This document shows positions 1-64,000 of a DNA stretch of 64,000 bases, in pieces; position 1 is the stretch's first letter, and each line of letters begins with the position of its first letter. The stretch spans positions 32,312-96,311 of the forward strand of contig JAJZPB010000001.1 in the NCBI GenBank assembly GCA_021811365.1, in the 5' to 3' direction. The translations under genes were made by a program, and so were the position numbers. The notes beneath the pieces are model-generated. The model did not search any database and was not told the origin of the DNA. It was given only the letters and a program-made list of their open reading frames with translations. The stretch is from a bacterium (GTDB taxonomy: Bacteria > Patescibacteriota > Minisyncoccia > Phycocordibacterales > Phycocordibacteraceae).

Positions 1-50
1 ATTAAGGGCGAGGATCAGCGTTGCTGGCCCCGCCCCTTCGTCAAACGGTT

Positions 51-893
51 TTATCGCTCTTTCTTCATGCCTCCGGAGTTTCGTTCGCCGGATTTGCCAC
101 GCATGTCGTTACGAATCTGCCGGTCGCGAGCAGCGCGGGCAGCGAGCCGCTGAGCCCGAGCTGGCTTTGGGCCACCGCGCTGACCTTCCGTGCGCGTCAC
201 CGAAGTTGCAGTACCGAACGCACCAACCGGCGCCATCTTCTTTGTCGCGCCAGCCACACAGTGCTGGTTAAAGAACAGCGCGAGGGCTGGTGAGTGTCGG
301 AGGCCAGAGATGACGTGGGATTTGACCAGCGGCCTGATGTCGCCATCTTGTGCTGCGGCGATGAGCGGAGCGAGCGCTTTGTCGAGAACGGTCGATGATC
401 GCTTGCCGCCAATGGCAACCACGGCGGCGAGCTGGTGATAGTGCCAGTCCCGCAGCTTAACGGAAGCGTCGCCCTCAAGCGAACGCGCTTCCGTCAGGCC
501 GCGAAGCACTTGTACAATGCGCACGTCGGCTTGCTCCTCATTCGAAAGGCGAATCAGCTCGAGTTTGTCACCCTGACGGACAACCCTGCGCACACTGCCG
601 TCTTCGTAGCAGATATCAACGGCATCGCCATTCTTGGTGAATTGGACGAGCGTTTCGGTGCCGCCGTAGGCGACAACCTTACCACTCGAGACGCCTCGCC
701 GGAAGCGTTCCTTGAGATGGACGTGTCCCGGCAAGGGCATCTGCACGTCAATGTGCAGGTAGATTCGAAGCTTACCCCGCTGGCTTTGCCGCGGGGACCT
801 TGGAGGAAAGTCTGAAAACCCTCGGTTTTCAGGTATGCTTCCTGCATGGGCGTCATTCGAAGCAACCACTGCGCATACGATGCGCACTATCAC
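51..893 (-). pseudogene. Metallophosphoesterase-like C-terminal fragment (GHVH motif; possibly SbcD/Mre11-like), 5' end running into the IS200 element
   Basis: ORF translation contains LPGHVHLKE (GHxH motif of calcineurin-like phosphoesterases) followed by ~220 aa and a basic tail. The N-terminal ~40 codons overlap the IS200 left-end hairpins and tnpA start. No phosphoesterase motifs I-IV are found upstream. Confidence 0.3.
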
Positions 894-1400
894 CTCGTCT
901 TTCCGGTCAAATACCGCAGAGCTCTCCTAGAGCCACATATCAGCCGAGCAGTTCTGGATATCGCCAAGGATATCGAAGATCGGTACGACATCACGTTTGA
1001 AAAGATCGGCACCGATGGTGACCACATACACCTGCTCTGCTCTTTCCACCCAAAGTACTCTGGCTCTCAAATAGTCGGAAGGTTCAAAAGCATCACTGCG
1101 CGCGAACTGTTCAGGCGATTTCCAGAATTGCGGAAGAAACTGTGGGGCGGTGAATTCTGGAGCGACGGTTATTATTTAAATACAGTGTCGGAACGGGGAA
1201 ATTGGAAAACAGTCGAGCGCTATGTCGCCAACCAAGGAAAGTCGAGGGAGAAGTCTGTTCAGCTCACGCTCTGGCATTAGCCCATGCATCACGTCATACC
1301 TCGTCCGCTTGCGGCGGGGTTGTTGATTTAACGCCCGTTTGCCCCGCGGTTTGTACCAAGTCAGAACCACACGTAGGAATACTTACGCCGACTATTTCGC
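775..1400 (+). mobile_element. IS200/IS605-family insertion sequence (tnpA only) with subterminal GC-rich hairpins; boundaries approximate
   Basis: tnpA ORF 846-1280. Left-end hairpins ccccgc..gcgggg (785-810) and ctgaaaacc-ctc-ggttttcag (~812-832). Right-end hairpin gcggcgggg..ccccgcgg (~1306-1345). Confidence 0.55.
846..1280 (+). CDS. tnpA: IS200/IS605 family Y1 (HUH) transposase TnpA
   Basis: 144 aa. YHLVFPVKYRR, GDHIHLL (HuH) and catalytic-Tyr region EFWSDGYYLNTV are classic IS200 TnpA signatures. Confidence 0.9.
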   Translation: MGVIRSNHCAYDAHYHLVFPVKYRRALLEPHISRAVLDIAKDIEDRYDITFEKIGTDGDHIHLLCSFHPKYSGSQIVGRFKSITARELFRRFPELRKKLWGGEFWSDGYYLNTVSERGNWKTVERYVANQGKSREKSVQLTLWH

Positions 1401-1421
1401 GGTAGTGAGGCGGTGGACAGT

Positions 1422-1979
1422 TTAACCGTTAAACGCTCCGGCGTGATTGCGCTGGCGCAATAACGACTTCTCTTTTGACCATTGCCACAGCGCTCGGTCG
1501 AGCATGCGCAGGTCAACGCGACTTTCCTTGGCTAGTTTCGAGCAGGCCTCAAGGTATTTAAGGTAGAAATCGACGGTTATCACAGCATTCGTGACGCCAA
1601 GGGCTTGAAGCGCACGAAAGTCGACGATGGTGAACCGTTCAGGGTAGATGGCGGTCACTATCGCGGAAGCCACGGGCACCTGCACGCCTGAGAGACCAGT
1701 GAGGACAGCGATGGCAGCGCGGTCGCTCTTCGCATCGAGAGCGAGCCGCAGAGTATCGGCGACTTCCTCTTCCTTGTTTTCCGCTAGCAGCGTACGTCTA
1801 CGACCACGCGTCTTCCATTCGCAGATGATGGCGAGGTTCTTGAAAGTGTATTGTCCTTTCCGTATGAGTTCTCCTGCCACTAGCGCGTCGGCCTCTCTTT
1901 TGTCGTAATACCTCGTCGCCAATGTCTTTATCTCCAAGGGAGAGAACTGGAGCCGGAAGAGAGGCGTTCTAATAGGCAT
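1422..1979 (-). CDS. Hypothetical protein (possible helix-hairpin-helix-like segment)
   Basis: 185-aa ORF with coherent codon usage. LTGLSGVQVPVASAIVTAIYPERFTIVD resembles an HhH element. No family assignable by eye. Confidence 0.4.
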   Translation of the reverse strand: MPIRTPLFRLQFSPLEIKTLATRYYDKREADALVAGELIRKGQYTFKNLAIICEWKTRGRRRTLLAENKEEEVADTLRLALDAKSDRAAIAVLTGLSGVQVPVASAIVTAIYPERFTIVDFRALQALGVTNAVITVDFYLKYLEACSKLAKESRVDLRMLDRALWQWSKEKSLLRQRNHAGAFNG

Positions 1980-2273
1980 GAGGGGATGCTAGCACGCATC
2001 TGGGATGAGTAAACTGCCATTGCGTTCCCACTTAGCAGGCGCAAACACGGATTGACGAAAGGGGTAGATTTTTGAACTATTTCGCCAAACCGTTGACCAC
2101 GGACTCCACAAAAGTAACAAGAAACTCCTCGGTCACACAACGCAGTTTTCTGCGTTGGCAGAGACCATACAGTTCCTCGACAACAGAGTAAGGGAAGAAG
2201 CGCGTGTTGAGGACCCTGTCTCAAGGCGATTCCCACCAGTGGGGAGGTGGTAAATCAGAGAAAAGCGTACTCA

Positions 2274-2302
2274 TTGACATTTGTATAGTTGCGTGCTAGG
2301 AT
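2274..2302 (+). promoter_or_regulatory. Candidate sigma70-like promoter (TTGACA-17 nt-TAGGAT) upstream of the secreted-protein gene
   Basis: ttgaca at 2274-2279, 17-nt spacer, taggat at 2297-2302, ~40 nt before the ATG at 2342. Confidence 0.35.
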
Positions 2303-2341
2303 ATCGGCAGTACAACAATCGAGCCATCACGGAGGAATCCC

Positions 2342-2833
2342 ATGCTCGCACGTTTGTTCTTTGCCTTCTCGCTGCTCGCTTCGGCTTTCGCCGGCACCGC
2401 GCTCGCGCAAAATACGGTGTCGCCGCCGATGCCCGCGCCCTGGTATGACCATGGGTATACGGGCACGGTGCCGACCACGCTCAAGGCGGCCACCGCGGAC
2501 GAGCGCGCGTTCCTCGGTGCGGACAACGTTGGGTGGCACATGCGCGGCCCCGAGGATGTTTGTGCAGCAATGCACAGCGTCCACCTGGCCTGCGACTACA
2601 ACACCCGCGTCGTCCTGGTGAACTTCCTGAACTACTATGGGAAGGACATCATGCACGGCACGAACCCGTATGTGAACGACCTGCGTAAGCGGGGGGACTG
2701 GTGGTCGTCGGACTTCGATATCTTCATCGGAGAACCGAATCAGAACCACCTGCTCGCTGTCGCCATCCAGCGCAACGAGCGCCTGTTCCATGACGGGAAC
2801 CTGACCGCGGCGGCGGTGAAGCATTGGCGCTAG
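2342..2833 (+). CDS. Secreted hypothetical protein (N-terminal signal peptide)
   Basis: N-terminus MLARLFFAFSLLASAFAGTALAQN is a typical Sec signal. 163 aa. Preceded by a ~360-nt non-coding region. Confidence 0.6.
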   Translation: MLARLFFAFSLLASAFAGTALAQNTVSPPMPAPWYDHGYTGTVPTTLKAATADERAFLGADNVGWHMRGPEDVCAAMHSVHLACDYNTRVVLVNFLNYYGKDIMHGTNPYVNDLRKRGDWWSSDFDIFIGEPNQNHLLAVAIQRNERLFHDGNLTAAAVKHWR

Positions 2834-2947
2834 GAGGAGCGCACAATAACGGGCGACAAGGGACGGCTTACGCTGTCCCTTTTGCTTTGGCACACATTAG
2901 TGAAGTTGCGCGGTATCCACTGGTGCTGCGAAAACACACCTACTTGA

Positions 2948-3322
2948 TTGCCGTTCACAAACCCTCCCTCCTCCCATACATTCACTCCAATGAAGCAAGG
3001 CCACCGCTCAGGCGGCAAGTACGTTTCCAATCACACAACGGTCATTCCTGCAGCAGGAGAACTGTCTGACATAGCAGACCGACAATCAGAAGTAACAAAA
3101 ATATCACTCGACTTCATCAAGGCTGGTCTCCCATCTCTATCAGGGAAGCGTCGTGCCAAGCTCACGGAGCGACAGGGCAATCTATTACTCATGATACGGG
3201 ACAACTCCTCGATGCAGGAAGTCGTGGTGTACACATCCGATCCTTCCAAGACGAAGCGCGCGCTTTATCGGGATGGCAAGAAAGCCAGTATCGAAGTGTC
3301 GTTCGTGAAGCTGGAGAAGTGA
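2948..3322 (+). CDS. Hypothetical protein
   Basis: 124-aa ORF in a lower-GC patch. No recognizable motifs. Confidence 0.3.
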   Translation: MPFTNPPSSHTFTPMKQGHRSGGKYVSNHTTVIPAAGELSDIADRQSEVTKISLDFIKAGLPSLSGKRRAKLTERQGNLLLMIRDNSSMQEVVVYTSDPSKTKRALYRDGKKASIEVSFVKLEK

Positions 3323-3506
3323 GGCTCACTTAGGAGAACCCTTTTGCCCACCCTTCGCGTCTCGCTTCTTGCGTTTCGGTCGACAGACGGGGCACGAACC
3401 GCTGCCACGATACTGGTGTCCTTTGCTCCACATGCTGCACGAAGTCAGAACCTGTGGGCTATGAAAGTTGAAGACCTACCGCAGGACCTCGACTCGGTGC
3501 TGCGTC

Positions 3507-3962
3507 CTATGGGAACGTCTTGATCAAAAGCATTCCAGGACAGTCGTCATCAGGATCGTTGATGGTGCCGTGCTGAACAAAACCGAGGTGCTCATAGAAT
3601 TTCCAAGAATTGCTGTGCGTACCTGGGCTGTAGCATTGGATCTCCGTAAACGACTCACGCTTCGCGCTCTCTTCAATCTTCGCTATGAGGGCGCTGCCTA
3701 CGCCTTCCCCGCTATGTTTTGATGCCACTATGTACAGTTCTGCGGGTTTTTTCGTCTTCGCGTGCGCCTTAAGATATTCTGGTGCGTCTCTATAGCCCGC
3801 AACGCCTACCACCTCGCCCTCTTTCTCCGCAATATAATAACGTCCATTGCGCGTATCAATGTTGTGCGAAAGCTCATTTAAAAATTCGTTGTCATTCCAG
3901 TATTGAGCAAAAATTTTTTCCACGCTTTCCTTGTCTGCGTCTTCGTATTCTCGGATTTTCAT
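3507..3962 (-). CDS. GNAT family N-acetyltransferase
   Basis: 151 aa. GVAGY...ELYIVASKHSGEGVGSALIAKIEE matches GNAT motif A (acetyl-CoA binding loop) ahead of a C-terminal beta strand. Confidence 0.8.
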   Translation of the reverse strand: MKIREYEDADKESVEKIFAQYWNDNEFLNELSHNIDTRNGRYYIAEKEGEVVGVAGYRDAPEYLKAHAKTKKPAELYIVASKHSGEGVGSALIAKIEESAKRESFTEIQCYSPGTHSNSWKFYEHLGFVQHGTINDPDDDCPGMLLIKTFP

Positions 3963-4001
3963 ATTCTAAATTATATCGTGTGCGGTATTTCAAATAGTAC
4001 A

Positions 4002-4027
4002 GTGCCGCGGGGTTGCCCCCGCGGCAC
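4002..4027. repeat. Perfect GC-rich palindrome (11-bp stem, ttgc loop) resembling the IS200-end / REP-like hairpins
   Basis: gtgccgcgggg-ttgc-ccccgcggcac. Shares the ccgcgggg/ccccgcgg arms with the hairpins flanking tnpA at 785-810 and 1306-1345. Confidence 0.5.
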
Positions 4028-4079
4028 CAATCCATCAATAGATGGTCGTCAGACCAGCGCGCGGCATGCCTCGAGCAAG

Positions 4080-4274
4080 ATGGCCGACAGGGAGACTTCG
4101 GCGGCCATGAAGAGGGTCCGGTCCAACCCGCAGGAACTGAAGAAGGCAAGCAGTGAACTCAAGAGCAACTGGGAGAAAATAAAGAACGAAGCAGGGAAAT
4201 CCAAAAAGCGGGTAGGGAAGCCAGTAAAGAAAGCCGCTATGAAGGTAACCGCAAAGCGGGGGCATAAAAAGTAG
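4080..4274 (+). CDS. Small lysine-rich basic protein (64 aa)
   Basis: MADRETSAAMKRVRSNPQELKKASSELKSNWEKIKNEAGKSKKRVGKPVKKAAMKVTAKRGHKK. Internal ATG at 4080 of the longer track ORF, whose upstream part is AT-rich non-coding. Confidence 0.4.
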   Translation: MADRETSAAMKRVRSNPQELKKASSELKSNWEKIKNEAGKSKKRVGKPVKKAAMKVTAKRGHKK

Positions 4275-4302
4275 TCGAAGGGCAATCTTGTTTGCGCCCT
4301 TG

Positions 4303-4420
4303 GCTGGACACGTTCAGAACTCTGGACTGCCCACAGATCGAGAGGGAACTGGAGGATGTGGGCTTTGTATAAAACGAAAACCGCTCCTTCATCGCAAGAC
4401 GAAGGTTTGGTTTTCGTCTT
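4303..4420. repeat. Structured intergenic repeat, copy A (GTTCAGA-AC-TCTGGAC inverted repeat ... TTTGTATAAAA ... nested terminator-like hairpin)
   Basis: Aligns with copies at 5801-5910 and 6455-6570. Shared blocks are ggacacgttcagaactctg.actgg, gagagggaa.tggagg.g.ggg.tttgtataaaa.gaaaaccgc, and a hairpin with A- and T-tracts. Confidence 0.7.
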
Positions 4421-4630
4421 GCAGAAGAGGTCGTCAACAGTTCGTGTGTGAGGCCCCTCGCACTTATGGCGCTATAGTCGTGCGCGACGACCAGGAGGGC
4501 ATTGGGGGTGGTCCTTGACCCGATAGGTGGGCTGGACGGTTTGGCACGCGGGGCACAGCTCACGTATGTAGTCGCCTACGCAGAATGAAATAGCCGTCCT
4601 TGTGGAAGGGACGGCTATGCCAGAATGAGT

Positions 4631-5233
4631 TCACAAGATCGGAATAACTGCCGATGCTGTTATGCGCCATGAGGCACCGCGCCAGACAGATAGCAGATAT
4701 TCCTCGCTCCAAGCCGCATTTCCTATCGCTAGAACTGGAGAGTATGCCCTCACGTTGGGTATCCTGTCGTCCATTACAAAGTAAAGGCCATCTTCAAAAC
4801 CTGCGATGACCACAATATGTGCCGCGACGGTTGCTGTTGGATTCGTCCGTACCCAGATCGCAATAGGTTTATCGGCATTGCGCCTGAGAAACTCCAGACG
4901 GTCCGCGAGCGAAACCCGATGAATTTCCGTCAGGATTCCAAATTCACCCAACCCAGCTTTCATCATTTTGGGAAATTCAGGGTGGAACAATTGCCAAGCG
5001 AGTCCACGACGCGGAATTAAATCTACAGGTTTGCCCAACCGTGTGGCCACGAACCTTTCGCAATCCTCTCCGCAGAACGGTGGGTGGCGTAGAACAAAAT
5101 CAGGAACTTTGCCGAGTTTTACCAACAGAACCTCCTGCTGTCGCAGTTGCCCATTACTACAGTAACGTATAACCTGTATGCTGTCAAGGTTTGGCTCGGT
5201 ACATTCAACCTCCAAGTGCAACGCCCACCTCAC
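4631..5233 (-). CDS. Putative papain-like/C39-like cysteine peptidase (BtrH-like)
   Basis: 200 aa. An N-proximal Cys-containing segment (PFCGEDC), a downstream AAHIVVIAGFEDG...VMDD His/Asp block resembling the peptidase_C39-like GHxVV motif. Confidence 0.35.
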   Translation of the reverse strand: MRWALHLEVECTEPNLDSIQVIRYCSNGQLRQQEVLLVKLGKVPDFVLRHPPFCGEDCERFVATRLGKPVDLIPRRGLAWQLFHPEFPKMMKAGLGEFGILTEIHRVSLADRLEFLRRNADKPIAIWVRTNPTATVAAHIVVIAGFEDGLYFVMDDRIPNVRAYSPVLAIGNAAWSEEYLLSVWRGASWRITASAVIPIL

Positions 5234-5800
5234 GCAAGTTCGAATCCCACCAGCCCGGCGGGAAGCATCTTGCTGGGTAGGGAAGTAGGAGTATATAGCT
5301 GTTCGTTTGCTCTCAGACCATATCGTTAATATAACTTCGGCATAAAACAGAAGACCGCCTCACCGAGACGACCCGGTGGGCGATCTCTGTGTGAAGGCGG
5401 TAAGGCCGAAGCTCAGATCGCTTGAGAATTCGAAGGCCGAGCGTTTGCTGTCCTCCCAAGCCTCAAGATGCTGTCGGCTTTTGCAACTTTGTCTGGCGTA
5501 GGGCCAAGCTGTGCAGCGGTCCTGTCTCGTTATTCGCATTTCGCTTGAACAAAACCCCGCATGAACGCGGCGTGCTCGGCGCGGTGTAGGGTGTGTTTTG
5601 GCTCTCTGTCAATGAAGGCTGGAAGTGCGGCGACATACACCCCTTGGCTTACGTATATCGCCAGTCGATGTCGCATGCGTCGTTGACGCCACCGACGGAC
5701 CCATCCGGCTATTGACATGGTGAGTGTCTCCTCTGCTGTCTAAGCATAGTGTGCCACAAAGGGCACCAGGATTCCACGATTCAAGAACATTTTCCCCGTA

Positions 5801-5910
5801 CTGGACACGTTCAAAACTTTGAACTGGCCACCAGCGGAGTGTCTATGCTTGTATAATGAAGAAAAACCGCCACTCCGTCGCGAGACGAAGCTTTGGTTTT
5901 TCGTCTCGCC
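5801..5910. repeat. Structured intergenic repeat, copy B (GTTCAAA-AC-TTTGAAC inverted repeat, tataat, hairpin)
   Basis: Same architecture as copies A and C. Compensatory changes in the inverted repeat (caaa/tttg versus caga/tctg). Confidence 0.7.
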
Positions 5911-5919
5911 GAGAGGCGG

Positions 5920-6429
5920 TTAGTTGGTGCTGCCTGTCGTTGCGAGCACTTGTTTCCTATGTTTTTCCAGCAGAAACGTCAGAAGCATGTGCCCCTTCAA
6001 TCCCGAGAGATTGTTGGACGGTACGGGTTCGATCGGACCGATTGTCTCGCAGAGCACTTTTTTCATCTGCTCGACACAGTCCGACCCGCTTCCCTTAGCC
6101 ACCTTGGCCATGAACCCCACTCCCGCGAGCAGGAACCAGCCAGTGTGAACGATCGGCCCCATCTTTTCGCAGAGAGAGGCCACGCCGTCTCCTTGCGATG
6201 ATTTTACATGCGCCAGCCACCCTGAGGTTTCGACGTCACCACTCCATTCAACATACGCCCCCTCATGTTCCCCGAGTGGGAAGCGATACATGGGATCGGT
6301 TACCGCAAACACCACTTCGTCGTGGTGATCGTGGGGTATCACCCCATGCGTGAGCAAAATCGGAAAGTCCTTCATTGCGATACCCTCCAGGAAGGTGAAC
6401 AACCAGCTGGACAATGAATACCACGACAT
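5920..6429 (-). CDS. Hypothetical protein (169 aa)
   Basis: Coherent ORF. Its stop codon directly abuts repeat copy B. Confidence 0.5.
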   Translation of the reverse strand: MSWYSLSSWLFTFLEGIAMKDFPILLTHGVIPHDHHDEVVFAVTDPMYRFPLGEHEGAYVEWSGDVETSGWLAHVKSSQGDGVASLCEKMGPIVHTGWFLLAGVGFMAKVAKGSGSDCVEQMKKVLCETIGPIEPVPSNNLSGLKGHMLLTFLLEKHRKQVLATTGSTN

Positions 6430-6454
6430 TTCATCTTTGTCAGCTCCCCATTGT

Positions 6455-6570
6455 GGCCAAGTTCAGAACTCTGAACTGGGCGCAGGTTGAGAGGGAAGTG
6501 GAGGTGGTGGGGTTTGTATAAAATGAAAACCGCCCCTTCGCACGAAACGAAGGGTTGGTTTTCGTTTCGT
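6455..6570. repeat. Structured intergenic repeat, copy C (perfect GTTCAGA-AC-TCTGAAC inverted repeat ... TTTGTATAAAATG ... hairpin)
   Basis: Aligns with copies A and B. The hairpin cccttcg-cacgaaa-cgaaggg is flanked by aaaacc/ggtttt. Confidence 0.7.
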
Positions 6571-6582
6571 TGAGTGAGGCGA

Positions 6583-6813
6583 TTATACGCTGATGACTTC
6601 GCCGCGAGGGCCGTACACCATGACCATGGCCATGAACATCGTCATGCCGCAGCTCGTGTGACTGGTCGACGCGATTGCGGCTGCGGCACCATTGAAGCCA
6701 GCTTCCGTCAGGCGTCTCCTAATATCATCCTCCGACTTGGAAGATGCGACGATGCGTTTGGCGACCGTTTCTGCTTCGTCGGTCGTCATTTCGTTGAAGG
6801 GTTTTTGGGACAT
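6583..6813 (-). CDS. Small hypothetical protein (76 aa)
   Basis: The ORF stop abuts repeat copy C. A TTGACA-17-TACATA promoter-like element lies ~80 nt upstream on the minus strand. Confidence 0.4.
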   Translation of the reverse strand: MSQKPFNEMTTDEAETVAKRIVASSKSEDDIRRRLTEAGFNGAAAAIASTSHTSCGMTMFMAMVMVYGPRGEVISV

Positions 6814-6981
6814 CGTTCTAGCGTCCTTCCGGGCGAGGTAGAATTAAGGGACGAAGCGGACGGACTGCCCGCATCTGATTGTTTATGTAGCACGACAGAA
6901 TACATTTGTCAAGTTTGCTCCCCATGTTGCACGAAGTAAGAACCTATGCACCTGCGATTTAAACAAATAAAGAACCGCCCT

Positions 6982-7410
6982 TCACGGGCGGCTCCAGCCG
7001 AGACGTAGCCTTGCTAGTTCGCGCACTTCCTTCAGGTCTTTTTGTCCCTCTCTGGGGTATTTTGCAAATTCCTCCAGCAGGTCCTGTGGACATACGGGAT
7101 TGTTTACAAGCGCCATGCAGATGTACCAGTGGCGCTCGGTCGCGACTTCACGATGCTGGTCGAGCGTCACACGGACGCTTGCGGCAACGGCTTGACGCAG
7201 TACCCAATTCGAGGACCGTAACGCCTTGGTGGCAAGTTCTTGTATAAAGGCATCCGGAATGGCGGGAGAAGTATTACCGATGACGCTCGCGCGTACTGCG
7301 TCGTCCGGATCGCAGCCCAGTTTGCGGAGCTCGTCGCCAGGCGTATGGACGCTCGACGCTCTCCTCACTCGCTCGTATCGAGTCCCGTCTGACTTATCTG
7401 CGTAGCTCAT
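6982..7410 (-). CDS. Hypothetical protein (142 aa)
   Basis: ORF followed on the minus strand by a hairpin terminator (ccgccc-ttca-cgggcgg at ~6968-6990). Overlaps the next gene by 17 nt. Confidence 0.5.
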   Translation of the reverse strand: MSYADKSDGTRYERVRRASSVHTPGDELRKLGCDPDDAVRASVIGNTSPAIPDAFIQELATKALRSSNWVLRQAVAASVRVTLDQHREVATERHWYICMALVNNPVCPQDLLEEFAKYPREGQKDLKEVRELARLRLGWSRP

Positions 7411-7651
7411 AGTACATTGCCTCGCTTTTCAGGCCGCGTTTGCGGCCAGCTTCCTTCTCTTTGTGATCCAGGTAGATGACCCGCTCGGAGTCCACAACAC
7501 TGAACCCTGGGCAGTTCCGGAGGGACACAGTTCTTTTCTTTCTTCCCTCGAGCGTCCCGTACGACTGGGGTGATGCTATACGCCCGGCTCGGCATTTCTG
7601 CTTGCGGTGCTCTATGGCGGAGCGACCGCAGTGCTGGCACAGTTCATTCAT
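7394..7651 (-). CDS. Hypothetical zinc-ribbon-like small protein (85 aa)
   Basis: A CQHCG...C cysteine pattern near the N-terminus. Translationally coupled to 6982-7410. Confidence 0.4.
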   Translation of the reverse strand: MNELCQHCGRSAIEHRKQKCRAGRIASPQSYGTLEGRKKRTVSLRNCPGFSVVDSERVIYLDHKEKEAGRKRGLKSEAMYYELRR

Positions 7652-7790
7652 GGGTCTACTCCACAGTTTCCTACCGAAACCTAGCTAAACGGAGGAGAGG
7701 AGTCAATGCCAAGCCGCTAGTCGGACATGAAGGCAATAAAACAGTAGACCGCCCTCACCGAGACGAACCCAGTGAGGGGCTGGTCTTCGG

Positions 7791-8066
7791 TCAGGCGGGT
7801 TCCAGTTTGAAGTGCTGCTCGGGCTTCGTATCGTCGGCGGGCCAGATGACGCCATATCCGCGCTCTTTCCACCACGCATTGGCGAGTGGCGTTACGTGGC
7901 GTGCCCATTCGGCAACGCGCACGTCGACTTCCGCACGCTCATCTGGGCACATGAGTTCGAGCACCTTCTTGGAGGTCACCCGCTTCGTTTCGAGCCAGGC
8001 CGTTCTCAGTTGTTCAATGTAGGCGCGGTAGTCCGGGCATAGTTGCTCAAAAGCCGTTTGGTCCAT
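7791..8066 (-). CDS. Hypothetical protein (91 aa)
   Basis: ORF followed on the minus strand by a hairpin plus TGTTTTATT terminator (7745-7790). Confidence 0.45.
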   Translation of the reverse strand: MDQTAFEQLCPDYRAYIEQLRTAWLETKRVTSKKVLELMCPDERAEVDVRVAEWARHVTPLANAWWKERGYGVIWPADDTKPEQHFKLEPA

Positions 8067-8153
8067 CGTCTAGTGCAAGCCAAATGTGATAGACTGCCGG
8101 TTGGAGCATCTGCACTGCGCAGAAGCGCGTCATACAATGGAAAGGGCAGCAGC

Positions 8154-8855
8154 ATGTTGATTTATGCGCCTCCGGAACTTGCGGCGCGTGCCTCGCGCCT
8201 TGTCGCTGAAACTGGTGTGGCTATGGTAGATCCAGACGGGTGGTTTACTTACACGGGAGGGATTCGCAGTCCGGTGTACCTGCAAATCCGTGACCTGACT
8301 AAATATGCGCCACAATGGATGGAAGTTGTGCGGTGCATGGCGGAGTTCATCCGATGGGCGATGACTGACGCTGTTAGCGGAAGTCAGCGCATACCGGAGC
8401 CGATGAAAGGGGTGTACGGAGTTCCTGAAGGGGCAACGCTCCTTTCCGGTGCACTTGCGTACGAGCTTGGAGTAGGTGCCATACGTATCCATCAAGAAAG
8501 GAAAGCGTATGGCATAGGGCAGACTTTATTCGGTATCCGCCCCTTCGAACAAGCTTGTGTCCTTGAAGACACGAGCTCCACCGGTACAGCTGTTGTCGCA
8601 AAGGGTGTTGCGCCACTCCGAGCATGTGGGGTGCGCGTTGAACACGCATTTCTCTTCGCTTCTCATGGCCTCGGAGTTGCCGAAACATTTGAGAGATGCG
8701 GGGTCACCGGCTTCTGTCTGTGCCGATCAGAGGATATATTTGGCCATGTTCTTGAACGCTCACAACACGACGAGCGAACACGGAGAATCGTCAGAGCATG
8801 GTTCGAAGACCCTGAGACTGCCTCGAACGCCTACGTCGTCTCGCATCCAGCGTAG
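8154..8855 (+). CDS. pyrE: Phosphoribosyltransferase, orotate PRTase (PyrE)-like
   Basis: Start taken at the ATG at 8154, preceded by ggaaaggg. TYTGGIRSPVYLQIRD matches the PyrE PRPP/orotate loop, and VLEDTSSTGTAV matches the PRTase type-I PRPP-binding motif. Confidence 0.6.
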   Translation: MLIYAPPELAARASRLVAETGVAMVDPDGWFTYTGGIRSPVYLQIRDLTKYAPQWMEVVRCMAEFIRWAMTDAVSGSQRIPEPMKGVYGVPEGATLLSGALAYELGVGAIRIHQERKAYGIGQTLFGIRPFEQACVLEDTSSTGTAVVAKGVAPLRACGVRVEHAFLFASHGLGVAETFERCGVTGFCLCRSEDIFGHVLERSQHDERTRRIVRAWFEDPETASNAYVVSHPA

Positions 8856-8920
8856 TGGGAGGAAACGCTTGTTCGAAAATACGCCGCATCTACTCGACCT
8901 ACATTGAGAGCGCCGTTTCC

Positions 8921-8956
8921 ACGGCGTGATTACCCCAATCACGCTGTGCTTTTTAT
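8921..8956 (+). terminator. Rho-independent terminator after the pyrE-like gene
   Basis: acggcgtgatt-acccc-aatcacgctgt forms an 11-bp stem, followed by gctttttat. Confidence 0.6.
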
Positions 8957-9299
8957 CCCATCCATGCGAGGCATTGTACCGACGCAGACGAAAGCTATTT
9001 TGTAGCGGCAGAGACAGTGTTAAACCTCGGTTAAACCTCGCAAAGCGAGCCCTCGAGATCTTCGAGAGTTCGGAAGTGCTCGAGAAACGAGCCCTTCTCA
9101 ACGTCTTATTTCAGAGCTCGGTTGTGGACGGAAAAACCCAGTGTTTGCACTGCGTCCTCCCTTTGACACTATCCTCACCTTGACTAAACAACCTACTCTG
9201 CCCCAGGCCATATCGTTAATATAACTGTGGTGTAAAAAAGAAGGTCTTCTCGCCGTTGCTTGTGACGAGAAGACCAACGCAGGTTCTAGGTGTGCGAAC

Positions 9300-10526
9300 T
9301 CACTTCATGCGGTTGAGTAACGCAGCTTTTGCAGCAAGTTCTCTTTCGTACTGACTTGCATGCCGGTGCGCCAGTTCTCCAGCCGCCGTCGTGTAGTCGT
9401 CGAGGAGCGCTTGCAGGCGTAACGAGAGCTGAGGGTCCCCTTTGCCGACTTTCCTGAGAAGATACCGGATGAAGTCGCATTTATCGTGCCTATTTATGTC
9501 ATCCGGATTGATCCTCACGAACTCGCGAGTGCCAAGCGCTTGCCGAATTATGGCAAACCGCAACGGACGCAGGTCAGGCGTCCCGAAGGTGGTGTCGAGA
9601 AGACGACGCGCTACTCCGTACAGCGTGCCCCGGCTCCTGTTCTCCTGGAGCCAGTTTTTGTCCCCGAGTTCTGCCGCGTGTTCCAAAGTGAACGCGGCTT
9701 GTGTCGCAAGGAGTTCCCGGCTATAGGGCAGGTTCTCCATGCGCGCACACTCCACAACGCGCTTGAAGTAGAAGACGTATGGGGAAGACTGAAGAGGGCG
9801 GGATGCCGTCTCCCTCTGCAGAACCTCCTGGCGCATGAGCGCGTTGCCCCTTTGCTTCCATTCTTCCGGCACAGCTGCGGTCAACAGGAGTGCAAAGGAT
9901 TGGTACACGTACATGTAGCCATTTGCGCCGTCCACAGGAACTGTTGCTTCGAGATGAAGACTCTTGAAGAGACGCTCCAGCTGCTGCCCGTCCTCCCTGT
10001 ATAGCTCCATGAGGAAGATGATCCACGTGTTGTAGACGAAGATGTGGCCATTACGGTGATCGTGCGCGGACAGGTCCGAGCAAGGGGCTTCAGCAAGGAT
10101 CTTGGCGCTGTACACCAAAAGATCCGTCAGAAAGGCACGCAGATGGGGGGTGAGCGCCTCAGCAACGCGTTCCCGATGTTCCGGCACGAGATCCCCAAAG
10201 CAGGTGTGACTCCAAAGACCGGAGTAAACCCAGTGCCCGCACAGAGGTCGGAGGGACCGCTTACCGAATGGGTAATAACTGTCACCTCCGTACCCATAGA
10301 ACGGCACTAAGCTCTGCGCTAGGCCTCGGGCCTTGAAGGCCGGGTTGATGTCAGGGTTTTCGAGCAAGCTGTAGAGGCGATCGTCAACCCCGAGGTACTC
10401 TTCGAACAGAGCGTTCCCCGTCCTTTCAGCTTCTTCCGTCAGGCCGAAGTGGAATCGCAGCAGTTTGCGCACCGCATTGCGATAGCGCAGGGCATTGCGT
10501 TGTTCAGTTGTCTGAGCAAAAGCCAC
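9300..10526 (-). CDS. Hypothetical protein (408 aa)
   Basis: Long coherent ORF, followed on the minus strand by a ggtcttctcg/cgagaagacc hairpin plus T-tract terminator (9228-9275). No recognizable motifs. Confidence 0.55.
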   Translation of the reverse strand: MAFAQTTEQRNALRYRNAVRKLLRFHFGLTEEAERTGNALFEEYLGVDDRLYSLLENPDINPAFKARGLAQSLVPFYGYGGDSYYPFGKRSLRPLCGHWVYSGLWSHTCFGDLVPEHRERVAEALTPHLRAFLTDLLVYSAKILAEAPCSDLSAHDHRNGHIFVYNTWIIFLMELYREDGQQLERLFKSLHLEATVPVDGANGYMYVYQSFALLLTAAVPEEWKQRGNALMRQEVLQRETASRPLQSSPYVFYFKRVVECARMENLPYSRELLATQAAFTLEHAAELGDKNWLQENRSRGTLYGVARRLLDTTFGTPDLRPLRFAIIRQALGTREFVRINPDDINRHDKCDFIRYLLRKVGKGDPQLSLRLQALLDDYTTAAGELAHRHASQYERELAAKAALLNRMK

Positions 10527-10723
10527 AGCACGACTCCTTTGTGTTGTTGTGAAAGGATCTGGGCGGCCTTTTTATGGTAAGTATACGGCCACTTTGGTCC
10601 GGTCAAATTAGTACCAAAAAATACGAAATTGTCAATTAGGCGTATTGGTTCACCTATTCGCGCGCTCCCCTGGGGAGCAGGACCTACTCAGGCAGGGAAG
10701 TGGGAGTATATTAAAGTTCTTTT

Positions 10724-10785
10724 GCTCCGCATGTAGGTCATTGTTCTAACCTAGATTTAGAGGCAAGAAAGGGTATTTCTAAGCA
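10724..10785. repeat. Imperfect direct repeat, left copy (attL-like), flanking the AT-rich island
   Basis: tgctccgcatgtaggtcattgttctaacctaga...aggcaagaaagggtatttc aligns with 13184-13245. Confidence 0.6.
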
Positions 10786-10840
10786 TCAATGGCTCTTATC
10801 TATTTGTTCCAATCATCACGAAAACTGCTACGATGAAAGT

Positions 10841-11350
10841 ATGGGAAAGAAGAACAATTCAGAACATAATCCACTCAAAGAAGCATATGCGCTTTTGCAA
10901 GTATCTTCCTCGAGCGAGCTAGCTCGCGAGTTTATTAAAGAAGACCAAAGGCTCTTAAAAGCACAAATCTGGGATTACAAAAAGTCAGGACTTGTTTTAA
11001 ATATAGTTAAAGAAATAGTTGAATCTGCCATTGATAATGAGTTTACAACACGTGATAAGGACAGTGAGGATGTTTTAAAAACCATTTTATGGTTTTGGTA
11101 CCATCATGCTATCGGATATGCAATCTGGGGTTATAAAGATAAGGCGGAAGCGCTCGAGTTTTCTTCAAAGGCGCTCAAGTACCAGACTTCTGATAATCCA
11201 AATAAAATCACGCGTTTACTCTACCTCTTGGTTCGCGACGAAGAGAAAGACGCGGCTCTTTGGTTGGAAACTATCGTCAATGAACCAGATAAAACTGCTT
11301 CTCACGGAATAATGAAAGAGTATTTGGATGGAAATTTCTTCAAACCCTGA
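10841..11350 (+). CDS. Hypothetical protein (169 aa) encoded in the low-GC island
   Basis: AT-rich codon usage distinct from the surrounding genome. Trp/Tyr-rich helical protein with no assignable family. Confidence 0.55.
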   Translation: MGKKNNSEHNPLKEAYALLQVSSSSELAREFIKEDQRLLKAQIWDYKKSGLVLNIVKEIVESAIDNEFTTRDKDSEDVLKTILWFWYHHAIGYAIWGYKDKAEALEFSSKALKYQTSDNPNKITRLLYLLVRDEEKDAALWLETIVNEPDKTASHGIMKEYLDGNFFKP

Positions 11351-11460
11351 GTTCAATAAGTAAACGCAACACTTCCGCTAATCTAGTTGATATTTCTTAT
11401 TATAACATATAGTATCCCTTTTGGATGGAGGGCCCTCTGTCTATGTAGTGTAAAAGGAGA

Positions 11461-11655
11461 TTGACAGTGGCTAAATCGAACGCTTTAAGGAAGGTGGATG
11501 TCTCAGCTACCGCTCCGCTCATGTTGCGGCGCGTTACTACAAAACCACTAACGATTATTCCCATGATGAACATGACTGTCGTTTCATCGCCTGGCAGACT
11601 TCCTGAAATGAGTGATCAGGTGGGTGACACGACTGCACCAAGGCACGATCGGTAA
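11461..11655 (+). CDS. Small ORF (64 aa), a weak candidate substrate peptide for the adjacent ATP-grasp ligase
   Basis: Convergent with the ATP-grasp gene. The C-terminal half is rich in T/S/D/E (TVVSSPGRLPEMSDQVGDTTAPRHDR). Coding status uncertain. Confidence 0.15.
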   Translation: MTVAKSNALRKVDVSATAPLMLRRVTTKPLTIIPMMNMTVVSSPGRLPEMSDQVGDTTAPRHDR

Positions 11656-11726
11656 GTTCGAATAAGTAGAAATAAGGCCGGAGCAGTGATGCTCCGGCCT
11701 TATATATTTGCTCAAAACTACAGATT

Positions 11727-12770
11727 TCAAAGCGACTTGAGCATGCTTGCGACAGCTTGCGGAATCGATAATTCTGCGTAGTGTTCAATCCACCCCCATT
11801 GCCCGCAAGGGTTTACTTCAAGAAAGACGTATTCTCCATTGGGCATTTCTATGAGATCAATTGCGCCGTAGTTTAATTCAATTTTCCGCATGAAGCGAAG
11901 TAAGTGCTTCTGAACTATAATTGGGAGTTCGACACGAATGTGTTCAACATTGTCGAAGTCGTAGTGACGCCAATCAGTCCTTGTCATTGAACTTGCTTGA
12001 GAGTCAATCCGACATGCCAAGACCTGATTGCCTATTACCATAACCCTGTACTCGTAACGTTTCTCAACGTATTGTTGCGCAAAGAGAGGACATGCTTGTA
12101 TTGCGTCTGGGCTGTTGAGTAACTCCTCATGCGAGAATCGCTCGGAATACAAGAAGTCATTACCAGCCGCGTCCAATTTCATATAGCCAAGCGTTTTTAG
12201 AAGAAGGCCATTTTCTTTTGTGGAAAAGGCCATAACACTTTCTGGATCATTGCTGATGATGGTTTGCGGAGTCTTGAGCCCGCAGCGTTGCGCAATTTGC
12301 TGCTGATACAATTTGTTACTGGAAACGCGGACGATGCTTTCTTTCCGGTTAACCCATTTGCAATCAAGAACAGATACGAACGATAGAAATGCACATCGCG
12401 ATTCATTTTCCGCAAAACGTATTTCCAAGGACGCATCAGCCTCTCGCGCATCATCACTGCTCTCGCGTATATACCACGCAACATCGATGTCTCGGATCTG
12501 AAGACGAGCTTCCACAAGTTCTTGCTCGACATATTTCAGCACATCGATGAACCCAAGAACAGAACCGGAATCATCAAGTGCCATATGTATAACGGCCTGA
12601 TCGAGGATTCGACCCGGGTCAAAGACATAGACACACAGACCTACTTCTATGCATGGAGCAACGAAGGCGTCGTAGTAATAACGCTCACTGAGGCTAGCTA
12701 CAAACAGAACATTTTTCACGAGCGTTCTCCCTTTCATGGATCGATGAATCGTCCAAAGAAAAGGATACAA
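11727..12770 (-). CDS. ATP-grasp family ligase (RimK/MdnC-like)
   Basis: 347 aa. YEYRVMVIGNQVLACRIDSQ...RTDWRHYDFDN...GAIDLIEMPNGEYVFLEVNPCGQWGWI matches the ATP-grasp C-terminal core, including the E-x-N Mg-binding motif. Confidence 0.8.
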   Translation of the reverse strand: MYPFLWTIHRSMKGRTLVKNVLFVASLSERYYYDAFVAPCIEVGLCVYVFDPGRILDQAVIHMALDDSGSVLGFIDVLKYVEQELVEARLQIRDIDVAWYIRESSDDAREADASLEIRFAENESRCAFLSFVSVLDCKWVNRKESIVRVSSNKLYQQQIAQRCGLKTPQTIISNDPESVMAFSTKENGLLLKTLGYMKLDAAGNDFLYSERFSHEELLNSPDAIQACPLFAQQYVEKRYEYRVMVIGNQVLACRIDSQASSMTRTDWRHYDFDNVEHIRVELPIIVQKHLLRFMRKIELNYGAIDLIEMPNGEYVFLEVNPCGQWGWIEHYAELSIPQAVASMLKSL

Positions 12771-13183
12771 CGAATCTAATGTTTTTCAATAGTTCATAGC
12801 TGACGACTTTGAAACTATTAACTGGGCTAAGGAGTATCCCGCGCCGGACTTCACGATACAGCAAATCAAGGCGGGTTCCGGCCGACATTGGTGGAGCGGA
12901 CGCCGCACGCATCGAGGAGATCAAAGGCACCCCCTCAATCTGATTGTGGGAGTGGCCGAAGTATTCCGTAGTGGCAATATAGAGGAGAAAAAGGAGGCTC
13001 TTCCAGAGCCCGGTTAGAACCTAGAACTCAAAGGCAAAAAACTCAGTGTTTCCACCAAGAAAGACCTTGAGGTGACTTCAAAAAGCTTTCTTGCGGTACG
13101 TGCGTAAAATCCGGTGTTTGAACCTAGAAATTGTGAGGCAGATAAAGACGAAACGGAGGCTTTCGCCTCCGTTCGTCCAGTCT

Positions 13184-13245
13184 TGCTCCGCATGTAGGTC
13201 ATTACTCTAACCTAAGGACGCGAGGAAGAATAAGGGTATTTCAGA
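13184..13245. repeat. Imperfect direct repeat, right copy (attR-like), flanking the AT-rich island
   Basis: tgctccgcatgtaggtcattactctaacctaagga..gaggaagaataagggtatttc aligns with 10724-10785. Confidence 0.6.
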
Positions 13246-13327
13246 GTCTTCGAGCCACGGGTCGGCCTGTTGAGACACTCGCGCCCCAGAGGACCACAGC
13301 AGGCCACAAGAGAGGTATGATGGGAGC

Positions 13328-14044
13328 ATGTCTCCAGACGAGATCGGGAAAGCGGCAATCGACTTTGCCAAGAAAAACAAGAATAAGATCGCCAATGAGC
13401 TCACCGACCTCAGCCGCTTCGTACCGGATGATCATCCGATTTCTGTGTTTATGGCGGGGTCACCGGGTGCGGGTAAGACCGAGTTCTCAAAGGAACTTCT
13501 CGGCATATTGGAGGCAGATGACCAACGTAAGGTGGTGCGTATTGATGGCGATGATATACGCGAGCGTATGCCGGGGTATGTCGGCAACAATTCGGCCTTG
13601 TTTCAAGGCGCAATTTCCATAGTAGTTGAGAAGATTCACGACCTCGTACTCGACAAGAAACAGAGCTTTATTCTCGATGGAACGTTCTCGAAATACGATA
13701 AGGCCGCGGACAACATTCGGCGTTCATTGCGCAAGAACCGAATCGTCTTTATTTTCTACGTCTACCAAACGCCCCATACCGCGTGGCGGTTTACTCAAGC
13801 CCGCGAGCGCCTCGAGGGGAGAAACATACCAAAGTCTGCCTTTATCGAGCAGTTCTGCGGGGCTAAGGAAACAGTCGAGCGGCTACATCGAGAGTTCACG
13901 GATAAAATAGTACTCTTCTTGGTGAAGAAAGACTTCAGTACGAGCGCAACTGAGGAGGTGGTAAAAATGATTGATCCAGCCACGTCGATTGACTCATATA
14001 TCGGCGAGCGATACACTAAAGAAGAACTTGAGAAATCACTATGA
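13328..14044 (+). CDS. Zeta-toxin family kinase (PezT/zeta-like, P-loop)
   Basis: 238 aa. The Walker A motif VFMAGSPGAGKTEF and the VVRIDGDDIRE motif are characteristic of zeta toxin UNAG kinases. Confidence 0.75.
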   Translation: MSPDEIGKAAIDFAKKNKNKIANELTDLSRFVPDDHPISVFMAGSPGAGKTEFSKELLGILEADDQRKVVRIDGDDIRERMPGYVGNNSALFQGAISIVVEKIHDLVLDKKQSFILDGTFSKYDKAADNIRRSLRKNRIVFIFYVYQTPHTAWRFTQARERLEGRNIPKSAFIEQFCGAKETVERLHREFTDKIVLFLVKKDFSTSATEEVVKMIDPATSIDSYIGERYTKEELEKSL

Positions 14045-14253
14045 AATGGCTTACAAAAATACTACGAAATGACGAACCTGAGGCGACAACTGTCGCTCGC
14101 ACGCCGTACATGAGCGAGTATAACGGCCTTTCGGATTTTCTTCGCAATGCTCCACAGCAAGAAAAGATTGATGTTTTTACAGAAGCTGCAAAACGTGCAA
14201 GCGAAGATCAAAGACGAACGCTTGAGAGGGCCAGAGTTCTGCACTCCAGCTAA
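14041..14253 (+). CDS. Small hypothetical protein (70 aa) overlapping the zeta-toxin stop by 4 nt (ATGA)
   Basis: Translational coupling to the zeta-like gene. Acidic/helical sequence. Possible cognate antitoxin in a non-canonical (downstream) position. Confidence 0.35.
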   Translation: MKWLTKILRNDEPEATTVARTPYMSEYNGLSDFLRNAPQQEKIDVFTEAAKRASEDQRRTLERARVLHSS

Positions 14254-14326
14254 AAACTAAAGAGCGTCACCCTCGGGTGACGCTCTTTAGTGTGCCTGTC
14301 TCCAGGCGTAACATACATTGCCCAGT

Positions 14327-14398
14327 ATAGGCTAGCTCCGCGGGTAGGATTCGAACCTACGACCAATCGATTAACAGTCGACCGCTCTACCACTGAGC
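14327..14398 (-). tRNA. tRNA-Asn (anticodon GTT)
   Basis: The reverse complement folds as a cloverleaf: acceptor tccgcgg/ccgcgga, D-arm gctc-agtggta-gagc, anticodon stem gtcga/tcgat with loop ctGTTaa, and T-arm gtagg-ttcgaat-cctac. CCA is not encoded. Confidence 0.85.
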
Positions 14399-14531
14399 TA
14401 CCGCGGAATGCGTCTTTGCCAACAAGAGAATGCAAGAGGCCCTTCTCGGCACGCCTCTCAAAGAGGCATGGGCATTGTAGCGGAAAAAGTTAGCAACGCA
14501 AAGGGCGGAAAAGGTTTGGTATAGTGCGCGT

Positions 14532-14774
14532 GTGTATAGGCTTTTTTATCGTCCTACCTGTCCGTACTGTCTGAAAGTGCTTCGCGCCAGCTGTGATCTT
14601 GGAGTCGAGCTAGACCTCCACGATATCGCGGAGGAACCAAACCGCGCGGCACTTATAGAGCGCGGTGGAAAACAGCAGGTACCTTTTTTCGTTGACGAGG
14701 AGAAAGGCATCGCGATGTACGAGTCGGATGATATCGTTGCGTATCTCGAAAGCGCTAAGAAGCTTTCAGCCTAA
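14532..14774 (+). CDS. Glutaredoxin-like protein (CPYC active site)
   Basis: 80 aa with RPTCPYCLKV at the N-terminus and a thioredoxin-fold pattern. Confidence 0.8.
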   Translation: MYRLFYRPTCPYCLKVLRASCDLGVELDLHDIAEEPNRAALIERGGKQQVPFFVDEEKGIAMYESDDIVAYLESAKKLSA

Positions 14775-14776
14775 GT

Positions 14777-15007
14777 ATGTATGTAAAAGTGTTCGTGGTA
14801 GCTGACGCAAAGCGAGAATCGGTTACGATGCGGGGCAATGCTTTTGAAATAACTGTGCGCGAACCGGCGCAGCAGAACAGAGCAAACACTCGAGTGCGCG
14901 AGATTATCGCGGCACATTTTGTTGTCCCGCTTGCTCAAGTGAGGATCATAAGCGGATATCATACAGGAGCAAAAATGCTCTCATTGCCGGACGCCGAGCA
15001 GAAATGA
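14777..15007 (+). CDS. DUF167/YggU family protein
   Basis: 76 aa. ...RGNAFEITVREPAQQNRANT...ISGYHT matches the UPF0235/YggU pattern. Starts 3 nt after the glutaredoxin stop. Confidence 0.65.
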   Translation: MYVKVFVVADAKRESVTMRGNAFEITVREPAQQNRANTRVREIIAAHFVVPLAQVRIISGYHTGAKMLSLPDAEQK

Positions 15008-15045
15008 AATACGCCCGCGGCTGTGCCGCGGGCGTATTTCATTTT

Positions 15046-15597
15046 TTACGAACGCAGGCTCTTGAGGTAGGCGAGCATGGTGTCCGCATCAGAGACCTCG
15101 AACGGGTCATCCGATGCATTGTCGGCAAGGCCAGGCTCGATGAAAAGCTTCTTAATTTTGCCATCTTCGACGTACATCGAGTATCGCCAGGAACGGTCGC
15201 CGAAACCAAGATTCTCCTTCTTCACGAGCATGCCCATGCCTCGGGTGAAGTCCGCGTTGCCGTCCGGAAGCATTTTCACCTTCGACACGCCAAGTTTATC
15301 CGCCCACTGTTTCATCACGAAAGCGTCATTGACCGCGATGCAGTATAGGTCGTCGATGCCGAGAGATCTAAATTCATCGTAGTGCCTCTCGTATCCGGGA
15401 AGGTGGGTAGAGGAACAGGTGGGGGTAAATGCGCCGGGGAGTCCAAATACGACAACTTTTCTACCATCGAAAATTTCACTCGCGGATACGTCCTGCCAAC
15501 GGTACGGATTCTCGCCGCCGACCGATTCGTCGCGCACGCGCGTTTTAAACACGACGGATGGAACTTGCGCGCCTTCTGTTGTTGGTTTTTGCGCCAT
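15046..15597 (-). CDS. Peroxiredoxin, Prx5-type (AhpC/TSA family)
   Basis: 183 aa. VVFGLPGAFTPTCSSTHLPGY contains the peroxidatic Cys in the PGAFTPTCS motif typical of Prx5. Confidence 0.85.
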   Translation of the reverse strand: MAQKPTTEGAQVPSVVFKTRVRDESVGGENPYRWQDVSASEIFDGRKVVVFGLPGAFTPTCSSTHLPGYERHYDEFRSLGIDDLYCIAVNDAFVMKQWADKLGVSKVKMLPDGNADFTRGMGMLVKKENLGFGDRSWRYSMYVEDGKIKKLFIEPGLADNASDDPFEVSDADTMLAYLKSLRS

Positions 15598-15665
15598 ATA
15601 TACTGTATGACAGGTTACTACTAGTAGAGGGAGTATACACTAATGGCCTAATCCGCAGCATTCCT

Positions 15666-16031
15666 ATGAATATCTCCTTTAACACAACGCAATTTGCCGA
15701 TATATCAGAAACGTCGCGCATAGCGGTGGAAGTCAAACTGCGCCCGATTGAACGGCTACTCGCGAGCGATAAGGACGTCGCGCTGCTTGACGTGGAGCTT
15801 GCGCATGCGCCACCGGAGGGTCGTTCTGCAACCCCAGTGCGGCTTACGGCAACGCTCCAGTTCAAAAACTACGTACTGCACGCAGAAGCAGTGAAGCCGA
15901 CGCCAGAGAGCGCCGCCGACCGCGTGCGTTCGGCGCTCGAGCAGGAGATACGCAGAGTACGGGGGAAAAAGCGCGGACTAGTGAAGCGCGGTGCGGCGCA
16001 GCTGAAAAAGATGCTGCGGTTCGGGGCGTGA
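15666..16031 (+). CDS. hpf: Ribosome hibernation promoting factor / RaiA (YfiA) family
   Basis: Start taken at the internal ATG at 15666. MNISFNTTQF...IAVEVKL...LTATLQFKNYVLHAEA matches the HPF beta-alpha-beta-beta-beta-alpha fold signature. Confidence 0.7.
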   Translation: MNISFNTTQFADISETSRIAVEVKLRPIERLLASDKDVALLDVELAHAPPEGRSATPVRLTATLQFKNYVLHAEAVKPTPESAADRVRSALEQEIRRVRGKKRGLVKRGAAQLKKMLRFGA

Positions 16032-16046
16032 ACAAGAGCGCGGCGC

Positions 16047-16919
16047 CTACGGCGCCGCGCTCTTTTTGGCAAACTCTGAGTATGTCATTTCTCTTTTCCC
16101 CTCGGGGATGACGCGCTCAATAACGAATGCGCCGTTTACCAGCACTGCCTTCGTAATTTTTACGCGGCTGCCATGCGGGGTGAAAAAATGCGTGCCAATG
16201 GTATCCGTATACGCGCGGTACTTGTTCCAGTTCTCCTCACCGGGAGCAGAGAGGTCAAGTTGTCCGTCTTCCTTTTTAAACTTACGCGCACGCGTTGCTT
16301 CTGACTCGTCTTGTGCAGTCGGCGTGCACAGTCCCTCTTCAAATGCGGGGAGCGTTTCGATAAGCAGTTTTGCGCCCGCCTCGATGAGCCGCGGACGCAG
16401 TTCCCGTGCCGTTTCGCCGGGAGTGATGGCGAGCGTTTCTTGCGCGAGTATATCGCCTGCGTCAAGCTTCCGAACCATTTTTTGAATAGTTACGCCTGTC
16501 TCACGTTCTCCGTTAAGAAGCGCTGTTTCCATCGGCGTCGCGCCGCGATACTTCGGGAGCAGGGAGTAGTGGACGTTGAGTACGCCAAGGGGGAACGCAG
16601 CAATGAGCTCCTCCGGGAAGATTTTTCCGTACGCAACGACGACTGCGTACGAGGCGCCAAACGCGGCAATGGACGCTTGTGCAGCTGAGTCAAGTTCGGG
16701 CGGCGTTAGCACAGGGATGCCGCGCTCCTCCGCAAGCCGCCTGACCGGAGAAGGCTGCAGTTCAAGGCCGCGTCCTTGTGGCGCGTCAGGGTTGGTGATG
16801 ACTACTCTCGGCGTAAAGTCTGCCTCAAGCAATGCCTCAAGCGTATGAGCGGCAACCGAGGGAGTGCCAAAGAACACAAATGGCTTACACAGTTGCGTCA
16901 TGGTTCGGCGAGGTTTCAA
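16047..16919 (-). CDS. fmt: Methionyl-tRNA formyltransferase
   Basis: FFGTPSVAAHTLEAL...VVITNPDAPQGRGL...LNVHYSLLPKYRGATP matches Fmt N- and C-terminal domain signatures. Overlaps the def 3' end. Confidence 0.9.
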   Translation of the reverse strand: MKPRRTMTQLCKPFVFFGTPSVAAHTLEALLEADFTPRVVITNPDAPQGRGLELQPSPVRRLAEERGIPVLTPPELDSAAQASIAAFGASYAVVVAYGKIFPEELIAAFPLGVLNVHYSLLPKYRGATPMETALLNGERETGVTIQKMVRKLDAGDILAQETLAITPGETARELRPRLIEAGAKLLIETLPAFEEGLCTPTAQDESEATRARKFKKEDGQLDLSAPGEENWNKYRAYTDTIGTHFFTPHGSRVKITKAVLVNGAFVIERVIPEGKREMTYSEFAKKSAAP

Positions 16920-17430
16920 TCAGGTGGTCGGCGTGGTCGATAAAAAGTATGCCGTTTAGGTGATCAGTTTCGTGTTCAAATATCTGGGCGAGGAGCCCTC
17001 CTCCGCCACGCTCAAAACGCGTGCCGTTAGGGTGCCGCGCGCGCACGGTAACGCGCTCGTGGCGCCGCGTGGTGCCGTACACGCCGCGAACCGAGAGACA
17101 CCCTTCCTCCATTTCAGCTCGACGGCGCGAGGTTTTGACGATTTCTGGATTGATATAAACGTCCACCTGTGGCCCGGGTGCCGGCAGCGCGTCCGGCTCG
17201 TTTTCATCGTGAGGAGGTGCCGGAAGGGTGCGGTCGACGCGCACGATGAAAATGCGATAGGGAACAGCGATTTGCGGTGCGGCAAGTGCAACCCCGTCCG
17301 GCTCGCGGTTGAGCGCCTCAGCCATGTCCTGCAGAATAGACATAAGCTTCTGAGACCCGAAAAGGTTTTCGGGTACTGGCACGGCGATTTCGCGCAATAC
17401 GGGCGCATCCTCTTGCACGATGGTCTTCAT
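16885..17430 (-). CDS. def: Peptide deformylase
   Basis: Motifs GxGxAAxQ-like (ALAAPQIAV), EGCLS and HEHETDHLNG are present. Confidence 0.9.
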   Translation of the reverse strand: MKTIVQEDAPVLREIAVPVPENLFGSQKLMSILQDMAEALNREPDGVALAAPQIAVPYRIFIVRVDRTLPAPPHDENEPDALPAPGPQVDVYINPEIVKTSRRRAEMEEGCLSVRGVYGTTRRHERVTVRARHPNGTRFERGGGGLLAQIFEHETDHLNGILFIDHADHLIETSPNHDATV

Positions 17431-17602
17431 ATGGCAAAAAATAACAGAAAACGCATCGGATTCCTACCGATGCGTGAGAAAGGGCGTCTGAAGAGGGTGC
17501 CGGCTGGCGCGTTTGCGCGGTGTCCCGGGGAGGGGTAGCGCGCCAGCCGGCGCAGCTTGTCTCAAGGGTGAGCAGCAAACTGCACGTGCATTCTACCACA
17601 AT

Positions 17603-17944
17603 TCAAAAAGGCTGGTCGTTTTCTTTAAGATGCTTCTTGGGGTCGACCTCCCACCAAAATTTCTTGCTGAAATGTTTAGCCTTTGAGCAGACGCTCTGGA
17701 GGTAGTACAGGTCTTCGGTAGGGATGCCTTCAAGGATTTTACCCATGCGCGGCATGCTGATGGCGGCATGCCCGTCTTTTGCGCGTGCGAAGTTGAGGTG
17801 CCGACAGAAAAAGCGCATAAGTTCGCCGCGTTCGGTGAGTCGGTTGCGGCCTTTGGGTGCTTGCGCTCGCCGCCGCTCAAGCTCTTCCTGCAGTTTCTTT
17901 GCGCGATCGCCGATGGACTCCATAGTGCTAGTATAGCGGACCAC
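17603..17944 (-). CDS. Hypothetical protein (113 aa)
   Basis: ORF between def and murA with a basic/helical N-terminus. Confidence 0.4.
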   Translation of the reverse strand: MVRYTSTMESIGDRAKKLQEELERRRAQAPKGRNRLTERGELMRFFCRHLNFARAKDGHAAISMPRMGKILEGIPTEDLYYLQSVCSKAKHFSKKFWWEVDPKKHLKENDQPF

Positions 17945-17967
17945 CGCTCGAACCGAACTCGGCTCAG

Positions 17968-19323
17968 CTACTGCCTAACGGGATCTTGCTCGAGCACGAG
18001 GCTCACGATATTTTCTGCCTGGACTTCTTCGATGGCAGCGCCCAAAGCGCGTAGCCGCGGGACCAGATTCTCGTAGCCTCGGTTAATTGTGTAAACGTTG
18101 CGCAGCATCGAGCGGCCTTTGGCCGCGAGCATCGCAATCACCAGCATAGCGCCGATGCGCAAGACGCTCGGGCAGACGACTTCAGCGCCCTTGAGTCGGG
18201 TCGGGCCGTCGATAGAAATGCGGTGGGGGTCGTGTAGGAGTGTGCGGGCTCCAAGGCGCTCGAGTTCGGTGTAGTAAATCGCGCGCTTGTCGTACACCCA
18301 ATCATGGAGCATGGTCGTGCCTTGTGCCTGCGTCGCTATCACAGCGAAGAATGGAAGGTTGTCCATATTGAGGCCGGGGTACGGGCGCGGATGAATCTTT
18401 TCCGGGAAGGCAGTGAGTTCCGATGGGCGAAGACTGATATCTGCAAGGCGCGTCACGCCGTTTTCTGAAACTCCCGTTTCCGTTATCGAAAAATCGAGGC
18501 CCATTTTTTCCAGTACCGCAAGCTCGAGTTCGAGAAAGGCGAGCGGCGCGCGACGGACCGTGAGCGCGGAGCGCGTCGTTGCCGCTAGTGCAATAAAGAA
18601 CATGCTGTCTATCGGGTCTTCCGCAACGCTATAGGCAAGGTCGGTAGCGATGTTTGGTACGCCGTGGACTGTAAGTGTCGTGGTGCCGACGCCTTCAATG
18701 TGCACGCCGAGTGCCGCAAGAAACCCGCACAGTTCTTGCACCATGTAGTTTGCGGAGGCGTACTTGATGACGCTCGTTCCGGGTAAACGCGCGGCAGCCA
18801 AGAGCGCGTTCTCTGTGGCAGTGTCGCCTGATTCGAGCAGTACGACTTCGGCAGGGGTAAGGCCGTGGTGCTCAATCTGGAAGCGGTCGCTCAGCGCTTC
18901 GATGTGTACGCCGAATTTCTCAAGCGCCCAAAGGTGGGGGCGGACGGTGCGCGTTCCGAGCGTGCAGCCGCCTGACTGCGGGATGTCGAACGTCTTCAGT
19001 TCGTGAATGAGCGCGCCGATGAACAGAATGATGCTGCGCGTCTTGGTGGCCGCTTCGGCGTCGATGCGTTCAAGCGAAAGGGTCGTCGTCGGCGTGATGA
19101 CGAGATCGTTACCCTGCCACGCTGCAGCGACGCCGATTGACTGCAAAACCTCCACAAGCCGATACACCTCCTCTATATGCGGCATATTGCGCAGAGTGGT
19201 TGTGCCGCGATTAAGGAGTGTTGCAGCGAGAAGGGCAACGGCGCCATTTTTCGAGCGGCTGGTAACGACGTCGCCGGAAAGCTCGCGAGCGCCCTCAATA
19301 ATGAAATTGGTACTGTTGTGCAT
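17968..19323 (-). CDS. murA: UDP-N-acetylglucosamine 1-carboxyvinyltransferase
   Basis: 451 aa. The N-terminus (FIIEGARELSGDVVTSRSKNGAVALLAATLL) and overall EPSP-synthase-like pattern match MurA. Confidence 0.9.
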   Translation of the reverse strand: MHNSTNFIIEGARELSGDVVTSRSKNGAVALLAATLLNRGTTTLRNMPHIEEVYRLVEVLQSIGVAAAWQGNDLVITPTTTLSLERIDAEAATKTRSIILFIGALIHELKTFDIPQSGGCTLGTRTVRPHLWALEKFGVHIEALSDRFQIEHHGLTPAEVVLLESGDTATENALLAAARLPGTSVIKYASANYMVQELCGFLAALGVHIEGVGTTTLTVHGVPNIATDLAYSVAEDPIDSMFFIALAATTRSALTVRRAPLAFLELELAVLEKMGLDFSITETGVSENGVTRLADISLRPSELTAFPEKIHPRPYPGLNMDNLPFFAVIATQAQGTTMLHDWVYDKRAIYYTELERLGARTLLHDPHRISIDGPTRLKGAEVVCPSVLRIGAMLVIAMLAAKGRSMLRNVYTINRGYENLVPRLRALGAAIEEVQAENIVSLVLEQDPVRQ

Positions 19324-19399
19324 CAGGGCGATTTTACCACCTTTACCGCTGTACTTTTGCGCAAGCGCAAGCTCGTGCGGTATGATGCGCTAGCAAGAC

Positions 19400-20443
19400 A
19401 TGTCGCTTTTTTCTCCCAAATTCGGTATCGACCTCGGAACGACAAACGTGCTCGTCTTTGTCCCCAGCAAGGGGGTAGTCATAAACGAGCCCTCGGTAGT
19501 TGCGGTGGGGAAGGGACGGGAGCGGCAAAAAAAGGGGAAGATGCGCGGCGGAAACAAAATACTCGCCATCGGCATAGAGGCCAAGAAAATGATCGGACGT
19601 ACGCCGGACGACATTGTGGCGTACCGCCCCATGAAGGACGGGGTCATTGCCGACTACCGTGTGACCGAGGCGATGCTGCGCTATTTCATGCGCAAAGCGC
19701 TCGGGAGAAATCCGTTCAAGCCGACCGTACTCATCTCGGTGCCGGCAGGCGTAACGAGCACCGAGAAACGCGCGGTGATTGAAGCGGCCATGAAGGCGGG
19801 CGCGAAGAACGCGTACGTGGTCAAGGAGCCGATTCTCGCGGCGATCGGTGCAGGCATTCCGATCCACGAGCCGATGGGTCGCATGATTGTGGATATCGGC
19901 GGCGGCACTATCGACGTCGCGGTGATTTCGCTCGGCGGCATTGTTGCTTCGACGAGCGTGAAGTGCGCTGGCGACCGACTCGACCACGCGATTGTGGATT
20001 ATGTAAAGAAACAGTTTAATTTAGCGATTGGCGATAAGACTGCAGAACAGATTAAGATTGAAGTGGGTGCTGCGGTTCCGCTGGGCGAAGAGCTCTCGCT
20101 TTCCGTAAAAGGGCGCGACCTCGTTTCGGGGTTGCCGCGCACGGTTGAGCTCTCAACCAACGATGTGGTTCAGGCGATGGCGCGCGAGTTGCGAGAAATG
20201 ACTCAGGCGATCCGCAAAGTACTGCAAGAGACGCCGCCCGAGCTCGCTGCGGACATTATCGACAACGGCATCATACTGACGGGCGGTTCCTCGCAGCTGC
20301 GCCAGATGCCGGAGTTGGTGTATCGCCGCACAGGGGTTATCGCCAAGCTCGCCAACGACCCGTACTACTGCGTTGCGCGCGGGACTGGTATCGCGCTCAA
20401 GCATTTGGATACGTACCAAAAAAGCATTATTGCCAAAAAGTAG
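19400..20443 (+). CDS. mreB: Rod shape-determining protein MreB (paralog 1)
   Basis: GIDLGTTNVLVFV, the actin-fold phosphate motifs, and IVDIGGGTIDVAVISLGGIV are present. Confidence 0.9.
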   Translation: MSLFSPKFGIDLGTTNVLVFVPSKGVVINEPSVVAVGKGRERQKKGKMRGGNKILAIGIEAKKMIGRTPDDIVAYRPMKDGVIADYRVTEAMLRYFMRKALGRNPFKPTVLISVPAGVTSTEKRAVIEAAMKAGAKNAYVVKEPILAAIGAGIPIHEPMGRMIVDIGGGTIDVAVISLGGIVASTSVKCAGDRLDHAIVDYVKKQFNLAIGDKTAEQIKIEVGAAVPLGEELSLSVKGRDLVSGLPRTVELSTNDVVQAMARELREMTQAIRKVLQETPPELAADIIDNGIILTGGSSQLRQMPELVYRRTGVIAKLANDPYYCVARGTGIALKHLDTYQKSIIAKK

Positions 20444-20550
20444 AGCCCGATCGGTTTGAATCAAGGGTGGACTCGTTTGCGATCTCGAACGGGCCCGGTA
20501 TGTAGCAACGCGCCGGGCTTGAATCTTGTAAAAGGTTTATACTTTTAGCA

Positions 20551-21237
20551 GTGGCCCACGCTTTTGTTATCGAGGCAGAGAAAGAAGAAGGAATCGCTGT
20601 TGCTACCGCTTGTATCGAGCGCGAGTTTGGGCTGCCAGCGCACGATCCGGACGTAACCATTCTGCGCTACGGGCTATTTTCTGTTGATGACGCGCGAGAC
20701 GTAGCAACCGTGGCAGCCCGCGCGCCTTCGGGCGCACGCGGCAGCGTACTTGTGCTTGCGGCCGATCGCGCGTACCACGAAGCGCAAAATGCGCTGCTGA
20801 AGCTATTTGAAGAACCGCCTGAGGGCGTCCGACTTTTTTTAATACTACCTACCTTAGGCGGCCTACTGCCCACGCTACGTTCGCGCGTGCAGGTGCTCGC
20901 GCACGAAAGCGGCGCGCACGGAGTGAGTCACGAGCGAAACAGCAGCCCCTTAGCGGAAGCATTTTTGCACGCGAGTAAAGAGAAGCGTACGGCGCTTATA
21001 AAAAAGCTTGTGAGCGGCAAAGACGAAGAGGAACGCCGTTTGCATCGCGACGAAGCCATTGCGCTGGTGAACGGCATAGAAGGTAGTGCGTACGAACGCT
21101 TTGCCAAAGGCGAGCGCGTGGTAGCGGAACTGCTTTCCGACATCGCTACGTTACGAAGCTACCTCTACGACCGCAGCGCGCCGGTGCGCCTCATCCTTGA
21201 ACATCTTGCGTTACTGGTGGACGCGGTGTCGTGGTGA
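20551..21237 (+). CDS. holB: DNA polymerase III delta-prime subunit-like
   Basis: QNALLKLFEEPPEGVRLFLI...LPTLRSRVQV (sensor/arginine finger region of clamp-loader subunits). Confidence 0.65.
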   Translation: MAHAFVIEAEKEEGIAVATACIEREFGLPAHDPDVTILRYGLFSVDDARDVATVAARAPSGARGSVLVLAADRAYHEAQNALLKLFEEPPEGVRLFLILPTLGGLLPTLRSRVQVLAHESGAHGVSHERNSSPLAEAFLHASKEKRTALIKKLVSGKDEEERRLHRDEAIALVNGIEGSAYERFAKGERVVAELLSDIATLRSYLYDRSAPVRLILEHLALLVDAVSW

Positions 21238-21296
21238 AATGCGCGCCGCGCAACGCATTCCAGCGGTTCCAAGTTATTTGGTATGATGGGTCGCAT

Positions 21297-21848
21297 ATGG
21301 CATACGATTTTTCGACACTCGACGCGCAGATTACCGAGACGCATGACTGGCTTCAACGAGAACTTTCGGGCGTGCGCACCGGCCGCGCCACACCCGCTAT
21401 TCTCGACTCCGTAAAGGCGGAAGTGTACGGAGCGCGCACGCCGCTCCGCGAGCTCGCGAGTATCACCATTGAAGACGCGCGCACGCTGCGCGTGGCGCCC
21501 TGGGATGCATCTACGATTAAGGCGGTAGAGAAAAGTATAGTGGATGCGGACCTAGGAGTGGGTGTTGCCGTAGACGGTCAAGGAGTGCGCGTGCTTTTCC
21601 CTGAACTTACGTCGGAGCGTCGCACGCAGCTTCTGAAGATTGCCGGCGATCGTACCGAGCAAGCGCGCGTGACGCTTCGCGGGCACCGCACCGAGGCTAT
21701 CAAAGAGCTCGAAGCGGCTGAAAAAGACGGCGGCATGGGCCAAGACGAAGTGGCGCGCCTTAAAAGCGAAATTCAAAAGCGCATCGATGCGGGTAACGAA
21801 ACCCTTGCCGAACTACTTAAGAAAAAAGAAGTCGAGATAGCGCGGTAA
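21297..21848 (+). CDS. frr: Ribosome recycling factor
   Basis: Start at the internal ATG at 21297. ...LSGVRTGRATPAILDSV...VAPWD...TEQARVTLR... matches RRF. Confidence 0.9.
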   Translation: MAYDFSTLDAQITETHDWLQRELSGVRTGRATPAILDSVKAEVYGARTPLRELASITIEDARTLRVAPWDASTIKAVEKSIVDADLGVGVAVDGQGVRVLFPELTSERRTQLLKIAGDRTEQARVTLRGHRTEAIKELEAAEKDGGMGQDEVARLKSEIQKRIDAGNETLAELLKKKEVEIAR

Positions 21849-21892
21849 CGCGCGCGCGAGTTTTTGTCGCTTTCGTGTAGTACACTGCGGAA

Positions 21893-23008
21893 ATGATTGC
21901 AGCATTTGGACTATTCGGACAGGGACTCATTGTGCTTGTGGCGCTGTGCGCGCTCATTCTCGTGCATGAATTCGGGCATTTCGTCGTCGCGAAACTCTCG
22001 CGAATGCAGGTCGACGAGTTTGGCCTAGGTTTCCCTCCGCGCGCCCTTACGCTCGGGAAAATGGGCGGAACGACCTACACCCTTAACTGGCTGCCGCTCG
22101 GAGGTTTCGTGAAAATTCGTGGCGAAGACGGCGGTGATGAACAAAACCCGCGTAGCTTCGCGGCGCGGCCGCGCATTCTCCAGGCGCTCGTGCTCGTGGC
22201 GGGTATTGCGATGAACTTTTTGTTTGCGTTCGTACTCATTGCCGCAGCGCTTATGGCGGGTACCCCGCGCGCGCTTTCGCAGAGCGAGATTGCTCGTGCG
22301 CACGATGTACATGTGGCGGTAACCGCGGTGCTGCCGAACTCCCCGGCAGCACAGGCCGGATTGCAGCCGGGCGATGAAATTCTTTCAGCGCGCGCTGAAC
22401 AGAGCACATGGTCTGCGACCAGTACAGCGAGCTTCTCAGCTTTCGTTAATGCTAGTAAGGGGACACCCATCGCGCTTTCTGTGCAGCAGGTTGCTGGCGG
22501 GGTAGCGACCGCAACAGCGACCCCGGTTGCGGGGCTCGTCGCAACTGATCCTGCGCGCTATGTGCTTGGCGTAGATATTTACCCGGTGGGCGTTACGCCC
22601 GTATCGTTTCCCTCGGCGATAACACAAAGTGCGTCGCTTACCTGGGGCGTGACGGTGCTCACTGTGCACGGCCTCTGGCAGCTTATTTCGGGTCTGTTTA
22701 CCTTCTCCGCGAATCTCTCGCAGGTGTCGGGTCCTATTGGCATTGTTTCGCACATTAGCAGCGCGTCGACTCAGGGATTTGGCAATCTGCTCTCCTTGAT
22801 TGCGGTCATATCCGTGAATCTTGCGCTTATCAACCTGATTCCGATTCCGGCGCTCGACGGCGGCCGTCTGCTGTTTGTCGCTATCGAAGCGGTGCGCCGC
22901 CGCGCGATTAACCCAACTATAGCGGCGACGGTGAACACGGTTGGATTTGCGCTGCTTATTTTGCTCGTGGTGGTCGTCTCGGTCCACGACGTGCTTCGGT
23001 TCGTATAG
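21893..23008 (+). CDS. rseP: RseP-like site-2 intramembrane zinc metalloprotease (PDZ domain)
   Basis: The HEFGHFVVAK HExxH motif lies in TM1. A PDZ-like middle region is followed by the C-terminal NLIPIPALDGGRLLF motif. Confidence 0.85.
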   Translation: MIAAFGLFGQGLIVLVALCALILVHEFGHFVVAKLSRMQVDEFGLGFPPRALTLGKMGGTTYTLNWLPLGGFVKIRGEDGGDEQNPRSFAARPRILQALVLVAGIAMNFLFAFVLIAAALMAGTPRALSQSEIARAHDVHVAVTAVLPNSPAAQAGLQPGDEILSARAEQSTWSATSTASFSAFVNASKGTPIALSVQQVAGGVATATATPVAGLVATDPARYVLGVDIYPVGVTPVSFPSAITQSASLTWGVTVLTVHGLWQLISGLFTFSANLSQVSGPIGIVSHISSASTQGFGNLLSLIAVISVNLALINLIPIPALDGGRLLFVAIEAVRRRAINPTIAATVNTVGFALLILLVVVVSVHDVLRFV

Positions 23009-23064
23009 GCCTCTGTTTGGCCTTTTTTGCGCTTCGCCCGCGGCCAGCTTATACTGAGCTCACT

Positions 23065-24315
23065 ATGAAGCAGTCGAAGCTGTTTACGAAGGCGCGGCGC
23101 GAGGCGCCCGCTGATGAAGTCTCTAAAAATGCGCAGCTGCTCATTCGCGCTGGCTACGTGCATAAAGAAATGGCCGGCGTATATGACTTCCTTCCGCTCG
23201 GTTTGAAGACGCTCAATAACGTCATTGGCATCATTCGCGAAGAAATGAACGCTATCGGCGGGGAAGAGGTGCTGCTTTCTTCGCTTCAGGACCCGGAACT
23301 CTGGAAGAAAACTAAACGCTGGGGCGACGAAGACGTCGATGTATGGTTTAAGACCAAGCTCAAGAATGACGCCGAGCTGGGCTTAGGCTTCACGCACGAA
23401 GAGCCGATCACACGGCTCATGCGCGACCATATTGCTTCGTATAAAGATCTGCCGCGCTATGCGTATCAGTTCCAAAATAAGTTTCGCAATGAGACGCGGG
23501 CCAAAAGCGGCATCATGCGTTCCCGCGAGTTCATTATGAAAGATTTATATTCGTTCAATCGCGATGAAGCGCAGTTTAAGGAATTTTATGAACAGGCGGC
23601 CGAGGCATACTTGCGCGTCTTTACCCGTGCTGGCATTGGCGGCCAGACGTACCGCACCTTTGCTTCGGGAGGATCGTTTAGCAAATTCAGCGATGAATTC
23701 CAAACCGTGTGCGAGGCGGGTGAAGACCTCATTTACATCCACGAGGGGAAAAAGATCGCTATAAACGAAGAGGTGTGTACGGACGACGTCCTTGCCGACC
23801 TCGGTATCAAAAAAGAAGAGCTCCGTCAGGAGAAGTCGATAGAGGTGGGTAATATTTTTCCGCTCGGAACGAAGTATTCAGCCGCGCTTGGACTCACTTT
23901 TAAAAACGCCGACGGCAAAGACGAACCGGTATGGATGGGTTCCTACGGTATCGGTCCCGCGCGGCTTATGGGGACAATCGTAGAACTGCTCTCCGACGAA
24001 AGAGGAATTGTGTGGCCCGCGAGCGTCGCGCCGTTTGCGGTGCATGTGGTCTCGCTCGGGAAGCCGGGCGATGAGGTCGCAGCGCTTGCCGACGGGCTTT
24101 ATGCCGAACTTTCGGAGAAGGGTGTCGCAGTACTCTACGACGATCGCGACTTGCGGCCCGGAGAGAAATTTGCGGAGAGCGATTTGCTCGGCATGCCTGC
24201 GCGCGTGGTGGTCGGCAAGGACGCGGTAGCGACCGATACATTTGAGGTCGTAGATCGCAAGACGGGTACGGTAGAAAAGGTAGCGCGCGCGGCACTGGTC
24301 GCACGATTTTCCTAG
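23065..24315 (+). CDS. proS: Prolyl-tRNA synthetase
   Basis: Start at the ATG at 23065. Class II aaRS motifs (FRNETRAKSGIMRSREFIMKD, GSYGIGPARL) and an anticodon-binding C-terminus. Confidence 0.9.
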   Translation: MKQSKLFTKARREAPADEVSKNAQLLIRAGYVHKEMAGVYDFLPLGLKTLNNVIGIIREEMNAIGGEEVLLSSLQDPELWKKTKRWGDEDVDVWFKTKLKNDAELGLGFTHEEPITRLMRDHIASYKDLPRYAYQFQNKFRNETRAKSGIMRSREFIMKDLYSFNRDEAQFKEFYEQAAEAYLRVFTRAGIGGQTYRTFASGGSFSKFSDEFQTVCEAGEDLIYIHEGKKIAINEEVCTDDVLADLGIKKEELRQEKSIEVGNIFPLGTKYSAALGLTFKNADGKDEPVWMGSYGIGPARLMGTIVELLSDERGIVWPASVAPFAVHVVSLGKPGDEVAALADGLYAELSEKGVAVLYDDRDLRPGEKFAESDLLGMPARVVVGKDAVATDTFEVVDRKTGTVEKVARAALVARFS

Positions 24316-24316
24316 C

Positions 24317-25369
24317 ATGGCCCGCTTTTCAAAAAACTCGCTTTTCTCGAGCGACATAGGTATCGACCTCGGTACGAGCAACACGCTTGTCTACGTACGC
24401 GGCCGGGGCATTGTGCTCAACGAACCATCGGTTGTCGCGGTAAACGATAAAACCGGTCAGGTGGTTGCGGTGGGGAAGGAGGCTAAGGCGATGCTCGGCA
24501 AAACGCCGCCGCATATCCGTGCGGTGCGACCGCTCTCGCACGGCGTTATAAGCGACTTTGAGGTGACCGAGGAGCTGCTCACGTACCTTATTCGTAAAGC
24601 GGATAACGGCCGCATGCGGCTCTTTGGTCCGCGCGTTGTCGTGGGCGTGCCGACGGGGGTCACAAACGTCCAGAGCCGCGCGGTACGCGATGCGGCGCTG
24701 AATGCCGGCGCGCGTCAGGCCATTATTCTTGAGGAGCCGGTCGCTGGCGCAATCGGCGCCAAACTTCCGGTCTCTGAAGCATTCGGCACCATGGTGCTCG
24801 ACATTGGCGCTGGCACAACGGACATCGCGGTCATTGCGCTCAAAGGAACGGTCGCATCAAAAAGCTCGCAGGTTGCGGGCGACCGATTCAACGACAACAT
24901 CATAGACTTCGTGAGAAGCGAGTTTAAACTCGGAATTGGCGAGCGCACCGCTGAAGACGTGAAGGTCGCGATAGGCTCGGTGATGCCGCTCGACGAGCAG
25001 CTCTCGCACAGTGTGCGCGGCCGTGACCTGGCGACTGGGCTGCCTCGGGAAATTGTGCTTAACGATGGCCACGTGCGCGAGGCGCTCGCCTCTTCGTTTG
25101 ATGCGCTTATGGATGCTATGAAGGAGGTCATCGAAGCGACGCCGCCGGAGCTGCTGTCCGATGTGCTTGAACGCGGGGTGTTCGTGTTTGGCGGCGGCGC
25201 GCTCCTGCGCGGGCTGCCGCCGCTTCTCGCGAAGATGCTCGGTGTTCCGGTTACCGTAGCGCCTGAACCGCTCACCGCCGTGGTGCGCGGCACGGGCATA
25301 GTGACGGAGTCGCCGGAGCACTATCAGGATTTTTTCATAAATGAAGAGGACCTACTTAGCGAGACGTAA
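24317..25369 (+). CDS. mreB: Rod shape-determining protein MreB (paralog 2, heads the mreBCD-PBP2 operon)
   Basis: DIGIDLGTSNTLVYV...MVLDIGAGTTDIAVIALKGTV. Starts 2 nt after the proS stop. Confidence 0.9.
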   Translation: MARFSKNSLFSSDIGIDLGTSNTLVYVRGRGIVLNEPSVVAVNDKTGQVVAVGKEAKAMLGKTPPHIRAVRPLSHGVISDFEVTEELLTYLIRKADNGRMRLFGPRVVVGVPTGVTNVQSRAVRDAALNAGARQAIILEEPVAGAIGAKLPVSEAFGTMVLDIGAGTTDIAVIALKGTVASKSSQVAGDRFNDNIIDFVRSEFKLGIGERTAEDVKVAIGSVMPLDEQLSHSVRGRDLATGLPREIVLNDGHVREALASSFDALMDAMKEVIEATPPELLSDVLERGVFVFGGGALLRGLPPLLAKMLGVPVTVAPEPLTAVVRGTGIVTESPEHYQDFFINEEDLLSET

Positions 25370-26174
25370 TGCGCTCCTTTCGCAGGCGCGGTTTACCTGG
25401 GGTGCATTCGCGCTGCTTTTTTCTGTCTGCGCGCTTGTGCTGCGCATTGCTGCGCCGAATGCCTTCTTTGCGTCCGTCGCGCCGCTTGAGCGCGGCGCAA
25501 CCGCTGCGGCGCGGTCGGTGCACAGCGTTCTGCCGGGAAGCACCACCGGGCTTGCCGCAAAGTACCGCGCGCTCGAAAGCGAGAACGCAGCGCTTGTAGT
25601 CGAGAACCGCGCGCTCGTTCAGAAGAACGTCGATCTCGCTGCGCTTTTGAACGCCACTTCGTCTGCGTCTCAAGCGCCGGGTGTTGTGGCGGGGGTGCTT
25701 GCGGCCCCGCCGGAGGATCCGTACGGCGCACTCATGCTCGCGGCAGGAACGCGCTCGGGCGTTTCGGTCGGTATGGAAGTATTCGGTACTAGCGGGGTAC
25801 CGGTAGGCATTGTCACGATGGCACTTGCCGATCAGTCGCGGGTAACGCTCTTTTCAGCGCCGGGACAAAAAATGAACGCGTGGATTGGGTCGCAGCAGTT
25901 GCCGGTGGTGCTTGCGGGAGCGGGAGCAGGAGCGTTTTCCGCCTCCATTCCTTCAACGGCAAGTGTAGCCGTTGGCGACGATGTGTACGCGCCCGGTCCG
26001 GGGGCTCTGCCCGTAGGACAGGTGTTGCGCATCGACCGCAGTCCTTCTTCGCCGAGCGCACAGTTGCGGATTGCGCCGGCGGTGAATCCTTTCTCGCTCG
26101 CGTGGGTGGTTCTGCGCCCCGGAACGCAGCAGCTCCAAAGCGCGCTTTCGTGCGCCACAAGCACGCACCCATGA
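25341..26174 (+). CDS. mreC: Rod shape-determining protein MreC
   Basis: N-terminal TM segment, a coiled-coil (LESENAALVVENRALVQKN), and a beta-rich periplasmic domain (GVVAGVL...GMEVF..GVPVGIV). Position is immediately after mreB. Confidence 0.7.
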   Translation: MKRTYLARRNALLSQARFTWGAFALLFSVCALVLRIAAPNAFFASVAPLERGATAAARSVHSVLPGSTTGLAAKYRALESENAALVVENRALVQKNVDLAALLNATSSASQAPGVVAGVLAAPPEDPYGALMLAAGTRSGVSVGMEVFGTSGVPVGIVTMALADQSRVTLFSAPGQKMNAWIGSQQLPVVLAGAGAGAFSASIPSTASVAVGDDVYAPGPGALPVGQVLRIDRSPSSPSAQLRIAPAVNPFSLAWVVLRPGTQQLQSALSCATSTHP

Positions 26175-26422
26175 TAAAAGGTGCGCTCACCGTTGCTGCG
26201 CTGCTTTCGGTCATTGCGCTTCCGTGGCAGTTCGCGGCGTTCTTTGTGCTCGCAGCGGGTACGGTCGTGCCGCTTCTACCGCTCGCGTGCGGTCTCTTTT
26301 TGGAAGCACTGTATTGGACGCCAGGCGCGTACCCGGTGCCGATTTTTGCTCTTTTAGGCGCGGTGGCGACCTTCGGCTTGTACCTCGTGCGGGGACGGGT
26401 CAAAGCGAGTATCATCGAATAA
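26171..26422 (+). CDS. mreD: MreD-like small polytopic membrane protein
   Basis: 83 aa, almost entirely hydrophobic helices. ATGA overlap with the mreC stop. Sits between mreC and PBP2. Confidence 0.45.
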   Translation: MIKGALTVAALLSVIALPWQFAAFFVLAAGTVVPLLPLACGLFLEALYWTPGAYPVPIFALLGAVATFGLYLVRGRVKASIIE

Positions 26423-26424
26423 CG

Positions 26425-28152
26425 ATGCTCTGGCGACGTAGGCGAAAGTGGAATGCGGAGATTGCGCCGGACGAGATTTTTTTGGACGCAGCGACCTCCA
26501 CTTCCTTTAATAGAGACCAGTTCGAGGGGCGCCTCGAGAAACCGCTTACGCGCAGAACGTATGTGTCCTTGATGATTGTGATCGCAGGACTCATAAGCGT
26601 ACTGTTGCTGCGGGCAGGCCAGCTGGAGATTGTGCAAGGCAAGGCGTTTGCTGCAGAGAGCGCTAATAACAGTCTTGCAGTCACGACGCTGTTCGCGTCA
26701 CGTGGCGCAATTGTGGACGTGAACGGCGTGCCGCTTGCAGAGAACGTATCGCACTCCGACGGTTCGGTAACGCGCTACTACGCGCTTCCATCAATGGGGC
26801 AGATCATGGGCTATGTTTCGTACCCGAAAAAGGACGCGCACGGTAATTACTACGACACGAAAGAATCCGGCATTGCGGGCCTCGAGGCGCAGTACAACAG
26901 TCTCCTCTCAGGCACAAACGGTCAGCTTCTCGCGGAGCGTGACGCGCTTGGGCATATTCGTTCTGAGGGAGACATCGTCCCACCTCAGCCGGGCAAGACG
27001 CTGCGGCTTTCCGTGAATGCGAATCTCGAGGAGCTCTTTGCTCGGGCGCTGCAGAACGTAACCGTTCAACAGGGGTTCGTTGCGGGAGCGGGCGTTATTA
27101 TGGATGTGCATACTGGTGCGGTGCAGGCCATTGTGTCGTATCCGAGCTACGACCCAAATGTGATGAGTAACGGCGGCCCGGCGAGCGCGATTGCTGCGTA
27201 CAATACGGACCCCGGGCATCCGTTCCTTGACCACGCAGTGCAAGGCGTATATACGCCCGGCTCTATCGTGAAGCCGTTTGAGGCGGCAGGGGCGCTCACC
27301 GATGGCGTCATAACGCCCGAGACGACTATCGACGACACCGGCCTCCTCACGATAAAGGACCCCTACCACCCCGGGCAAGTATTTCGGTATACCGGCTGGA
27401 AGGCACTTGGACTCGTCACGGTGCGCCAGGCAATCGCGTGGTCGTCAGACGTGTTCTTCTACACTGTGGGAGGCGGTTTTGGGCCGATAAAAGGGCTTGG
27501 TATCAACAGGCTCGATTACTGGTACCGGCAGTTTGGACTCGGCACGACAACGGGCATTGACCTGCCGGGCGAGGCGAGCGGGCTCGTGCCTAGTCCTGCC
27601 TGGAAGCAGCAAGTCTTCGGCTCTCCCTGGTATCTTGGAGACACCTACTTTACTGCAATCGGCCAGTACGGAATGCAGGTGACGCCGATTCAGATGGTCC
27701 GTGCGACGGCGGCAGTCGCTAACGGCGGCACGCTCTACACGCCAACGCTTCTTGCGGGGCAGAAGGCACTTGGTACGCCAGTTGCTGCGTCTCCCTCCGC
27801 GCTCCAGGTGGTGCGTGAAGGCATGCGGCTCGGTGTAACGGGGACGACGCTTATCGGGAGAATTAACCTGCCGTACCTCGCGGTAGCGGCAAAGACTGGT
27901 ACGGCGCAGGTAGGGAGCCAGAACCAGTATGACAACACTTGGGTTGAGGGCTTCTTCCCCTACGATCACCCCCAGTACGCGTTTTCGGTCGTGCTTGAAC
28001 GCGGTCCCTCGGGCGCTGGTGAAGACGCTGTATGGGTGATGCAGCAACTCTTCGATGCGCTTTATGCTGAAAACTCTCCGTACGTGGGCGGAACGTCAAC
28101 CAGTACGGATGTCCTCGCGTCTTCAACGGTGCCCGCGCTCACGGGCGGGTAG
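26425..28152 (+). CDS. mrdA: Penicillin-binding protein 2 (class B transpeptidase)
   Basis: Start at the ATG at 26425. A TM anchor, then a transpeptidase domain with an active-site-Ser region and KTGTA motif (AKTGTAQV). Confidence 0.85.
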   Translation: MLWRRRRKWNAEIAPDEIFLDAATSTSFNRDQFEGRLEKPLTRRTYVSLMIVIAGLISVLLLRAGQLEIVQGKAFAAESANNSLAVTTLFASRGAIVDVNGVPLAENVSHSDGSVTRYYALPSMGQIMGYVSYPKKDAHGNYYDTKESGIAGLEAQYNSLLSGTNGQLLAERDALGHIRSEGDIVPPQPGKTLRLSVNANLEELFARALQNVTVQQGFVAGAGVIMDVHTGAVQAIVSYPSYDPNVMSNGGPASAIAAYNTDPGHPFLDHAVQGVYTPGSIVKPFEAAGALTDGVITPETTIDDTGLLTIKDPYHPGQVFRYTGWKALGLVTVRQAIAWSSDVFFYTVGGGFGPIKGLGINRLDYWYRQFGLGTTTGIDLPGEASGLVPSPAWKQQVFGSPWYLGDTYFTAIGQYGMQVTPIQMVRATAAVANGGTLYTPTLLAGQKALGTPVAASPSALQVVREGMRLGVTGTTLIGRINLPYLAVAAKTGTAQVGSQNQYDNTWVEGFFPYDHPQYAFSVVLERGPSGAGEDAVWVMQQLFDALYAENSPYVGGTSTSTDVLASSTVPALTGG

Positions 28153-28223
28153 GGTATCGTTTGCGTTGCTGCTTGCGCTTCCGCATGCCTCGCGTACAAT
28201 GACGCCACATAATCTACCTATAT

Positions 28224-28697
28224 ATGCCCGACGCAACTGACAGCTACGTCTCGCAAGAGAAGTTCGACGAGATGGTGAAAGAGCTTGAACACCTCAAAAC
28301 CACGCGTCGTACGGAAATTGCAAAAAATCTCGAGTACGCTCGGTCGCTGGGAGATTTGTCCGAAAACGCCGAATACCAAGAAGCGCGCGACTTGCAAGCT
28401 GCAACCGAGGAGCGCATTAAGAAGCTCGAGGAATTTGTGAAGCACGCCAAGATCGCCTCAAGTGGCGCAAAAAAGAACGAAGTCGGCTTCAATTCGAAGG
28501 TGTGGATTCGCAAGGATGGCAGCAGTGACGTGCACGAATACACAATTGTGGGGAGCGAGGAGGCGGACATGCGCGTGAAAAAGCTTTCGCACGTTTCGCC
28601 GCTCGGCGCTGCGCTTATGGGGAAAAAGAAAGGCGACGTGTTTACGTTTGAAACTCCGGCAGGGAAGCAGACCTACGTCGTCGAAAAAATCGGCTAA
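28224..28697 (+). CDS. greA: Transcription elongation factor GreA
   Basis: An N-terminal coiled-coil with conserved acidic residues (SENAEYQEARD) and a C-terminal FKBP-like domain. Confidence 0.9.
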   Translation: MPDATDSYVSQEKFDEMVKELEHLKTTRRTEIAKNLEYARSLGDLSENAEYQEARDLQAATEERIKKLEEFVKHAKIASSGAKKNEVGFNSKVWIRKDGSSDVHEYTIVGSEEADMRVKKLSHVSPLGAALMGKKKGDVFTFETPAGKQTYVVEKIG

Positions 28698-28720
28698 CGT
28701 CTCGCACAGCGTTCTTGCCC

Positions 28721-28752
28721 GAGAAGCCGCCGGCCGCCGGCTTCTCGTTTTT
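28721..28752 (+). terminator. Rho-independent terminator after greA
   Basis: gagaagccg-ccggccgc-cggcttctc followed by gttttt. Confidence 0.6.
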
Positions 28753-28778
28753 CCCGCCGCTCGTGGTAGCATTCCGCT

Positions 28779-30284
28779 ATGGCTCTAGAGGAGATACGCG
28801 CACAGCGGCTCGAAAAGCTGCATCGAATGGAAGAAGCAGGCGTGGACCCGTATCCGGTTAGCAGCAACCGAACCCACGACGTCGCTTCCTTTCTAGCCGA
28901 CTACGAGCGACTTGAGGCAACGAAATCGCCGGTCACTATAGCGGGGCGCATTGTGTCATTTCGCGAGCACGGTGGGGCTATGTTTATCGACGTAAGCGAC
29001 GGGTCGGGCAAGGTACAGGCGTATCTGCAAAAGGATGTCCTCGGCGCGGATTCGTTTGTTTCGTTTCAGAAAAGCGTCGATACGGGCGATTTCGTAGAGT
29101 TTGCTGGGTATGCATATACCACGAAACGCGGCATGCGCTCGGTGCATGCCGAATCCTGGCGTATGCTGGCGAAATCTCTTTTGCCGATACCCGATCAGTG
29201 GTTTGGCCTTAAGGATGAGGATGAACGGTATCGCAAACGGTATCTTGATATCTTATTGTCTGAAGAAACGGCGAATCGCATTCGCCGTCGATCAAAGTTT
29301 TGGAATGTTATTCGTGCGTATTTGCTTGAGCGGGGCTTCGTGGAGGTGGAGACCCCAGTGCTTGAAACGACGACTGGCGGGGCAGAGGCTGCGCCGTTTG
29401 TAACACATCACAGCGCGCTCGATATTGATGTGTACTTGCGCATTAGCGCGGGCGAGCTGTGGCAGAAGCGGCTTATGGTCGCTGGACTGCCTAAAGTGTT
29501 TGAGATCGGGCGTATTTTCCGTAATGAGGGCATGAGCGCTGAGCACGCGCAGGACTACACGCAGCTTGAGTTTTATGAAGCATACAAAGACTATCGGCAG
29601 GGCATGGACATGATTCGCGACCTGTATCGAAAAATTGCTGACGAAGTCTACGGGACCCGCGTTTTCACCATAAAGGGCGCGGAGGTTGATCTTGGAAAAG
29701 AGTGGGAGATGTTTGATTTCAGCGCCCGAATGAAAGCGGCGTATGGGTTTGATCCGCGCGATGCGCTTGATATGCCGCTTGCGAGCCTGCACGCGCAGCT
29801 CGCAAAAATGGGCATCGGCAGCGAGGACGTACAGGATGCGGGTCGAGCGGTAGACCTGCTTTGGAAGAAGATTCGTAAGGAACTCGTTGGACCGGGTTTC
29901 TTGATAAACGTACCGGTGTACATGGAGCCGCTTGCAAAAAAAGACCCCAAAGATCCGCGCGTCGTCGAGCGCTTTCAGATTATGCTTGCGGGCAGCGAAA
30001 TGGGGAAGGGTTTCAGTGAGCTTAATGACCCGATTGATCAGGCAGAACGTTTTAAACGCCAGGGCGACCTGCGTGCTGCTGGAGACGAAGAGGCACAGAT
30101 GCCGGATGCTGAGTACGTCGAAGCGCTTGAGTACGGCATGCCGCCAGCGTTCGGTTTTGGCGTCTCAGAGCGGCTTTTTAGCACGCTCGAGGGCGTGCCG
30201 ATTCGCGAAGGTCAGACCTTCCCGCTCATGCGACCGCGTCCGCTTCGGGTAGACGTCTCAGATAAAACAGACATGCTCGGCTAA
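28779..30284 (+). CDS. lysS: Lysyl-tRNA synthetase (class II)
   Basis: An OB-fold N-terminus, plus class II motifs 2/3 (FRNEGMSAEHAQDYTQLEFYEAY, ...GMPPAFGFGVSERL). Confidence 0.9.
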   Translation: MALEEIRAQRLEKLHRMEEAGVDPYPVSSNRTHDVASFLADYERLEATKSPVTIAGRIVSFREHGGAMFIDVSDGSGKVQAYLQKDVLGADSFVSFQKSVDTGDFVEFAGYAYTTKRGMRSVHAESWRMLAKSLLPIPDQWFGLKDEDERYRKRYLDILLSEETANRIRRRSKFWNVIRAYLLERGFVEVETPVLETTTGGAEAAPFVTHHSALDIDVYLRISAGELWQKRLMVAGLPKVFEIGRIFRNEGMSAEHAQDYTQLEFYEAYKDYRQGMDMIRDLYRKIADEVYGTRVFTIKGAEVDLGKEWEMFDFSARMKAAYGFDPRDALDMPLASLHAQLAKMGIGSEDVQDAGRAVDLLWKKIRKELVGPGFLINVPVYMEPLAKKDPKDPRVVERFQIMLAGSEMGKGFSELNDPIDQAERFKRQGDLRAAGDEEAQMPDAEYVEALEYGMPPAFGFGVSERLFSTLEGVPIREGQTFPLMRPRPLRVDVSDKTDMLG

Positions 30285-30312
30285 CACTCGGGTCTGGTTA
30301 TCGTGCAGGAGA

Positions 30313-30342
30313 AAAGGCGGCCACAGGGGCCGCCTTTTTTGC
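30313..30342 (+). terminator. Rho-independent terminator after lysS
   Basis: aaggcggcc-acagg-ggccgcc followed by tttttt. Confidence 0.7.
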
Positions 30343-30348
30343 GCATCG

Positions 30349-30789
30349 TCAGAGGGCCAGGGGCCGCTCGTCGCGGGTGCGACGACGCCAGCCATGCGCG
30401 TTGCCACCGGACGGCCGTCGCACCCTCAGCAGGTTATCGCCGGTGAGTCGAGCGTGCACGTGGAGGAGCGAGGCGCGGAGCCCCGCCAGACGTGGCGCTT
30501 CCGTAGTGCTGGTTGACCAAGGCCGCAGCGCGAGCTTGCGTGCAGGGAGCGAGGCGATTGCCGCCGGGATTCGATAGCGACTCCCGGGAGCACAGTCTTC
30601 CTCACTCAAAAATCGTGAGTACACGCCTCTGTTGTGGTACGGCCCGTCACAAGTGAAGACCACAATGAGCTCGAGCGGAGGAGCAGTGTCCGCAGAGAGT
30701 AGCACCGTAGGAATTTCTTCTGCCGCCAACAATTCCAACGCGCGGCAGGCGAGCATATCTCCAGCAAAAGCGCCGTAGGTCACGGTCAT
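30349..30789 (-). CDS. Hypothetical protein (146 aa; shorter start chosen)
   Basis: Internal ATG with gggag 9 nt upstream. The longer track ORF extends through a probable non-coding leader. Confidence 0.3.
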   Translation of the reverse strand: MTVTYGAFAGDMLACRALELLAAEEIPTVLLSADTAPPLELIVVFTCDGPYHNRGVYSRFLSEEDCAPGSRYRIPAAIASLPARKLALRPWSTSTTEAPRLAGLRASLLHVHARLTGDNLLRVRRPSGGNAHGWRRRTRDERPLAL

Positions 30790-31112
30790 TGCGTAGTTCT
30801 CCCTAGGGGTGCTGGCGCGTTCAGGCGCGCAAGCGCGGAAGGTACAAACTCGTCCCTGGAAACGAGCGAACCCCCGACCATTCGGTCGGGGGTTCGCTTC
30901 AATGTTCTTCTTTTTAGATTCTCTGGGAAGAAAACTCAAGCGAAACCCCGACCGGCAGTAGGACGAGGCTGGTAATCGCAAGGAGGAGGAGCGATGGGTT
31001 TGCAAAAGATTGCATCACCAACAGATTACCCTAGAGCCGCCGCGTTCGTCAAATACGCGTGCAAGCGACTGGGGATAGCGGACACGGCCGCTCGTGCGGT
31101 ACAGTGCCCAAT

Positions 31113-31847
31113 ATGCAGCAGAAGATTCTTGTGCTCCAGTCGCGAATGAATGCAGAGCTTTTGGCGCGCGAGCAGCGTACGTACGCCGAGCTCGTTCCTG
31201 AGGCGGAATGGGCGTTTATAAGTACGCTCGACGAGCGAATTTCCTGGCAAGACCCGGAGGTCGTCGTAGGAAGCATGGACACGGTGATTATCGGCGGGTC
31301 AGGAGATTTCGATTTCGACGAGGGCCGCGCGCCAGATGATGAAGCGCGGCGCACCTCGCATCGTTTAGCCGAACGCCTGCGGCCGCTCGTGAACTACGTA
31401 ATGGACACGGCGCTGCCTACGCTTGGTATTTGTTACGGGCACCAACTTGTGGCCGAAATTCACGGCGTACCGGTGGTACACGACCCCGAACAAGCAAAGA
31501 GTGGCTCCGAAGACGTTACGCTTACTGAAGAGGGGAAGCGCGATGTCTTTCTCGGTGAACTGCCGGAAACGTTCGTTGCGCAGTACGGACACAAGGACAG
31601 TCTTTCTGCTCTACCGGAGGGAGCAACCCTTCTGGCCACTGGCGAGCGCTGTCGTTTTAGCGCATTACGATACACCCCTGCGTTCTATACGTTTCAGTTC
31701 CACCCGGAGCTCACTGCAGCGGATATGGCACAGCGGCTTTCGAATTTACCCGGGTACATGCCCGACGGCGCCGAAATCAATCACGTCATGCGCGCATCGC
31801 CGGAAGCATCGCTACTCATTCCGCGATTTATCGAACATTTCGCGTAA
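31113..31847 (+). CDS. Class I glutamine amidotransferase-like protein
   Basis: A GICYGHQ nucleophile-elbow-like motif and a distal FHPE (His-Glu) pair. Confidence 0.65.
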   Translation: MQQKILVLQSRMNAELLAREQRTYAELVPEAEWAFISTLDERISWQDPEVVVGSMDTVIIGGSGDFDFDEGRAPDDEARRTSHRLAERLRPLVNYVMDTALPTLGICYGHQLVAEIHGVPVVHDPEQAKSGSEDVTLTEEGKRDVFLGELPETFVAQYGHKDSLSALPEGATLLATGERCRFSALRYTPAFYTFQFHPELTAADMAQRLSNLPGYMPDGAEINHVMRASPEASLLIPRFIEHFA

Positions 31848-32018
31848 GTGCTTCAAGTACACGTCGCGACGAAAAGCGCCTGATCACGGGCGTTTTTCTG
31901 TTGCGTGGGGATAACTTCATGGTGTAAACAGAAGGGAAGTGTCATATAATCCCATCAAGTGGGATGAAGTGGGAAGCGGAATGGTGGTCCGCTTCTCACT
32001 CCAGCCCACGAACCACCC

Positions 32019-32441
32019 ATGTTCATCGGCGAATACACTCATACGCTCGATCCGAAGAATCGGATTTCATTGCCGGCAAAGTTCCGCAAGGACCTTGGCC
32101 GGTCGGTGGTTATTACGCGGGGGCTTGATCACTGCTTGTTCGTGTACTCGAAAAAAGAGTGGGCGAAAGAAGCAGAGAGCCGCGCTTTTCATGCCGGTGG
32201 TAACGCAGCCGGGCGCGGCCTTGCGCGCCTCTTCCTTGCGGGGGCCATGGAGGTCGATGTCGACAGCGCCGGACGCGTGCTCATCGCTGATCATTTGCGC
32301 GCCTACGCCGGACTGAGTTCAAAAGCAATTATTGCGGGGGTCGCCAGTCGCATAGAAATTTGGGACGAAGGGGCGTGGAAGACGTATACCGCCTCGATTG
32401 AGCGCGACGCCGATGCGCTCGCGGAGTCGCTTACCGCATAG
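32019..32441 (+). CDS. mraZ: Transcriptional regulator MraZ
   Basis: MFIGEYTHTLDPKNRISLPAKFR plus a second DxxxR-type repeat. Heads the dcw-type cluster. Confidence 0.9.
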   Translation: MFIGEYTHTLDPKNRISLPAKFRKDLGRSVVITRGLDHCLFVYSKKEWAKEAESRAFHAGGNAAGRGLARLFLAGAMEVDVDSAGRVLIADHLRAYAGLSSKAIIAGVASRIEIWDEGAWKTYTASIERDADALAESLTA

Positions 32442-32446
32442 AGAGT

Positions 32447-33400
32447 ATGGAAGCGAAGCACGCAACCGTCTTGCTCGCTGAGGCTATTGAGGCGCTAGCT
32501 CCGCTCAAAAACGACACAATTGTAGACGCTACCTTGGGCGGGGCGGGGCACTTCGCTGCGATTCTCGCCCGGCTCGGTGGTGACGGCACGATCGTCGGTA
32601 TCGACGCCGACCCAGAAGCGGTCGAACGCGCCCGTGCGGAATATGCGGCAGATCGTCGAGAAGCACGCCCGACCGCGCACTTGGTCAATGACAATTTTCG
32701 CAACCTTGCGCACATCCTTGAGCGGCTCGACCTCGGCAAGGTACAGGGCGTGCTCTTCGACTTGGGCTGGAGCGGCTACCAGATATCTGCACCGCGAGGC
32801 TTTTCATTCCAGCGAGACGAGCCGCTTCTTATGACGTATGGGGAGAACGGCGAAACAGCTGCCCAGGTGGTCAACTCCGCGAGCGAAGCTGAATTAGCCG
32901 ACCTTATTTTCAATTACGGTGAGGAGCGGTTTGCGCGTGGTATCGCTCGTTCGATAGTCATAGCACGAGCGCACGAGCGCATTCTCACTACTGGCGCGCT
33001 TGTGGCGGCGATTATGTCCGGTACGCCAAACTGGTATCACCATCGTCGTATCCACCCCGCAACGAAGACCTTCCAAGCGCTGCGCATTGCCGTCAACGAC
33101 GAACTGGGAGCGCTCAAGGAGGGTGTGTCAGCAGCGCTCGCAGCGCTTGCGGCGGGCGGACGGCTTGCGGTCATTTCGTTCCACAGCATCGAGGACAGGA
33201 TCGTAAAAAAGATGCTCCGTGCTGCGGAGGACTCTGGTTTAGGGTCGCTCTCTCCCAAAAAGCCCTTGGTGCCGAGCCGCGCGGAACTCGCAGCAAATCC
33301 GCGCGCGCGTAGCGCTAAGCTCCGTGTCTTTGAACGCTCGATGCAGCCCGCGGACAGTGCGCTTCTTATTCCTTCAACTCATCACTATACCTATGCGTAA
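32447..33400 (+). CDS. rsmH: 16S rRNA (cytosine1402-N4)-methyltransferase RsmH (MraW)
   Basis: An N-terminal HxxVLL-type element and the SAM-binding region DATLGGAGH. Position is after mraZ. Confidence 0.9.
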   Translation: MEAKHATVLLAEAIEALAPLKNDTIVDATLGGAGHFAAILARLGGDGTIVGIDADPEAVERARAEYAADRREARPTAHLVNDNFRNLAHILERLDLGKVQGVLFDLGWSGYQISAPRGFSFQRDEPLLMTYGENGETAAQVVNSASEAELADLIFNYGEERFARGIARSIVIARAHERILTTGALVAAIMSGTPNWYHHRRIHPATKTFQALRIAVNDELGALKEGVSAALAALAAGGRLAVISFHSIEDRIVKKMLRAAEDSGLGSLSPKKPLVPSRAELAANPRARSAKLRVFERSMQPADSALLIPSTHHYTYA

Positions 33401-33704
33401 TGCTGCTTTCACGTCGCCTGCGCGCGCCCGGGCTTCGTTTTCTCCCATCGCGCTTTTAACGGGCCTTGTAGCAACGCTCGGCGTGGCGTACGTGGGGCTT
33501 ATCGCCGTTGTTATGGCGTACGCTGCCGTTACGGTACAGTTTTCCCAATCGGTGCGCAGCGACGAAGCGCAGGTCGCCGTTCTTGAGGGGCAGTACCTGT
33601 CGGCGATAGCGGGCATCAACAGCACCGACTACGCTGCGGCCGGGTATGCAAAGCCGATTGCTGAGGTATATGTGCCCGGCGCTCGGGCTACGGCGCTGCG
33701 GTAG
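33393..33704 (+). CDS. ftsL: FtsL-like cell division protein (single TM)
   Basis: 103 aa. A short cytoplasmic tail, one TM helix (LLTGLVATLGVAYVGLIAVVMAYAAV), and a coiled-coil-like periplasmic part. Position between rsmH and ftsI. 8-nt overlap with rsmH. Confidence 0.5.
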   Translation: MRNAAFTSPARARASFSPIALLTGLVATLGVAYVGLIAVVMAYAAVTVQFSQSVRSDEAQVAVLEGQYLSAIAGINSTDYAAAGYAKPIAEVYVPGARATALR

Positions 33705-33713
33705 ACTGCGTGC

Positions 33714-35447
33714 ATGCGCGCTGTATTCCGGCTACGAGTTCGTGTGGTGCTTGCGGTGGTGCTTGCCGTAGCAACGCTTATCGTGGGGCGGCTCTATTTC
33801 GTGCAGGTAGCACAGGGTGCCGAGTATAGCCGTAAGGCTGAACAGCAATTTGCGGCCGCCGGACAGAGCGGTCTTTTTGATCGTGGTTCTATTTATTTCA
33901 CGACCAAAAATGGGATACATGTAAGCGCAGCCACGCTCGCTGCGGGGTATCTCGTCGCCATAAACCCGCGCTTGCTTGCCGCGCCTACGGCAGCGTATGA
34001 CGCCATAAGCGCCGTAGCAACCACGACGCTTTCAAAGTCGGCGTTTCTTACGGCTGCCGCCAATAAAAATCTCGTCTACGTCGAGGTGGCGCATGGCCTC
34101 TCGTCTGCTGCTGGGCAATCGCTCGCGGCACAAAATATCACGGGCGTAGAGCTGCTGCCGGAACGCTGGCGCTGGTATCCAGGAGCGTCGCTAGCGACTA
34201 AAACAATCGGCGTGGTCGGCTACGGGTCCGGCTCCACGCTCATTGGACAATCAGGTCTCGAGGAAGAGTACGATTCAGTGCTCGAGCGCTCAGGAGGCGA
34301 CCTGCTCGGCAATTTCTTTGCTACGCTTTTTTCCGGCGCGGGGAGTACGCTGGTAAGCGCACAAAACGCGCGTGAAGGCGACGTCGTGACAACGATAGAG
34401 CCGGAGGTGGAGACGCGGCTTATGGACGACGTTGCCGCCATGAACGCAACGCACTCGAGCCACAGTAGCGGGGGTATTATTATGGATCCAAAAACGGGCG
34501 CTATTATCGCCCTAGCTTCGTACCCGACCTATAACCCGAATGACCTTACAAATGTAAATCCGCAACTACTGGAGAACCCACTGGTCTCGCACGTATATGA
34601 ATTCGGCTCCATTATGAAGCCGATTACCATGGTTTCGGCACTATCGGCCGGGGTCATCTCCGCAACCTCGACCTACAACGACACGGGCTGTTTCCACGTA
34701 GATGGCAGTCGAATCTGCAACTGGAACTACCATGCGTACGGCGTCATTCCGATGAAGACAATCATCATGCAGTCGCTCAACGTCGGTGCTTCGTGGGTGG
34801 CAGAGCAGCTCGGACATGCGCGCATGCATGACTACTTCACGAAAGTATTCGGGAGCAAAACAGGCATAGATTTGCCCAACGAAGCAACGGCGCTGATGAG
34901 CAATCTCTCAAAGCCGCAGCAAATTTACTACGACACGGCGTCCTTCGGAGAAGGCATTGCGGTAACGCCCGTGCAGATGATTCGCGCGGAAGCGGCTATC
35001 GCCAATGGCGGCACGCTCGTGACGCCGCACGTTGTTTCGAGCATCGTGCTCCAGTCGGGGCAAACGAAGGAGCTTTCGTGGCCAAGCGGTCCGCGAGTAT
35101 TTACGCCGCAAGCGACGCGCGAGACGGCGTCAATGATGGACGGCCTCTTCAGTCAGGTGCTCTATAACGGCAAGTACAACATTCCCGGCATACCGGTCGC
35201 AATGAAAACCGGAACGGCGCAGCTGCCGACTCCGACTGGCACGTACTACAACAACAGATTTTTTGACGACGAAGTGGTGTTCTTTCCTTCGAACAACCCC
35301 CGCTTTGTCATCCTGCTCTACACCGAGGACCCAAAGAACGCCATCTACGGCACGGACACCATCACGCCGCCGATGATTGACCTTATTCACTTTCTGATTA
35401 ACTATTACAACATTACGCCCACCGAGGCGGGGACCACAACACCATGA
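33714..35447 (+). CDS. ftsI: Penicillin-binding protein (FtsI/PBP3-like class B transpeptidase)
   Basis: A TM anchor, a dimerization domain, and a transpeptidase domain (active-site-Ser region and KTGTAQ motif). Confidence 0.85.
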   Translation: MRAVFRLRVRVVLAVVLAVATLIVGRLYFVQVAQGAEYSRKAEQQFAAAGQSGLFDRGSIYFTTKNGIHVSAATLAAGYLVAINPRLLAAPTAAYDAISAVATTTLSKSAFLTAAANKNLVYVEVAHGLSSAAGQSLAAQNITGVELLPERWRWYPGASLATKTIGVVGYGSGSTLIGQSGLEEEYDSVLERSGGDLLGNFFATLFSGAGSTLVSAQNAREGDVVTTIEPEVETRLMDDVAAMNATHSSHSSGGIIMDPKTGAIIALASYPTYNPNDLTNVNPQLLENPLVSHVYEFGSIMKPITMVSALSAGVISATSTYNDTGCFHVDGSRICNWNYHAYGVIPMKTIIMQSLNVGASWVAEQLGHARMHDYFTKVFGSKTGIDLPNEATALMSNLSKPQQIYYDTASFGEGIAVTPVQMIRAEAAIANGGTLVTPHVVSSIVLQSGQTKELSWPSGPRVFTPQATRETASMMDGLFSQVLYNGKYNIPGIPVAMKTGTAQLPTPTGTYYNNRFFDDEVVFFPSNNPRFVILLYTEDPKNAIYGTDTITPPMIDLIHFLINYYNITPTEAGTTTP

Positions 35448-36724
35448 AGCAACTACTTAAAGCAATCGGAGCAAGCATTCTCGCGGTTTGCGCGCGGCTT
35501 GTCATTCGGCGCTATAAGCCGAAGATTGTCATGGTTACCGGCTCCGTCGGTAAAACCTCCACAAAGGACGCGGTGGCTGCGGTCCTCGCGGCGCGTTTTT
35601 TCGTTCGCAAGAGCGAGAAAAGCTTCAACAGCGAGTTTGGCGTGCCGTTCACGATTCTGGGCGTGGGGAACCCATGGGGCAAGCCGACCGCCTGGCTTGC
35701 AGTGCTTAAGAGCGCTTTTACGCTTCTCGTCCTCCCTAACCACTACCCCGCACTGCTCGTGCTTGAAGTGGGTGCAGACAGGCCCGGCGATCTTGAACGA
35801 ATACTACGTATCGCGACGCCGGACGCAGTTGTTTTAACGCGCTTGCCGGAAATCCCAGTCCATGTCGAGGCTTACGCATCGCCTGACGCGGTACGCGAAG
35901 AGGAGTCGCTGCCAGCCTATGCACTGTCGTCGGGAGGACCTCTTATCGTGAACGCCGACGACGAGTACGCGCTCGAGGTTGCGGCGCGCACGAGCGCGCG
36001 CGTTATCACCTACGGCGTGAGCGACGAGTCGCGGGTGCGCGTAAGCGCTACAGACTTTTACATAGAAGAAGGTGTAGTCGTTGGAATGCAGACGAAAGTG
36101 CAGGTGGGCGAAGAGGATGCAATCGTGACAGTGCGTGGATCGGTAGGGAAGGCGCAGGTGTTACCAGCCGCGGCGGCAATCGCTATAGCGACCACGTTTG
36201 ACATAGCTCTTCCCGAAGCGCTCGAGGCGCTGGCTGCGTATGAGCCGCCGCCCGGTCGCGGTCGTTTGTTCCGTGGGAAACGCGGCAGCGTCATTGTCGA
36301 TGACTCGTATAACGCGTCGCCGGCAGCCGTTGAGGAGGCGCTCACTACCCTGAAAGCCTTTCCAGGCGCGCGTCGCCGCATTGCTGTTCTTGGCGACATG
36401 CTTGAGCTCGGCCGCTATTCCGTGATGGAGCACGAGCGTCTCGGCGCGCTCGCCGCGGAGAGCTGTGATGTAGTGGTTAGTGTCGGCATTCGCGCGCGCG
36501 GCCTTGCCGCGGCAGCAATCAAGGCGGGCGCCCAGACCGAAACATTTGACGAGTCGAATCGCGCAGGGCTCGCGCTCGCCGATATTGTGCAGGAGGGCGA
36601 TGTCGTGTTGGTCAAGGGTTCGCAAGGGGTGCGTATGGAACGGGTCGTCGAACAGCTGCTCGCGGACTCCGCTGACCGCGCGCGCCTCGTGCGCCAGGAA
36701 AAAGAGTGGCGTAAGCGTAGGTAG
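35444..36724 (+). CDS. murF: UDP-N-acetylmuramoyl-tripeptide--D-alanyl-D-alanine ligase
   Basis: The Mur-ligase P-loop VMVTGSVGKTSTKD and a Mur ligase C-terminal domain (DDSYNASP). ATGA overlap with ftsI. Confidence 0.85.
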   Translation: MKQLLKAIGASILAVCARLVIRRYKPKIVMVTGSVGKTSTKDAVAAVLAARFFVRKSEKSFNSEFGVPFTILGVGNPWGKPTAWLAVLKSAFTLLVLPNHYPALLVLEVGADRPGDLERILRIATPDAVVLTRLPEIPVHVEAYASPDAVREEESLPAYALSSGGPLIVNADDEYALEVAARTSARVITYGVSDESRVRVSATDFYIEEGVVVGMQTKVQVGEEDAIVTVRGSVGKAQVLPAAAAIAIATTFDIALPEALEALAAYEPPPGRGRLFRGKRGSVIVDDSYNASPAAVEEALTTLKAFPGARRRIAVLGDMLELGRYSVMEHERLGALAAESCDVVVSVGIRARGLAAAAIKAGAQTETFDESNRAGLALADIVQEGDVVLVKGSQGVRMERVVEQLLADSADRARLVRQEKEWRKRR

Positions 36725-36743
36725 TTGCTGGGCCCAGCAAACG

Positions 36744-38519
36744 CTAGAGGCCGCGAACCCCGAGCTTTCGATATTCTTCGGACGAAAGGTCGAGGAAATT
36801 CTGGATTTGACTTTCAGAGTAGGATTGGTCCAGGTCTGATAGAGTCACTAGCTGAAAAGATGAAAGCGGGACAGGAGCTTTTTGCAAGAAAAATGAAAGA
36901 TGACCACGCACTACGCTTTCGTTTCCGGCCAGGTAAAAAAGGGCAGGGTACGACCGGCTCAGATACAGCCAAAACGGGTTGAAGGGCAGACTTTGTTTCT
37001 GCATCATCGCGTTAATGCCCGCAATAATTGAGTTCATGGCAATGGCCGTCTGGATTTGTTGATCGAAAAGAGCAGACTGGTCGTGATATAGCGCGATTCG
37101 CCGTTCAAGTGCGTACACGGTGTCCGGAGATGTCTGTCTCGCAAGAGACTCTTCTCCTGTTGCTGATAGGAGATTAGAAATGGTGCCTACATATTGCGAA
37201 ATAGCGTCTTCGGATATAAAAGGCGCGTTCGTGATTTCACTTTCCTCTGTGGCAGCGCGCTTTATCAGCGGACTCCTTTTTTGGAAAGCTTTGCCTAAAA
37301 AAAGCGGCCGTTGAGCAATGCTGTCGGCAAGTCTATAGAGCGATGCGACGCGTGCAGATTCTATGCCCGAGTCGGGGCATTCATAGAAGTTCGACACCCT
37401 TTGCCCAAGGAAAGATAGTCCGTGAGCTTGAAGGTCGGTATAAAAAGCGCTCGACGTTTTCTTGCGCAGGTCGTAAAAATACATGTTGTTAATAGATTCG
37501 AATTGAAAATCTGGCACAGGTGAATGTGCATCTCGGATCGTCCATAGGTACATATAAAAAGGACCTGTGGTAGGCACGCAATCACTTTTTGTAAGTGCCA
37601 CCACGCCGAGGCCCATAAATTGTTCTCCAAGGACGGTGGCGTTTGTTTTTTCCATCGATGTGAGTACCGATTCCACGTGTGTGACTGGTGGTGGTAAGGC
37701 GGCAAGAGTTGTCGAAACTCCTGAAAGGGAACTGGTTCGCGGGAGCAGGCTTTGCAGGGGGGTGCATGCAGTGTTGTTTCCCTGTAGACAGCTAAATCGT
37801 GCAAGCGCTTTTTGTTGGTCGTCTTCCGCACTAGCAGCCAGAGCTGATAAGCGCGCACCGAAAACGCCGCTCGTGGTGTACCCATTAGGGAACGTATATT
37901 CGTTGTTGGCGATGCTTTTACTGCCAAGCCCGTCGAGAGCGGAGGCGGTTTCGTTAAGTGCTGATTGATAGTGCGTCAGCGCAGTTTGCAGCGACGTATT
38001 GTAGAGGAGCGCGCCACTGTAGCTTGGGTGCGTGAGTAGTGCGATACGGTTTTTCTCAAGCTGTGGAAGCGTCTCGAGGAAGGCGATAGGATAAAAACTA
38101 TTCGCGAGTACCGTACGAATGCTGCTGGGGTAGGCCGCCGAGAGCGAATCGACGGATTGCCTGAGGGCCGCTATTGCGAGTGTCAACTTCGCAGGGTCCG
38201 TCCCCCCGAGAGCCATGATGGGATCAAGCCGATTTGCAATTGTAAAGTATGCAATCCGAAAAACCTTAGAAACGGTATTTGGGTTGGTGACTACTTTTCC
38301 GCCTGTTGCCACGACGCCATGACTGACTGAGTAGGTGGTGCTCCCGATGGTAATATCGGGCACAATAAACTGAGAAAATTGCCGACTAAACGCCGAGGAA
38401 TTTGAAGCGAATACCCCCTCTGCTTGAGCGTAATAAACAAGCAGACCTATTCCTATAAAGAGAAAAGCAGAAAGTAAGAAGAATAAAGTACCCCGATGTC
38501 TGTGGATAAGGGATTGCAT
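36744..38519 (-). CDS. Large N-anchored extracellular hypothetical protein (591 aa; start at internal ATG)
   Basis: Start chosen at MQSLIHRHRGTLFFLLSAFLFIGIGLLVYYAQA, a signal-anchor. Ser/Thr/Ala-rich, with no enzymatic motifs. Convergent with murF across the palindrome ttgctgggcccagcaa. Confidence 0.55.
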   Translation of the reverse strand: MQSLIHRHRGTLFFLLSAFLFIGIGLLVYYAQAEGVFASNSSAFSRQFSQFIVPDITIGSTTYSVSHGVVATGGKVVTNPNTVSKVFRIAYFTIANRLDPIMALGGTDPAKLTLAIAALRQSVDSLSAAYPSSIRTVLANSFYPIAFLETLPQLEKNRIALLTHPSYSGALLYNTSLQTALTHYQSALNETASALDGLGSKSIANNEYTFPNGYTTSGVFGARLSALAASAEDDQQKALARFSCLQGNNTACTPLQSLLPRTSSLSGVSTTLAALPPPVTHVESVLTSMEKTNATVLGEQFMGLGVVALTKSDCVPTTGPFYMYLWTIRDAHSPVPDFQFESINNMYFYDLRKKTSSAFYTDLQAHGLSFLGQRVSNFYECPDSGIESARVASLYRLADSIAQRPLFLGKAFQKRSPLIKRAATEESEITNAPFISEDAISQYVGTISNLLSATGEESLARQTSPDTVYALERRIALYHDQSALFDQQIQTAIAMNSIIAGINAMMQKQSLPFNPFWLYLSRSYPALFYLAGNESVVRGHLSFFLQKAPVPLSSFQLVTLSDLDQSYSESQIQNFLDLSSEEYRKLGVRGL

Positions 38520-38832
38520 GGGTAACCGCAATGAGAGTACAGTATTCCTATCAGATGTGTAAGCAGTATACTGCATTAAATTACTCCCACCATGCATCCA
38601 CGTAAATTTCCTTGGGTTCAAAAGTCGGCACTGTTCATGGCTGTGATAGCTTTTGGATCGGCGGTAGCAAGTGTCTTCGTGGTCGTTCATGAAAAGCCAG
38701 GAAGCGAGGTTGCGGTGGCCCAGGCGGCACACGCATGCGTCGCACCAATCGGGAATACGTCTCCAACGAACGTACGCACGGCAAATCAAAGAAAACAGCT
38801 CTTCGTGAGCTGCGCAGGGTTTTTAAACTGAA

Positions 38833-39951
38833 TCAAATAGCAGGGTCTCTTTTTAGTACGACCCTCTTCTTCCCATTCGAGGCAATAGAAGCTACCTTTC
38901 TCGCAACGAGCGGTACAAATATGCCGGCCTCTATGAGCTGACTCAGCGTACGAGTCTTCGTTACAAAAAGCGAATCAGCAAGATACTTTCCAATCTCCGT
39001 CTCAGTCGACGCGGCACTGCGGGGTACAAAATCAAAAACAGCTTTTCCAGATAGTTTTCCGTCGTGGAGAATTTCTCCAACGCGGAGCTGATACTCAACG
39101 AGTGTACCCGCGAGAGGCTCAAGAACTCGCTCGAGCTCTTCTCGCAAGAAAAGAGCTCCGAGAATCGGTACTATGTCAAAATCTTTGCGTCCGTAGAGTA
39201 GTAACGTAGGCTGTTTCCCACAAGGGCAAGGGTTTGTATCGAGCTTACCTAGGTCGCCAGTGCGGTAGTTTTCGAGTTCAGTCGTCGTAGCAATGATTTC
39301 TCCTACACCTTCCTCGTCTGGTTCTGCGATTGCTAAAACCGTCTCCGAGTCCTCGAGAAGGTGGTAGCGTTCCTCATTTTCTGTCTCCAAGCACTGAGCA
39401 GTGGGATAAATAACCTCCGAAAGGGTGTACCCGCCTTGTATGGTCGCGTCAGGAAATAATGCTCGAAGGTGTTTTTTTTGCGTCGAAGTGCAGAGCTCGG
39501 CCATGGTCTGTATCAGACGTATATTTTTTAGTACGGAGGAACTAGTTTTAAAAAGCGTCTCGCCGAAACGCAGCGCTCGAGACGGTGTGGCGCGTATTGT
39601 GTGCGGTTCATACTCGTTCATAATAAAAGGCAGATTCTTCTCTTCAAGGTCGCGTTCGTCAAGTGTTAGGTACATTTCTATTGAGCTTGATGTAAGCGCT
39701 CGGCGAATAACATGTAGTGCGGCGAGGTTATTTAGCGGTAAACGAACATGCCTACCGAGATTTGCAATCCATATGTCATGTGTTTCCCCGCCTGGTTTGT
39801 CAGGCCGAAACAACGCGACGAGCGTTGGAAGGCCGGTAGTCGTTCCGCTCGAGACGGCCATGTGGATGTGCTGAGTAGACGGATCTCCGGGCGTATATCG
39901 CTCGATGCCGTAAATGCGTTTCGCCAGGTCCTTTTTTGTTAAGTAGTGCAT
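38833..39951 (-). CDS. PaaK/F390-synthetase-like adenylate-forming enzyme (ANL superfamily), last gene of the ycaO operon
   Basis: The AMP-binding P-loop SSGTTTGLP, the YRTGDLGKLD motif, and a CPCG Zn-knuckle typical of PaaK/CapK-like ligases. Confidence 0.75.
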   Translation of the reverse strand: MHYLTKKDLAKRIYGIERYTPGDPSTQHIHMAVSSGTTTGLPTLVALFRPDKPGGETHDIWIANLGRHVRLPLNNLAALHVIRRALTSSSIEMYLTLDERDLEEKNLPFIMNEYEPHTIRATPSRALRFGETLFKTSSSVLKNIRLIQTMAELCTSTQKKHLRALFPDATIQGGYTLSEVIYPTAQCLETENEERYHLLEDSETVLAIAEPDEEGVGEIIATTTELENYRTGDLGKLDTNPCPCGKQPTLLLYGRKDFDIVPILGALFLREELERVLEPLAGTLVEYQLRVGEILHDGKLSGKAVFDFVPRSAASTETEIGKYLADSLFVTKTRTLSQLIEAGIFVPLVARKVASIASNGKKRVVLKRDPAI

Positions 39952-39958
39952 ATTCTTC

Positions 39959-40762
39959 CTATGAAGTAGACGCGAGTTCGAATGCGCGAGTCCCTTTGCA
40001 GGAGCAGTCCTTTTCGAGAAATCGCACCGTGAGTCCTGGACGGTAGTTAATAATTGGCGTCGGCAGCATGTGCGTGCGCGTGACCGTCAAGTCAGTGGTG
40101 GTATCAACAACGTAGTTTTCCGATTCGTGGAAAACGATCTTTTGCCCGGCAAGTGCTACGGGGCAGGCGTACGCGATTCCTCCCGTTTCCGGCAGTCCGA
40201 GCACGAGGTGTATCTGCGTGGAAGGGAAAGTGCGTATAAGCAAAGGAAGGTTAAAAGTGATATCGACAACAGTTACGTAAGCAGTTTTGGTTGTGTCGTA
40301 GTGACGCGCCAAGGCCGTAGCCGTTTTCTCTATAGTTGCCGAGTCTGCGACGATTGAGTCCACTTCGTACCGCTGTGCAAGCATACCGGTAATGTCCTCG
40401 TCTTTGTCGGCGATGATTGGCAAGATATTTCTGGTTGTACACCACAGTGCCTTCTCAAGACATTCGTGGATAGAAGCAAAGGCTACGAGAGGTCGATTGC
40501 CAAGATCCCCATACTCTTCTCGTCCAATATCCGATAGGTGTCGACCAATTAAAAAAGGCCTCTCGTTGTAGTAAGCGACTTTCGCTAGAAGGTTGTCTGT
40601 ACGATAGAGCCGACGAGCGAAGGGAGTATTTGCGTATTGTTCTCGTTTTAGCGGTGGGAGCTCATTACGGGGAGTCCGAGAGTTCTCAGTATTCCAGACA
40701 GAACGATAAAAGTCCGACGCAGTCTCTTCAAAGACAAGCCTTTCAATCGGTGTAGGACTCAT
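39959..40762 (-). CDS. Degenerate PaaK-like protein lacking the AMP P-loop
   Basis: Its C-terminal INYRPGLTVRF...DCSCKGT parallels NYRTGDL...CPCG of the neighbouring ligases, but there is no SSGTTG motif. 7-nt gap to the next gene. Confidence 0.35.
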   Translation of the reverse strand: MSPTPIERLVFEETASDFYRSVWNTENSRTPRNELPPLKREQYANTPFARRLYRTDNLLAKVAYYNERPFLIGRHLSDIGREEYGDLGNRPLVAFASIHECLEKALWCTTRNILPIIADKDEDITGMLAQRYEVDSIVADSATIEKTATALARHYDTTKTAYVTVVDITFNLPLLIRTFPSTQIHLVLGLPETGGIAYACPVALAGQKIVFHESENYVVDTTTDLTVTRTHMLPTPIINYRPGLTVRFLEKDCSCKGTRAFELASTS

Positions 40763-40773
40763 AAAGCAGCCTT

Positions 40774-41607
40774 CTAACTAAGTTTTGCCGGAGCGTGCAA
40801 CCACTGAATTATCGAGTGCCGATTTTTTCGATTCGTCTGGAACGTATGCATGGAACGAAGGCTGGTCTGAAAAGCGAAAAGAGTGTTGTTTATGGGTGGG
40901 ACGACTTTCAGTCGTGTGGCGCGGTCCGCAGAATATACGCCAGTCTCGCCACCATCGCCCTCGTGCCACCCGTCATTCAGTAGATAGAAAAGTATCGCAA
41001 TAGCCTGGAATGGTGCGGCTCCTTGCTTTGAGCTGCGTGTCAGGTCAGTATAGCTTTGTGAAATGGAGGTGAGTGGCTTATACCCGATAACGCCATTCGA
41101 CAAGGGGACAGAGATCGCCGGGGACCGTTCAATATGGTCGTGGTGTACCGACCCGGTCTTATCGCCGGCTGGATGGTAATGAAATACCACCTTCGTTTCA
41201 GTAGTCGTACATTGATTGAATAACTTTGAGAAGAAAAGATTCCACTCAATGCTGTAAAAAATGCTGAGCGGATGCCTCGGATCTACGGTCGGTTGTGGCG
41301 AGTGCGTATAGCCGTCATACGCTATATCAAACGCATGAAAGCCGTCGAGAGTGTAGTCTCGCTTGTCGTGTAAGCCTCCTCGCATTGCTTCAGTGAAAAC
41401 AGAACAAAGGTTTTCATATGCCGTGGGCTTAAAAAAGTCAGGGATGACAACGTGCGGATATGGATCAGACATGATGCACACGTCGTATTTCCGCACGTTC
41501 GTAACCTCATCCAAATCAACGTTTTCGCGCGAGTGCAGGATTGACTTATGTACCTTGATTTGTGCCTTTCGGAAGCGGTCGTATAAGGTCATAGACGCAG
41601 TATACAA
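40774..41607 (-). CDS. Putative 2-oxoglutarate/Fe(II)-dependent oxygenase
   Basis: An HxD triad element in VHHDH, a distal His (SMHTF) ~90 aa later, and RHS (RxS) 10 aa after it. The pattern fits the 2OG-Fe(II) oxygenase facial triad plus 2OG-binding Arg. Confidence 0.5.
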   Translation of the reverse strand: MYTASMTLYDRFRKAQIKVHKSILHSRENVDLDEVTNVRKYDVCIMSDPYPHVVIPDFFKPTAYENLCSVFTEAMRGGLHDKRDYTLDGFHAFDIAYDGYTHSPQPTVDPRHPLSIFYSIEWNLFFSKLFNQCTTTETKVVFHYHPAGDKTGSVHHDHIERSPAISVPLSNGVIGYKPLTSISQSYTDLTRSSKQGAAPFQAIAILFYLLNDGWHEGDGGETGVYSADRATRLKVVPPINNTLFAFQTSLRSMHTFQTNRKNRHSIIQWLHAPAKLS

Positions 41608-41629
41608 TGTCTATTCAGACTGTAAGTAT

Positions 41630-42343
41630 CTAACAAAATTTGATAGAGTACACCGCTTGTTCGTTATTCGGGTCGATTGCGAGCATGTCTGAGACGATAC
41701 TGTCTTTGAAACCGGCCATAGGCCGTGCATTTATATTGTGCGCCGCCGCTAGTAGTAGCATGTTTTGCGCCACGTGACCTGCCTCAAGTAGGGCAAGGTT
41801 GTACGCAAAGTCGCCATATTTAGTAGCACTACGTTCCCACACAGCGGTGAAGACGATAGCAGCAGCAGCGGGACTAACCGCCTCGTCTTCAGGATAGAAA
41901 AATAGATCATTCACGCCGGCATGCACTGGCAGTTCCCAAAGACGCTCGAGGGCGTGAGTTTTCGGGTGGTAATGAAAGACGCTTGGAGAAAAGCTGTCAA
42001 CCTGACCGAACAGGTACGTTTCGATAGGATAGAGCGCTCCGCCGGAAGGGTAGGGACGCGTTTTGTCAGCGCGCATGCGTGCCGCCTGGAAAAGAAAACT
42101 CACGTCATTAAGTGAAAAAGATGTAAGGGGCGCATGTTTATTTTCCGAAGAGCGCAGAGAAAGTGCTTCGACAAGGCTCGCTGTGTTACTCACCGCACTT
42201 TCTGGAAGCGTAATCCGTTCCATGCGCGGATACTCTTTATGTTGCCAACGTATTGCGTCCTGCACAAGCGTCGCTGCTCCTCGACCAACTAGTAGTGCGT
42301 GGCGCAGGTCTGTATGTAGGCGAGAAATAAGGTGGCGTCTCAT
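41630..42343 (-). CDS. SagB-type (McbC-like) FMN-dependent dehydrogenase, nitroreductase fold
   Basis: The hallmark RPYPSGGALYPIETY motif of SagB/McbC azoline dehydrogenases. Start chosen 4 nt after the ycaO stop; the track ORF extends to 42406. Confidence 0.8.
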   Translation of the reverse strand: MRRHLISRLHTDLRHALLVGRGAATLVQDAIRWQHKEYPRMERITLPESAVSNTASLVEALSLRSSENKHAPLTSFSLNDVSFLFQAARMRADKTRPYPSGGALYPIETYLFGQVDSFSPSVFHYHPKTHALERLWELPVHAGVNDLFFYPEDEAVSPAAAAIVFTAVWERSATKYGDFAYNLALLEAGHVAQNMLLLAAAHNINARPMAGFKDSIVSDMLAIDPNNEQAVYSIKFC

Positions 42344-42347
42344 AGAG

Positions 42348-43835
42348 CTACGCAAATGGATGGGGCTCTTCACTGGAGTGCGCCTCCTTTTCAACAAGAT
42401 AGCCAAATTGCTTAGGTATTTCGTTCACGCGAAGGCCATCTACGGGACGATTTTTTTCCTTCAAGTAAAGCGGCTGTAGTTCAGGTATGATGACTCGTTC
42501 TAGATGCCATGGAGTTGGATTGCCTTCGGACTTCGTCAATGAAACAGAAACGCACTCATAGCCTTTCTCTCGACACCACGAGACAATGCGCGCAAGATGT
42601 TCTTCGTCAGTATCGGATTCCCAGGATTCGGCCGTAAGGTTTACGGTCGGCCCGGCTGTCAAAAAAGCAAGACCTTTAGCCCTATTGTGTTTTGTCCAGT
42701 AGCGGAGACGGTCAAAGTGGCCAATGTCGGCAATTTGCTCTTGAACTTCCTTGGGTGTTTCGTTTTCCATTGCGCGGATATCAGGTCGGATGCGTAGCGC
42801 TTCAAGTAGAGCGCCTTCTGCTGCTTGCGCAGGATCGCGATGCGCTTTTAGGCCGAGTGACATATTTGGCGTCATTCCGGATTCGTCTTCCAAGACTACA
42901 GCTAGCGCGTATGTCGGTGCGTCGGTCAGCATGCGAATCACCTGTGGTATCAGCCGGTAGCGCACGCAAAGCTTCATGAGTCGCGAAAGAGAAGCACTGC
43001 GGAGAGCAAGTTGTTCAACGTTTATACGAGGCAAGATGAGTCGATTGAGCCAGAGAATCATGTACGCATCGCGTTCGATAGCCTCAAGAGCTCCTTGGAG
43101 TATGGCCGCTTCCTTCGTCTTTCCACCCGCGCAGCCATTTGTATTTTGTTCCCGCAAAAGCGGCTCATTGAGCGAAGTTAGTACGCCTGGGTTCCCACTC
43201 ACGAGTTGCGCGGGAACCCATAACGGGCGTTTTGAGATGAGTGAGTCACCCCGAATCCACAGGAATTTTTGTTCCGGAGAGGACTTTTGCGGGAGTCCTA
43301 CAAGACGTTCGAGATCTAGCGCGGCAACCCTCTTGCGCCGCATACTCTCAGCCGTCGCTTTTTTTTGAGCGGCAAAGTAGTCGACCCGACTTGCCCACAC
43401 ATGCCGTTCCACTGCCTCGGCTAGCGCTGTAGTGAGTGCTACTCGCTCGTTGTCGAAAGAAATTCCCGAGGCTATAAGGTTCTCACGAACGGCGTAATCA
43501 CGAACACAAGAAGCCGACCAGATGTAGAGCGGCGGTTCATCTGGTAAGGACTCAGTGAGCTGTATTGTTTGGATGACGCCCGCAGCATGCAACGTCTCCG
43601 CAACCGAAAAAAGATCCAAAAGTTCCGGTTTTTGGAAGGGGATAACAGCTCTGTCATACACAACTCGAGCATGTAGACGACGCTCGAGAAAACGAATGAA
43701 TGAGGAAACAGCCTCCTTTTGGATGCTTGATACACCAGACCTACTCCATATTTCCTCGAATGGTATAGCGTCGAACATTTCATTTTTTATGCTAGCAGTG
43801 TTTAACGACGAGTCAATGTACAAAAAAGTACACAA
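42348..43835 (-). CDS. ycaO: YcaO-domain protein (ATP-dependent cyclodehydratase family)
   Basis: The three YcaO signatures occur in order: ALAEAVERHVW, NTNGCAGG (SNGxAAG-like) and ALEAIERDAYMILW (ATP/Mg-binding ExxERD). Confidence 0.85.
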   Translation of the reverse strand: MCTFLYIDSSLNTASIKNEMFDAIPFEEIWSRSGVSSIQKEAVSSFIRFLERRLHARVVYDRAVIPFQKPELLDLFSVAETLHAAGVIQTIQLTESLPDEPPLYIWSASCVRDYAVRENLIASGISFDNERVALTTALAEAVERHVWASRVDYFAAQKKATAESMRRKRVAALDLERLVGLPQKSSPEQKFLWIRGDSLISKRPLWVPAQLVSGNPGVLTSLNEPLLREQNTNGCAGGKTKEAAILQGALEAIERDAYMILWLNRLILPRINVEQLALRSASLSRLMKLCVRYRLIPQVIRMLTDAPTYALAVVLEDESGMTPNMSLGLKAHRDPAQAAEGALLEALRIRPDIRAMENETPKEVQEQIADIGHFDRLRYWTKHNRAKGLAFLTAGPTVNLTAESWESDTDEEHLARIVSWCREKGYECVSVSLTKSEGNPTPWHLERVIIPELQPLYLKEKNRPVDGLRVNEIPKQFGYLVEKEAHSSEEPHPFA

Positions 43836-43931
43836 TAGCGGTTATGAAGGTTATCCACAAAACTAACAGACACAGCGCGTCGCCAGACAGGCAGTCTGCT
43901 CTATACTAAGAATTAGTTATAATATTATTTT

Positions 43932-44222
43932 ATGGCAACGATTTTAAAAAAGAATATGCGAGCTGGGCATTCATTTCTCAAGGGGACAGGTTCGCTACTG
44001 CTAGCCGTAGTTGGATTTTTCATGATTTTTTTTGGACCCGGAACGGTGTCGACGGGGAAGTCCAACACGTTCTTGAGCATGATGGACTTCAACGTAGCTC
44101 ATGCGGATACGAATACCTGCGGCCAAACATGCTATACCACCTACGTTAAAGGTGGTGGCTCCTCTTCAAGCTATTGCACGTCGACTTGCACCGTTGGTGG
44201 TTCATCGTGCGCCTGTAGTTAA
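43932..44222 (+). CDS. Candidate RiPP precursor peptide with a Cys/Ser/Thr/Gly-rich C-terminal core
   Basis: 96-aa ORF divergent from ycaO across an AT-rich 96-bp promoter region (tatact, tataat). The C-terminus is TNTCGQTCYTTYVKGGGSSSSYCTSTCTVGGSSCACS. The N-terminus carries a hydrophobic signal/anchor-like stretch. Confidence 0.6.
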   Translation: MATILKKNMRAGHSFLKGTGSLLLAVVGFFMIFFGPGTVSTGKSNTFLSMMDFNVAHADTNTCGQTCYTTYVKGGGSSSSYCTSTCTVGGSSCACS

Positions 44223-44255
44223 CGGATAAAGCGTTGTTTATGTTACATCAACACA

Positions 44256-45347
44256 ATGAGCGGCGTATATAATGGCAAGCGTATAATTTATGCTTCCGCA
44301 ATTATCGTTGCGGTGGCGTTGGTGATTGCGGCTGGAATTTTATTGTACGTACGTTACGAGCATCGTATACGGTTCAATCATCTTATTTTGCAGGCCGAGT
44401 CTTCTTATCATGAATATAACTATGATACTGCGATTACGGCTGCGTCAGATGCTATTTCATTTGCTCCAACAAGGGCTGACGCCGACCTAGCCAAATACTA
44501 TGTTGCCGCCTCGCTTTATAATAGAGGGAACAGTAAAGACACCGTCACTAGCATAACGCTTCTTAAGTCAATTATCGCTGACCCAGCAGCAAGCGCACAG
44601 CTCAAGAGTTCTGCCTATATCAGGCTCGGTTTGCTGTACTCCCCATCAGGAGTTAATAGTTCGCTCAACAAGCTGGTATTCAGCGGACCTCCGTACAGCG
44701 ATTATCTGGCGAGCGCCAAGGGGAACATGGGTAAAGCGACGCTATCGCTGTATGAGAAGGCAAATGAATTGTATCCATCGGCAGCGGCAAATTACGCCAT
44801 TGCAGCATCGCAAGCAATGGGGATTTACACGCAAGGGATAAACGTCAAGGACCCAACCCAGCTGCAGGTTGCCCAAGCGGTCCAAAGGACGGTTGCTAAC
44901 GGCGACGCGCTATTGGCGGCTGGATCGTCGACCCTCGCGCAACTGCCGCAACTTTACATGTTACGTTCTTTTGCACTCAGCACGGCTTCGTATTATGTAC
45001 CCGAAATATCCCCGCAAATTGTTGATAGTTCCTACGAACATGCGTTATCGCTCATGAACGCAGCCAGTACGAGTATATCCTACCTAAAGCTGACTACCGT
45101 CATGCTTAACTTGACTTATGCAGCCTCCCTAGTCGAAAGAGAACCCGGAGCCCAAAATACAAAAATTAGCAGCCTGCTTTCAGACTTTTTAAATGAGACG
45201 AACGCATTTCCGACTCTTCTCCCGCAAAATGTACTCGCGATTCGCGCTTATAAGCCAGGAACCCCTATTCTCGACGCGATTCCAAAACTTGCAAAACTCT
45301 ATCCACCCTTTGCTGCGTACTTAGTTCAAATAGGCTGGAATAAATAA
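44256..45347 (+). CDS. N-anchored membrane protein with helical repeat (TPR-like) ectodomain
   Basis: A TM helix IIYASAIIVAVALVIAAGILLYV, then a 330-aa Ala/Leu/Tyr-rich helical domain. Immediately downstream of the precursor gene. Confidence 0.5.
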   Translation: MSGVYNGKRIIYASAIIVAVALVIAAGILLYVRYEHRIRFNHLILQAESSYHEYNYDTAITAASDAISFAPTRADADLAKYYVAASLYNRGNSKDTVTSITLLKSIIADPAASAQLKSSAYIRLGLLYSPSGVNSSLNKLVFSGPPYSDYLASAKGNMGKATLSLYEKANELYPSAAANYAIAASQAMGIYTQGINVKDPTQLQVAQAVQRTVANGDALLAAGSSTLAQLPQLYMLRSFALSTASYYVPEISPQIVDSSYEHALSLMNAASTSISYLKLTTVMLNLTYAASLVEREPGAQNTKISSLLSDFLNETNAFPTLLPQNVLAIRAYKPGTPILDAIPKLAKLYPPFAAYLVQIGWNK

Positions 45348-45370
45348 AACGCGAGCAGTTTGTTCTTATG

Positions 45371-46816
45371 CTACAGGAGAGGAACAAACATTCTCATTTT
45401 TCCCTCAGATCCCGCTCCCCATAGTGCTGGGTATTCAAATATGATGGATAGTTCGGTACCGATGTGTTTATAAAGTTCATTAGAAAAGCGACTCTCAAAA
45501 GATTGTTTATCACCGTGCCGTAACTTAACTCGAATTACCAACTGGCCAAGCGTCGGTTGCATGATTTGATAAAACTCGATTTCGTCAAAAAAAAGTGGAA
45601 GCAGAAAGCGATTTATCTGGCGAAAAGGCGCTATTTTTCCGCTCGGGAAGCGAATGAAGTCCATCTGTTTTCCTGAGAAGGCAAGAAGAGGCAGCGTGCG
45701 GCCGCAAGGACACTTTTCAGGTACGATTCGACCACGATCACCGATGTGATACCTGAGAAGCGGAAGGGCGCGATTCTCAAGGGAGGTTAGTGTGATCAGT
45801 CCCTCTTCGCCGTCGGGAAGGCGTCTACCTTGTTCATCAGTTATTTCTAGAAACAGGCGCTCGGCGTGAACGTGGTAATGATGCCGCAGCTTTGGACACT
45901 CGATAGCTATCTGCCCGACCTCGGTACTTCCGTAGGTTGCTACCACAGGACAACCGAGGACTTTTTCCGCATACTCACGCGAATCGTCGTCAAGACGCTG
46001 GCCTCCGGCTACGACTAGTTGAAATGGTAGTTTTTGACGCGACTCAGCGAGCTTTTTTGCAAATAGGAGAAGATTTGTTGGGTAAATGTACAATACTCGA
46101 TACCGTCCCGTCGTTATCTGGTCAAGTAGATTTTGAAATGCCTGATCAGCATTAGTTTCAACAGGACTCCAGTTACAGGCCACAGACGGCTGTGCCGTGG
46201 TTGGTCCGGTAAAGCTAGCTATGAATGGACGTCTCCCATCTCTTTTTGGTGAAATGCCGTGCCATACGAGGATGCGATGAAAATATGAGGCGGACTCGAC
46301 GAAGCTTGTATTTCTGTCGCCGCCCCACTCGAACGGTGCGCCGGTCGTACCAGAGGTGCGAAACAACACAAGACGTTCCCGGTCTTTAAATGCCGGCGCA
46401 AGAAGTTCCGCTCGAGAAGTATTCGTAAACGACTGTTTGGAAACTGGGGGTAAGCGCTCCAAAACAGACAGAGCCGTCAGTGACTCCCTTTGTATTCCTG
46501 CGCCCTCCAGCCGGTCTCGCCACCAGGGAATGGTTTCAGCAATTCGTAGTATCTTTTTGAGCCGAAGCAGTTGCAGCTCGTGCATGAGAGACGGGTCGGC
46601 GTATTCGGTTTCGGGCAAAAGGTTTCGATAAGCATTGGTGACGAATTCGTGCCGATACCCATACAGGGAGCGGTAGGGTTGCAAAAATTCCGCTACTGCC
46701 CGCACCACCATGCGTTTTTTTTCGTTTCGGGTGGGGTTAAAAATTTTACGTTTCATCTGCGACTTCGCGTAAGTGTAATACCAGAAACGTGTCGTGTACA
46801 ATGTAAGCACCTGCAC
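45371..46816 (-). CDS. PaaK/F390-synthetase-like adenylate-forming enzyme (second copy)
   Basis: The P-loop RTSGTTGAPFE, YGSTE, YHIGDRGRI and CPCGR motifs. The true start may be an internal Met (M21 or M36). Confidence 0.75.
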   Translation of the reverse strand: MQVLTLYTTRFWYYTYAKSQMKRKIFNPTRNEKKRMVVRAVAEFLQPYRSLYGYRHEFVTNAYRNLLPETEYADPSLMHELQLLRLKKILRIAETIPWWRDRLEGAGIQRESLTALSVLERLPPVSKQSFTNTSRAELLAPAFKDRERLVLFRTSGTTGAPFEWGGDRNTSFVESASYFHRILVWHGISPKRDGRRPFIASFTGPTTAQPSVACNWSPVETNADQAFQNLLDQITTGRYRVLYIYPTNLLLFAKKLAESRQKLPFQLVVAGGQRLDDDSREYAEKVLGCPVVATYGSTEVGQIAIECPKLRHHYHVHAERLFLEITDEQGRRLPDGEEGLITLTSLENRALPLLRYHIGDRGRIVPEKCPCGRTLPLLAFSGKQMDFIRFPSGKIAPFRQINRFLLPLFFDEIEFYQIMQPTLGQLVIRVKLRHGDKQSFESRFSNELYKHIGTELSIIFEYPALWGAGSEGKMRMFVPLL

Positions 46817-46818
46817 CT

Positions 46819-47613
46819 ATGAGACGCGAATGCAAAGAGCCAAAGTTTTCATATGTCATCTGTACTACTCCGCGTTCAGGTAGCACCCTCCTTACCACGA
46901 CGCTTGGGCAAACCGGGGTGGCAGGGAAACCTGATGAATCAATCACGCTTTCTTTTCGAGAGGAGGTGCGCCGCGCCAAACAGCTTGGTACGCAAGACTT
47001 TCGTGAGTATATCGAGAGAGCAATTACTGCCTCCACAACGGAAAATGGCGTTTTCGGAACCAAACTCCACGCGTTTCAGACGATGGCATTTCTTACGAGG
47101 ATTTCCGAGTTTCGGAGTGAGCCCATTGTTTCTCTACAGGCCGCTTTTAATAGGCAATTTCCGAACACGCGTTATATTTTTCTGACCCGTGGCGAAAAGG
47201 TTAAACAAGCGATATCGTATTACCGAGCGCTCATGACCGACGAGTGGCACCGCTTGTCGAAAACGGGAGAAATCGAACGTGTCGCTGGTCCAATTTCGTT
47301 TGACCAGTACGGTATAAAAAAAAGTCTTGCGTTTATCGAACGCTCTGACGCGTATTGGGAGAGCTACTTTAAAGCGCATAAGCTTTCGCCACTGCGATTG
47401 ACTTACGAAGAGCTGGTTGGGTCGTATGAGAGCTCGATACGGCGCGTTCTTGACTTCCTCGGACTTCCTGCCGATGTCTCTGTACCGGGGCAGGTTGTAC
47501 AAAAAATGGGTGACGAACGCGCTATCGCCTGGGAAAAGGAGTTTTTGTCGCTCGAAAAAGTCGCCCCTGCAACTGTGTCAATCCTTAGCGACATATTGCT
47601 TGCGCCGTACTAG
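46819..47613 (+). CDS. Stf0-like sulfotransferase (PAPS-dependent)
   Basis: An N-terminal 5'-PSB loop YVICTTPRSGSTLL and a later RGEKVKQAISYYRA (3'-PB-like) region. Confidence 0.7.
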   Translation: MRRECKEPKFSYVICTTPRSGSTLLTTTLGQTGVAGKPDESITLSFREEVRRAKQLGTQDFREYIERAITASTTENGVFGTKLHAFQTMAFLTRISEFRSEPIVSLQAAFNRQFPNTRYIFLTRGEKVKQAISYYRALMTDEWHRLSKTGEIERVAGPISFDQYGIKKSLAFIERSDAYWESYFKAHKLSPLRLTYEELVGSYESSIRRVLDFLGLPADVSVPGQVVQKMGDERAIAWEKEFLSLEKVAPATVSILSDILLAPY

Positions 47614-47689
47614 TGGCGGTTACACAGAAAGTCCTCCTTATCAGTTAACGGCTACCTCTGAAGACTAGGTGCTATAGTTAAAGCGCATT

Positions 47690-48529
47690 TTGACCATGTG
47701 GACAGAACGTCGTAACCATAAATATATAGCGAGCGCTGTCTTATTTGTTGTCGCGGTAATGGTTGCCTGGGTGGCTACAGTCGTTCCGTCAACAAGCATA
47801 TATCGCACGCTGGTACGGACGGTGTGGAGTCATGGCTATCCTGGAATAGCTTACGAACTTAATCAGACCGACCCGACGCTCGCCATGGCCGTCGGTAACT
47901 ACTATTTCGGCGGCGGGCAGTACAATCTTACAAGGGCGATAGACTCTTTTCAGCTTGCTGTTCGGTTGGATCCAACCATACTTTGGGGACACTACCAGCT
48001 TGCGCGCATCTATTTCGTGCAGTCACACTTTGATCGGGCGCTGAGCGAGATTAACGCGGAACTTGTAGCGAATCCCGCAAACCTCCGCTCCCTGTACGTT
48101 AGGGGGCTTATCTACATGTATCGTGGACGCACGGGTGACTTGAGTCTTGCCGCAACTGATTTCGAGCATTTTATTCCTTGGGCGCCTACTGAGTGGGCTG
48201 GCTACAATGACTTAGCATTCGTCCTTGCGGAGGAAGGGGAGTATGCGGCATCGGAAAACATATTGCAGGAAGCTTTTATCCACGTTCCAAATGCTAATAA
48301 GAATCCATGGATTTGGAACGGTATTGGTCTCGACCAGTTAAATGAGCATCACTATGCTGCCGCAAAGAGCTCTTTCAAACAGGCGGCGATGTTCGCAAAG
48401 ACGCTTACGCTCACCGACTGGCAAAACGCCTACTCCGCTGACAATCCCGCCGCTGACGCCTCCAGCATCGCGACGTTCCAGAAAGCGATTGCGGAAAATT
48501 TGCAGATAGCAACCGCAAAAATGAATTGA
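47690..48529 (+). CDS. N-anchored TPR-repeat protein
   Basis: A TM helix, then degenerate 34-aa TPR-like repeats (LAVRLDPTILWGHYQLARIYFVQSHFDRALSEINAEL...). Confidence 0.55.
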   Translation: MTMWTERRNHKYIASAVLFVVAVMVAWVATVVPSTSIYRTLVRTVWSHGYPGIAYELNQTDPTLAMAVGNYYFGGGQYNLTRAIDSFQLAVRLDPTILWGHYQLARIYFVQSHFDRALSEINAELVANPANLRSLYVRGLIYMYRGRTGDLSLAATDFEHFIPWAPTEWAGYNDLAFVLAEEGEYAASENILQEAFIHVPNANKNPWIWNGIGLDQLNEHHYAAAKSSFKQAAMFAKTLTLTDWQNAYSADNPAADASSIATFQKAIAENLQIATAKMN

Positions 48530-48643
48530 TTTTTGCATAGTGGCGAGCGGGATGGCCCCCCCACAGTCGTCCTAAAAGTTCTCCACACAGGTGACTAGTA
48601 CAAAAGAACACCATCAATCCTTTACAGTATACTGAGCACACGT

Positions 48644-50704
48644 ATGACTCGCGCACACCGTAAGCTGCTTCGCAAAGCTGCGCATTCTCTGAGGAAGAAA
48701 AAACGAGCTATCCATACAGCTTCTCGCATTGTTGCTGGCAGGTTTAAAAAATCTAGTCAACTGCTTGTTGCGGGAGGAGTGCTTGCGATTTTCTTTGGAG
48801 TGGCCATAGTGAGCTACTCCGGAACGTCTTCACTCGGTAAGGTAGCTGTTCCCGCACCAGCAGCGCTTACTCCCAGCTCCGTTGGGTTGGGAAAGGGGGT
48901 CCCCGCATGTGCTAGCGCTCAAGGTCCAACATGCACATCAAATGGGACTGCGTCCGTGACGATTAATTGGAATTTTCTCAGCGATTCAGGTCAATGCCAG
49001 TTTGTAATAATGGCTCCTGACGCTGGCATTCCTTCACCGTATCTTGATGTACCTTATTCAAGTGGGGCTTGTTATGCGGGGTGGGGCGGGTGTGTTTACC
49101 AGGAGCTTCCATGTGTCGGGAGCCACACGTTTACTGGCTTGCAACGAAACACGAGCTATGCGTACTGGTTCCACATTCATCATGCGTGGAATTGGAATAC
49201 TGACCCCAGTACGGACCCTTCAAATACCTACGGAGAAAAGAATTCTCTTACGGTGCCCAATTGTACTGCTTCTAACTACGGTCAGTCCTGCACCTCAACA
49301 GCAAACTCTTGCGGTCAAACAAACTCGGGTACATATGACGTCAATGGCAACTGCACCGCAAGCACACCACCGAATCCTGGGAATTTAGGTCAGTCCTGCG
49401 CCTCCTCAGCTAACGCGTGTGGCCAGACGAGCGGAGGCACCTACCAATGCAACGGATCTTGTTCTGCAAGCGCACCACCTAACTCAAGTTGTCCTCAACC
49501 TGCAGATGTCAGCAGTATTTCAGCTTCCTGCAATTCGACAGGTAATCTAGTGGTTTTTTCTTGGCCCGCAGTTTCCGGAGCGAATATATACCAGATCCAG
49601 TACTATTCAGCGAATGGTTCCTGCTCATCTGGATGGGCACTCTATACAGACGGAACAACCTGCTACAAAGATATTGCAGGTACTTCTGCAGCGGCTTCTG
49701 TTACGCCGGGGCAAAGTTCATATGCCTGGGTGAATGCCGGTAACACGAACACTGGCCAGTGGGCGAACTGGAGTACTCAGCCGAAGACAAGCTTCACCTG
49801 CCAATCCCCAACCCCCACTGTCACCTGGTTAGGGAGCCAGGGCTGCGTGCTTCCCAACAATAATTCCGGTTGCAACCTTACGGCTCACTGGACTGCCTCG
49901 AATCTGCCACCGGGCAACGGGCTGGTAGATTTACAGATAACGGGAGTTCCCCCGGTTTCTTACAATAAAACCTTCACAGGCTTACCGCCGACCGACCCTC
50001 AGTACCTTGTGACGCAAGCAGGTAAATACATCTTTACCCTGTTTACGGACAATAATGGGACTCCGGGGACGCAAATCGGGACAACGGCGTCGATGGCAGT
50101 GTGTCCGTTTGGTTATACGCTCGATACAACGAATGAAGTTTGTGTCCCGCCTCCTCTGCCAACCGTCGCGTTCTATCCGAGTCCAAGCACAATCGACAGC
50201 GGACAGTCAACGACTCTTTACTGGAGCTCAACGAACGCCTCGTCTTGCTCTGAAGAGCCGGGCACGAGCGGTTTCAGTACGGGCGCGGGTTCTCCTGTCA
50301 AAGGCAGTACATCCACCGGCACACTCACCACCACTACGAACTATGGCATTACTTGCACGGGTCCCGGTGGCTCAACAATTGGCCACGCTACCGTCACCGT
50401 GCTGCAGCCCACCGTTAGCATCTCTGCCGCTCCGACGCGCGTAGTATCCGGCGGCTCAACGGTTGTCTCCTGGGACGCCACCAACGTCGACACCTGCTCG
50501 ATCAGCAGAAACGGTCAGCCCTGGCCTACCGGTGGAAGTACGTTTACGGCAAACAGTAGTCGTCAGGTGACTGGAAACAAGACAGATACTATTACCTCCG
50601 ACACAACCTACATGATTACCTGCACGAATAATGCGCATACAGCAACTTCCGCCGTCTCCGCGACTCAGGTTGTAAGCGTTGTGCCGGGCTACGCTAACTT
50701 CTAG
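48644..50704 (+). CDS. Giant N-anchored Cys-rich extracellular protein (686 aa) with beta-rich repeat modules
   Basis: A highly basic N-tail, one TM helix, then >25 Cys in repeated Cxx(Q/N)(T)xxGTY/CT(S/A)S(T/A)PPN modules and Ig/FN3-like Ser/Thr-rich segments. Confidence 0.6.
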   Translation: MTRAHRKLLRKAAHSLRKKKRAIHTASRIVAGRFKKSSQLLVAGGVLAIFFGVAIVSYSGTSSLGKVAVPAPAALTPSSVGLGKGVPACASAQGPTCTSNGTASVTINWNFLSDSGQCQFVIMAPDAGIPSPYLDVPYSSGACYAGWGGCVYQELPCVGSHTFTGLQRNTSYAYWFHIHHAWNWNTDPSTDPSNTYGEKNSLTVPNCTASNYGQSCTSTANSCGQTNSGTYDVNGNCTASTPPNPGNLGQSCASSANACGQTSGGTYQCNGSCSASAPPNSSCPQPADVSSISASCNSTGNLVVFSWPAVSGANIYQIQYYSANGSCSSGWALYTDGTTCYKDIAGTSAAASVTPGQSSYAWVNAGNTNTGQWANWSTQPKTSFTCQSPTPTVTWLGSQGCVLPNNNSGCNLTAHWTASNLPPGNGLVDLQITGVPPVSYNKTFTGLPPTDPQYLVTQAGKYIFTLFTDNNGTPGTQIGTTASMAVCPFGYTLDTTNEVCVPPPLPTVAFYPSPSTIDSGQSTTLYWSSTNASSCSEEPGTSGFSTGAGSPVKGSTSTGTLTTTTNYGITCTGPGGSTIGHATVTVLQPTVSISAAPTRVVSGGSTVVSWDATNVDTCSISRNGQPWPTGGSTFTANSSRQVTGNKTDTITSDTTYMITCTNNAHTATSAVSATQVVSVVPGYANF

Positions 50705-50780
50705 AATCAAAATAGTGCATTTTAATTGCCGGGGAAGTGTATAGCGATTCTGCGGCTGGTTTGCTATAACTACAAACGAA

Positions 50781-50852
50781 GGCCCTATCGTCTAACGGCT
50801 AGGACAGCGCCCTCTCACGGCGCAAATCGGGGTTCGATCCCCCGTGGGGTCA
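50781..50852 (+). tRNA. tRNA-Glu (anticodon CTC)
   Basis: The cloverleaf parallels E. coli tRNA-Glu: acceptor ggcccta/tggggtc, D-arm gtc-taacggcta-ggac, anticodon stem gcgcc/ggcgc with loop ctCTCac, and T-arm cgggg-ttcgatc-ccccg. No encoded CCA. Confidence 0.75.
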
Positions 50853-50932
50853 CAGGTAGAGGTTTGTCATCAGTAAATTTGCCGTATAGCATTATAAGAA
50901 AGGGCTCCGCACGTTGCGGAGCCCGTGCGCTA

Positions 50933-51625
50933 CTACTTAAAGTAGCGCTCAATGGTAAAGGTAAGTCCGCCCGCTATCCGTCGGAGTTGGTAGCCAGACT
51001 CGTCGCCGTCACCGAGCGCAATCACAGGCGCCGCTGCTGGTACGGGAGCTCGTATCCAAAGCTGGTGTCTCCGACACAGTGCCTCGAGTTCGTCTGCGAA
51101 CGATGCTATACGGATAGCGATGCTATCCTTCCAAGGCAGCTCCGGCCAAATGGCCTCGGCCAGTCGGCGGGCAAGACGTACCGAGTGCGCTCGCACGTAG
51201 TCCGGTTCGCCTTCGCGTACCAGGTCGGCAACGGTGACCTCGCGTATGTCATACGGCGGCACTAGGCCGAACGGTGACCCGAGTTCCTCCTCCGTAATAC
51301 GGCCCCGCGCATCGTGAAAGAATCCCTCAGGGTCCTGAACCACCGCATGACGGATTTCGGTTCCGATCATAAGACCGAGAATCGGCCACCCGAGTCCTTC
51401 GTGGAGGGCGGTAGCGAAGGCGTAGCACTCGCCGTTGAGATAAGTGGGCATGCAGTGACCACGAAGGATCTCTGCGCTTTCCTGGTCTTCGTCGTGTCGA
51501 AAAACGATTGTGGGCATGAGCTTCTCCTCTGGCAGACTTGCTCGTTTGGGTCTGTCGGAGACTCTAACACAAAAGGAGAGATACCTGTGTATCGTTGCGT
51601 AAAAAAGATCGTCAAAGCGCTTCAC
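50933..51625 (-). CDS. Hypothetical protein (start uncertain)
   Basis: 230-aa track ORF. A plausible shorter start is at MPTIVFRHDED. No motifs. Confidence 0.35.
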   Translation of the reverse strand: MKRFDDLFYATIHRYLSFCVRVSDRPKRASLPEEKLMPTIVFRHDEDQESAEILRGHCMPTYLNGECYAFATALHEGLGWPILGLMIGTEIRHAVVQDPEGFFHDARGRITEEELGSPFGLVPPYDIREVTVADLVREGEPDYVRAHSVRLARRLAEAIWPELPWKDSIAIRIASFADELEALCRRHQLWIRAPVPAAAPVIALGDGDESGYQLRRIAGGLTFTIERYFK

Positions 51626-51763
51626 TCATGCTGCGGCTTAACCGACGCATTTTGGTTGTTCTTGCCCACTCTAAGTTGGCAAAAGCGGTGGTTACCGATG
51701 GTTCCCGCTATCAGGTACGCCTGCCCGATTCGAGAAGGGTATTCCGGTATAGGGGGTCACTAG

Positions 51764-52219
51764 CTACGCGAGCAAGGAGTCGACTACCGCTTTTACATCG
51801 GCGCCGTCTGCTTTGCCCGACACGTCTTTCATAAGTGCCCCGATAAGTTTTCCGGCGTCAGCTTTTTGCGTGACGCCGAGTTCGGCGATTTTCGTTTCCG
51901 CTATACGGGTGATCTCCTCGCGAGTCATTTGTGCAGGCAGATACGAACCGACGATAGACAACTCCTCCTTCTCCGGATCGGCGAGGTCGGTGCGACCTGC
52001 CTTTTCGAATTGTTCTATGGAGTCCCTGCGCTGATTTGCTGCGCGTTTGAGAATGGCAATGGCCTCGTCGTCCGTCAGCAGCTGGTCGGGCTTGCGTTTT
52101 TTTGCGACCAGCTCGTTAGTCATTGCGGTTACCAACGAGCGCAGCGTGCGTAAGCGCACCTCGTCGTGAGCGCGCAGCGCCTCAGGAATGCCTTTCTTAA
52201 GCGTTTCGTGGATGGTCAT
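51764..52219 (-). CDS. GatB/YqeY domain-containing protein
   Basis: 151 aa. ...LRTLRSLVTAMTNELVAKKRKPDQLLTDDEAIAILKRAANQRRDSIEQFEKAGRTDLADPEKEEL matches the YqeY family pattern. Confidence 0.7.
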   Translation of the reverse strand: MTIHETLKKGIPEALRAHDEVRLRTLRSLVTAMTNELVAKKRKPDQLLTDDEAIAILKRAANQRRDSIEQFEKAGRTDLADPEKEELSIVGSYLPAQMTREEITRIAETKIAELGVTQKADAGKLIGALMKDVSGKADGADVKAVVDSLLA

Positions 52220-52240
52220 GTGGGAAGTATACTATACGGT

Positions 52241-53305
52241 ATGGACCCGCTTTCACTGCTGCTCACGATAGCCGCGCTTATCGTTGCGCAAGTGGTTGGA
52301 CTCGCTGTTATTTTTGGCTGGCTTAAACGACAAAAAAACGCTCCATCGCCGGAGGAAACTGGCGGCATGGTACTGCTGCAGCAGCAGATGCAGGAGCTTG
52401 GGCGTACGCTCGATACGCGCGTAGCCGAGTCCTCTCGAGCGATGCAGGAGAGTTCGCATCGACAGTTTTCAGAGTCAGCGCGTCTTATTAAGGAAATTAC
52501 CGAAGAGGTCACGAGCGTCAAGGAGATTGGTCGGCAAACCCAGAACTTCGCCGAGCAGCTCAAGGGCCTTCAGGATATTCTGAAGAACCCTAAGCAGCGC
52601 GGTATTCTCGGGGAATACTATTTGGAGACGGTCCTGAAGAACGTATTGCCGCCGGGCGGCTACCGGATGCAGTACGCATTCGAGAACGGGGAAATAGTCG
52701 ATGCGGCGGTGTTTCTTGACGAAAAAATTGTTCCGGTGGACTCGAAGTTTTCTCTCGATAACTACAACCGGTTGGTAAACGCATCGGAGGCGGAACGGCC
52801 TGCGTTTGAGAAAGCGTTCGTGAACGACCTCAAGCTTCGTATTCAGGAAACCGCGAAGTATATACGGCCAGAAGAAAGGACTATGGATTTCGCCTTTATG
52901 TTTATCCCGAGCGAGGCAATTTACTACGATCTGCTGACCAACCAAGTCGGGGGAGGGGAGGAAGAAAATTTGATACAGCGCGCGGCGGGAAAGTATAAGG
53001 TGATTATTGTCTCCCCGACGTCATTTCTTGCGTACCTTCAAACGGTCATGCAGGGTCTCAAAGCGATGGAAATTGAGAAGCGCGCTGAGGAAATCCAGAA
53101 GCGGGTAGGGGAGCTCGGTAAGCACTTGGGCACGTACGAATCGTACTATAAGAAGCTTGGTCTCTCGCTCGGTACGACAGTCTCGCACTACAACAGCGCC
53201 TACAAGGAGCTTGGCAAAATCGATAAGGATGTCTACCGGATCGTCGGCGAAAAGATCGGGATTGAAACGGACCTTCTTGAAAAGCCTGTGCTTAGCGAAG
53301 ATTAG
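52241..53305 (+). CDS. rmuC: DNA recombination protein RmuC
   Basis: Start at the ATG at 52241 (N-terminal TM). A coiled-coil is followed by the RmuC C-terminal nuclease-like domain (FMFIPSEAIYYDLL, VIIVSPTSFLAYL). Confidence 0.8.
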   Translation: MDPLSLLLTIAALIVAQVVGLAVIFGWLKRQKNAPSPEETGGMVLLQQQMQELGRTLDTRVAESSRAMQESSHRQFSESARLIKEITEEVTSVKEIGRQTQNFAEQLKGLQDILKNPKQRGILGEYYLETVLKNVLPPGGYRMQYAFENGEIVDAAVFLDEKIVPVDSKFSLDNYNRLVNASEAERPAFEKAFVNDLKLRIQETAKYIRPEERTMDFAFMFIPSEAIYYDLLTNQVGGGEEENLIQRAAGKYKVIIVSPTSFLAYLQTVMQGLKAMEIEKRAEEIQKRVGELGKHLGTYESYYKKLGLSLGTTVSHYNSAYKELGKIDKDVYRIVGEKIGIETDLLEKPVLSED

Positions 53306-53372
53306 TGTATCAGGCGCCCGATAACTGCTTCGGCCTTGTCCTTTTTGAGCCGCATGCTATACTCGAGCCACT

Positions 53373-53690
53373 ATGGAAGTGGCCGTAATTAAGACCGGCG
53401 GGAAGCAGTATGTCGTCTCCAAGGGCGACACAATCTCTATTGAGAAGCTTCCGGGCGATCTCAAGAAGGGTGACGCTGTCGTTTTCGGCGAGGTACTCCT
53501 CGTTGATAACGGTAAGGACACGACCATCGGCGCGCCTACGATCAAAGGCGTGGAGGTCAAGGGCACAGTCGCGGCAGTTGGTCGCGCAAAAAAGGTTGAT
53601 GTCGTTCGCTACAAGGCGAAAAGCCGTTATTTCAAACGCATCGGCCACAAACAGCCCCTCCTCAAAGTAACGATTGACTCAATCGCTTAA
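53373..53690 (+). CDS. rplU: 50S ribosomal protein L21
   Basis: MEVAVIKTGGKQYVVSKGDTISIEKL...RYKAKSRYFKRIGHKQPLLKV. Confidence 0.9.
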   Translation: MEVAVIKTGGKQYVVSKGDTISIEKLPGDLKKGDAVVFGEVLLVDNGKDTTIGAPTIKGVEVKGTVAAVGRAKKVDVVRYKAKSRYFKRIGHKQPLLKVTIDSIA

Positions 53691-53752
53691 TTCGCGGCGC
53701 GCTGATCTTGCGCTGCAACGGCCGCTTTGGCGTCCGCTAACTACGATACGTA

Positions 53753-55108
53753 ATGCAAATAGGACGATGGAATCACCAGGAAACTGGTGGCAGTGATTAC
53801 CGACCGGCAACGGGCGGTACAGAGACGTTTCCGAGCCGAAGACCTCAGGTGGGCGGTTCCTTTGACAGTGGCCGTCCCCGCAGGGGTGGGCGCGGTGGTT
53901 TTGACCGCAGAAGCCCCTCACGCCCTGGCTACTCTGGCGCACAGGGACGCCCACGCCGCAAGACCGGCGTTGGAGCTTTTGGCGAAACAGAGACGGAAAT
54001 CTCAAAGTTTGTTAATAGGGCAGTCGTGACTACCGAAGAGGAACCGGCGTTCATGCCGGAACATGCGTTTGCTGATTTTCCGGTTGACCCCCGCCTTAAG
54101 AAAAATATAGAAACAAAAGGGTACGCGCTCCCGAGTCCGATTCAAGACAAGGCGATTCCCCACGTGCTTACGGGTCGCGATGTCGTCGGCCTCGCGGAAA
54201 CTGGCACGGGCAAAACCGCGGCGTTTCTCATCCCGCTTATCGACAAGGTGGTTAAACACATGGCGCTCGGGGAGCGTGAACGCGTGCTCATAATGGCTCC
54301 GACGCGCGAGCTTGCGGTGCAAATCGAGCGCGAGCTTGCCGGTTTTGCTCAGGGTCTCGGCTTCCGCGGAATGGTTGCGGTCGGCGGCGCAAATATTAAT
54401 CCGCAAATCGTGGCGCTTCGCAACGATCCATCGTTTGTAATCGGCACGCCGGGCCGACTCAAAGACCTCATGGAACGCAAGGTGCTCAGTCTTGCGGGAT
54501 TTCATTCTGTGGTGCTCGACGAAGCAGACCGTATGCTTGATATGGGCTTCATTGACGACATGCGCTTTATTCTGAGCAAGATGCCGAAGGAGCGCCACAC
54601 GCTTTTCTTTTCGGCAACCATGAGCCGCGAGATCGAAAAGCTTATTGGCGAATTCCTTATCGACCCGACGATAATCTCGGTAAAGACGCGCGACACGTCA
54701 AAAAACATCGATCAGGATGTGGTGCGCATTCCGCGCGGTGCTGACAAGCTTGATGTGCTCGTCGACCTCTTGCAAGATCGAGACTTCAGCAAAGTACTCG
54801 TTTTCGGCCGCACGAAGTATGGGGTAGAGAAGCTTGCTAAGGCTCTCTCGCGCAAGCATATTTACGCAGAGAGCATTCATGGCGATAAGACCTATCGTGC
54901 GCGCATCAAAGCGCTTGAGGCTTTTAAGCGTGGGGAGGTGACGGTGCTTGTAGCCACCGATGTCGCAGCGCGCGGGCTCGATATACCCGCCGTTTCGCAC
55001 GTCATTAACTATGACCTGCCTTCAACCTACGAAGACTATGTGCATCGCATTGGCCGTACCGGCCGTGCGTCTCTAAAAGGGAAGGCTTTGACCTTCGTAC
55101 AAGGGTAA
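53753..55108 (+). CDS. DEAD-box ATP-dependent RNA helicase with an Arg/Gly-rich N-terminal extension
   Basis: Q-motif region GYALPSPIQ, motif I AETGTGKT, PTRELA, DEAD, SAT, and HRIGRTGR. Confidence 0.9.
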   Translation: MQIGRWNHQETGGSDYRPATGGTETFPSRRPQVGGSFDSGRPRRGGRGGFDRRSPSRPGYSGAQGRPRRKTGVGAFGETETEISKFVNRAVVTTEEEPAFMPEHAFADFPVDPRLKKNIETKGYALPSPIQDKAIPHVLTGRDVVGLAETGTGKTAAFLIPLIDKVVKHMALGERERVLIMAPTRELAVQIERELAGFAQGLGFRGMVAVGGANINPQIVALRNDPSFVIGTPGRLKDLMERKVLSLAGFHSVVLDEADRMLDMGFIDDMRFILSKMPKERHTLFFSATMSREIEKLIGEFLIDPTIISVKTRDTSKNIDQDVVRIPRGADKLDVLVDLLQDRDFSKVLVFGRTKYGVEKLAKALSRKHIYAESIHGDKTYRARIKALEAFKRGEVTVLVATDVAARGLDIPAVSHVINYDLPSTYEDYVHRIGRTGRASLKGKALTFVQG

Positions 55109-55138
55109 GCGCGCTCGTAAGCCCATCTGAAATGAGAC

Positions 55139-55170
55139 CGCGCGACGCCGAAAGGCGTCGCGCGTTTTTC
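55139..55170 (+). terminator. Rho-independent (bidirectional) terminator between the helicase and recR
   Basis: cgcgacgcc-gaaa-ggcgtcgcg followed by cgttttt. Confidence 0.7.
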
Positions 55171-55190
55171 GTTAGTTCCCGGCGTACGCG

Positions 55191-55790
55191 CTACTTGCGT
55201 CCAGCTAGCGCGGCACGGACGGTCTCCGCGTCGGAGTACTCAAGCTCGCTGCCGGTCGCGAGCCCGCGGCCAAGTGCCGAAATAACGAGCTGTTCCCGAT
55301 ACGGGGCAAGCAGTTCCCGGACGCGATCAGCGGTGTGCTCGCCCTCGCTCGTTGCCGAGAGTGCGAGTACTACTTCCTGGAGCCCGTTCTCCGCGCGCTT
55401 CTTTACGGCAGCAATGAGCTCGCTTTCGCGAATCGCGCCTTTGCCTGAGAGTGTGAGCACACCGCCGAGGACGAAGTACCGGCCCGTATAGGTGCCAGCG
55501 CGCTCCACGGCGGCCAGGTCCTGGTCCTTTTCTACCAGCATCAAAAGAGAATCGTCGCGGTTCGAGTTCGAACAGTAACTGCACGGGCCAGCGCGCCCGT
55601 TGGTAAAAAAGCGGCGACAGTCAGGGCACTGATGCACGTCGCTCCCAAGCTGTTCAATGAGTTTCGCGAGCCGCTGGCGCTCACTTGCTGGAGCGCTCAG
55701 CAGGTGAAAGACAAACCGCTTGCCTTGTCGCGGCCCTATGCCTGGCAAGCGTGCGAAGGCGCTTGCCAGTTCGTCAATGCGATCAGCCAT
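55191..55790 (-). CDS. recR: Recombination protein RecR
   Basis: Start at MADRIDELASAFARLPGIGPRQGKR (HhH). A C4 zinc finger CPDCRRFF...CSYC, then Toprim. Confidence 0.9.
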   Translation of the reverse strand: MADRIDELASAFARLPGIGPRQGKRFVFHLLSAPASERQRLAKLIEQLGSDVHQCPDCRRFFTNGRAGPCSYCSNSNRDDSLLMLVEKDQDLAAVERAGTYTGRYFVLGGVLTLSGKGAIRESELIAAVKKRAENGLQEVVLALSATSEGEHTADRVRELLAPYREQLVISALGRGLATGSELEYSDAETVRAALAGRK

Positions 55791-56037
55791 ATACGCTTCG
55801 AATGATATTAGCGATAGCGACAAGCGCAATGAGTGCCCAAATAAGGTTTAGCCAGAACGGTTGGTAGTCTTTGCGGTCCCATGTCTCGATCGTAACACCA
55901 GCTGCGCCCGTCAAGTTGAGTCCCTGGTAGAGCAGTGAATCAGGCCGTAGCAGAGAAAAACTGACTAGCGCGTACGCGGCAATGGTCGCCATGACTCCAT
56001 ACCAGCCTAGCCAGTCGATAAGCATCGTTCGAGACAT
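55783..56037 (-). CDS. Small hypothetical membrane protein (84 aa)
   Basis: Two predicted TM helices. Overlaps the recR start by 8 nt. Confidence 0.4.
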   Translation of the reverse strand: MSRTMLIDWLGWYGVMATIAAYALVSFSLLRPDSLLYQGLNLTGAAGVTIETWDRKDYQPFWLNLIWALIALVAIANIIRSVYG

Positions 56038-56040
56038 ACG

Positions 56041-57417
56041 CTAGAATTCCGCAGCAAGCTCGCCGTAGTCGACGGTCGACTCTATAGGCTGGAATGAGGC
56101 GCGCTTGGCATCGAAGTAGAGGTCGATTTTACCCGTCGGCCCGTTGCGGTGCTTTTCAACGAGAATTTCCGCGAGATATCCTGTGCGGCTGCCTGCAGCG
56201 CCATCATCCATCTGGCTTTCGCCGCGGTGAATGAACATAACGACGTCGGCATCCTGCTCGATAGAGCCGGAGTCGCGGAGGTCACTGAGACGCGGTTTTC
56301 CGCCGCGCTGCTCGACTGCGCGCGAGAGTTGCGAAAGCGCTAGTACCGGAACGCTCAACTCGCGGGCGAGCGCTTTAAGAGAACGCGAGATTTCAGTGAC
56401 CTGCTGCACTACAGAATCGGATGCTCTCGTAGTGGTCGGCATCATAAGCTGGAGGTAGTCGACCACGATAAGCCCGATGCCTCGCTCGCGCTTGAGTCGA
56501 CGTGCGACCGCCCGCATAGCGAGGATGTTGTTTGCAGGCTTGTCGTCAATATAAATCGGCGCTTTGGAAAGGCTTTCGAGCGCATCGCGGATGCGGGAGA
56601 AGTCCTCTTCGTCCTTCATTTGCCCAGTGCGCAGCTTCCAAGAATTTACGAATGACTCAGCAGCGAGCATGCGGTCGATAATCTGCTCAGTGCTCATTTC
56701 AAGCGAGAAGATGCCGACGGGAATGTTGTGGCGTACCGCTGCATTACGAGCGATGTCGAGCGCGAGCGAGGTCTTGCCGACCGATGGGCGTGCAGCAAGT
56801 ATTACCAGGTCTGAAGGGTGGAAGCCGGAAAGAAGGGTATCGAGCGCAGGGAAGCCGCTCGGTACCCCGCGGATGCCGTCTTCGCGTTTAGAAAGCGCCT
56901 CGATGCGATCCCACGCTTCGTGAACCTTGTCGCCTATCGCCGTAAACTTGTGCGAGGCTGACTGATCGCCGATGGCGTAAATAGACTTCTCAGCCTCGTC
57001 GAGTACGGCCATCGGTTCACGAGCATCGTCGTAGGCGCTTTCGTTGATGGTGTACGCAGCGTCGATGAGCGAGCGCATGAGGTGCTTGCGCGAGACTAGG
57101 TCAGCGTAGTGGGAGTAGTTTCCGGGTGCGGGCGCCGAGTCGACGAGTTCCGCGAGGTAGCTACGACCGCCTGCACGCTCGAGCAGACCTTGGTCAGTGA
57201 GGCGCTGCGAAAGAGTGAGTAGGTCGATTGGCTCGCCGCGCTCTGCTAGCTCGCGCATGGCAGCGAAAATAAGTCGATGCTTTTCCGCGTAAAACGAGTC
57301 TTGGTGGATGGAGTCCGAAACATCGTGAATCGCGTCCGGCTTAAGCAGAAGAGCACCCAAAAGCGCGCGCTCTGATTCGAGCGACTGCGGGGGTACACGA
57401 TCAGTCGTGCGTGCCAT
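56041..57417 (-). CDS. dnaB: Replicative DNA helicase DnaB
   Basis: Start at MARTTDRVPPQSLESERALLGALLL. Walker A ARPSVGKTS, the RecA-like core, and LIVVDYLQLM. Confidence 0.9.
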   Translation of the reverse strand: MARTTDRVPPQSLESERALLGALLLKPDAIHDVSDSIHQDSFYAEKHRLIFAAMRELAERGEPIDLLTLSQRLTDQGLLERAGGRSYLAELVDSAPAPGNYSHYADLVSRKHLMRSLIDAAYTINESAYDDAREPMAVLDEAEKSIYAIGDQSASHKFTAIGDKVHEAWDRIEALSKREDGIRGVPSGFPALDTLLSGFHPSDLVILAARPSVGKTSLALDIARNAAVRHNIPVGIFSLEMSTEQIIDRMLAAESFVNSWKLRTGQMKDEEDFSRIRDALESLSKAPIYIDDKPANNILAMRAVARRLKRERGIGLIVVDYLQLMMPTTTRASDSVVQQVTEISRSLKALARELSVPVLALSQLSRAVEQRGGKPRLSDLRDSGSIEQDADVVMFIHRGESQMDDGAAGSRTGYLAEILVEKHRNGPTGKIDLYFDAKRASFQPIESTVDYGELAAEF

Positions 57418-57491
57418 TAGGGCAATGGTACCACGGGTGCCGCGAGATCTCTCGAGAGCGATCGGCGCCACCCGTTCTATCGGCTTATTTC

Positions 57492-58949
57492 CTAACTATT
57501 TTTGCTTAACTCCGTGCCGCCGGGGCGGTCTTCAACCGTAAAGCCCTCAGCAGCGATTTCGGCTCTGAGATTGTCCGCGCGGGCGTAGTCTTTCTCAGCT
57601 CGGGCTGCCTCGCGCTCGCGAAGGAGGGCGCGTACCCGTTCTGGTGCGTCTTCGAGCGCGACTACGCCGTACGCGTTCGGTATATCGAGCGCGAGCCCTA
57701 AGTGCGCCTCCGCATCCAGTATGAGCCCCCATTTTTCGCGCGGGTGATACTCTTCGCTTCTCAGTGACTCCCAGAGAATGCTCAATGCTTGCGGCGTGGC
57801 GAGGTCGTCGCGCATTGCGGCGAGAAATCGTTCGCGTGCTTCCGAATGCGTGCTCTTTCTGTTTGACTCCGCGCCAATGTCAGCGGTGATGCGCCGCAGG
57901 GTATCAAGTGCGCTCTGGGCTGCCTCGAGGGCGGCCCACGAGAAGGAGAGAGGTGTGCGGTAGTGCGCCTGCAAGTAGAAGTAGCGTAGCGCGAGAGGGT
58001 CGAAACCTTTCTCAGTAATATCGGAGAGGTACACCACGTTCCCAAGCGACTTCGAAGCTTTTTCACCGTTCATTGTGAGGAAGGCGTTATGCATCCAGTA
58101 CCGAACGAACCGGCGTCCGCTTGCCGCTTCAGACTGCGCGATCTCGTTGTTGTGGTGCACTTGGATGTGGTCTTCGCCGCCCGTGTGGATGTCTATTTCT
58201 GTGCCCAAAAGGGAACGGCTCATGGCTGAGCATTCGAGGTGCCAGCCAGGGTTTCCTTTTCCCCACGGGCTATCCCACTGTTGAAGATCGTGCAGTTTAG
58301 CAGCACGCCAGAGCGCAAAATCGGTCGGGTGACGTTTGCCATGTGCAACAGCAACACGCGCGCCCGCTTCGAGATCCGCGGAAGAGAAATTTCCGAGCTT
58401 GCCGTATCCGGGAAACTTTCCGGTATCAAAGTAGAGGCCATCTGCGATCCGGTACGCGAATCCCTTTTGTTCAAGCGTTTGGGCGAGCGCAATTTGTTCG
58501 CGAATATATTGGGTCGCGCGCGGGAAGCGGATTTCTTCGGTATCTATATTGAGCGCGTGCAAATCGTCGACAAAACGTTTCGTATAGCGGTCGGCTATGG
58601 CCGCAGGGCTTGTGTGCTCACGCGCGGCCCCTATGGCCATTTTGTCTTCGCCGTCGTCCTCGTCGCTTACAAGGTGGCCCACGTCGGTAATATTGATGAC
58701 GCGCTGCACGCGGTAGCCCGCCGCCTCAAGGACCCGGACGAGCGTGTCGGAAAAAACATAGGAGCGCAGGTTCCCGATGTGTGCCGGGCCGTACACGGTA
58801 GGGCCGCACGAGTATAACAGTGTTTTCCCGGGCTTCAGTGGAACAAAAAGTTCCTTTTTGCTGGTGAGCGTGTTCGTGAGAAAAATCTGCGGTGTGCCGC
58901 GGGCGTTTTTTGGTGAGGAACCTGAAAAGAGGCGGCGCAAGAGAGACAT
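57492..58949 (-). CDS. cysS: Cysteinyl-tRNA synthetase
   Basis: Class I HIGH (GPTVYGPAHIGNLRSYV), the Zn-binding Cys/His pattern, and a KMSKS-like loop (GEKASKSLGN). Confidence 0.9.
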   Translation of the reverse strand: MSLLRRLFSGSSPKNARGTPQIFLTNTLTSKKELFVPLKPGKTLLYSCGPTVYGPAHIGNLRSYVFSDTLVRVLEAAGYRVQRVINITDVGHLVSDEDDGEDKMAIGAAREHTSPAAIADRYTKRFVDDLHALNIDTEEIRFPRATQYIREQIALAQTLEQKGFAYRIADGLYFDTGKFPGYGKLGNFSSADLEAGARVAVAHGKRHPTDFALWRAAKLHDLQQWDSPWGKGNPGWHLECSAMSRSLLGTEIDIHTGGEDHIQVHHNNEIAQSEAASGRRFVRYWMHNAFLTMNGEKASKSLGNVVYLSDITEKGFDPLALRYFYLQAHYRTPLSFSWAALEAAQSALDTLRRITADIGAESNRKSTHSEARERFLAAMRDDLATPQALSILWESLRSEEYHPREKWGLILDAEAHLGLALDIPNAYGVVALEDAPERVRALLREREAARAEKDYARADNLRAEIAAEGFTVEDRPGGTELSKNS

Positions 58950-58958
58950 GCTGGTATT

Positions 58959-59960
58959 CTAGAAAATCCAGCGATTACGCGCAAAGTACAGCGCGAGGAA
59001 CCCAAGCATGATACCCATAATGCCAATCACTATCCAAAACGCATCCGGGTTCTGAGCCAGCGGCGTTCCGGGCAGATGCATGGAAAAGATAAAGGTAATG
59101 AGCTCAAGCGGAAGCACCAAGAACGTAATGACGGTCAGCGTTTTCATAATCGCATTCTGGCGCGCCTCAAGAAGGGATGTGTTGGTTTCTCGCAACTCCG
59201 TTGCAACGGCGCGATGGGTGCGGATGACATGTTCGACCTGTTGCCGCTCGGAAACGATACGCGTTCCGCGTTCCGTGAAGGAGCTCCCCAAGAAAGCCGG
59301 TTCTGCAAGCTGATGTAAAAAACGCGCTAGCGGGCCCTCTTGGTTTGCGAGCGCCGCTTCAAGGTGAAGAAACTCCCTGCTCACTACTGATATTGCGCGT
59401 ACCGTATAGCGCTCTTGGCCGCTAAACATCTGTTCTTCAACGCGAACGAGTCTTCCTGCGACATGGTTAGTGTGCTCGCGAATCGACGCATAGAGATGCG
59501 CGAAGAGAATTTCGATTAGCTCGTCGGTCGACAAGGCCATATCGGCGTTCAGAAGCTGCTGGGTTTCAAGTAGCTTCTGCAGATGGTAGAGCGGTGCGAC
59601 TACTTCGTAGCGTATTGTCGCGACAAAGTGCTTTCCCACGACGAAGTCAATTTCTTGGTCTTTAGCGGTGCCGTCCTCGTGGCCGTGCGACGGGAAGTGC
59701 ATGACCAAGAGAGCAGCTTCACCATCGCATGTAAAGAGCGGCGAAAGCGTGGGGGAGAGCAGTTCCGATTCAATGCGTTCACTTATTCCGAACTCGAGCG
59801 CAAACGCGCGTACCTCGTCCTGCGACGGTTGCTCAAGATCAATCCACACGCCGTCAGAGTACTTATGCCGGAATAGCATCGCTACAAAGCATAGCACGAG
59901 CACGTGGTTCGCCTTGAAGCGAGGTAGCGGCAGTTCGGCGTCTCGATACGCGGACAGCAC
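58959..59960 (-). CDS. corA: CorA-like divalent metal ion transporter
   Basis: A cytoplasmic helical domain followed by two C-terminal TM helices. The loop motif is degenerate (MHLPG rather than GMN). Confidence 0.6.
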   Translation of the reverse strand: MLSAYRDAELPLPRFKANHVLVLCFVAMLFRHKYSDGVWIDLEQPSQDEVRAFALEFGISERIESELLSPTLSPLFTCDGEAALLVMHFPSHGHEDGTAKDQEIDFVVGKHFVATIRYEVVAPLYHLQKLLETQQLLNADMALSTDELIEILFAHLYASIREHTNHVAGRLVRVEEQMFSGQERYTVRAISVVSREFLHLEAALANQEGPLARFLHQLAEPAFLGSSFTERGTRIVSERQQVEHVIRTHRAVATELRETNTSLLEARQNAIMKTLTVITFLVLPLELITFIFSMHLPGTPLAQNPDAFWIVIGIMGIMLGFLALYFARNRWIF

Positions 59961-60009
59961 AGGCGTCCTGCTAGTCGTCTCTAAATTCGCACAGTGAGCC
60001 TATCGCGCC

Positions 60010-61347
60010 TTGGTGGACAGCCGCTGTACACTTTCCGTGAGAAGTGTGCGTGGTATGCTAGGGCGCATAACACATATGGATGACGAAACGCAAACCACTC
60101 CCGACTCGAAACGGTTTCCAAGACGATCTCTTGTGCTTCATGCTGCCGCGTATGTGCTTGTCGCGGCGGCATTCTTCAGTTTGGGCGTTGGGCTTGCGGG
60201 TAACGGCTCGGTTGCGGCGGCAGTTGCGCAGGTGCCGATTATCGGCAGCGGGCTTAATCCAAATCCGGTCCAAAATGTTGACCTCACGGACTTTTGGGAA
60301 GCATGGCACGCCTTGCAGGACAATTACGTCATAACGCACGCTTCCACGACGATGCCGAGCGTGCAGGACCGCGTCTACGGAGCAATACAAGGTCTCGCTG
60401 CTTCCTACGGTGACCCGTATACGGTTTTCTTTCCTCCGACCCAGGCGAAAGCATTTTCCGACAACATCTCCGGAAGCTTTGCCGGCGTGGGTATGGAGAT
60501 AGACATGAAAGGCAACGTACTTACGGTCATTGCGCCGCTCAAAGGTACGCCCGCTGAAAAGGCAGGCGTTAAATCAGGCGACCAAATCATGGCAATCAAT
60601 GGCACGTCTACGCAGGGTATGTCGCTCGATGCGGCGGTAGCGGCAATTCGCGGACCCGCGGGATCAGTCGTTGACCTTTCGGTGGTGCGTAACGGTACTC
60701 CGCTAGACATCAAAGTCACGCGCGAAACGATTCAGGTTCCGGAAACCAATGACGGGTTGGATCAGAAAACCGGGGTCTACCACATCGCGCTCTACGAGTT
60801 CACGTCGAACTCCGCGCAGCTTTTCGACCAAGCCTTCAACCGTTTTAAGGCATCCGGCAGCAAGAAGCTTGTCATCGACCTGCGCGGTAACCCCGGCGGC
60901 TATCTCGACGCAGCCGTACACATTGCGAGCCACTTCCTGCCCAAGGGCGCGACCATCGTCACTGAGGACTATGGCGGCAAACAGCCGAAGCAGGTCTACA
61001 CAAGTCTCGGCTACGACGACGTGCCGGCGGGAACCAAAGTTGTAGTGCTTATCGACGGCGGATCCGCTTCGGCTTCTGAGATTCTCGCGGGGGCGCTTAA
61101 AGACAACCACGTTGCTACTCTGGTGGGCACTAAATCGTTTGGCAAAGGTTCGGTGCAGACGCTCATTCCGATTGGCGGCGGCTCGCTGAAAGTAACGGTG
61201 GCCCGATGGCTTACGCCGAGCGGCGCGTGGATTATGGGCAACGGTATTACGCCTGACATCGTCGTTCCGTACACCCAGAGCGATGCGAATGCGGGTATTG
61301 ATCCGCAGATGCAGCGCGCCGTGCAGTTCCTCACAACCGGTAAGTAA
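60010..61347 (+). CDS. ctpA: Carboxyl-terminal processing protease (S41 family, PDZ domain)
   Basis: An N-terminal anchor, a PDZ (GVKSGDQIMAING), and the S41 catalytic region DLRGNPGGYLDAAV...SASASEILAGALKDN (Ser/Lys dyad). Confidence 0.85.
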   Translation: MVDSRCTLSVRSVRGMLGRITHMDDETQTTPDSKRFPRRSLVLHAAAYVLVAAAFFSLGVGLAGNGSVAAAVAQVPIIGSGLNPNPVQNVDLTDFWEAWHALQDNYVITHASTTMPSVQDRVYGAIQGLAASYGDPYTVFFPPTQAKAFSDNISGSFAGVGMEIDMKGNVLTVIAPLKGTPAEKAGVKSGDQIMAINGTSTQGMSLDAAVAAIRGPAGSVVDLSVVRNGTPLDIKVTRETIQVPETNDGLDQKTGVYHIALYEFTSNSAQLFDQAFNRFKASGSKKLVIDLRGNPGGYLDAAVHIASHFLPKGATIVTEDYGGKQPKQVYTSLGYDDVPAGTKVVVLIDGGSASASEILAGALKDNHVATLVGTKSFGKGSVQTLIPIGGGSLKVTVARWLTPSGAWIMGNGITPDIVVPYTQSDANAGIDPQMQRAVQFLTTGK

Positions 61348-61355
61348 AAAATCCG

Positions 61356-61625
61356 ATGGGGCATGCGGCTACTGGCGAACTGGTGCGCAGGCTTGAAGAA
61401 GCGGCGCGGTACGTTGCAGTGGGCGCGCGGTATGTACACTACAAACATCCGGCCCGACAATATGAGGTGACAGCGCTTGCAATCGTCGAAGCGACGGAAG
61501 AAGTCGCCGTAGTATACCGAGCGCTTTACGGCGACGAGCTTACGTTCATCCGGCCGCTCCAAAACTGGCTTGCTGTGGTGGAGACAGGGGAGGGGAGACG
61601 CGTTCAGCGCTTCATGCGTGCCTAA
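61356..61625 (+). CDS. DUF1653 domain protein
   Basis: ARYVHYKHPARQYEVTALAIVEATEEVAVVYRALYGDELTFIRPLQNW matches the DUF1653 pattern. Confidence 0.6.
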   Translation: MGHAATGELVRRLEEAARYVAVGARYVHYKHPARQYEVTALAIVEATEEVAVVYRALYGDELTFIRPLQNWLAVVETGEGRRVQRFMRA

Positions 61626-61683
61626 CGCCCTTGTATGTAGGCGAAATATTGCGTAAAAGCAAATGCACTGGTAGTATCGACAC

Positions 61684-62127
61684 ATGAAGGTACTCATGCT
61701 TAAAGATGCAAAGGGCGTCGGCCGGGCCAACGAAGTTATTGAAATTGCCGATGGTTTTGCGCTCAATTATTTGATCCCAAAAAAAATCGCCGTTGTAGCC
61801 ACGGGCGGAGCCCTGGGTGTCGCTGCCGCACGCAAAGCGCGTGTCTCTGAGCGTCAGGCGCTTACTGCGCAACTGGTTGCGCAGAATCTTGCAACACTTG
61901 CTTCGTCGCGCATCGTGGTGAAGTCGAAAGTAAATGAAAAGGGACATCTCTATGATGCGGTGGGAGAAAAAGAGATTATGGCTGCCATTAAGGATCAAGC
62001 GCATGTTGAGTTGCCTGCAGACGCGCTCCGTATCGAGCGGCCCTTTAAAGAAGCGGGTGAATTCCGTGTGCCAGTGGCGGTAGGCGAGGCGTTCGGTGAG
62101 TTTACTCTTGCAGTGGAAGCGGAGTAA
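61684..62127 (+). CDS. rplI: 50S ribosomal protein L9
   Basis: MKVLMLKDAKGVGRANEVIEIADGFALNYLIPKKIA... Confidence 0.9.
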   Translation: MKVLMLKDAKGVGRANEVIEIADGFALNYLIPKKIAVVATGGALGVAAARKARVSERQALTAQLVAQNLATLASSRIVVKSKVNEKGHLYDAVGEKEIMAAIKDQAHVELPADALRIERPFKEAGEFRVPVAVGEAFGEFTLAVEAE

Positions 62128-62177
62128 TCACGGAGGTGGAAGCCGGATTTGAGTACGAAAAATAAAATTTAAGCACA

Positions 62178-62212
62178 AAAAAGGGCAGCATCAGCGGCCC
62201 TTTTTTGTGTAC
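62178..62212. terminator. Bidirectional rho-independent terminator between convergent rplI and rpmA
   Basis: aaaaaagggc-agcatcagc-ggccctttttt, with an A-tract and a T-tract on either side of a GC stem. Confidence 0.55.
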
Positions 62213-62235
62213 GCTACTGCGTACTACCACTGTCT

Positions 62236-62508
62236 TTAAGAGACGTTAGCAACGCGCTTGCGAACGATTGTTCCGTCGAAGTTGCGCTTACGGCGCGAGG
62301 TGAAGGAGACGCGGCCTTCGACCATTGAAAAAAGGGTGTGGTCACGACCAACACGAACGTTCGTTCCAGCCTCAATTTTTGTGCCGCGTTGGCGGACGAT
62401 GATCATACCTGGACGCGCCTGGGCGCCGTCCGCAAGCTTCACGCCGAGGTATTTCGGCTGAGAATCGCGTAGGTTTCTTGTTGATCCGGCTGCTTTTGTT
62501 GATGCCAT
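62236..62508 (-). CDS. rpmA: 50S ribosomal protein L27
   Basis: [44 protein letters not shown]... Confidence 0.9.
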
Positions 62509-62530
62509 GGTGGTATAGTTTTACCAGCCT

Positions 62531-62875
62531 ATGATAGCAGACCTGCGGGAGAAGTGCAAAGTCAAGCTCGGAAAGGTCCCCCGGGATGTGCTTGTGCTCG
62601 CGGTCCTTGTGCTCGTTGCGCTCGCGAGCTTTGGTCTCGGGTATGTGACGGGGGAGGGCGCTGCCGCACAGCGCGCCGTTCATATCGGGGTTGCGCCGGA
62701 TGTCGCGACGAGTTCTGACGGTTTGGTCGTCGCCTCGCGCAATGGGTCGAAGTACTACCTGCCGTGGTGTGGCGGCGCGGACCGTATATCCGAAGCAAAC
62801 AGAGTTTGGTTTACGAGCGAAACCCAAGCAAAGATGCAAGGATATTCACCGGCGAGTAACTGCGACGGTCTGTAA
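62531..62875 (+). CDS. Hypothetical N-anchored protein (114 aa)
   Basis: A TM helix VLVLAVLVLVALASFGLGYV, then a small domain with two Cys. Its 3' end overlaps the longer LOG-frame track ORF. Confidence 0.35.
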   Translation: MIADLREKCKVKLGKVPRDVLVLAVLVLVALASFGLGYVTGEGAAAQRAVHIGVAPDVATSSDGLVVASRNGSKYYLPWCGGADRISEANRVWFTSETQAKMQGYSPASNCDGL

Positions 62876-62915
62876 CCTCTTTGCATCTGGTACACTGAAA
62901 GGGAAGAAGATTCAC

Positions 62916-63695
62916 ATGGACGATGCTACTCCCCACCCTGTGCCGAACACCGCGTCGCCGAATGCTCAAAGCGAGCGGTTAGACGCGCATGCGCGGACGC
63001 TTATTGCGACGGTACACGAAGGACGCCGCACAATGCCCGAAGATCAGCCGCTGCTTGTCTGTAAGCCAAACAAGGTTGAGTCGTGGCGTGTGTTTAAGAT
63101 TATGTCCGAGTTTATCGAAGGGTTTGAGACTATTCGGCGGTATGGGCTTGCCGCAACGTTCTTCGGCAGCTCGCGGGCAAGCCTCGGAGACGCCGTCTAC
63201 GAGGAGGCTACACAGCTCGCTGCTAAGTTAGTCAAACGGGGCTTCACCATCATTACCGGTGGTGGCGGCGGGATAATGGAGGCGGCAAATAAAGGCGCTT
63301 TTGAGGCGGGCGGGTCGTCAGTCGGTCTCAATATCCGGCTCCCGCACGAGCAGCACTACAACCCCTACCTGACCGACAAACTCGAATTCAATCATTTTTT
63401 CGTACGGAAGGTTATGCTCACCTACGCGTCCGAAGTGTACATTTACTTTCCTGGCGGCTTCGGAACGCTCGACGAATTTTTTGAAATTATTACGCTAATC
63501 CAAACTGGGAAGATTCGCAAAGTGCCGGTGGTGTGTATCCGAAAGGCGTACTGGGAACAGATCTCGTCGATGATTAATCAGACGCTGTATCGCGAAAACC
63601 ATACGATAGACGAAAAAGACGAAGACTTGTACCACATCGTCGATACGGTTGATGAGGCGTACGAGTACATTCTTGAGAAAGTTAAGACGTCGTAG
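62916..63695 (+). CDS. LOG family protein (cytokinin riboside 5'-monophosphate phosphoribohydrolase-like, TIGR00730)
   Basis: Start at the ATG at 62916. The Rossmann-like GGG motif ITGGGGGIMEAANKGAFEAGGSSVGLNI and PGGFGTLDEFFEI are diagnostic. Confidence 0.85.
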   Translation: MDDATPHPVPNTASPNAQSERLDAHARTLIATVHEGRRTMPEDQPLLVCKPNKVESWRVFKIMSEFIEGFETIRRYGLAATFFGSSRASLGDAVYEEATQLAAKLVKRGFTIITGGGGGIMEAANKGAFEAGGSSVGLNIRLPHEQHYNPYLTDKLEFNHFFVRKVMLTYASEVYIYFPGGFGTLDEFFEIITLIQTGKIRKVPVVCIRKAYWEQISSMINQTLYRENHTIDEKDEDLYHIVDTVDEAYEYILEKVKTS

Positions 63696-64000
63696 TTACT
63701 TGAGAATTAACGCGCAGAAAACTAGCGAAATTGAACAGAGGGGGAAATAGAAGGGGACCGCTTGCGTACCGTCTTATTTTTTGCTGGTCGCTTGTCGACA
63801 TTATTATTTTGAGCTCAATGAAGGGCTAGGGAGTAGGTCGGTGTCTCTCTATAAAGTGCGCACAATATATCTTTTGCGCATTCCCCCTTACCGCTACATA
63901 CTAACCCACTGGGTCGCAAAACAATACTGGCCTCGTGTACCTATTGTCTACTCGGCGTGGTGCTGCGCGATAAGCCGAGCGGAAGCGGTCTGAATGCGCC

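What the first reader, a model, noticed from the sequence alone, without database searches (positions are those of the whole stretch)
3422..13215. Mosaic of short repeat families concentrated in the first 14 kb (TTTGCTCCNCATG...AACCT; GGGAAGTRGGAGTATAT; CCATATCGTTAATATAACT)
Family 1 has four copies: 3422-3456, 6914-6948, 10722-10755 and 13182-13215 (the last two are the island direct repeats). Family 2 is at 5279-5296 and 10695-10712. Family 3 is at 5318-5336 and 9208-9226, each immediately beside a minus-strand terminator hairpin. The families are joined in different combinations. At 5279-5336 family 2 is followed by family 3. At 10695-10755 family 2 is followed by family 1. This is the pattern expected from repeated site-specific insertions and deletions, or from a modular recombination site. 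None of these motifs recurs in the housekeeping 14-64 kb part of the window.
Basis: seen in the sequence. Interest (0 to 1): 0.5.

Follow-up and report, generated by a model that had tools for sequence, protein, structure and literature searches.

The report
Recombinase attachment sites bounding gene cassettes
The three "repeat families" are versions of one attachment site used by a large serine recombinase that inserts foreign DNA at the end of a tRNA-Asn gene, so they mark the seams of a stack of acquired gene cassettes, probably in a Patescibacteria (CPR) genome.

Summary
All copies sit where stated, exceed chance, and are absent from 14-64 kb. The three families are one thing: a 5-nt core (GCTCC) plus the phage-type (P') half-site of a large serine recombinase (LSR) attachment site. 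Family 1 is core plus P' arm. Family 2 is the far end of a longer form of that arm. Family 3 is a sequence variant with the same geometry. At least eleven same-strand copies (1338-13215) point at tRNA-Asn (14335-14407, minus strand).

In related loci the motif is the in-frame 3' end of LSR genes. In L085 an intact element has it at attL, and its LSR reads into tRNA-Gln at attR. The conserved GAACC block lies 16 nt from the core in the motif and 11 nt in the tRNA. That is the 5-bp attP/attB offset published for serine integrases.

A strain about 98% identical (L081) lacks window 6922-14334, and the junction falls exactly in GCTCC. The window holds only an LSR pseudogene remnant (12934-13194).

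Verdict: a tRNA-anchored accretion island, which is a new variant of a known kind. It is unresolved whether the LSR-less one-gene units are decayed elements or cassettes mobilised in trans.

The parts
1338..1372 (+). Diverged site copy c0 (TTTGCCCCGC...GTCAGAACC), just downstream of IS200 tnpA
   Evidence: 66% identical to the 3422 copy (D3). It fits the geometry pattern TGCBC-N18-MKAACY. In the recombinase frame it translates LPRGLYQVRT.
3422..3466 (+). Family 1 copy c1: core GCTCC plus P' half-site, encoding the tail MLHEVRTCGL*
   Evidence: (nhmmer E=2.6e-10). It is 91% identical over 45 nt to the single copy 385 nt from tRNA-Asn in the syntenic locus L013.
4289..4420 (+). Long-form copy c2: core GCGCC, P' arm, an extended tail reading frame (LRPWLDTFRTLDCPQIERELEDVGFV*, stop at 4370-4372), then a hairpin
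   Evidence: D1/D2/D5; best tail-HMM hit, but this copy was in the model. The tail matches the long C-terminal tails of LSR proteins P0011, P0048, P0063 and P0074.
5233..5298 (+). Truncated, frameshifted long-form copy c3a. Family 2 (5279-5296) is its tail end (REVGVY)
   Evidence: GGGAAGTAGGAG matches GAGAGGGAAGTGGAGG in the long-form tails.
5303..5336 (+). Copy c3b: core TTTGCTC plus a family 3 variant of the P' arm (GCTC-N18-ATAACT)
   Evidence: fits the geometry pattern. The left arm is shared with 10691-10727, and the two diverge right after TTTGCTC (D13). The L081 copy GTTGCT TCCATG CCATATCGTT ATAACC links family 3 to family 1.
5790..5912 (+). Long-form copy c4 with a degenerate core, followed by a hairpin
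   Evidence: D2, D5; tail-HMM hit 5795-5848, not in the model.
6437..6573 (+). Long-form copy c5 (core GCTCC at 6443, tail ...FRTLNWAQVEREVEVVGFV*), followed by a hairpin
   Evidence: It is conserved in strain L081 (site 10524).
6914..6948 (+). Family 1 copy c6. It is the attL-type junction (B arm, GCTCC, P' arm) at the left edge of the strain-variable 7.4-kb segment
   Evidence: In L081 the same left arm (GAATACATTTGTCAAGTTT GCTCC) continues directly into tRNA-Asn.
6922..14334 (.). 7,413-bp segment present in the window and absent from the ~98%-identical strain L081. It is a composite of at least four units: 6949-9195, 9231-10662, 10756-13181 and 13216-14334
   Evidence: (L081rc 9259-11002 = window 5178-6921; L081rc 10998-20510 = window 14335-23849). 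Unit GC is 44-56% against 55% in the core.
9193..9226 (+). Family 3 copy: core-like TACTCT plus the variant P' arm. A weak LSR-like remnant may lie upstream (9025-9138). A minus-strand hairpin follows
   Evidence: D6; LSR-HMM hit at 9025-9138, E=2.0, weak. The core assignment is inferred from alignment with 5303-5336.
10663..10712 (+). Truncated long-form copy c7a (GCGCTCCCCTGG...), ending in family 2 (10695-10711)
   Evidence: It shares GCTCCCCTGG with the long-form copies in L039.
10721..10755 (+). Family 1 variant copy c8 (GCTCC GCATGTAGGTCATTGTT CTAACCT), at the left end of the low-GC unit 10756-13181
   Evidence: D4; E=2.3e-7.
12796..12873 (+). Remnant of a long-form tail (DDFETINWAKEYPAPDFTIQQIKA)
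   Evidence: tblastn hits of P0048 residues 528-553 and P0063 residues 543-565.
12934..13194 (+). Pseudogene remnant of the 3' end of an LSR gene, with two in-frame stops. It runs into copy c9 and ends ...FEPRN..SVRPVLLR|M
   Evidence: tblastn of P0048 residues 442-528, E=7e-5; translation; LSR-HMM hit at 13018-13098.
13182..13215 (+). Family 1 variant copy c9, a P-P'-type junction: the LSR-remnant arm on the left and a P' arm 94% identical to c8 on the right
   Evidence: D4; E=5.5e-6.
14335..14407 (-). tRNA-Asn(GTT). Its 3' end (GCTCC at 14335-14339 on the + strand) is the integration target, and its acceptor/T-arm is the B' half-site
   Evidence: In L079 an LSR gene reads straight into tRNA-Asn, and in L085 into tRNA-Gln.

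Best explanation
The repeats are copies of the attachment site of a family of large serine recombinases (LSRs). These enzymes integrate mobile DNA at the very 3' end of tRNA genes, here tRNA-Asn. Each copy is a short crossover core (GCTCC) followed by a phage-type (P') half-site. In the excised element that half-site also encodes the recombinase's own C-terminal tail.

Integration joins the core and P' arm to whatever lay downstream of the tRNA, giving an attL-type junction. The other end of the element comes to lie against the tRNA. Repeated events at the tRNA-proximal site push older units outward. The result is a same-orientation array of junctions separating units of one to five genes.

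Families 1, 2 and 3 are respectively the core with its P' arm, the end of a longer form of that arm, and a sequence variant of the arm. Recombination at the common core explains why the same left arm is found joined to different right arms.

Shown: site identity, geometry, the link to LSR genes and tRNAs, and a strain polymorphism with breakpoints in the core. Inferred: that an LSR of this family catalysed the events in this genome, the order of events, and how units lacking a recombinase arose.
For: 1. Motif conservation. The motif recurs with extended similarity in about 20 Patescibacteria loci. Copies within a locus always share one orientation, and arrays are common: 6 copies in L077, at least 4 in L069, 4 in L039.

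2. Link to LSR genes. In L012 and L067, and truncated in L065, the motif is in frame at the 3' end of ORFs with Resolvase, Recombinase and Zn_ribbon_recom domains. Among the best 120 of at least 6,942 homologues, the proteins share ...YSQSPxLL[RP]. After that they diverge into three classes: antisense-tRNA translations (DSNLQP and similar), immediate stops, or motif-type tails (by my reading of the listing, roughly 45, 45 and 25). This places the junction at TTGCTCC.

3. Integration at tRNAs. In L079 the LSR reads directly into tRNA-Asn.

4. An intact element. In L085 the LSR reads into tRNA-Gln at attR. At attL, 9.3 kb away between host and cargo genes, lies a motif-type P' arm. The shared core is CTGCGGG.

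5. Geometry. The conserved xxGAACC block starts 16 nt after CTCC/CTGC in the motif and 11 nt after it in the tRNA. This 5-bp shift of the zinc-ribbon-domain motif between attP and attB is the one published for serine integrases (PMC3783163). The LSR-side arm carries the dyad partner in L012 and L077.

6. Strain polymorphism. L081 is 98.4-98.7% identical on both sides and lacks window 6922-14334. Its sequence GAATACATTTGTCAAGTTT-GCTCC-GCGGGTAGGATTCGAACC joins the left arm of copy 6914 directly to tRNA-Asn.

7. Recombinase remnant. An LSR pseudogene remnant runs into the copy at 13182 (tblastn E=7e-5).

8. Not gene duplication. There is no paralogy among the cassette proteins. The motifs are absent from 50 kb of core genes.
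Against: There is no intact LSR in the 64-kb window or in the 20 kb of L081, so the acting enzyme in this genome has not been seen.

Most units are too small (0.4-1.2 kb) to have carried an LSR and show no LSR remnant. Under the published rule, attL and attR are not substrates without an accessory factor (PMC3783163 abstract). That rule does not by itself explain tandem arrays of attL-type sites, or integration next to a P-type arm as at 13182.

In L079 no attL with a recognisable P' arm was found.

Insertion in the window lineage and precise excision in the L081 lineage cannot be told apart.

All evidence is computational.
Confidence: 0.85

Rival explanations
1. A serine-recombinase cassette platform. 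The LSR-less units are not decayed elements. They are gene cassettes that each carry only a core and a P' half-site, and they are captured and excised in trans by an LSR encoded elsewhere. The tRNA 3' end would play the part of an integron attI and the motif the part of attC. This refines the best explanation rather than excluding it.
For: Site-to-site spacings of 0.3-1.2 kb recur in several genomes: the window, L077 (565-1238 nt), L069, L025 and L039. Only one clear LSR remnant was found among about eleven window sites. Left arms are unconstrained while right arms are conserved. The unit next to the tRNA (13216-14334, zeta toxin) has no LSR, yet its P' arm is 94% identical to that of the neighbouring unit that holds the LSR remnant (D4). 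In L012 a minimal unit of site, one cargo gene, LSR and site is flanked by direct P'-type sites.
Against: Known serine integrases need two half-sites per site and do not recombine attL-type sites alone (PMC3783163). Deletions that remove the LSR and spare the essential tRNA would also leave small LSR-less units. No circular cassette or shared cassette in a different array position was observed; the one cassette protein searched was an ORFan.
Confidence: 0.3
2. Displaced partial tRNA copies left by classical tyrosine-integrase islands inserted in tRNA-Asn.
For: The array abuts tRNA-Asn. The reverse complement of the motif shares TAGGTTC(GAA) and GCGGAGC with the 3' part of the tRNA.
Against: No Phage_integrase domain was found among the 20 ORFs scanned in 1-14.3 kb. 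The duplicated sequence at the polymorphic junction is only 5 nt, not a 15-50-nt tRNA segment. The motif is 5 nt longer than the tRNA between the shared blocks and is the in-frame end of serine recombinase genes.
Confidence: 0.03
3. Generic intergenic repeats or shared regulatory modules: promoter or operator sites, terminator-linked repeats, REP or MITE elements, or ends of the neighbouring IS200 element.
For: All copies are intergenic, and many sit beside terminator hairpins, which are enriched at 28 against 14.2 +/- 3.8 expected. A TTGACA box often lies just left of a copy. An IS200 tnpA lies next to the copy at 1338.
Against: The position relative to flanking genes is not constant: convergent at 3422, tandem at 6914, divergent at 10721 and 13182. 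There are no copies in 50 kb of core genes. The motif is not palindromic. Variation has period 3 (entropy 1.06, 0.30 and 0.83 bits at codon positions 1, 2 and 3, with a partly circular filter), with synonymous CTG/TTG and AGA/CGA changes. The motif is coding in LSR genes. Most loci with the motif have no tnpA.
Confidence: 0.03
4. Intergenic sequences copied along with duplicated genes (paralogous gene plus flank duplications).
For: Repeats up to 113 nt long recur between small genes on the same strand.
Against: All-against-all BLASTP of the 20 predicted proteins gives no pair below E=0.02.
Confidence: 0.02

Closest known systems
Serine integrase attachment sites (attP/attB/attL/attR; Listeria A118-type LI integrase model, Rutherford et al. 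2013, PMC3783163)
   Same: The associated enzymes have the Resolvase, Recombinase and Zn-ribbon architecture. There is a short common core. The half-sites carry an outer conserved motif that lies 5 bp closer to the centre in the host site than in the element site. The element-borne site shows dyad symmetry.
   Different: The target is the extreme 3' end of tRNA genes. attP overlaps the recombinase's own stop region, so integration swaps its C-terminal tail. Many attL-type sites stand in tandem without a recombinase, which the standard directionality rules do not predict. Sequence relationship to A118 and TP901-1 integrases is distant (E about 1e-6 over single domains).
Dehalococcoides ssrA genomic islands (DsiB serine recombinase; McMurdie et al. 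2011, PMC3146451)
   Same: Multiple tandem islands lie downstream of a single tRNA-like gene. Their boundaries are marked by short direct repeats. The enzyme is a roughly 540-residue serine recombinase related to CcrB. Some islands lack integration genes and are read as cis-mobilisable, accreted units.
   Different: The Dehalococcoides target is tmRNA, with insertion in the T-loop and a 20-bp repeat of the gene's 3' end. Here the crossover is at the acceptor end or discriminator of a tRNA, the duplication is only 5-7 nt, and the conspicuous repeat is the element-derived P' arm. Units here are often single genes of 0.4-1.2 kb. The host phylum is different.
Staphylococcal cassette chromosome composite islands (CcrAB/CcrC at rlmH)
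   Same: From general knowledge: large serine recombinases, a target at the 3' end of a conserved gene, and direct repeats delimiting tandem cassettes, including ones without recombinase genes. The Patescibacteria LSRs give their best NCBIfam hits to XisF and CcrB.
   Different: The scores are far below the family cut-offs (78-102 bits against 375-900), so these are not Ccr or XisF proteins. The target is a tRNA, not rlmH. A single recombinase gene is seen, not a ccrA/ccrB pair.
Tycheposon islands of Prochlorococcus (Hackl et al., bioRxiv 10.1101/2020.12.28.424599)
   Same: The islands are anchored at tRNA genes. Incoming elements push resident ones further into the island. Degenerate elements and scattered attachment-site remnants are present. 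A minority of elements use large serine recombinases.
   Different: Most tycheposons use tyrosine recombinases (910 of 937) and leave partial tRNA copies. Here the scattered repeats are not tRNA copies, and the recombinase family is serine-type throughout.
Integron cassette arrays and CALINs
   Same: They work alike in outline. Arrays hold small, mostly unknown-function genes in fixed orientation relative to a repeated recombination site. Sites vary in sequence but share a common geometry. Arrays occur without an adjacent recombinase.
   Different: There is no IntI tyrosine recombinase and no attC-type imperfect palindrome with RYYYAAC/GTTRRRY ends. The anchor is a tRNA rather than attI. The site derives from a serine recombinase gene end.

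Membership tests
Large serine recombinase (serine integrase) attachment sites | A gene for a recombinase with Resolvase, Recombinase and zinc-ribbon domains lies next to the site | tested here: met
   Met in related loci L012, L067, L077, L079 and L085. In the window itself only a pseudogene remnant remains, at 12934-13194 (tblastn E=7e-5).
Large serine recombinase (serine integrase) attachment sites | A short core identical in the empty site and at both junctions of the insert, within which crossover occurs | tested here: met
   GCTCC is shared by the L081 empty site, window 6917-6921 and window 14335-14339. CTGCGGG is shared by attL and attR of the intact L085 element.
Large serine recombinase (serine integrase) attachment sites | The outer (zinc-ribbon-domain) motif of the half-site lies about 5 bp closer to the centre in attB than in attP | tested here: met
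   The motif has CTCC-N16-[TA][AC]GAACC and tRNA-Asn has CTCC-N11-TCGAACC. L085 gives N16 against N11 with tRNA-Gln. The published rule was checked in PMC3783163.
Large serine recombinase (serine integrase) attachment sites | Imperfect dyad symmetry of the element-borne site (P and P' arms) | tested here: met
   L012 has TTTGAACGTAT against TCAGAACCTAT, and L077 has TTTTAGAGTAC against TTTTCGAACAC, at matching distances from the core. This is not met by the recombinase-less copies, whose left arms are unrelated, as expected for attL-type junctions.
Large serine recombinase (serine integrase) attachment sites | Recombination between the sites is catalysed by the cognate enzyme | not testable with these tools
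   This needs an in vitro or in vivo assay.
tRNA/tmRNA-anchored tandem (accretion) genomic islands | The island abuts the 3' end of a tRNA or tmRNA gene, and repeats of the attachment site mark unit boundaries in one orientation | tested here: met
   At least eleven + strand copies lie between 1338 and 13215, all pointing at tRNA-Asn (-) at 14335-14407. The same layout is seen in L013, L042, L049 and L068.
tRNA/tmRNA-anchored tandem (accretion) genomic islands | Presence/absence between close relatives, with breakpoints at the repeats | tested here: met
   L081 lacks 6922-14334. A second difference (window 766-5177 against 1.3 kb in L081) does not have both ends at recognised sites.
Integron (IntI, attI, attC cassettes) | An IntI-type tyrosine recombinase, and attC sites with RYYYAAC...GTTRRRY imperfect inverted repeats | tested here: not met
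   No tyrosine recombinase domain was found among the 20 ORFs. The 7-mers ending in AAC in the copies (TTCTAAC, CTCTAAC, TCAGAAC) do not fit RYYYAAC, and the motif has no inverted partner.
SCC elements (Ccr recombinases at rlmH) and XisF | The recombinase scores above the CcrA/B/C or XisF family cut-off, and the target is rlmH or fdxN | tested here: not met
   Best scores are 78-102 bits against cut-offs of 375-900. The target is a tRNA.
REP/RAYT, MITE or IS200/IS605 end sequences | Palindromic or hairpin-forming units dispersed through the genome in both orientations and associated with a Y1 transposase | tested here: not met
   The core and P' arm have no inverted repeat. All copies are on one strand and confined to 1.3-13.2 kb of 64 kb. 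tnpA (846-1280) is adjacent to only the weakest copy and is absent from most loci that carry the motif.

The most novel reading that the evidence does not exclude
The core-plus-P' sites may be active recombination sites rather than scars. On this reading, Patescibacteria carry a gene-cassette capture system run by a large serine recombinase. The 3' end of a tRNA gene is the docking site. Single-gene cassettes bearing only a half attachment site are inserted, stacked and excised in trans. This would be a serine-recombinase counterpart of the integron. As a by-product, the recombinase's own C-terminal tail is exchanged on integration, which could act as a switch between the integrated and excised states.
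Probability: 0.3. Interest if true: 0.8.

Novelty: new variant of a known kind. Interest (0 to 1): 0.6.

Why it matters
Patescibacteria (CPR) have tiny genomes, and little is known about how they acquire genes. My full-text searches found no paper that links serine recombinases to genomic islands in this group.

This recombinase family is very large: at least 6,942 database proteins at E<=1e-20. Its attachment-site arrays recur in loci whose records are titled Saccharibacteria, Paceibacterota, Kaiserbacteria and Adlerbacteria. tRNA-anchored serine-recombinase islands may therefore be a main route of accessory-gene flux there. Cargo seen in these arrays includes restriction-modification systems, an OLD-family nuclease, a zeta toxin, GNAT acetyltransferases and many ORFans.

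There are practical consequences.
- The motif gives a simple marker for island boundaries in CPR assemblies.
- It explains odd C-terminal extensions (DSNLQP and similar) in annotated recombinases as read-through into tRNA genes.
- It supplies natural attP/attB pairs with defined geometry for a large, untapped set of serine integrases.

If the recombinase-less units prove to be mobilised in trans, this would be a new type of cassette system.

Tried and rejected
**Readings of family 1 made by eye and dropped**
- A sigma-70 promoter on the + strand (TTGCTC-N17-CAGAAC): the -10 element is poor.
- A sigma-54 promoter: the GG-to-GC spacing is wrong.
- An alphaproteobacterial-type LexA box (GAAC-N7-GAAC): not kept in the window copies.
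- A dif/Xer site: there is no dyad, and GC skew looks origin-side rather than terminus-side.
- An integron attC: no RYYYAAC/GTTRRRY ends.
- A hairpin RNA: the candidate stem is broken in L042 and L072.
- A free-standing leader peptide (MLNDVRT...): superseded when the frame proved continuous with recombinase ORFs.

**Searches that gave little**
- Rfam at gathering threshold finds only the two tRNAs.
- The genome-collection scan returned 61 hits, about the number I estimate for chance. Only the 7 in records titled as candidate-phyla (CPR) taxa were real.
- The same pattern in IMG/VR gave one unrelated hit, so these are not recognised viruses.
- Four exact-protein look-ups found nothing because of start-codon choices. 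Look-ups of the zeta toxin, peroxiredoxin and P0123 returned only the same Logan sample.
- The Logan contig break at 14340-14363 lies inside tRNA-Asn. I read it as an assembly effect, not evidence of an island edge.
- No attL was found for the L079 element.
- The 169-aa cassette protein has no homologues beyond strain variants, so cassette sharing between arrays could not be tested.
- The LSR-like signal upstream of the family 3 copy at 9208 is too weak to claim (E=2.0).
- The L070/L073 difference starts just right of the motif but has no site at its other end. It was not used as evidence of cassette exchange.

Full report

Yes. Family 1 is at 3422-3456, 6914-6948, 10721-10755 and 13182-13215, with a weaker fifth copy at 1338-1372. 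Family 2 is at 5280-5296 and 10695-10711: 2 matches against 0.12 expected, and no shuffle reaches 2. Family 3 is at 5318-5336 and 9208-9226, both exact, against 0.00 expected.

The 37 nt at 5276-5312 and 10691-10727 are 81% identical and end in TTTGCTC. After that one continues as family 3 and the other as family 1 (D13).

Nothing similar occurs in 14-64 kb by self-BLAST, nhmmer, a peptide HMM or a geometry-only pattern. That pattern gives 7 matches, all on the + strand within 1340-13212, against 0.87 +/- 1.02 expected. It was derived from the copies, so the count is partly circular.

This repeat turned out to be the key to joining the families.

**2. Surroundings**

The first 14 kb holds small, mostly minus-strand ORFs with few recognisable domains:
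- IS200 tnpA (846-1280)
- DUF2103
- a GNAT acetyltransferase (3507-3962)
- an ATP-grasp protein (11727-12719)
- a zeta toxin (13328-14044)

The rest have no Pfam match, and none is a tyrosine or serine recombinase. tRNA-Asn(GTT) lies on the minus strand at 14335-14407. Core genes follow it. The predicted proteins are not paralogues of one another, so the repeats were not copied along with duplicated genes.

**3. The motif is conserved far beyond this genome**

A scan of one genome per species with the family 1 pattern returned 61 hits, about what I estimate for chance. Seven of them are in records titled Saccharibacteria, Paceibacterota, Kaiserbacteria and Adlerbacteria, and these share similarity well beyond the pattern. 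A stricter pattern found 12 more in metagenomes.

Variation among copies has period 3 after an ATG: CTG/TTG, AAC/GAC/CAC, GAN, GTC/ATT/CTT/TTT, AGA/CGA, ACC. This reads M-L-[NDH]-[DE]-[VILF]-R-T. Entropy is lowest at the second codon position: 1.06, 0.30 and 0.83 bits at positions 1, 2 and 3 (the filter used is partly circular).

**4. The motif is the end of a recombinase gene**

In L012 and L067, and truncated in L065, this reading frame is continuous with a long upstream ORF. That ORF has Resolvase, Recombinase and zinc-ribbon domains, so it is a large serine recombinase (LSR).

The family is very large: at least 6,942 proteins at E<=1e-20, and every taxon name that sources give in the listed rows but one is Patescibacteria-group (the exception is Candidatus Aerophobetes). 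The C-termini of the best 120 all share ...YSQSPxLL[RP]. After that they split into three classes (the counts are my reading of the listing):
- Roughly 45 continue as DSNLQP or DSNPRPTGY, which is the antisense translation of a tRNA T-arm.
- Roughly 45 stop at once.
- Roughly 25 continue with the family 1 or long-repeat peptide, for example LLRLLDDVRTC... or LLPVLDAFRMVNWKKIKEEVE...

The sequence therefore changes partner exactly at TTGCTCC. TTGCTCC is also the reverse complement of the tRNA acceptor end, the discriminator base and the first trailer bases.

**5. The families unify**

Translated in the same frame, the long repeats read L[RP]PWLDxFRTLDWxxIEREVExxGFV*. This is the long version of that tail.
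- Family 2 (GGGAAGTRGGAGTATAT) is the end of the long tail, REVGVY*. The copies at 5233-5298 and 10663-10712 are truncated long forms.
- Family 3 has the same geometry as family 1, GCTC-N18-ATAACT against GCTC-N18-AGAACC. A copy in L081 (GTTGCT TCCATG CCATATCGTT ATAACC) bridges the two.

The mosaic is thus the same left arm recombined with different right arms at a common core.

**6. What kind of site?**

In L079 an LSR gene reads straight into tRNA-Asn...ATGTTGCTCC|CGGGGTCGGATTCGAACC.

L085 holds an intact 9.3-kb element.
- At one end the LSR reads into tRNA-Gln: AAAATCCTACATTG-CTGC-GGGGCTTGGAC-TCGAACC.
- At the other end, between a host peptidase gene and the cargo, lies GAGCGTTTTTACC-CTGC-GGGTCGTGGACGATGT-TAGAACC-TGTTT. 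This is a family 1-type arm.

Joining the recombinase end to that arm reconstructs an attP that encodes a motif-type tail.

The conserved xxGAACC block starts 16 nt from the core in the motif and 11 nt from it in the tRNA. This holds both here and in L085. A 5-bp inward shift of the zinc-ribbon-domain motif in attB relative to attP is the feature proposed to distinguish the two sites of serine integrases (PMC3783163, read). The recombinase-side arm carries the dyad partner at the attP distance in L012 and L077.

Family 1 is therefore the core plus the P' half-site. Copies without a recombinase on their left are attL-type junctions, and their left arms are indeed unrelated to one another.

**7. 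Direct evidence in this species**

The 169-aa cassette protein has only strain variants in the database. One variant led to L081, a 233-kb contig from another metagenome.
- L081 matches window 5178-6921 at 98.7% identity.
- L081 matches window 14335-23849 at 98.4% identity.
- The two blocks overlap by 5 nt.

The three junction sequences are:
- L081: GAATACATTTGTCAAGTTT-GCTCC-GCGGGTAGGATTCGAACC (tRNA-Asn)
- Window, family 1 copy at 6914: GAATACATTTGTCAAGTTT-GCTCC-CCATGTTGCACGAAGTAAGAACC
- Window, tRNA side: CAGTATAGGCTA-GCTCC-GCGGGTAGG

So 7,413 bp (6922-14334) are present in one strain and absent from the other, with breakpoints in the 5-nt core. Whether this was an insertion here or a precise excision there cannot be decided. 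Either way it is site-specific recombination at these sites.

The crossover lies at the very end of the tRNA, so the mature tRNA sequence is untouched. CCA is not encoded in this gene. This explains why the elements need not carry a tRNA fragment.

**8. Structure of the variable segment**

- 6949-9195: three small genes and a phosphoribosyltransferase-like gene (my reading of the sequence; Pfam gave no match), 56% GC.
- 9231-10662: one 408-aa gene.
- 10756-13181: two genes, 44% GC. This unit ends in a long-tail remnant (12796-12873) and an LSR pseudogene remnant (12934-13194; tblastn E=7e-5, two in-frame stops). The remnant runs into the copy at 13182.
- 13216-14334: zeta toxin plus a 70-aa ORF, 50% GC.

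The copies at 10721 and 13182 are 94% identical. They bracket a once-autonomous element whose recombinase has decayed. The unit next to the tRNA uses the same arm type but has no recombinase.

**9. Generality**

Arrays are common, and copies within a locus always share one orientation.
- L077: six copies 0.6-1.2 kb apart, then an LSR with a motif-type tail, then an OLD-family nuclease and a type I restriction system.
- L069: at least four, and up to eight with a looser pattern.
- L039: four copies in 3.2 kb.
- L025, L052, L070 and L012: two to four each.

tRNA-Asn lies 0.4-3 kb from the motif, in the same relative orientation, in L013, L042, L049 and L068. L013 is syntenic with the window's right flank and has a family 1 copy only 385 nt from the tRNA.

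**10. What remains uncertain**

No intact LSR is present in the window or in the 20 kb of L081.

Most units are too small to have held one, and only one clear remnant exists. Under the published rule, attL and attR do not react without an accessory factor (PMC3783163 abstract). That rule does not predict stacks of attL-type sites, or integration beside a P-type arm as at 13182.

Two readings fit.
- Each unit once had a recombinase next to the tRNA. Deletions that spared the tRNA removed it and re-opened the site.
- Recombinase-less cassettes with only a core and a P' arm are mobilised in trans.

I favour neither strongly. I give the second about 0.3.

**11. Comparison with known systems**

The closest analogues are listed here.
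- The tandem ssrA islands of Dehalococcoides, which use a CcrB-like serine recombinase, 20-bp repeats and accreted units without integration genes.
- SCC composite islands.
- Tycheposon islands, where incoming elements push older ones inward; these are mostly tyrosine-recombinase elements with partial tRNA repeats.

The Patescibacteria enzymes hit XisF and Ccr models only far below the family cut-offs. They hit solved A118 and TP901-1 integrase domains only distantly. Full-text searches found no description of such arrays in Patescibacteria.

I rate this a new variant of a known kind. It is a tRNA-end-targeting serine-recombinase island system whose visible repeats are element-derived half-sites that double as the recombinase's C-terminal coding tail.

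**12. Taxonomy caveat**

The source organism was not identified directly. The assignment to Patescibacteria rests on three points: the syntenic locus L013, whose record is titled Candidatus Saccharibacteria; the source names attached to the recombinase homologues; and the record titles of the loci that carry the motif.

Noticed in passing
window 766-1337 (tnpA 846-1280): An IS200/IS605-type Y1 transposase gene (Pfam Y1_Tnp, E=5e-35). Its upstream hairpin (about 775-800) begins exactly where 100% identity to strain L081 ends (window 765/766). In L081 the minus-strand ORF corresponding to window 51-893 continues uninterrupted. The window's 766-5177 is replaced there by 1.3 kb of other DNA. This second strain difference is not bounded on both sides by recognised sites.
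   Followed up: partly
window 5342-5371 and 7736-7766: A terminator hairpin and its flank are repeated at 93.5% identity (AAAACAGAAGACCGCCTCACCGAGACGA...). This suggests that terminator modules also travel with units of the array. Terminator-like hairpins are enriched in 1-14.5 kb (28 against 14.2 +/- 3.8).
   Followed up: partly
window 13328-14253: The unit nearest the tRNA is a zeta-toxin-family kinase gene overlapping a 70-aa ORF by 4 nt, followed by a perfect 17-bp bidirectional hairpin (14256-14291). It may be a toxin-antitoxin-like addiction module, but the small ORF lies downstream rather than upstream of the toxin gene.
   Followed up: no
L071 1129-1228: A truncated site copy (TTTGCTCCGCATCGTGAACAACGTT) abuts the encoded CCA end of tRNA-His, and a full copy lies 550 nt away. 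The junction is at a different position from the GCTCC core and is not explained by the model.
   Followed up: no
L013 (reverse complement) 615-650: A second P'-like arm (CGCACTGGACGAGTCTAGAAC) sits 2 nt from the GCTCC of tRNA-Asn. It looks like a site with no cargo between it and the tRNA.
   Followed up: no
LSR proteins P0003-P0120: Many database recombinases carry C-terminal extensions such as GQDSNLQPND or GWDSNPRPTGYTYP. These are antisense translations of the adjacent tRNA gene. So the annotated C-terminus depends on the integration state, and tRNAs other than Asn (Gln shown in L085) are also targets.
   Followed up: partly
L077 11680-21674: Directly downstream of the recombinase at the end of a six-site array lie an OLD-family nuclease gene and a complete type I restriction-modification system. 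L079 and L085 elements carry GmrSD with an EcoRI-type methylase, and a SacI-like enzyme with a C5-methylase and Vsr. Defence genes appear to be frequent cargo.
   Followed up: no
window 3365 and 14340-14363 (Logan contigs L001, L063): An independent assembly of sample SRR13189623 breaks at 3365 and inside tRNA-Asn. The second break is probably a k-mer shared among tRNA-Asn genes in the community. The first is unexplained and lies 57 nt left of the family 1 copy at 3422.
   Followed up: partly
window 4080-4274: A 64-aa lysine-rich ORF has a weak match to histone-like Hc1 (E=0.004, below the Pfam cut-off). A minus-strand ORF overlaps it, so which strand is coding is unclear.
   Followed up: no

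Follow-up and report, generated by a model that had tools for sequence, protein, structure and literature searches.

The window, that is, the whole 64,000-nt stretch of DNA analysed here, belongs to a Parcubacteria-type genome and carries a tRNA-Asn (GTT) gene on the minus strand (14335-14407). The last bases of this gene, ..CCTACCCGCGGAGC, are read as the B half-site and the junction of an attB site. The gene heads an array: eight 28-nt sites, all in a single orientation, split region 1-14334 into modules. These sites match only the T-arm/acceptor part of a tRNA, with 5 extra nt, and no full cloverleaf was found at any of them when the window was searched with ARAGORN and Rfam, the only tRNAs detected being tRNA-Asn and tRNA-Glu. 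On the minus strand, sites of repeat family D6 are located at 6917-6944, at the distal end of a 7.4-kb segment; at 3425-3452, where the + strand carries an unsplit end of a large serine recombinase (LSR) gene (..YWCPLLHMLHEVRTCGL and stop); and at 1341-1368, adjoining the right end of an IS200-like element. Sites of family D4 are located at 10724-10751 and at 13185-13212, the latter joined to an LSR remnant.

Three further sites belong to a longer repeat. The earlier note had described three copies of about 115 bp. They are real and homologous (A, 4289-4436; B, 5789-5922; C, 6438-6582), and they extend past the proposed boundaries on both sides. At its left end, the repeat takes in a further ~15 nt of homology (GCTCCCC / GCGCCC). 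On the other side, copies B and C had been placed 10-13 nt beyond the stop codons of the minus-strand genes 5920-6429 and 6583-6813; instead, the outer stem of the hairpin abuts these stop codons. Copies A and C are 82% identical over 113 nt, copy B is the more diverged member, and the three-way mean column identity is 77%. The sequence GTTCARAACTYTGRAC occurs exactly 3 times on the + strand, as compared to 0.17 expected by chance. Read along the + strand, the repeat is made of three parts. The first appears to be a 28-nt site imitating the tRNA-Asn 3' end. The second reads as the orphaned last ~25 codons of an LSR gene, with the stop codon TAA in TTTGTATAAAA and the peptide F-R-T-L-N encoded by the inverted repeat. 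The third is a two-way terminator hairpin, common to the convergent cargo gene.

In copy C, the + strand segment 6438-6521 would encode the orphaned C-terminal LSR codons CQLPIVAKFRTLNWAQVEREVEVVGFV and stop, with the P half-site at 6443-6470 (minus-strand sequence AGTTCTGAACTTGGCCACAATGGGGAGC) and the inverted repeat, at 6461-6476, coding for part of F-R-T-L-N. The hairpin (6519-6582, minus strand) is flagged as terminator-like on both strands and provides the intrinsic terminator of the cargo gene 6583-6813 (minus strand, 76 aa, no family match). In copy B, a degraded LSR tail, ..VLDTFKTLNWPPAE, is visible at 5789-5855 of the + strand, frameshifted by a 13-nt deletion, with the P half-site at 5791-5818. 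Its hairpin (5856-5922, minus strand) terminates the cargo gene 5920-6429, also on the minus strand, which was listed as coding for 169 aa, probably starts at the ATG at 6375, preceded by GGAGGG, and has no family match. The conserved block GAGAGGGAA.TGGAGG, thought to be common to all copies, is present in A and C only, the deletion in B falling at this place. Copy A carries an orphaned tail, CLRPWLDTFRTLDCPQIERELEDVGFV and stop, at 4289-4372 of the + strand, a P half-site at 4294-4321 and a hairpin at 4370-4436 on the minus strand. It adjoins the + strand gene 4080-4274 to which it had been tied, but no intact minus-strand ORF was found on its hairpin side (4437-4630), so that its cargo gene is degraded or absent. 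Searches of the cargo proteins against Pfam, PADLOC and PHROGs gave nothing informative, an exact look-up of the 169-aa protein returned no record, and the 76-aa gene was found only in two haplotypes of one locus.

The nested hairpin between A- and T-tracts reported in the earlier note was found in all three copies. All of its pairs (14/14, 100%) are kept across 18 sequences; its U-G wobbles are valid on the cargo-gene strand only, and the T-tract TTTTC(T/A)TTTT comes next. A stable, G+C-containing stem-loop immediately followed by a U-tract is the arrangement of a rho-independent terminator, and a terminator scan flags copies B and C. The hairpin is the sole part of the repeat that behaves as an RNA structure, as a minus-strand terminator. 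A longer alternative fold (19 pairs) was rejected, with only 88% of positions paired and covariation no greater than in shuffled sequences. Related elements were found at at least 13 other distinct loci in Parcubacteria-type MAGs, and each of them adjoins the 3' end of a gene, as the proposed association with gene 3' ends had it. No match to the element patterns was observed in the viral contigs scanned. Among 15 loci, the 46-nt hairpin core is about 95% identical, a value inflated by the choice of loci by exact patterns within the hairpin, while the cargo genes are unrelated and the flanks about 50% identical. Nine genes abutting the hairpin were unrelated in all-against-all BLASTP, showing that the hairpin was not inherited with one gene family.

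Comparison with relatives located the breakpoints of the array. A segment of 7,413 bp (6922-14334) is present in the window and in L038, and is missing from a 98%-identical relative, L021. The latter, the redoxin of which is 98% identical, matches window positions 16000-14335 and then directly 6921-5198 at 99%. Writing the junction as a slash, the left boundary of the segment is tRNA..GGAGC/TAGCC (..CCCGCGGAGC/TAGCC), the right boundary is pseudo-tRNA ..GGGGAGC/AAACTTGACA (..CATGGGGAGC/AAACTTGACAAATG), and the attB-like junction of L021 reads ..CCCGCGGAGC/AAACTTGACAAATG. The breakpoints therefore fall at GGAGC, the final bases of tRNA-Asn (14335-14407). Thus, as the earlier note had anticipated, a close relative gains or loses modules exactly at such a boundary; insertion in the window and precise excision in L021 account equally for the difference and cannot be told apart. 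The window haplotype was seen again, at 100% identity, in a second sample.

The genes present at occupied sites point to the enzyme. In one species, L031 and L033 show the empty site whereas L032 and L034 carry two different LSRs (PF00239+PF07508+PF13408) starting directly after GGAGC. In L023, a 565-aa PF00239 protein adjoins tRNA-Asn and its ORF terminates inside the tRNA (..CPTLLRG and stop). A gene with resolvase, recombinase and zinc-ribbon domains is thus found at the occupied junctions of L023, L032 and L034, and as a remnant in the window. This remnant (12934-13194, + strand) comprises the last ~86 codons of an LSR (..FASVRPVLLRM and stop), as detected by tblastn (42% identity, E 2e-12; E 8e-24 with P0211) and by an LSR-tail profile (E 1e-13). 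Since tblastn with 120 LSRs detected just these 86 codons and missed the 25-codon tails, a dedicated tail profile was needed. With this profile, the predicted sites, in the predicted frames and strands, ranked at the top of 7,808 six-frame peptides. Individual matches of A, B and C were weak (E 0.04 to 1.6), as expected for only ~25 residues.

Intact LSR genes of the family terminate in the peptide encoded by the repeats. Long-tailed C-termini (P0141, ..CPTLL-PLLDAFRTLNW..; P0173, ..LLALLKDFRTLDW..; P0172, ..LLRMLNDVRTYA) can be set beside the + strand peptides of the window (C, LPIVAKFRTLNW..; A, RPWLDTFRTLDC..; 6914, LLPMLHEVRTYA..). At site 6917-6944, the + strand frame LLPMLHEVRTYAPAI and stop is almost identical to the C-terminus of the intact LSR P0172. 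A DNA profile built from the pseudo-sites matched within the 3' end of the intact LSR gene of L026 (E 2.4e-7), with a weaker match in L028 (E 0.005). Read by eye, the codon for one shared Ser position is TCA in the tail of L016, AGC in that of L018 and AGT in that of L020. The exact A/C-type tail (..QVEREVEVVGFV and stop) was not seen at the end of any intact LSR gene, nor was a hairpin of this family seen behind one; at the three intact loci examined, the LSR gene has another terminator. A protein search with concatenated A/C-type tails also gave no match; the parent recombinase of the A/C tail subtype is therefore unseen.

The distance from GGTTC to the junction was then compared between sites. 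It is 23 nt in real tRNA-Asn genes and 28 nt in 10/10 aligned pseudo-sites (window, L007 and L016), as well as in the intact attP sites of L026 and L028. According to Rutherford et al. 2013 (PMC3783163), the motif bound by the zinc-ribbon domain of serine integrases is found 5 bp nearer to the crossover in attB than it is in attP. With GGTTC taken as this motif, which it presumably is, the same 5-bp shift outwards is observed in attP. Dyad symmetry of the reconstructed attP and attB halves, judged by eye, was not convincing: the P and P' halves of L023 agree at 13/29 positions, a count made by eye without statistics, and attB has no clear symmetry.

Overall, we consider it likely, with a probability of about 0.8, that the three repeats are remnant ends of mobile elements inserted by LSRs one after another behind tRNA-Asn. 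Each repeat of ~130 bp would be the distal (attR-side) end of an integrative element inserted by its LSR at the tRNA-Asn 3' end. In this element family, the recombinase ORF would span attP, so that integration would sever its last ~25 codons. The severed codons, and the attP half-site that they overlap, would be left at the distal end of the element; this half-site would be a 28-nt mimic of the T-arm and acceptor strand of the tRNA. A terminator once shared by the recombinase gene and the last, convergent cargo gene would stay with the LSR tail and the half-site. The array would then have arisen as element after element integrated at this one tRNA and was afterwards largely lost, with the order tRNA-Asn, module, pseudo-tRNA, module, pseudo-tRNA, and so on. 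The sequences themselves show the site-specific junction, the presence/absence polymorphism, the LSR genes and remnant where they are expected, the homology of the encoded peptide to LSR C-termini, the constant 5-nt excess and the terminator behaviour of the hairpin. The assignment of these junctions to an LSR, as opposed to some other enzyme, is our inference, as are the order of the integration events and the way in which the recombinase genes were lost. A feature of this kind is ordinary, though unusually well resolved here. The idea of recombination-site-bounded modules put forward in the earlier note was right in spirit, each module ending in a conserved site-specific-recombination site. 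Besides the weak individual tail matches, the unconvincing dyad symmetry and the failure to find an intact LSR gene with the A/C-type tail, two observations fit serial LSR insertion less well. The modules of the 76-aa and 169-aa genes have no recombinase remnant save ~12 nt of possible P' sequence, so that simple decay must be assumed several times. In addition, the junction identity (GGAGC, up to 8 nt at some loci) is longer than the 2-bp core required by LSRs and would also suit a tyrosine recombinase.

The small modules may instead, though we hold this to be rather improbable, be true non-autonomous cassettes, captured and moved by a recombinase encoded elsewhere. The unit would then consist of one gene, the hairpin, the tail, the P half-site and a short P'-like start. 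Such cassettes would be the serine-recombinase counterpart of the integron, or of SCC elements devoid of a recombinase. At ~470 and ~650 bp, with a junction on both sides, the modules of the 76-aa and 169-aa genes are short, and this layout recurs in a distant genome (L016, GC 50%) right after its own tRNA-Asn, where the first bases, GGAGC/AAACTTGACAAA, are shared with the 76-aa module of the window. Cassettes would also agree with the near identity of the 46-nt hairpin core beside unrelated cargo genes and with the failure to find a parent element bearing this hairpin. However, no circular copy or alternative-context copy of any single cassette was seen, the 76-aa gene being restricted to one locus; the identity of the hairpin is inflated by the selection of loci; the P'-like similarity is short (~11/16 nt by eye); and LSR half-sites usually require 20-25 bp. 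A broader form of the proposal, to which we give a similarly low weight, would be a system of gene capture by serine recombinases at tRNA-Asn in Parcubacteria-type bacteria. Recombinases of co-resident elements would insert, and perhaps excise, minimal cassettes in trans, each made of one cargo gene, the conserved 46-nt hairpin and the 28-nt tRNA-mimic half-site, and the hairpin would have a sequence-specific role beyond termination. Capture of cassettes refines serial LSR insertion rather than excluding it.

Less probable still, and clearly unlikely, is that the pseudo-tRNA sites are host tRNA 3' ends displaced by classical tyrosine-integrase islands and decayed since then. Tyrosine integrases are the usual makers of islands in tRNA genes, and direct repeats of the 3' end of the tRNA are what such islands leave (Islander, PMC4383910). 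L007 carries an exact 27-nt duplicate of the real tRNA end. However, in three unrelated genomes, all pseudo-sites exceed the real tRNA end by exactly 5 nt, a constancy that independent decay would not give, and the same 28-nt arrangement sits within intact LSR genes. Furthermore, no tyrosine integrase was found in the island of the window, in ten additional candidate ORFs or at the occupied sites, where LSRs are found. The candidate explanation of the pseudo-sites as decayed host tRNA copies was dropped in view of the 5-nt alignment and of the LSR C-termini.

A structured non-coding RNA covering the whole unit and conserved for its fold, be it part of a 3' UTR or a separate sRNA, is in our view very unlikely. 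Folding of the copies is better than that of shuffled sequence (z -2.5 to -6.4), the hairpin pairing is perfect with some two-sided changes, and one G-U in the inverted repeat of copy A fits a + strand RNA. Outside the hairpin, however, conservation tracks the reading frame, which is open in A, C and L009 with the same TAA end; between A and L009, 7 synonymous codon changes occur in this frame versus 0-3 in the other frames. The view that the repeat is not protein-coding thus holds for the hairpin and fails for the other two parts, which are a coding remnant. The inverted repeat of copy B does have the compensatory pair in its DNA; read in the conserved + strand frame, this pair amounts to AGA to AAA (Arg to Lys) plus CTG to TTG (synonymous Leu), and selection for a stem is not needed. 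A selected stem or dimer-binding site, as had been suggested, finds no support: the inverted repeat is absent from L009, and the intact gene of L026 codes for the same F-R-T-L-N peptide without the palindrome. The idea of a structured RNA extending over the whole unit finds no Rfam family either. Only the two tRNAs reach the gathering score of the Rfam covariance models in the window, and a snoRNA at chance level is the single match in 3900-7100 with E up to 5. Neither strand of the repeat yielded a sigma-70-like promoter call. TTGACA-17-TACATA, upstream of gene 6583-6813, was discarded as a promoter, its second hexamer having no T at position 6, and a role of the repeat as promoter or 5' leader was given up after the 5-nt alignment and the LSR C-termini.

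Integron-type cassettes with a divergent attC, or REP/MITE-like hairpins moved by an IS200-type Y1 transposase (846-1280), are the least probable of the readings: a gene followed by a conserved structured 3' element in one orientation does look like a cassette array, and the Y1_Tnp gene is 3 kb off and adjoins a pseudo-site, but the polymorphic junction is at the tRNA end, not at the hairpin. On the gene strand, the hairpin ends ..CTAACCGCC and GGCGGTTTTC.. have no R''/R' core (RYYYAAC / GTTRRRY), nor does the inverted repeat (GTTCARA/TYTGAAC). No IntI was found in a Pfam scan of 30 ORFs (the island ORFs tested and ten candidates elsewhere, where the window has some 36 more ORFs of 100 aa or longer beyond these 30), and the head of the array is tRNA-Asn. 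The repeat has no relation to the hairpins at the two ends of the IS200 copy (about 790-845 and 1290-1370), terminal inverted repeats and target duplications are absent, and the repeat copies lie only at att junctions. Therefore, the integron/attC analogy drawn earlier lacks both the core and a tyrosine integrase; an LSR is implicated instead, with the tRNA-Asn 3' end as its target.

Serial LSR insertion can be compared to known systems. As in the attP/attB systems of A118/LI, Bxb1 and phiC31 (PMC3783163), a recombinase with resolvase, recombinase and zinc-ribbon domains adjoins the attachment site; the sites of host and element are short and differ in sequence, the element half-site being 5 bp longer; and integration would be unidirectional, leaving hybrid sites. 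In contrast to these systems, the target here is the extreme 3' end of a tRNA, the element half-site appears to mimic the T-arm and acceptor strand, the ORF would cross attP so that its last ~25 codons would be swapped for 2-4 from the opposite strand of the tRNA, and the hosts are Parcubacteria-type (CPR) bacteria.

SCCmec and pseudo-SCC composite islands integrate through the serine recombinases CcrAB at the 3' end of rlmH (orfX). Serial integration at this one site, the 3' end of a conserved gene, yields tandem arrays parted by integration-site repeats, in which members without a recombinase stand beside members with one. The array described here would share serial single-site integration, the repeat-parted tandem arrangement and the mixture of recombinase-less and recombinase-bearing members. 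It differs in recombinase clade, target and host, in its far smaller modules, down to a single gene, and in that every module has a recombinase-tail remnant and a conserved terminator. As in integron cassettes, the modules are small, often of a single gene, in one orientation, with a conserved recombination-related end element; unlike them, they have no attC core or bulged-hairpin architecture, IntI or attI, and the hairpin is a terminator outside the half-site. In SSV1-type integrases, which are tyrosine recombinases, attP lies inside the integrase ORF and integration splits the gene near its middle. Here also attP would be within the ORF and integration would part the gene, but no more than a short C-terminal tail would come off. 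In a further class, that of cis-mobilizable elements and of the Prochlorococcus islands with tRNA repeats, a tRNA gene bounds an island with tRNA-end-like repeats. Finally, in tandem tRNA island arrays (Islander/TIGER, PMC4383910, PMC9580842), a variable island is likewise bounded by a tRNA gene, with tRNA-3'-end-like repeats in one orientation and occupied and empty alleles in related strains. Tyrosine integrases are the typical makers of those arrays, in which the repeats truly copy the tRNA end, whereas the repeats here are element-borne mimics, 5 nt longer, within a serine-recombinase frame.

An unexplained structured repeat thus becomes a readable record of serial integration, in which the attB, attL and attR sites of a large and uncharacterised serine-recombinase clade of CPR bacteria are resolved to the base pair. 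For annotators, it is a caution that short conserved repeats near tRNA genes can be integration products and that odd recombinase C-termini (..LLRG and stop, ..DSNLQPTP..) can arise from integration. The published 5-bp offset between attP and attB is visible in natural sequence data at many loci. The record also yields candidate attB/attP pairs, which might serve, for instance, as genetic tools in organisms lacking any, and these recombinases appear to target the tRNA end through mimicry of it.

Three homologous stretches are present between 4280 and 6590 of the window: copies A (4289-4436), B (5789-5922) and C (6438-6582). Read on the + strand, the full layout comprises an imitation of the tRNA-Asn 3′ end with an inverted repeat (part i), a conserved block (part ii) and a nested hairpin (part iii), which lies between an A-tract and a T-tract in all three copies. 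Over 113 nt, copies A and C share 82% identity. Copy B is more diverged and has lost part ii through a 13-nt deletion. The sequence GTTCARAACTYTGRAC occurs three times as compared to 0.17 expected by chance, and an Rfam search with the repeats matched no family. The three-copy repeat described in the earlier note therefore stands, once its extent and its description of part ii are corrected.

The tRNA-Asn 3′ end (AGGTTC ... GGAGC) aligns with the left part of each of A, B and C, as well as with all the other short repeat families of the window (1338, 3422, 6914, 10722, 13183). All these pseudo-sites share the orientation of the tRNA-Asn gene (14335-14407, - strand). The GGTTC-to-GGAGC spacing is 28 in every pseudo-site as compared to 23 in real tRNAs, a difference of exactly +5 nt. 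In serine integrase sites, the distance from the zinc-ribbon-domain motif to the crossover is 5 bp less in attB than in attP, and attB is the shorter site by ~10 bp (Rutherford et al. 2013, PMC3783163). The constant spacings fit this rule, with the real tRNA end as the B half-site and the pseudo-tRNA as the P half-site of the element. This tRNA-Asn-like motif also occurs, 12-42 nt away from the hairpin, in four loci from other genomes (L007, L016, L018, L020), with a real tRNA-Asn just upstream in L007 and L016. In L007 (tRNA 3439-3511), 27 nt of the real tRNA-Asn 3′ end also recur as an exact direct repeat (~3615-3642, B-type spacing), ~105 nt downstream of the tRNA and before a hairpin-bearing module; a T-arm/acceptor fragment of another tRNA lies beyond this repeat. 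In the window, an IS200-type element (Y1 transposase gene 846-1280, + strand, PF01797, E 5e-35; own end hairpins at about 790-845 and 1290-1370) is inserted directly beside the pseudo-tRNA site 1341-1368.

Core genes encoding a redoxin, Fmt and MurA lie to the right of tRNA-Asn, and syntenic loci were retrieved using the redoxin. L021, a relative carrying another haplotype (redoxin 98% identical), matches window positions 16000-14335, then directly 6921-5198 at 99%. As compared to L021, the window is longer by 7,413 bases, placed exactly at the last bases of the tRNA, and GGAGC is common to both junctions. Whether the segment was inserted in the window or precisely excised from L021, the event is site-specific. 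Gain or loss of modules at such boundaries, raised in the earlier note, is thus visible between relatives. L038, from another sample, matches the window at 100%. In L023, a 565-aa resolvase-family protein, followed by methyltransferase and ParB-like genes, adjoins the tRNA and its ORF ends inside it (..CPTLLRG*). Within one species, the site is empty in L031/L033, and two different large serine recombinases (LSRs) start right after GGAGC in L032/L034. L025 carries a further, different island there. In the window, the last 86 codons of an LSR remain at 12934-13194, joined to the pseudo-site at 13185. The module nearest to the tRNA, with a zeta-toxin gene (13328-14253, + strand, PF06414, E 4e-40) and an overlapping 70-aa ORF as sole genes, looks like a toxin-antitoxin module without recombinase.

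A second large haplotype difference sets window 766-5197 (4.4 kb; copy A, GNAT gene, DUF2103 gene, IS200) against L021 12983-14323 (1.3 kb; unrelated 208-aa gene), beyond which identity is again 100% (window 765-1). A tRNA-like or P-arm-like piece in opposite orientation is found at 5198-5265 (+ strand, AAGTTCGAATCCCACCAGCCCGGCGGGAAGC; minus-strand frame LPAGLVGFELA*) and is repeated in L021 at 12940-12982, 13895-13940 and 15948-15987. Because homology with L021 stops exactly at 5198, this piece appears to mark a recombination boundary of a second type. In the core region, diverged internal repeats (19403-19506/24338-24441 and 27678-27743/34961-35026) match pairs of paralogues. One pair is MreB-like, judging from synteny with L021; the other consists of ORFs of 642 aa and 577 aa that a single motif led us to regard as candidate penicillin-binding proteins.

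The recombinase family has 757 members at E <= 1e-10, mostly of 565-605 aa, with three kinds of C-termini. In the first (..CPTLLRG* and similar), the stop codon of the integrated ORF lies within the tRNA. In the second (..LLREQDSNLQPTP..), the ORF reads through the opposite strand of a real T-loop. The third corresponds to long tails (..CPTLLPLLDAFRTLNWNK.. in P0141, ..LLALLKDFRTLDW.. in P0173, ..LLRMLNDVRTYA in P0172). Many database recombinases have the second ending (P0127, P0128, P0156, P0176, P0185 and others); since it is a translated tRNA T-loop strand, these annotated C-termini were made by integration. In the corresponding + strand frame, copy C reads LPIVAKFRTLNWAQVEREVEVVGFV*, copy A RPWLDTFRTLDCPQIERELEDVGFV*, site 6914 LLPMLHEVRTYAPAI*, site 3422 YWCPLLHMLHEVRTCGL* and the frameshifted copy B VLDTFKTLNWPPAE.., the stop codon of A and C being TAA within TTTGTATAAAA. 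A homologous tail is found in L009 (..YRTLDWRQIEKELDELSFV*). As compared to L009, copy A differs at 14 third codon positions and at 8 each of the first and second, and it shows 7 synonymous codon changes against 0-3 in other frames. A DNA profile of the pseudo-sites matches within the 3′ end of an intact recombinase gene in L026 (E 2.4e-7) and L028 (E 0.005). With a recombinase-tail profile, the predicted sites, strands and frames rank top among 7,808 six-frame peptides, the single E-values of A, B and C being weak (0.04 to 1.6). Taken together, these comparisons identify parts i and ii as the tail codons of a recombinase, and the inverted repeat, GTTCAGAACTCTGAAC, accordingly covers the codons TTC AGA ACT CTG AAC (F R T L N). 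The compensatory changes from which the earlier note had deduced a selected stem do not support one: those of copy B are Arg to Lys and a synonymous Leu, and L026 writes the same peptide TTCAGAACCCTTAAT, with no palindrome.

When one genome per species was scanned with exact patterns, 7 MAGs (labelled Paceibacteria, Kaiserbacteria, Parcubacteria and Saccharibacteria) contained the hairpin. A metagenome scan gave 13 further stretches, one being a chance match and several duplicates. At 7/7 genome loci and in copies B and C, the hairpin adjoins the stop codon of a small opposite-strand gene, in support of the proposed link to gene 3′ ends; these nine genes are mutually unrelated. Read on the cargo-gene strand, the nested fold reaches 100% paired cells across 18 sequences and is followed by a T-tract; read on the other strand, its U-G wobbles would turn into A-C mismatches. 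A terminator scan flagged both strands of copy C and the minus strand of copy B. The hairpin is therefore a bidirectional intrinsic terminator serving the cargo gene. Termination does not fully account for its strong conservation: across 15 non-window loci the 46-nt core is ~95% identical, a value inflated because the search patterns fell inside it, as compared to ~50% for the flanks. In L002, L004, L014 and L019 (tRNA-Gln 1730-1801 in the latter), the hairpin is found across the junction, ~10 nt from a P-arm-like imitation of the tRNA-Gln 3′ end (GGTTCCAACATCGTCCCAGACCCCCAGC). This P site, which by eye also seems 5 nt longer, is oriented opposite to the window copies, placing the hairpin on the host-flank side, so that the hairpin is not exclusive to the element side. 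A separate small family of terminator-like repeats (..ATATCGTTAATATAAC..AAAACAGAAGACCGCC..) occurs at 5314-5378, 7736-7774 and 9204-9255 of the window, and AAAAGAAAACCGCCCC also opens generic terminators in these genomes (e.g. L005 2543-2594).

In the proposed mechanism, the free element would carry in order the recombinase ORF, P′, the crossover, P with the tail codons, the stop, the hairpin and a convergent cargo gene. Such a convergent layout is seen in L027 and L028; searches of intact recombinase loci and of tail proteins found no intact element with an A/C-type tail or with this hairpin. Upon integration, the recombinase would stay beside the tRNA, and the tail, P half-site and hairpin at the far end. 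Serial integration would then give an array headed by the tRNA, in which each module is followed by a P site, and an older recombinase end following a P site would resemble attP. Pairs of this kind are observed at 13185 and 3425. From position, homology and spacing, we infer that an LSR made these particular junctions. The modules with the 76-aa gene (6583-6813, - strand; module ending in copy C) and the 169-aa gene (5920-6429, - strand; module ending in copy B) keep at most ~12 nt of P′-like sequence, and the same start, GGAGC|AAACTTGACAAA, occurs in L016, a locus of a distant genome. By analogy with recombinase-less SCC elements, they might be trans-mobilised mini-cassettes, though we regard this as unlikely.

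An element with an intact recombinase and TraG/VirD4-like and VirB4-like genes was found on a CPR-type contig (L028/L029, 10092-13791); its gene content points to use of this recombinase family by a conjugative element. Overall, the finding is real, and a process of a known type explains it; the nearest counterparts are serine-integrase att sites, SCC-type composite islands and tandem tRNA islands. The variant described here differs in that the target is a tRNA 3′ end with a matching mimic in the element, in that attP lies within the recombinase ORF, and in having CPR-type bacteria as hosts.

Follow-up and report, generated by a model that had tools for sequence, protein, structure and literature searches.

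The segment described here lies in a 64,000-nucleotide stretch of Patescibacteria DNA (the window), in which two direct repeats enclose a small group of genes between positions 10722 and 13246. The features of this segment, and those between it and a nearby tRNA gene, are the following.

10722–10785, + strand: DR1, the distal att-like direct repeat, delimited by repeat comparison; its core matches the pattern of the tRNA-Asn 3′-end, GCTCCGCNNGTAGG.
10841–11350, + strand: gene for a 169-aa all-helical protein, the partner gene of the cassette; the ORF is confirmed and belongs to no Pfam or NCBIfam family.
11387–11415, + strand: sigma-70-like promoter match (TTGATA-17-TAGTAT) upstream of the precursor gene, a consensus match only.
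11467–11655, + strand: gene for a predicted 62-aa graspetide precursor, conserved in the cassette copies and homologous to published clusters 1871 and 4012.
11672–11703, both strands: hairpin (14-bp stem, T-rich tails on either strand) in the gap that separates the convergent genes for the precursor and the ATP-grasp.
11727–12719, − strand: gene for a predicted 330-aa ATP-grasp peptide macrocyclase of the MdnB/MdnC/CdnC type, from NCBIfam and PDB matches.
12762–12789, − strand: sigma-70-like promoter match (TTGAAA-16-TATCCT) for the ATP-grasp gene, by consensus.
12793–13197, + strand: pseudogene, a large serine recombinase gene reduced to its 3′ stump, in one frame of ~135 codons with two in-frame stops.
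13183–13246, + strand: DR2, the att-like direct repeat on the tRNA-proximal side, delimited by repeat comparison and junction alignment.
13328–14044, + strand: gene for a 238-aa zeta-toxin-family kinase, outside the repeat-bounded element (context).
14041–14253, + strand: 70-aa gene overlapping the zeta gene, between DR2 and tRNA-Asn (context).
14335–14407, − strand: tRNA-Asn (GTT), its 3′-end facing the island; syntenic with the tRNA-Asn abutted by intact integrases (context).

The cassette proper spans 1.97 kb and consists of two convergent units, the 169-aa gene followed by the precursor gene and, facing them, the ATP-grasp gene; the hairpin between the units is a putative bidirectional terminator for the precursor and ATP-grasp genes. 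The 169-aa and ATP-grasp genes had both been placed inside the repeats by the original prediction, and both are confirmed there. The ATP-grasp gene begins with GTG preceded by a ribosome-binding site and has the length of its homologues, and the precursor gene begins with GTG downstream of AAGGAG. Two small ORFs had been proposed as precursors: the one at 11461–11655 (+) is the conserved precursor peptide, while the one at 13014–13202 (−) is antisense to the integrase pseudogene and is not conserved. The 169-aa protein carries the invariant motif ILWFWYHHAxGYAIW, shows 60–82% identity to its counterparts in five other cassette copies and has homologues in 133 representative clusters; the fusion partners of its distant homologues give only weak SprT-like and ParB_N hints, and its single-sequence structure model has a pLDDT of 44 and is unusable. 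No ABC transporter, kinase-like ATPase or second integrase was found in the window.

The GC content of the cassette (10821–12789) is 43.2%, compared with a window mean of 54.4% (SD 3.8%, 2-kb windows); no other 2-kb stretch of the window has a lower GC content, and only 0.5% of such stretches are as low, which bears out the AT-rich island first noticed here. GC3 is 0.38–0.49 in the cassette genes versus 0.59–0.68 in fmt, def, murA and prx. The step in GC is sharp on the left only, because the right flank (zeta-like gene, 70-aa gene, tRNA-Asn and grx) remains at 49–51% until ~15 kb.

Homology of the cassette to other genomes is confined to 10821–12789, its right-hand limit coinciding with the promoter match of the ATP-grasp gene. 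Nucleotide identity is 77–83% to copies in four other Parcubacteria contexts (L003, L006, L009 and L012), and a fifth, more distant copy (L013) shows patchy identity of 66–71%. The flanks differ in every context (L003/L012, L006/7, L009–11, L013 and L114/115), and the GC content is 0.43–0.46 across the copies and 0.44–0.54 in the host loci; the segment is compositionally foreign, as had been supposed, and its cassette occurs in several unrelated genomic settings. A histidine-kinase-like ATPase is usually linked to the cassette, and an ABC transporter adjoins the L003, L012 and L013 copies; in L114, L115 and L109 the kinase lies directly upstream of the ligase, which is probably the older gene order. 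Neither an integrase nor a tRNA was found near the other cassette contexts, and none of those copies carries a repeat of the DR1/DR2 type. The copies in L003 and L012 lie between another pair of repeats, each ~106 nt long; the notion that all copies are bracketed by target-site-like repeats was rejected, the L003/L012 repeats being a histidine-kinase-like 3′ stump and the full gene.

The ~60-bp imperfect direct repeats of the original prediction are real. DR1 consists of a core (TTGCTCCGCATGTAGGTCATT), TCTAACCTA, a variable stretch of ~14 nt and AAGGGTATTTC; the leading 21 nt are 100% alike in DR1 and DR2, which also have TCTAACCTA and AAGGGTATTTC in common, and over a length of ~62 nt their identity is ~82% (over 61 nt), the similarity breaking off abruptly at either end. 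Allowing up to three mismatches, the 21-mer occurs in the 64-kb window at DR1 and DR2 only, and it had no match in 100 shuffles; in a test for dispersed copies, which had been named as a possible objection, the exact 21-mer had no match in GTDB representative genomes. A single exact match was obtained in a scan of JGI metagenomes (contig L008, in an unrelated context), which by a rough estimate for the size of that collection could be due to chance. A search of IMG/VR with a 16-nt core gave three matches, all in high-GC coding DNA with dissimilar flanks, and these were rejected as related sites and ascribed to chance.

Contrary to the original statement that no integrase is present, the 3′ remnant of a large serine recombinase occupies 12793–13197, interrupted by in-frame stops at 13015–13017 and 13105–13107, and its terminal TAG (13195–13197) falls inside DR2, of which nucleotides 1–15 are the codons for the integrase C-terminus LLRM*. 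Homology to integrases is demonstrated for 12955–13191 only (~79 codons), which match residues 454–532 of the L022 integrase (tblastx and tblastn), with pairwise blastp values of 1.4e-8 against L022 and 2e-5 against L037; the three sequences have in common F..G.l.kKk, GSNLxL..K.S, FEP and a terminal LLR[G/M]*. The intact L022 homologue possesses the Resolvase, Recombinase and Zn_ribbon_recom domains of Pfam and is a true large serine recombinase, whereas at the present locus the catalytic and zinc-ribbon domains are deleted; because only the C-terminal remnant survives, the element is classed as a remnant and not as a functional member. No relatives of the integrase were found in IMG/VR, where the queries were a single protein and a two-sequence alignment. 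The internal motif reiterations that had been described as iteron-like are present, as AACCTAGA-type motifs at 13013–13026 and 13116–13129 (the exact 9-mer is found nowhere else in the window), but they are codons of the integrase pseudogene (G*NLEL and VFEPRN) at positions conserved in the intact L022 and L037 integrases; there is no rep gene, and the iteron reading was rejected.

The intact integrase genes of L022 and L037 overlap the 3′-end of tRNA-Asn with their own 3′-ends, the reading frames ending LLRG* on the acceptor stem, within a def-fmt-prx-grx-tRNA-Asn neighbourhood that is syntenic with the window. When these junctions are aligned with DR1 and DR2, the common sequence is (T)CTTGCTCCGC..GTAGG...TTCnAACCTA, so that the LLRM* end of the stump inside DR2 likewise appears to lie on a tRNA-Asn-derived att core. 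The window contains exactly three occurrences of the pattern GCTCCGCNNGTAGG, one each in DR1, in DR2 and at the 3′-end of tRNA-Asn; they share one strand and fall within 3.7 kb. In a relative (L021), a second copy of the final ~20 nt of tRNA-Asn stands 171 nt downstream and has an integrase-type ...GCGGAGCAAA junction, a putative att scar. DR1 and DR2 resemble each other far more than they resemble tRNA-Asn, and they have derived changes in common, namely acceptor GG to AT and a T-loop lengthened by an insertion of 5 nt. No tRNA was detected in either repeat with the Rfam model (E≤10), and in Smith–Waterman local alignments of the repeats tRNA-Asn scored unexceptionally and was not ranked first. 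The repeats were rejected as full pseudo-tRNAs, there being no Rfam match and no similarity to tRNA-Asn beyond the acceptor and T-arm; the proposed relationship to the tRNA is carried only by an anchored 12/14 match and the integrase junction.

A related element occurs in L098–L100, 60–97 nt upstream of an orthologue of the zeta gene, with neither integrase nor cassette; it is better conserved than the non-coding DNA around it, and the variant core upstream of zeta is nearly unchanged in a lineage that shares only 72% identity in its coding DNA. L098 holds a single copy of the element, and its left context is unlike that of the window.

Taken together, these observations suggest, with a probability of roughly 0.6, that 10722–13246 is the fixed remnant of an integrative element holding little beyond a graspetide (omega-ester RiPP) cassette. 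Because the stump ends in DR2 and the repeat core corresponds to a degenerate tRNA-Asn end, DR1 and DR2 most likely represent the att remnants of a dead element of the tRNA-Asn type. That element would have belonged to a Parcubacteria family with a large serine recombinase whose gene overlaps, at its 3′-end, the att site at the 3′-end of tRNA-Asn; DR1 and DR2 would be its att-derived ends, each with degenerate acceptor and T-arm sequence, and the cassette would have been its cargo. The window segment shares with the L022 and L037 elements a homologous integrase C-terminus (LLR[G/M]*), its orientation to the tRNA-like core and the def-fmt-prx-grx-tRNA-Asn neighbourhood, and like tRNA-targeting serine-recombinase elements it is flanked by direct repeats. 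It differs in that its integrase is a dead stump and the element is reduced to 2.5 kb, and in that its proximal repeat is a degenerate tRNA copy 1.1 kb away from the tRNA gene, with the zeta-like kinase and the 70-aa gene between. The attL/attR-like arrangement of a decayed integrative element remains the best reading of the repeats; since no empty site was found (the left neighbour, of 408 aa, has no homologue among 5.8 billion proteins), we do not regard the attL/attR origin as demonstrated. The repeats, the composition, the gene identities, the conservation of cassette and precursor, the integrase stump and the geometry of its junction are observations, whereas we infer the integrase-mediated origin of the repeats, the role of the cassette as cargo and the peptide chemistry described below. 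No intact element with the variant core was found, and no distal repeat for the intact L022 and L037 elements was located within the DNA available for these loci. Serine integrases need no long homology, and a 62-nt repeat exceeds a minimal att site, which speaks against the att reading. The occurrence of the element in L098–L100 without integrase or cassette means that DR2 may predate the cassette and that the two repeats need not stem from one integration, and since the other cassette contexts hold no integrase or tRNA, transport of the cassette by the element is suggested only tentatively.

The alternative that survives best, itself unlikely, is that an old att scar upstream of the zeta gene was reused, a circular or linear DNA that carried the cassette and a copy of the att-like element entering by a RecA-type (Campbell-type) crossover with no integrase; the crossover would have duplicated the element, and the integrase stump would be neighbouring debris. 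Patescibacteria are generally considered able to take up DNA, the bare element of L098–L100 would be such a scar, and elsewhere the cassette is never linked to an integrase; the different pair of ~106-nt repeats, made of a histidine-kinase-like 3′-end, that brackets it in L003 and L012 shows that it rearranges via ordinary sequence repeats. However, the stump is contiguous and in frame with DR2 and has the geometry of the intact elements, which fits the end of an element better than chance debris, and the homology required of a donor is unseen, the copies in other genomes having no such repeat.

It is less probable still that the repeats are cis-regulatory modules placing two gene pairs, 408 aa/169 aa and ATP-grasp/zeta, under one regulator. 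Both repeats do lie in divergent intergenic regions, 56–82 nt (repeat end to ATG) before + strand genes, and the L098–L100 element stands at a comparable place ahead of its zeta orthologue and is better conserved than nearby non-coding DNA; yet equally close zeta orthologues (L095, L101 and L102–L104) have no element, none precedes the 169-aa or ATP-grasp genes in any other cassette copy, the spacing of sub-blocks differs by 13 nt between copies, and on its left side the repeat is formed by the in-frame terminus of the integrase pseudogene. The −10 elements, moreover, are located beside the start codons, outside the repeats, and no sigma-70-like site was found within DR1 or DR2. The proposal that the repeats are the zeta promoter was rejected: the −10-like elements adjoin the ATG and lie beyond the repeat, and the element is missing from three other zeta lineages.

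A further possibility, to which we assign little weight, is that the variant core is a live "pseudo-tRNA-Asn" att site at which, in Parcubacteria populations, trans-acting large serine recombinases shuttle small integrase-less cassettes from genome to genome in an integron-like manner, the candidates being the graspetide kit and possibly the zeta-kinase/70-aa pair. If true, this would explain the recurrence of the core upstream of zeta, the exact copy in L008 and the cassette GC content of 43–46% in hosts of 44–54%.

Comparison of graspetide-maturase and RimK models, as originally recommended, supports assignment of the ligase to the former type: TIGR04187 matched at 1.4e-55, MvdC at 1.2e-50 and MvdD at 3.6e-48, as opposed to 7e-14 for rimK_fam, all NCBIfam matches scoring under the curated equivalog/subfamily cut-offs. 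Among PDB entries the best match was MdnB (5IG8, 2e-32), followed by CdnC (7MGV), AMdnB (7M4S) and MdnC (5IG9), and all five matches are graspetide-type ligases. Placement in the MdnB/MdnC (MvdC/MvdD) clade accordingly agrees with these profiles at scores below the curated cut-offs, while for the RimK/glutathione-synthetase families rimK_fam reaches 51.8 bits (cut-off 143) and glut_syn 21.6 bits (cut-off 299), and the gene context is that of a precursor peptide.

The precursor has a leader containing APLMLRRVTTKP and a core NMTVVSSPGRLPEMSDQVGDTTAPRHDR. It is conserved across all cassette copies, with PLMLRR..KP in the leader and MTVVSSPG..PEMSDQxxD in the core, so that a leader, Thr/Ser donors and Asp/Glu acceptors are encoded next to the ligase. 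It is very improbable, and already largely refuted by the present data, that the ligase is a housekeeping RimK/GshB-type enzyme, the small ORF no substrate and the locus ordinary genome with a chance repeat: the sole Pfam match is RimK (7.5e-5, barely over its cut-off) and the graspetide matches fall under curated cut-offs, but graspetide models outscore rimK_fam by 40 orders of magnitude, every PDB match is a graspetide maturase, a precursor matching published ones accompanies the ligase in every context, and shuffles gave no repeat matches.

Graspetide clusters of CPR bacteria designated "Branch 1", with precursor clusters 1871 and 4012, have been described (Makarova et al., 2022, Biol Direct 17:7, PMC8939145). 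The window ligase is 53–59% identical to P0028, P0064 and P0071, which are labelled Branch_1 in the table of that study (PMC8939145), and its precursor aligns with clusters 1871 and 4012 in both leader (TPLLLRR..KP) and core (HMTVVTTxG..PEMxDQxxD), the grouping with Branch 1 being based on these sequence comparisons. The core fits the published Branch 1 signature TxxxTx(6-10)Dx(1-4)D (PMC8939145), with Ser replacing the second Thr (Ser-Ser versus Thr-Thr), and the window peptide has a longer C-terminal tail, APRHDR. Most relatives are accompanied by a histidine-kinase-like ATPase and by a helical accessory gene of the TPR type; the window copy differs in having no kinase-like ATPase and no ABC transporter, and BLASTP gave no significant match between its 169-aa protein and the 227-aa TPR protein encoded at the published locus. 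A mobile-element context is not described for Branch 1 clusters in that work (PMC8939145).

With the maturases of microviridin and other graspetides (MdnB, MdnC, CdnC and AMdnB; 5IG8, 5IG9, 7MGV and 7M4S), the window ligase shares superfamily, overall length and an ATP-grasp core alignment that includes the DWR motif and the C-terminal EVNPxGQW motif. It differs in its low identity (E ~1e-32), in a leader with PLMLRR and not PFFARFL, and in being a single ligase with no acetyltransferase or dedicated transporter and with its precursor on the opposite strand. In the proposed mechanism, the ATP-grasp enzyme would bind the conserved leader (PLMLRR...KP) and, using ATP, join Thr/Ser side chains of the core (MTVVSS) to the downstream Asp/Glu residues (PEMSDQxxD), giving a bicyclic lactone peptide; the 169-aa protein may act as an accessory, and leader removal and export would be supplied from elsewhere, because the kinase-like ATPase and the ABC transporter are absent at the locus.

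CPR/Patescibacteria have tiny genomes with few known secondary-metabolite genes, and graspetides are among the few RiPP classes for which clusters have been predicted there, with host interaction and competition as suggested roles; to our knowledge, no CPR graspetide has been chemically characterised. The family found here had already been predicted, and the cassette with its three-gene kit is a further case. It indicates that the minimal transferable unit of Branch 1 would be a 2-kb, three-gene cassette that moves between Parcubacteria genomes while keeping its own base composition. In at least one genome it lies within what probably remains of a serine-integrase element directed at tRNA-Asn, which would provide a concrete though unproven route of transfer, and the locus, with a precursor, one ligase and one accessory gene, may offer a compact target for expressing a CPR graspetide in a heterologous host.

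The AT-rich segment and the flanking direct repeats put forward in the original prediction are real. An identical 21-mer, TTGCTCCGCATGTAGGTCATT, is present in both DR1 (10722-10785) and DR2 (13183-13246), the two att-like repeats, and is followed on its 3′ side in each by TCTAACCTA, a variable stretch of approximately 14 nt and AAGGGTATTTC; the repeats are approximately 82% identical over 61 nt, and their likeness stops sharply at either end. A scan of the 64-kb window for the 21-mer with up to 3 mismatches identified these 2 sites only, and shuffled sequences yielded no match at the same threshold, which effectively excludes a chance repeat. The exact 21-nt core was also found at positions 459-479 of L008, a JGI metagenome contig of 1 kb that is unrelated to the window; this copy, which has small ORFs of zinc-finger-like type on either side, could reflect chance in a collection of such size, or another site of like kind. 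The GC content of 10821-12789 is 43.2%, approximately 2.9 SD below the window mean of 54.4% and the lowest of any 2-kb stretch in the window, and third-codon-position GC is 0.38-0.49 in the genes of this cassette versus 0.59-0.68 in nearby core genes. Because the right flank stays moderately low (approximately 49-51% GC up to about 15 kb), the composition boundary is sharp on the left only.

Features of the segment, its flanks and a second lower-GC block (window positions)
9300-10526, minus strand: 408-aa ORF with host-like GC (0.57)
11467-11655, plus strand: 62-aa precursor ORF, convergent with the ligase gene
11672-11703: bidirectional terminator with a 14-bp stem, between the precursor and ligase genes
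11727-12719, minus strand: ATP-grasp ligase, 330 aa, with a GTG start after a ribosome-binding site
12793-13197, plus strand: integrase stump in one reading frame, with stops at 13015 and 13105 and a terminal TAG at 13195
13328-14044: zeta-toxin-family kinase (238 aa), right of the segment
ending at 14253: 70-aa gene overlapping the zeta-kinase gene, right of the segment
14335-14407, minus strand: tRNA-Asn, 3′ end facing the segment
41630-42406, minus strand: nitroreductase/SagB-like protein, second lower-GC block
42348-43835, minus strand: YcaO cyclodehydratase, second lower-GC block

The 393 nt from the cassette to DR2 are not a spacer. In translation, the stump aligns with the C-terminal residues 454-532 of a 533-residue protein encoded in comparison locus L022, which is a large serine recombinase (Pfam Resolvase, Recombinase and Zn_ribbon_recom). 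Pairwise blastp gave 1.4e-8 for this protein and 2e-5 for a homologue of 568 aa from L037; all three sequences have the blocks F..G...KK, GSNLxL..K.S and FEP in common and end in LLR[G/M]*. The motifs at 13013 and 13116 previously taken as iteron-like are codons of this stump (G*NLEL and VFEPRN), at positions conserved in the intact proteins. The earlier interpretation as a decayed mobile element with a ligase and a precursor largely stands; its iterons do not, and its statement that no integrase is present is wrong in detail, as the recombinase stump fills 12793-13197.

The integrase genes of L022 and L037 are convergent with tRNA-Asn in a syntenic neighbourhood, and the strand opposite the tRNA acceptor stem supplies their last codons and stop (...TTG CTC CGC GGG TAG); the 3′ end of the window stump, TTG CTC CGC ATG TAG, constitutes the first 15 nt of DR2. 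In a junction alignment, both repeats hold a degenerate 3′ part of tRNA-Asn (GCTCCGC[AT]GTAGG[TCATT..]TTCTAACCTA versus GCTCCGC[GG]GTAGG-ATTCGAACCTA in the tRNA), and an extra TT before GCTCC is common to the repeats and the integrase-occupied tRNAs and is absent from the window's own tRNA. Across the whole window, GCTCCGCNNGTAGG has exactly 3 occurrences, one each in DR1, DR2 and the tRNA 3′ end, and all of them fall on one strand inside a span of 3.7 kb. In L021, a second copy of the last 20 or so nt of tRNA-Asn stands 171 nt downstream and has an integrase-type junction, which looks like an att scar of the expected kind. Judged from sequence, the repeats are most likely att remnants of a decayed, tRNA-directed serine-integrase element. 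The tRNA-Asn 3′ part is present in L021 (13440-13760) and L030 (11200-11320), though ARAGORN finds no tRNA in either locus, and in both it follows what resembles an anticodon-loop intron. L037 contains a degenerate copy of the D-arm-to-anticodon half of tRNA-Asn (11666-11698); the real tRNA-Asn, with which an intact serine integrase gene overlaps, is 68 nt downstream of this copy.

DR1 and DR2 are much closer to each other than to the tRNA, with derived changes in common; the Rfam tRNA model detected neither, and a generic local-alignment scan did not single out the tRNA. In L098-L100, the zeta-kinase orthologue is preceded by a related element that matches 16/17 core bases and has the AACCTAA and ATAAGG..AT.TTCA blocks; the element is missing from 3 further zeta lineages that are equally close. 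Because it stands in L098-L100 with neither cassette nor integrase, the insertion of the cassette may postdate DR2, and the duplication could in that case have arisen from integrase acting on a secondary site or from homologous recombination through an old scar. The cassette may have been cargo of the element or may have arrived later in its decayed remains, and the geometry is compatible with either course, since the cassette fills nearly all of the space from DR1 to the stump; no integrase was found linked to any of the other cassette copies examined. Neither a 21-mer scan of the GTDB representative genomes nor a homologue search with the left neighbour identified an empty site. A regulatory role for the repeats would suit their location in divergent intergenic regions and the conservation of the L098 copy, but most orthologous promoters lack the repeat, the sub-block spacing is variable, the likely -10 elements lie outside the repeats, and the left end of the repeats is pseudogene coding sequence.

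Homologues of the local proteins were found almost only in Parcubacteria/Paceibacterota/Minisyncoccota metagenome-assembled genomes. To the right of tRNA-Asn lie grx, prx, fmt, def and murA; the arrangement def-fmt-prx-grx-tRNA-Asn is kept in relatives of family to order rank, synteny with the window breaks off at grx or tRNA-Asn, and none of those examined has the zeta gene or cassette beyond that point. We take the region beyond the tRNA-Asn 3′ end to be variable within the group. The 408-aa left neighbour has no homologue except itself among 5.8 billion proteins searched, and the genes to its left (approximately 3-9 kb) are likewise mostly small and without Pfam families. The zeta kinase and its 66-70-aa downstream gene (4-nt overlap; 13328-14253) recur as a pair in many Parcubacteria, and the kinase search returned 2984 matches, nearly all of 237-239 aa; no antitoxin gene was seen upstream, unlike in classical epsilon/zeta or PezAT. 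A second lower-GC block (approximately 0.50; 37000-50853), which terminates at tRNA-Glu (50781-50853) and also encodes a 2OG-Fe(II) oxygenase, an AMP-binding enzyme and a Stf0 sulfotransferase, resembles another RiPP-type gene cluster (azoline-like) that this small genome would encode.

Nucleotide homology of the window to other genomes is confined to 10821-12789, one end lying approximately 20 nt before the start codon of the 169-aa protein gene and the other at the ligase promoter's -35-like hexamer, with 77-83% identity to L003, L006, L009 and L012 and a patchy 66-71% to L013. The fetched copies have at least 5 flank types (ABC transporter/kinase, ThiF/ClpP, HIT/YkuD, methyltransferase/NUDIX and the window's own), and cassette GC is 0.43-0.46 regardless of the host locus (0.44-0.54); the cassette is therefore read as a compact unit that was repeatedly moved horizontally or rearranged. 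Cassettes elsewhere carry 3′-end stumps of a histidine-kinase-like ATPase gene: a 106-nt direct repeat brackets the cassette in L003 (9819-9924 and 11867-11972; 88% identical) and L012 (7295-7411), L006 (approximately 11880-12000) has only a kinase stump upstream of the 169-aa gene, and in L009 (9687-10328) the kinase stump and the 167-aa gene are both inverted. The kinase lies directly upstream of the ligase in L109, L114 and L115, probably the older order. A large unknown protein, ThiF, a nitroreductase and the kinase-like ATPase recur as a set by ATP-grasp genes (L016, 12925-17424; L003, 11857-17215); the L016 set, approximately 2 kb from the syntenic tRNA-Asn, has a different, 27% identical ATP-grasp.

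The only Pfam match of the ligase is a weak one to RimK. Its NCBIfam matches, all below the curated cut-offs, are of graspetide-maturase type (TIGR04187, 1.4e-55; MvdC, 1.2e-50; MvdD, 3.6e-48) versus 7e-14 for rimK_fam, and among solved structures it matches graspetide-type ligases only (MdnB, CdnC, AMdnB, MdnC and an MvdD-like protein), effectively excluding a RimK-type housekeeping ligase. One previously proposed precursor candidate (11461-11655, plus strand) corresponds to the 62-aa ORF, which is kept in every related locus fetched, with a leader ...APLMLRRVTxKP... and a core NMTVVSSPGRxPEMSDQxxDxTAPRHD; the other, at 13014-13202, runs on the minus strand opposite the stump and shows no conservation. 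The all-helical 169-aa protein is encoded upstream of the precursor and in the same orientation. It has no family assigned in Pfam or NCBIfam and belongs to a small family (133 representative clusters); its identity among cassette copies is 60-82%, and the motif WFWYHH is invariant in them. Distant homologues are fused to regions that give weak SprT-like (zincin peptidase) or ParB_N matches (P0341, 487 aa; P0348, 301 aa), a faint hint that this type of domain might work with a leader peptidase.

Graspetide clusters in CPR bacteria have been described, including a "Branch 1" whose leaders contain a P-hydrophobic-hydrophobic motif, whose cores follow TxxxTx(6-10)Dx(1-4)D and whose associates are TPR-type and uncharacterised proteins; in the overall table, graspetide ligases have a histidine-kinase-like ATPase family as one of their commonest neighbours (Makarova et al., 2022, PMC8939145). 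This ATPase adjoins the cassette in most relatives, and an ABC transporter lies near it in L003, L012 and L013, whereas neither was found anywhere in the 64-kb window. Because 3 homologues of the window ligase at 53-59% identity are labelled Branch_1 in the supplementary table of PMC8939145, and the precursor aligns full-length with its precursor clusters 1871 and 4012, the cassette is assigned as a predicted new member of the Branch 1 CPR graspetide family, which is itself known by prediction, and is a useful target for expression.
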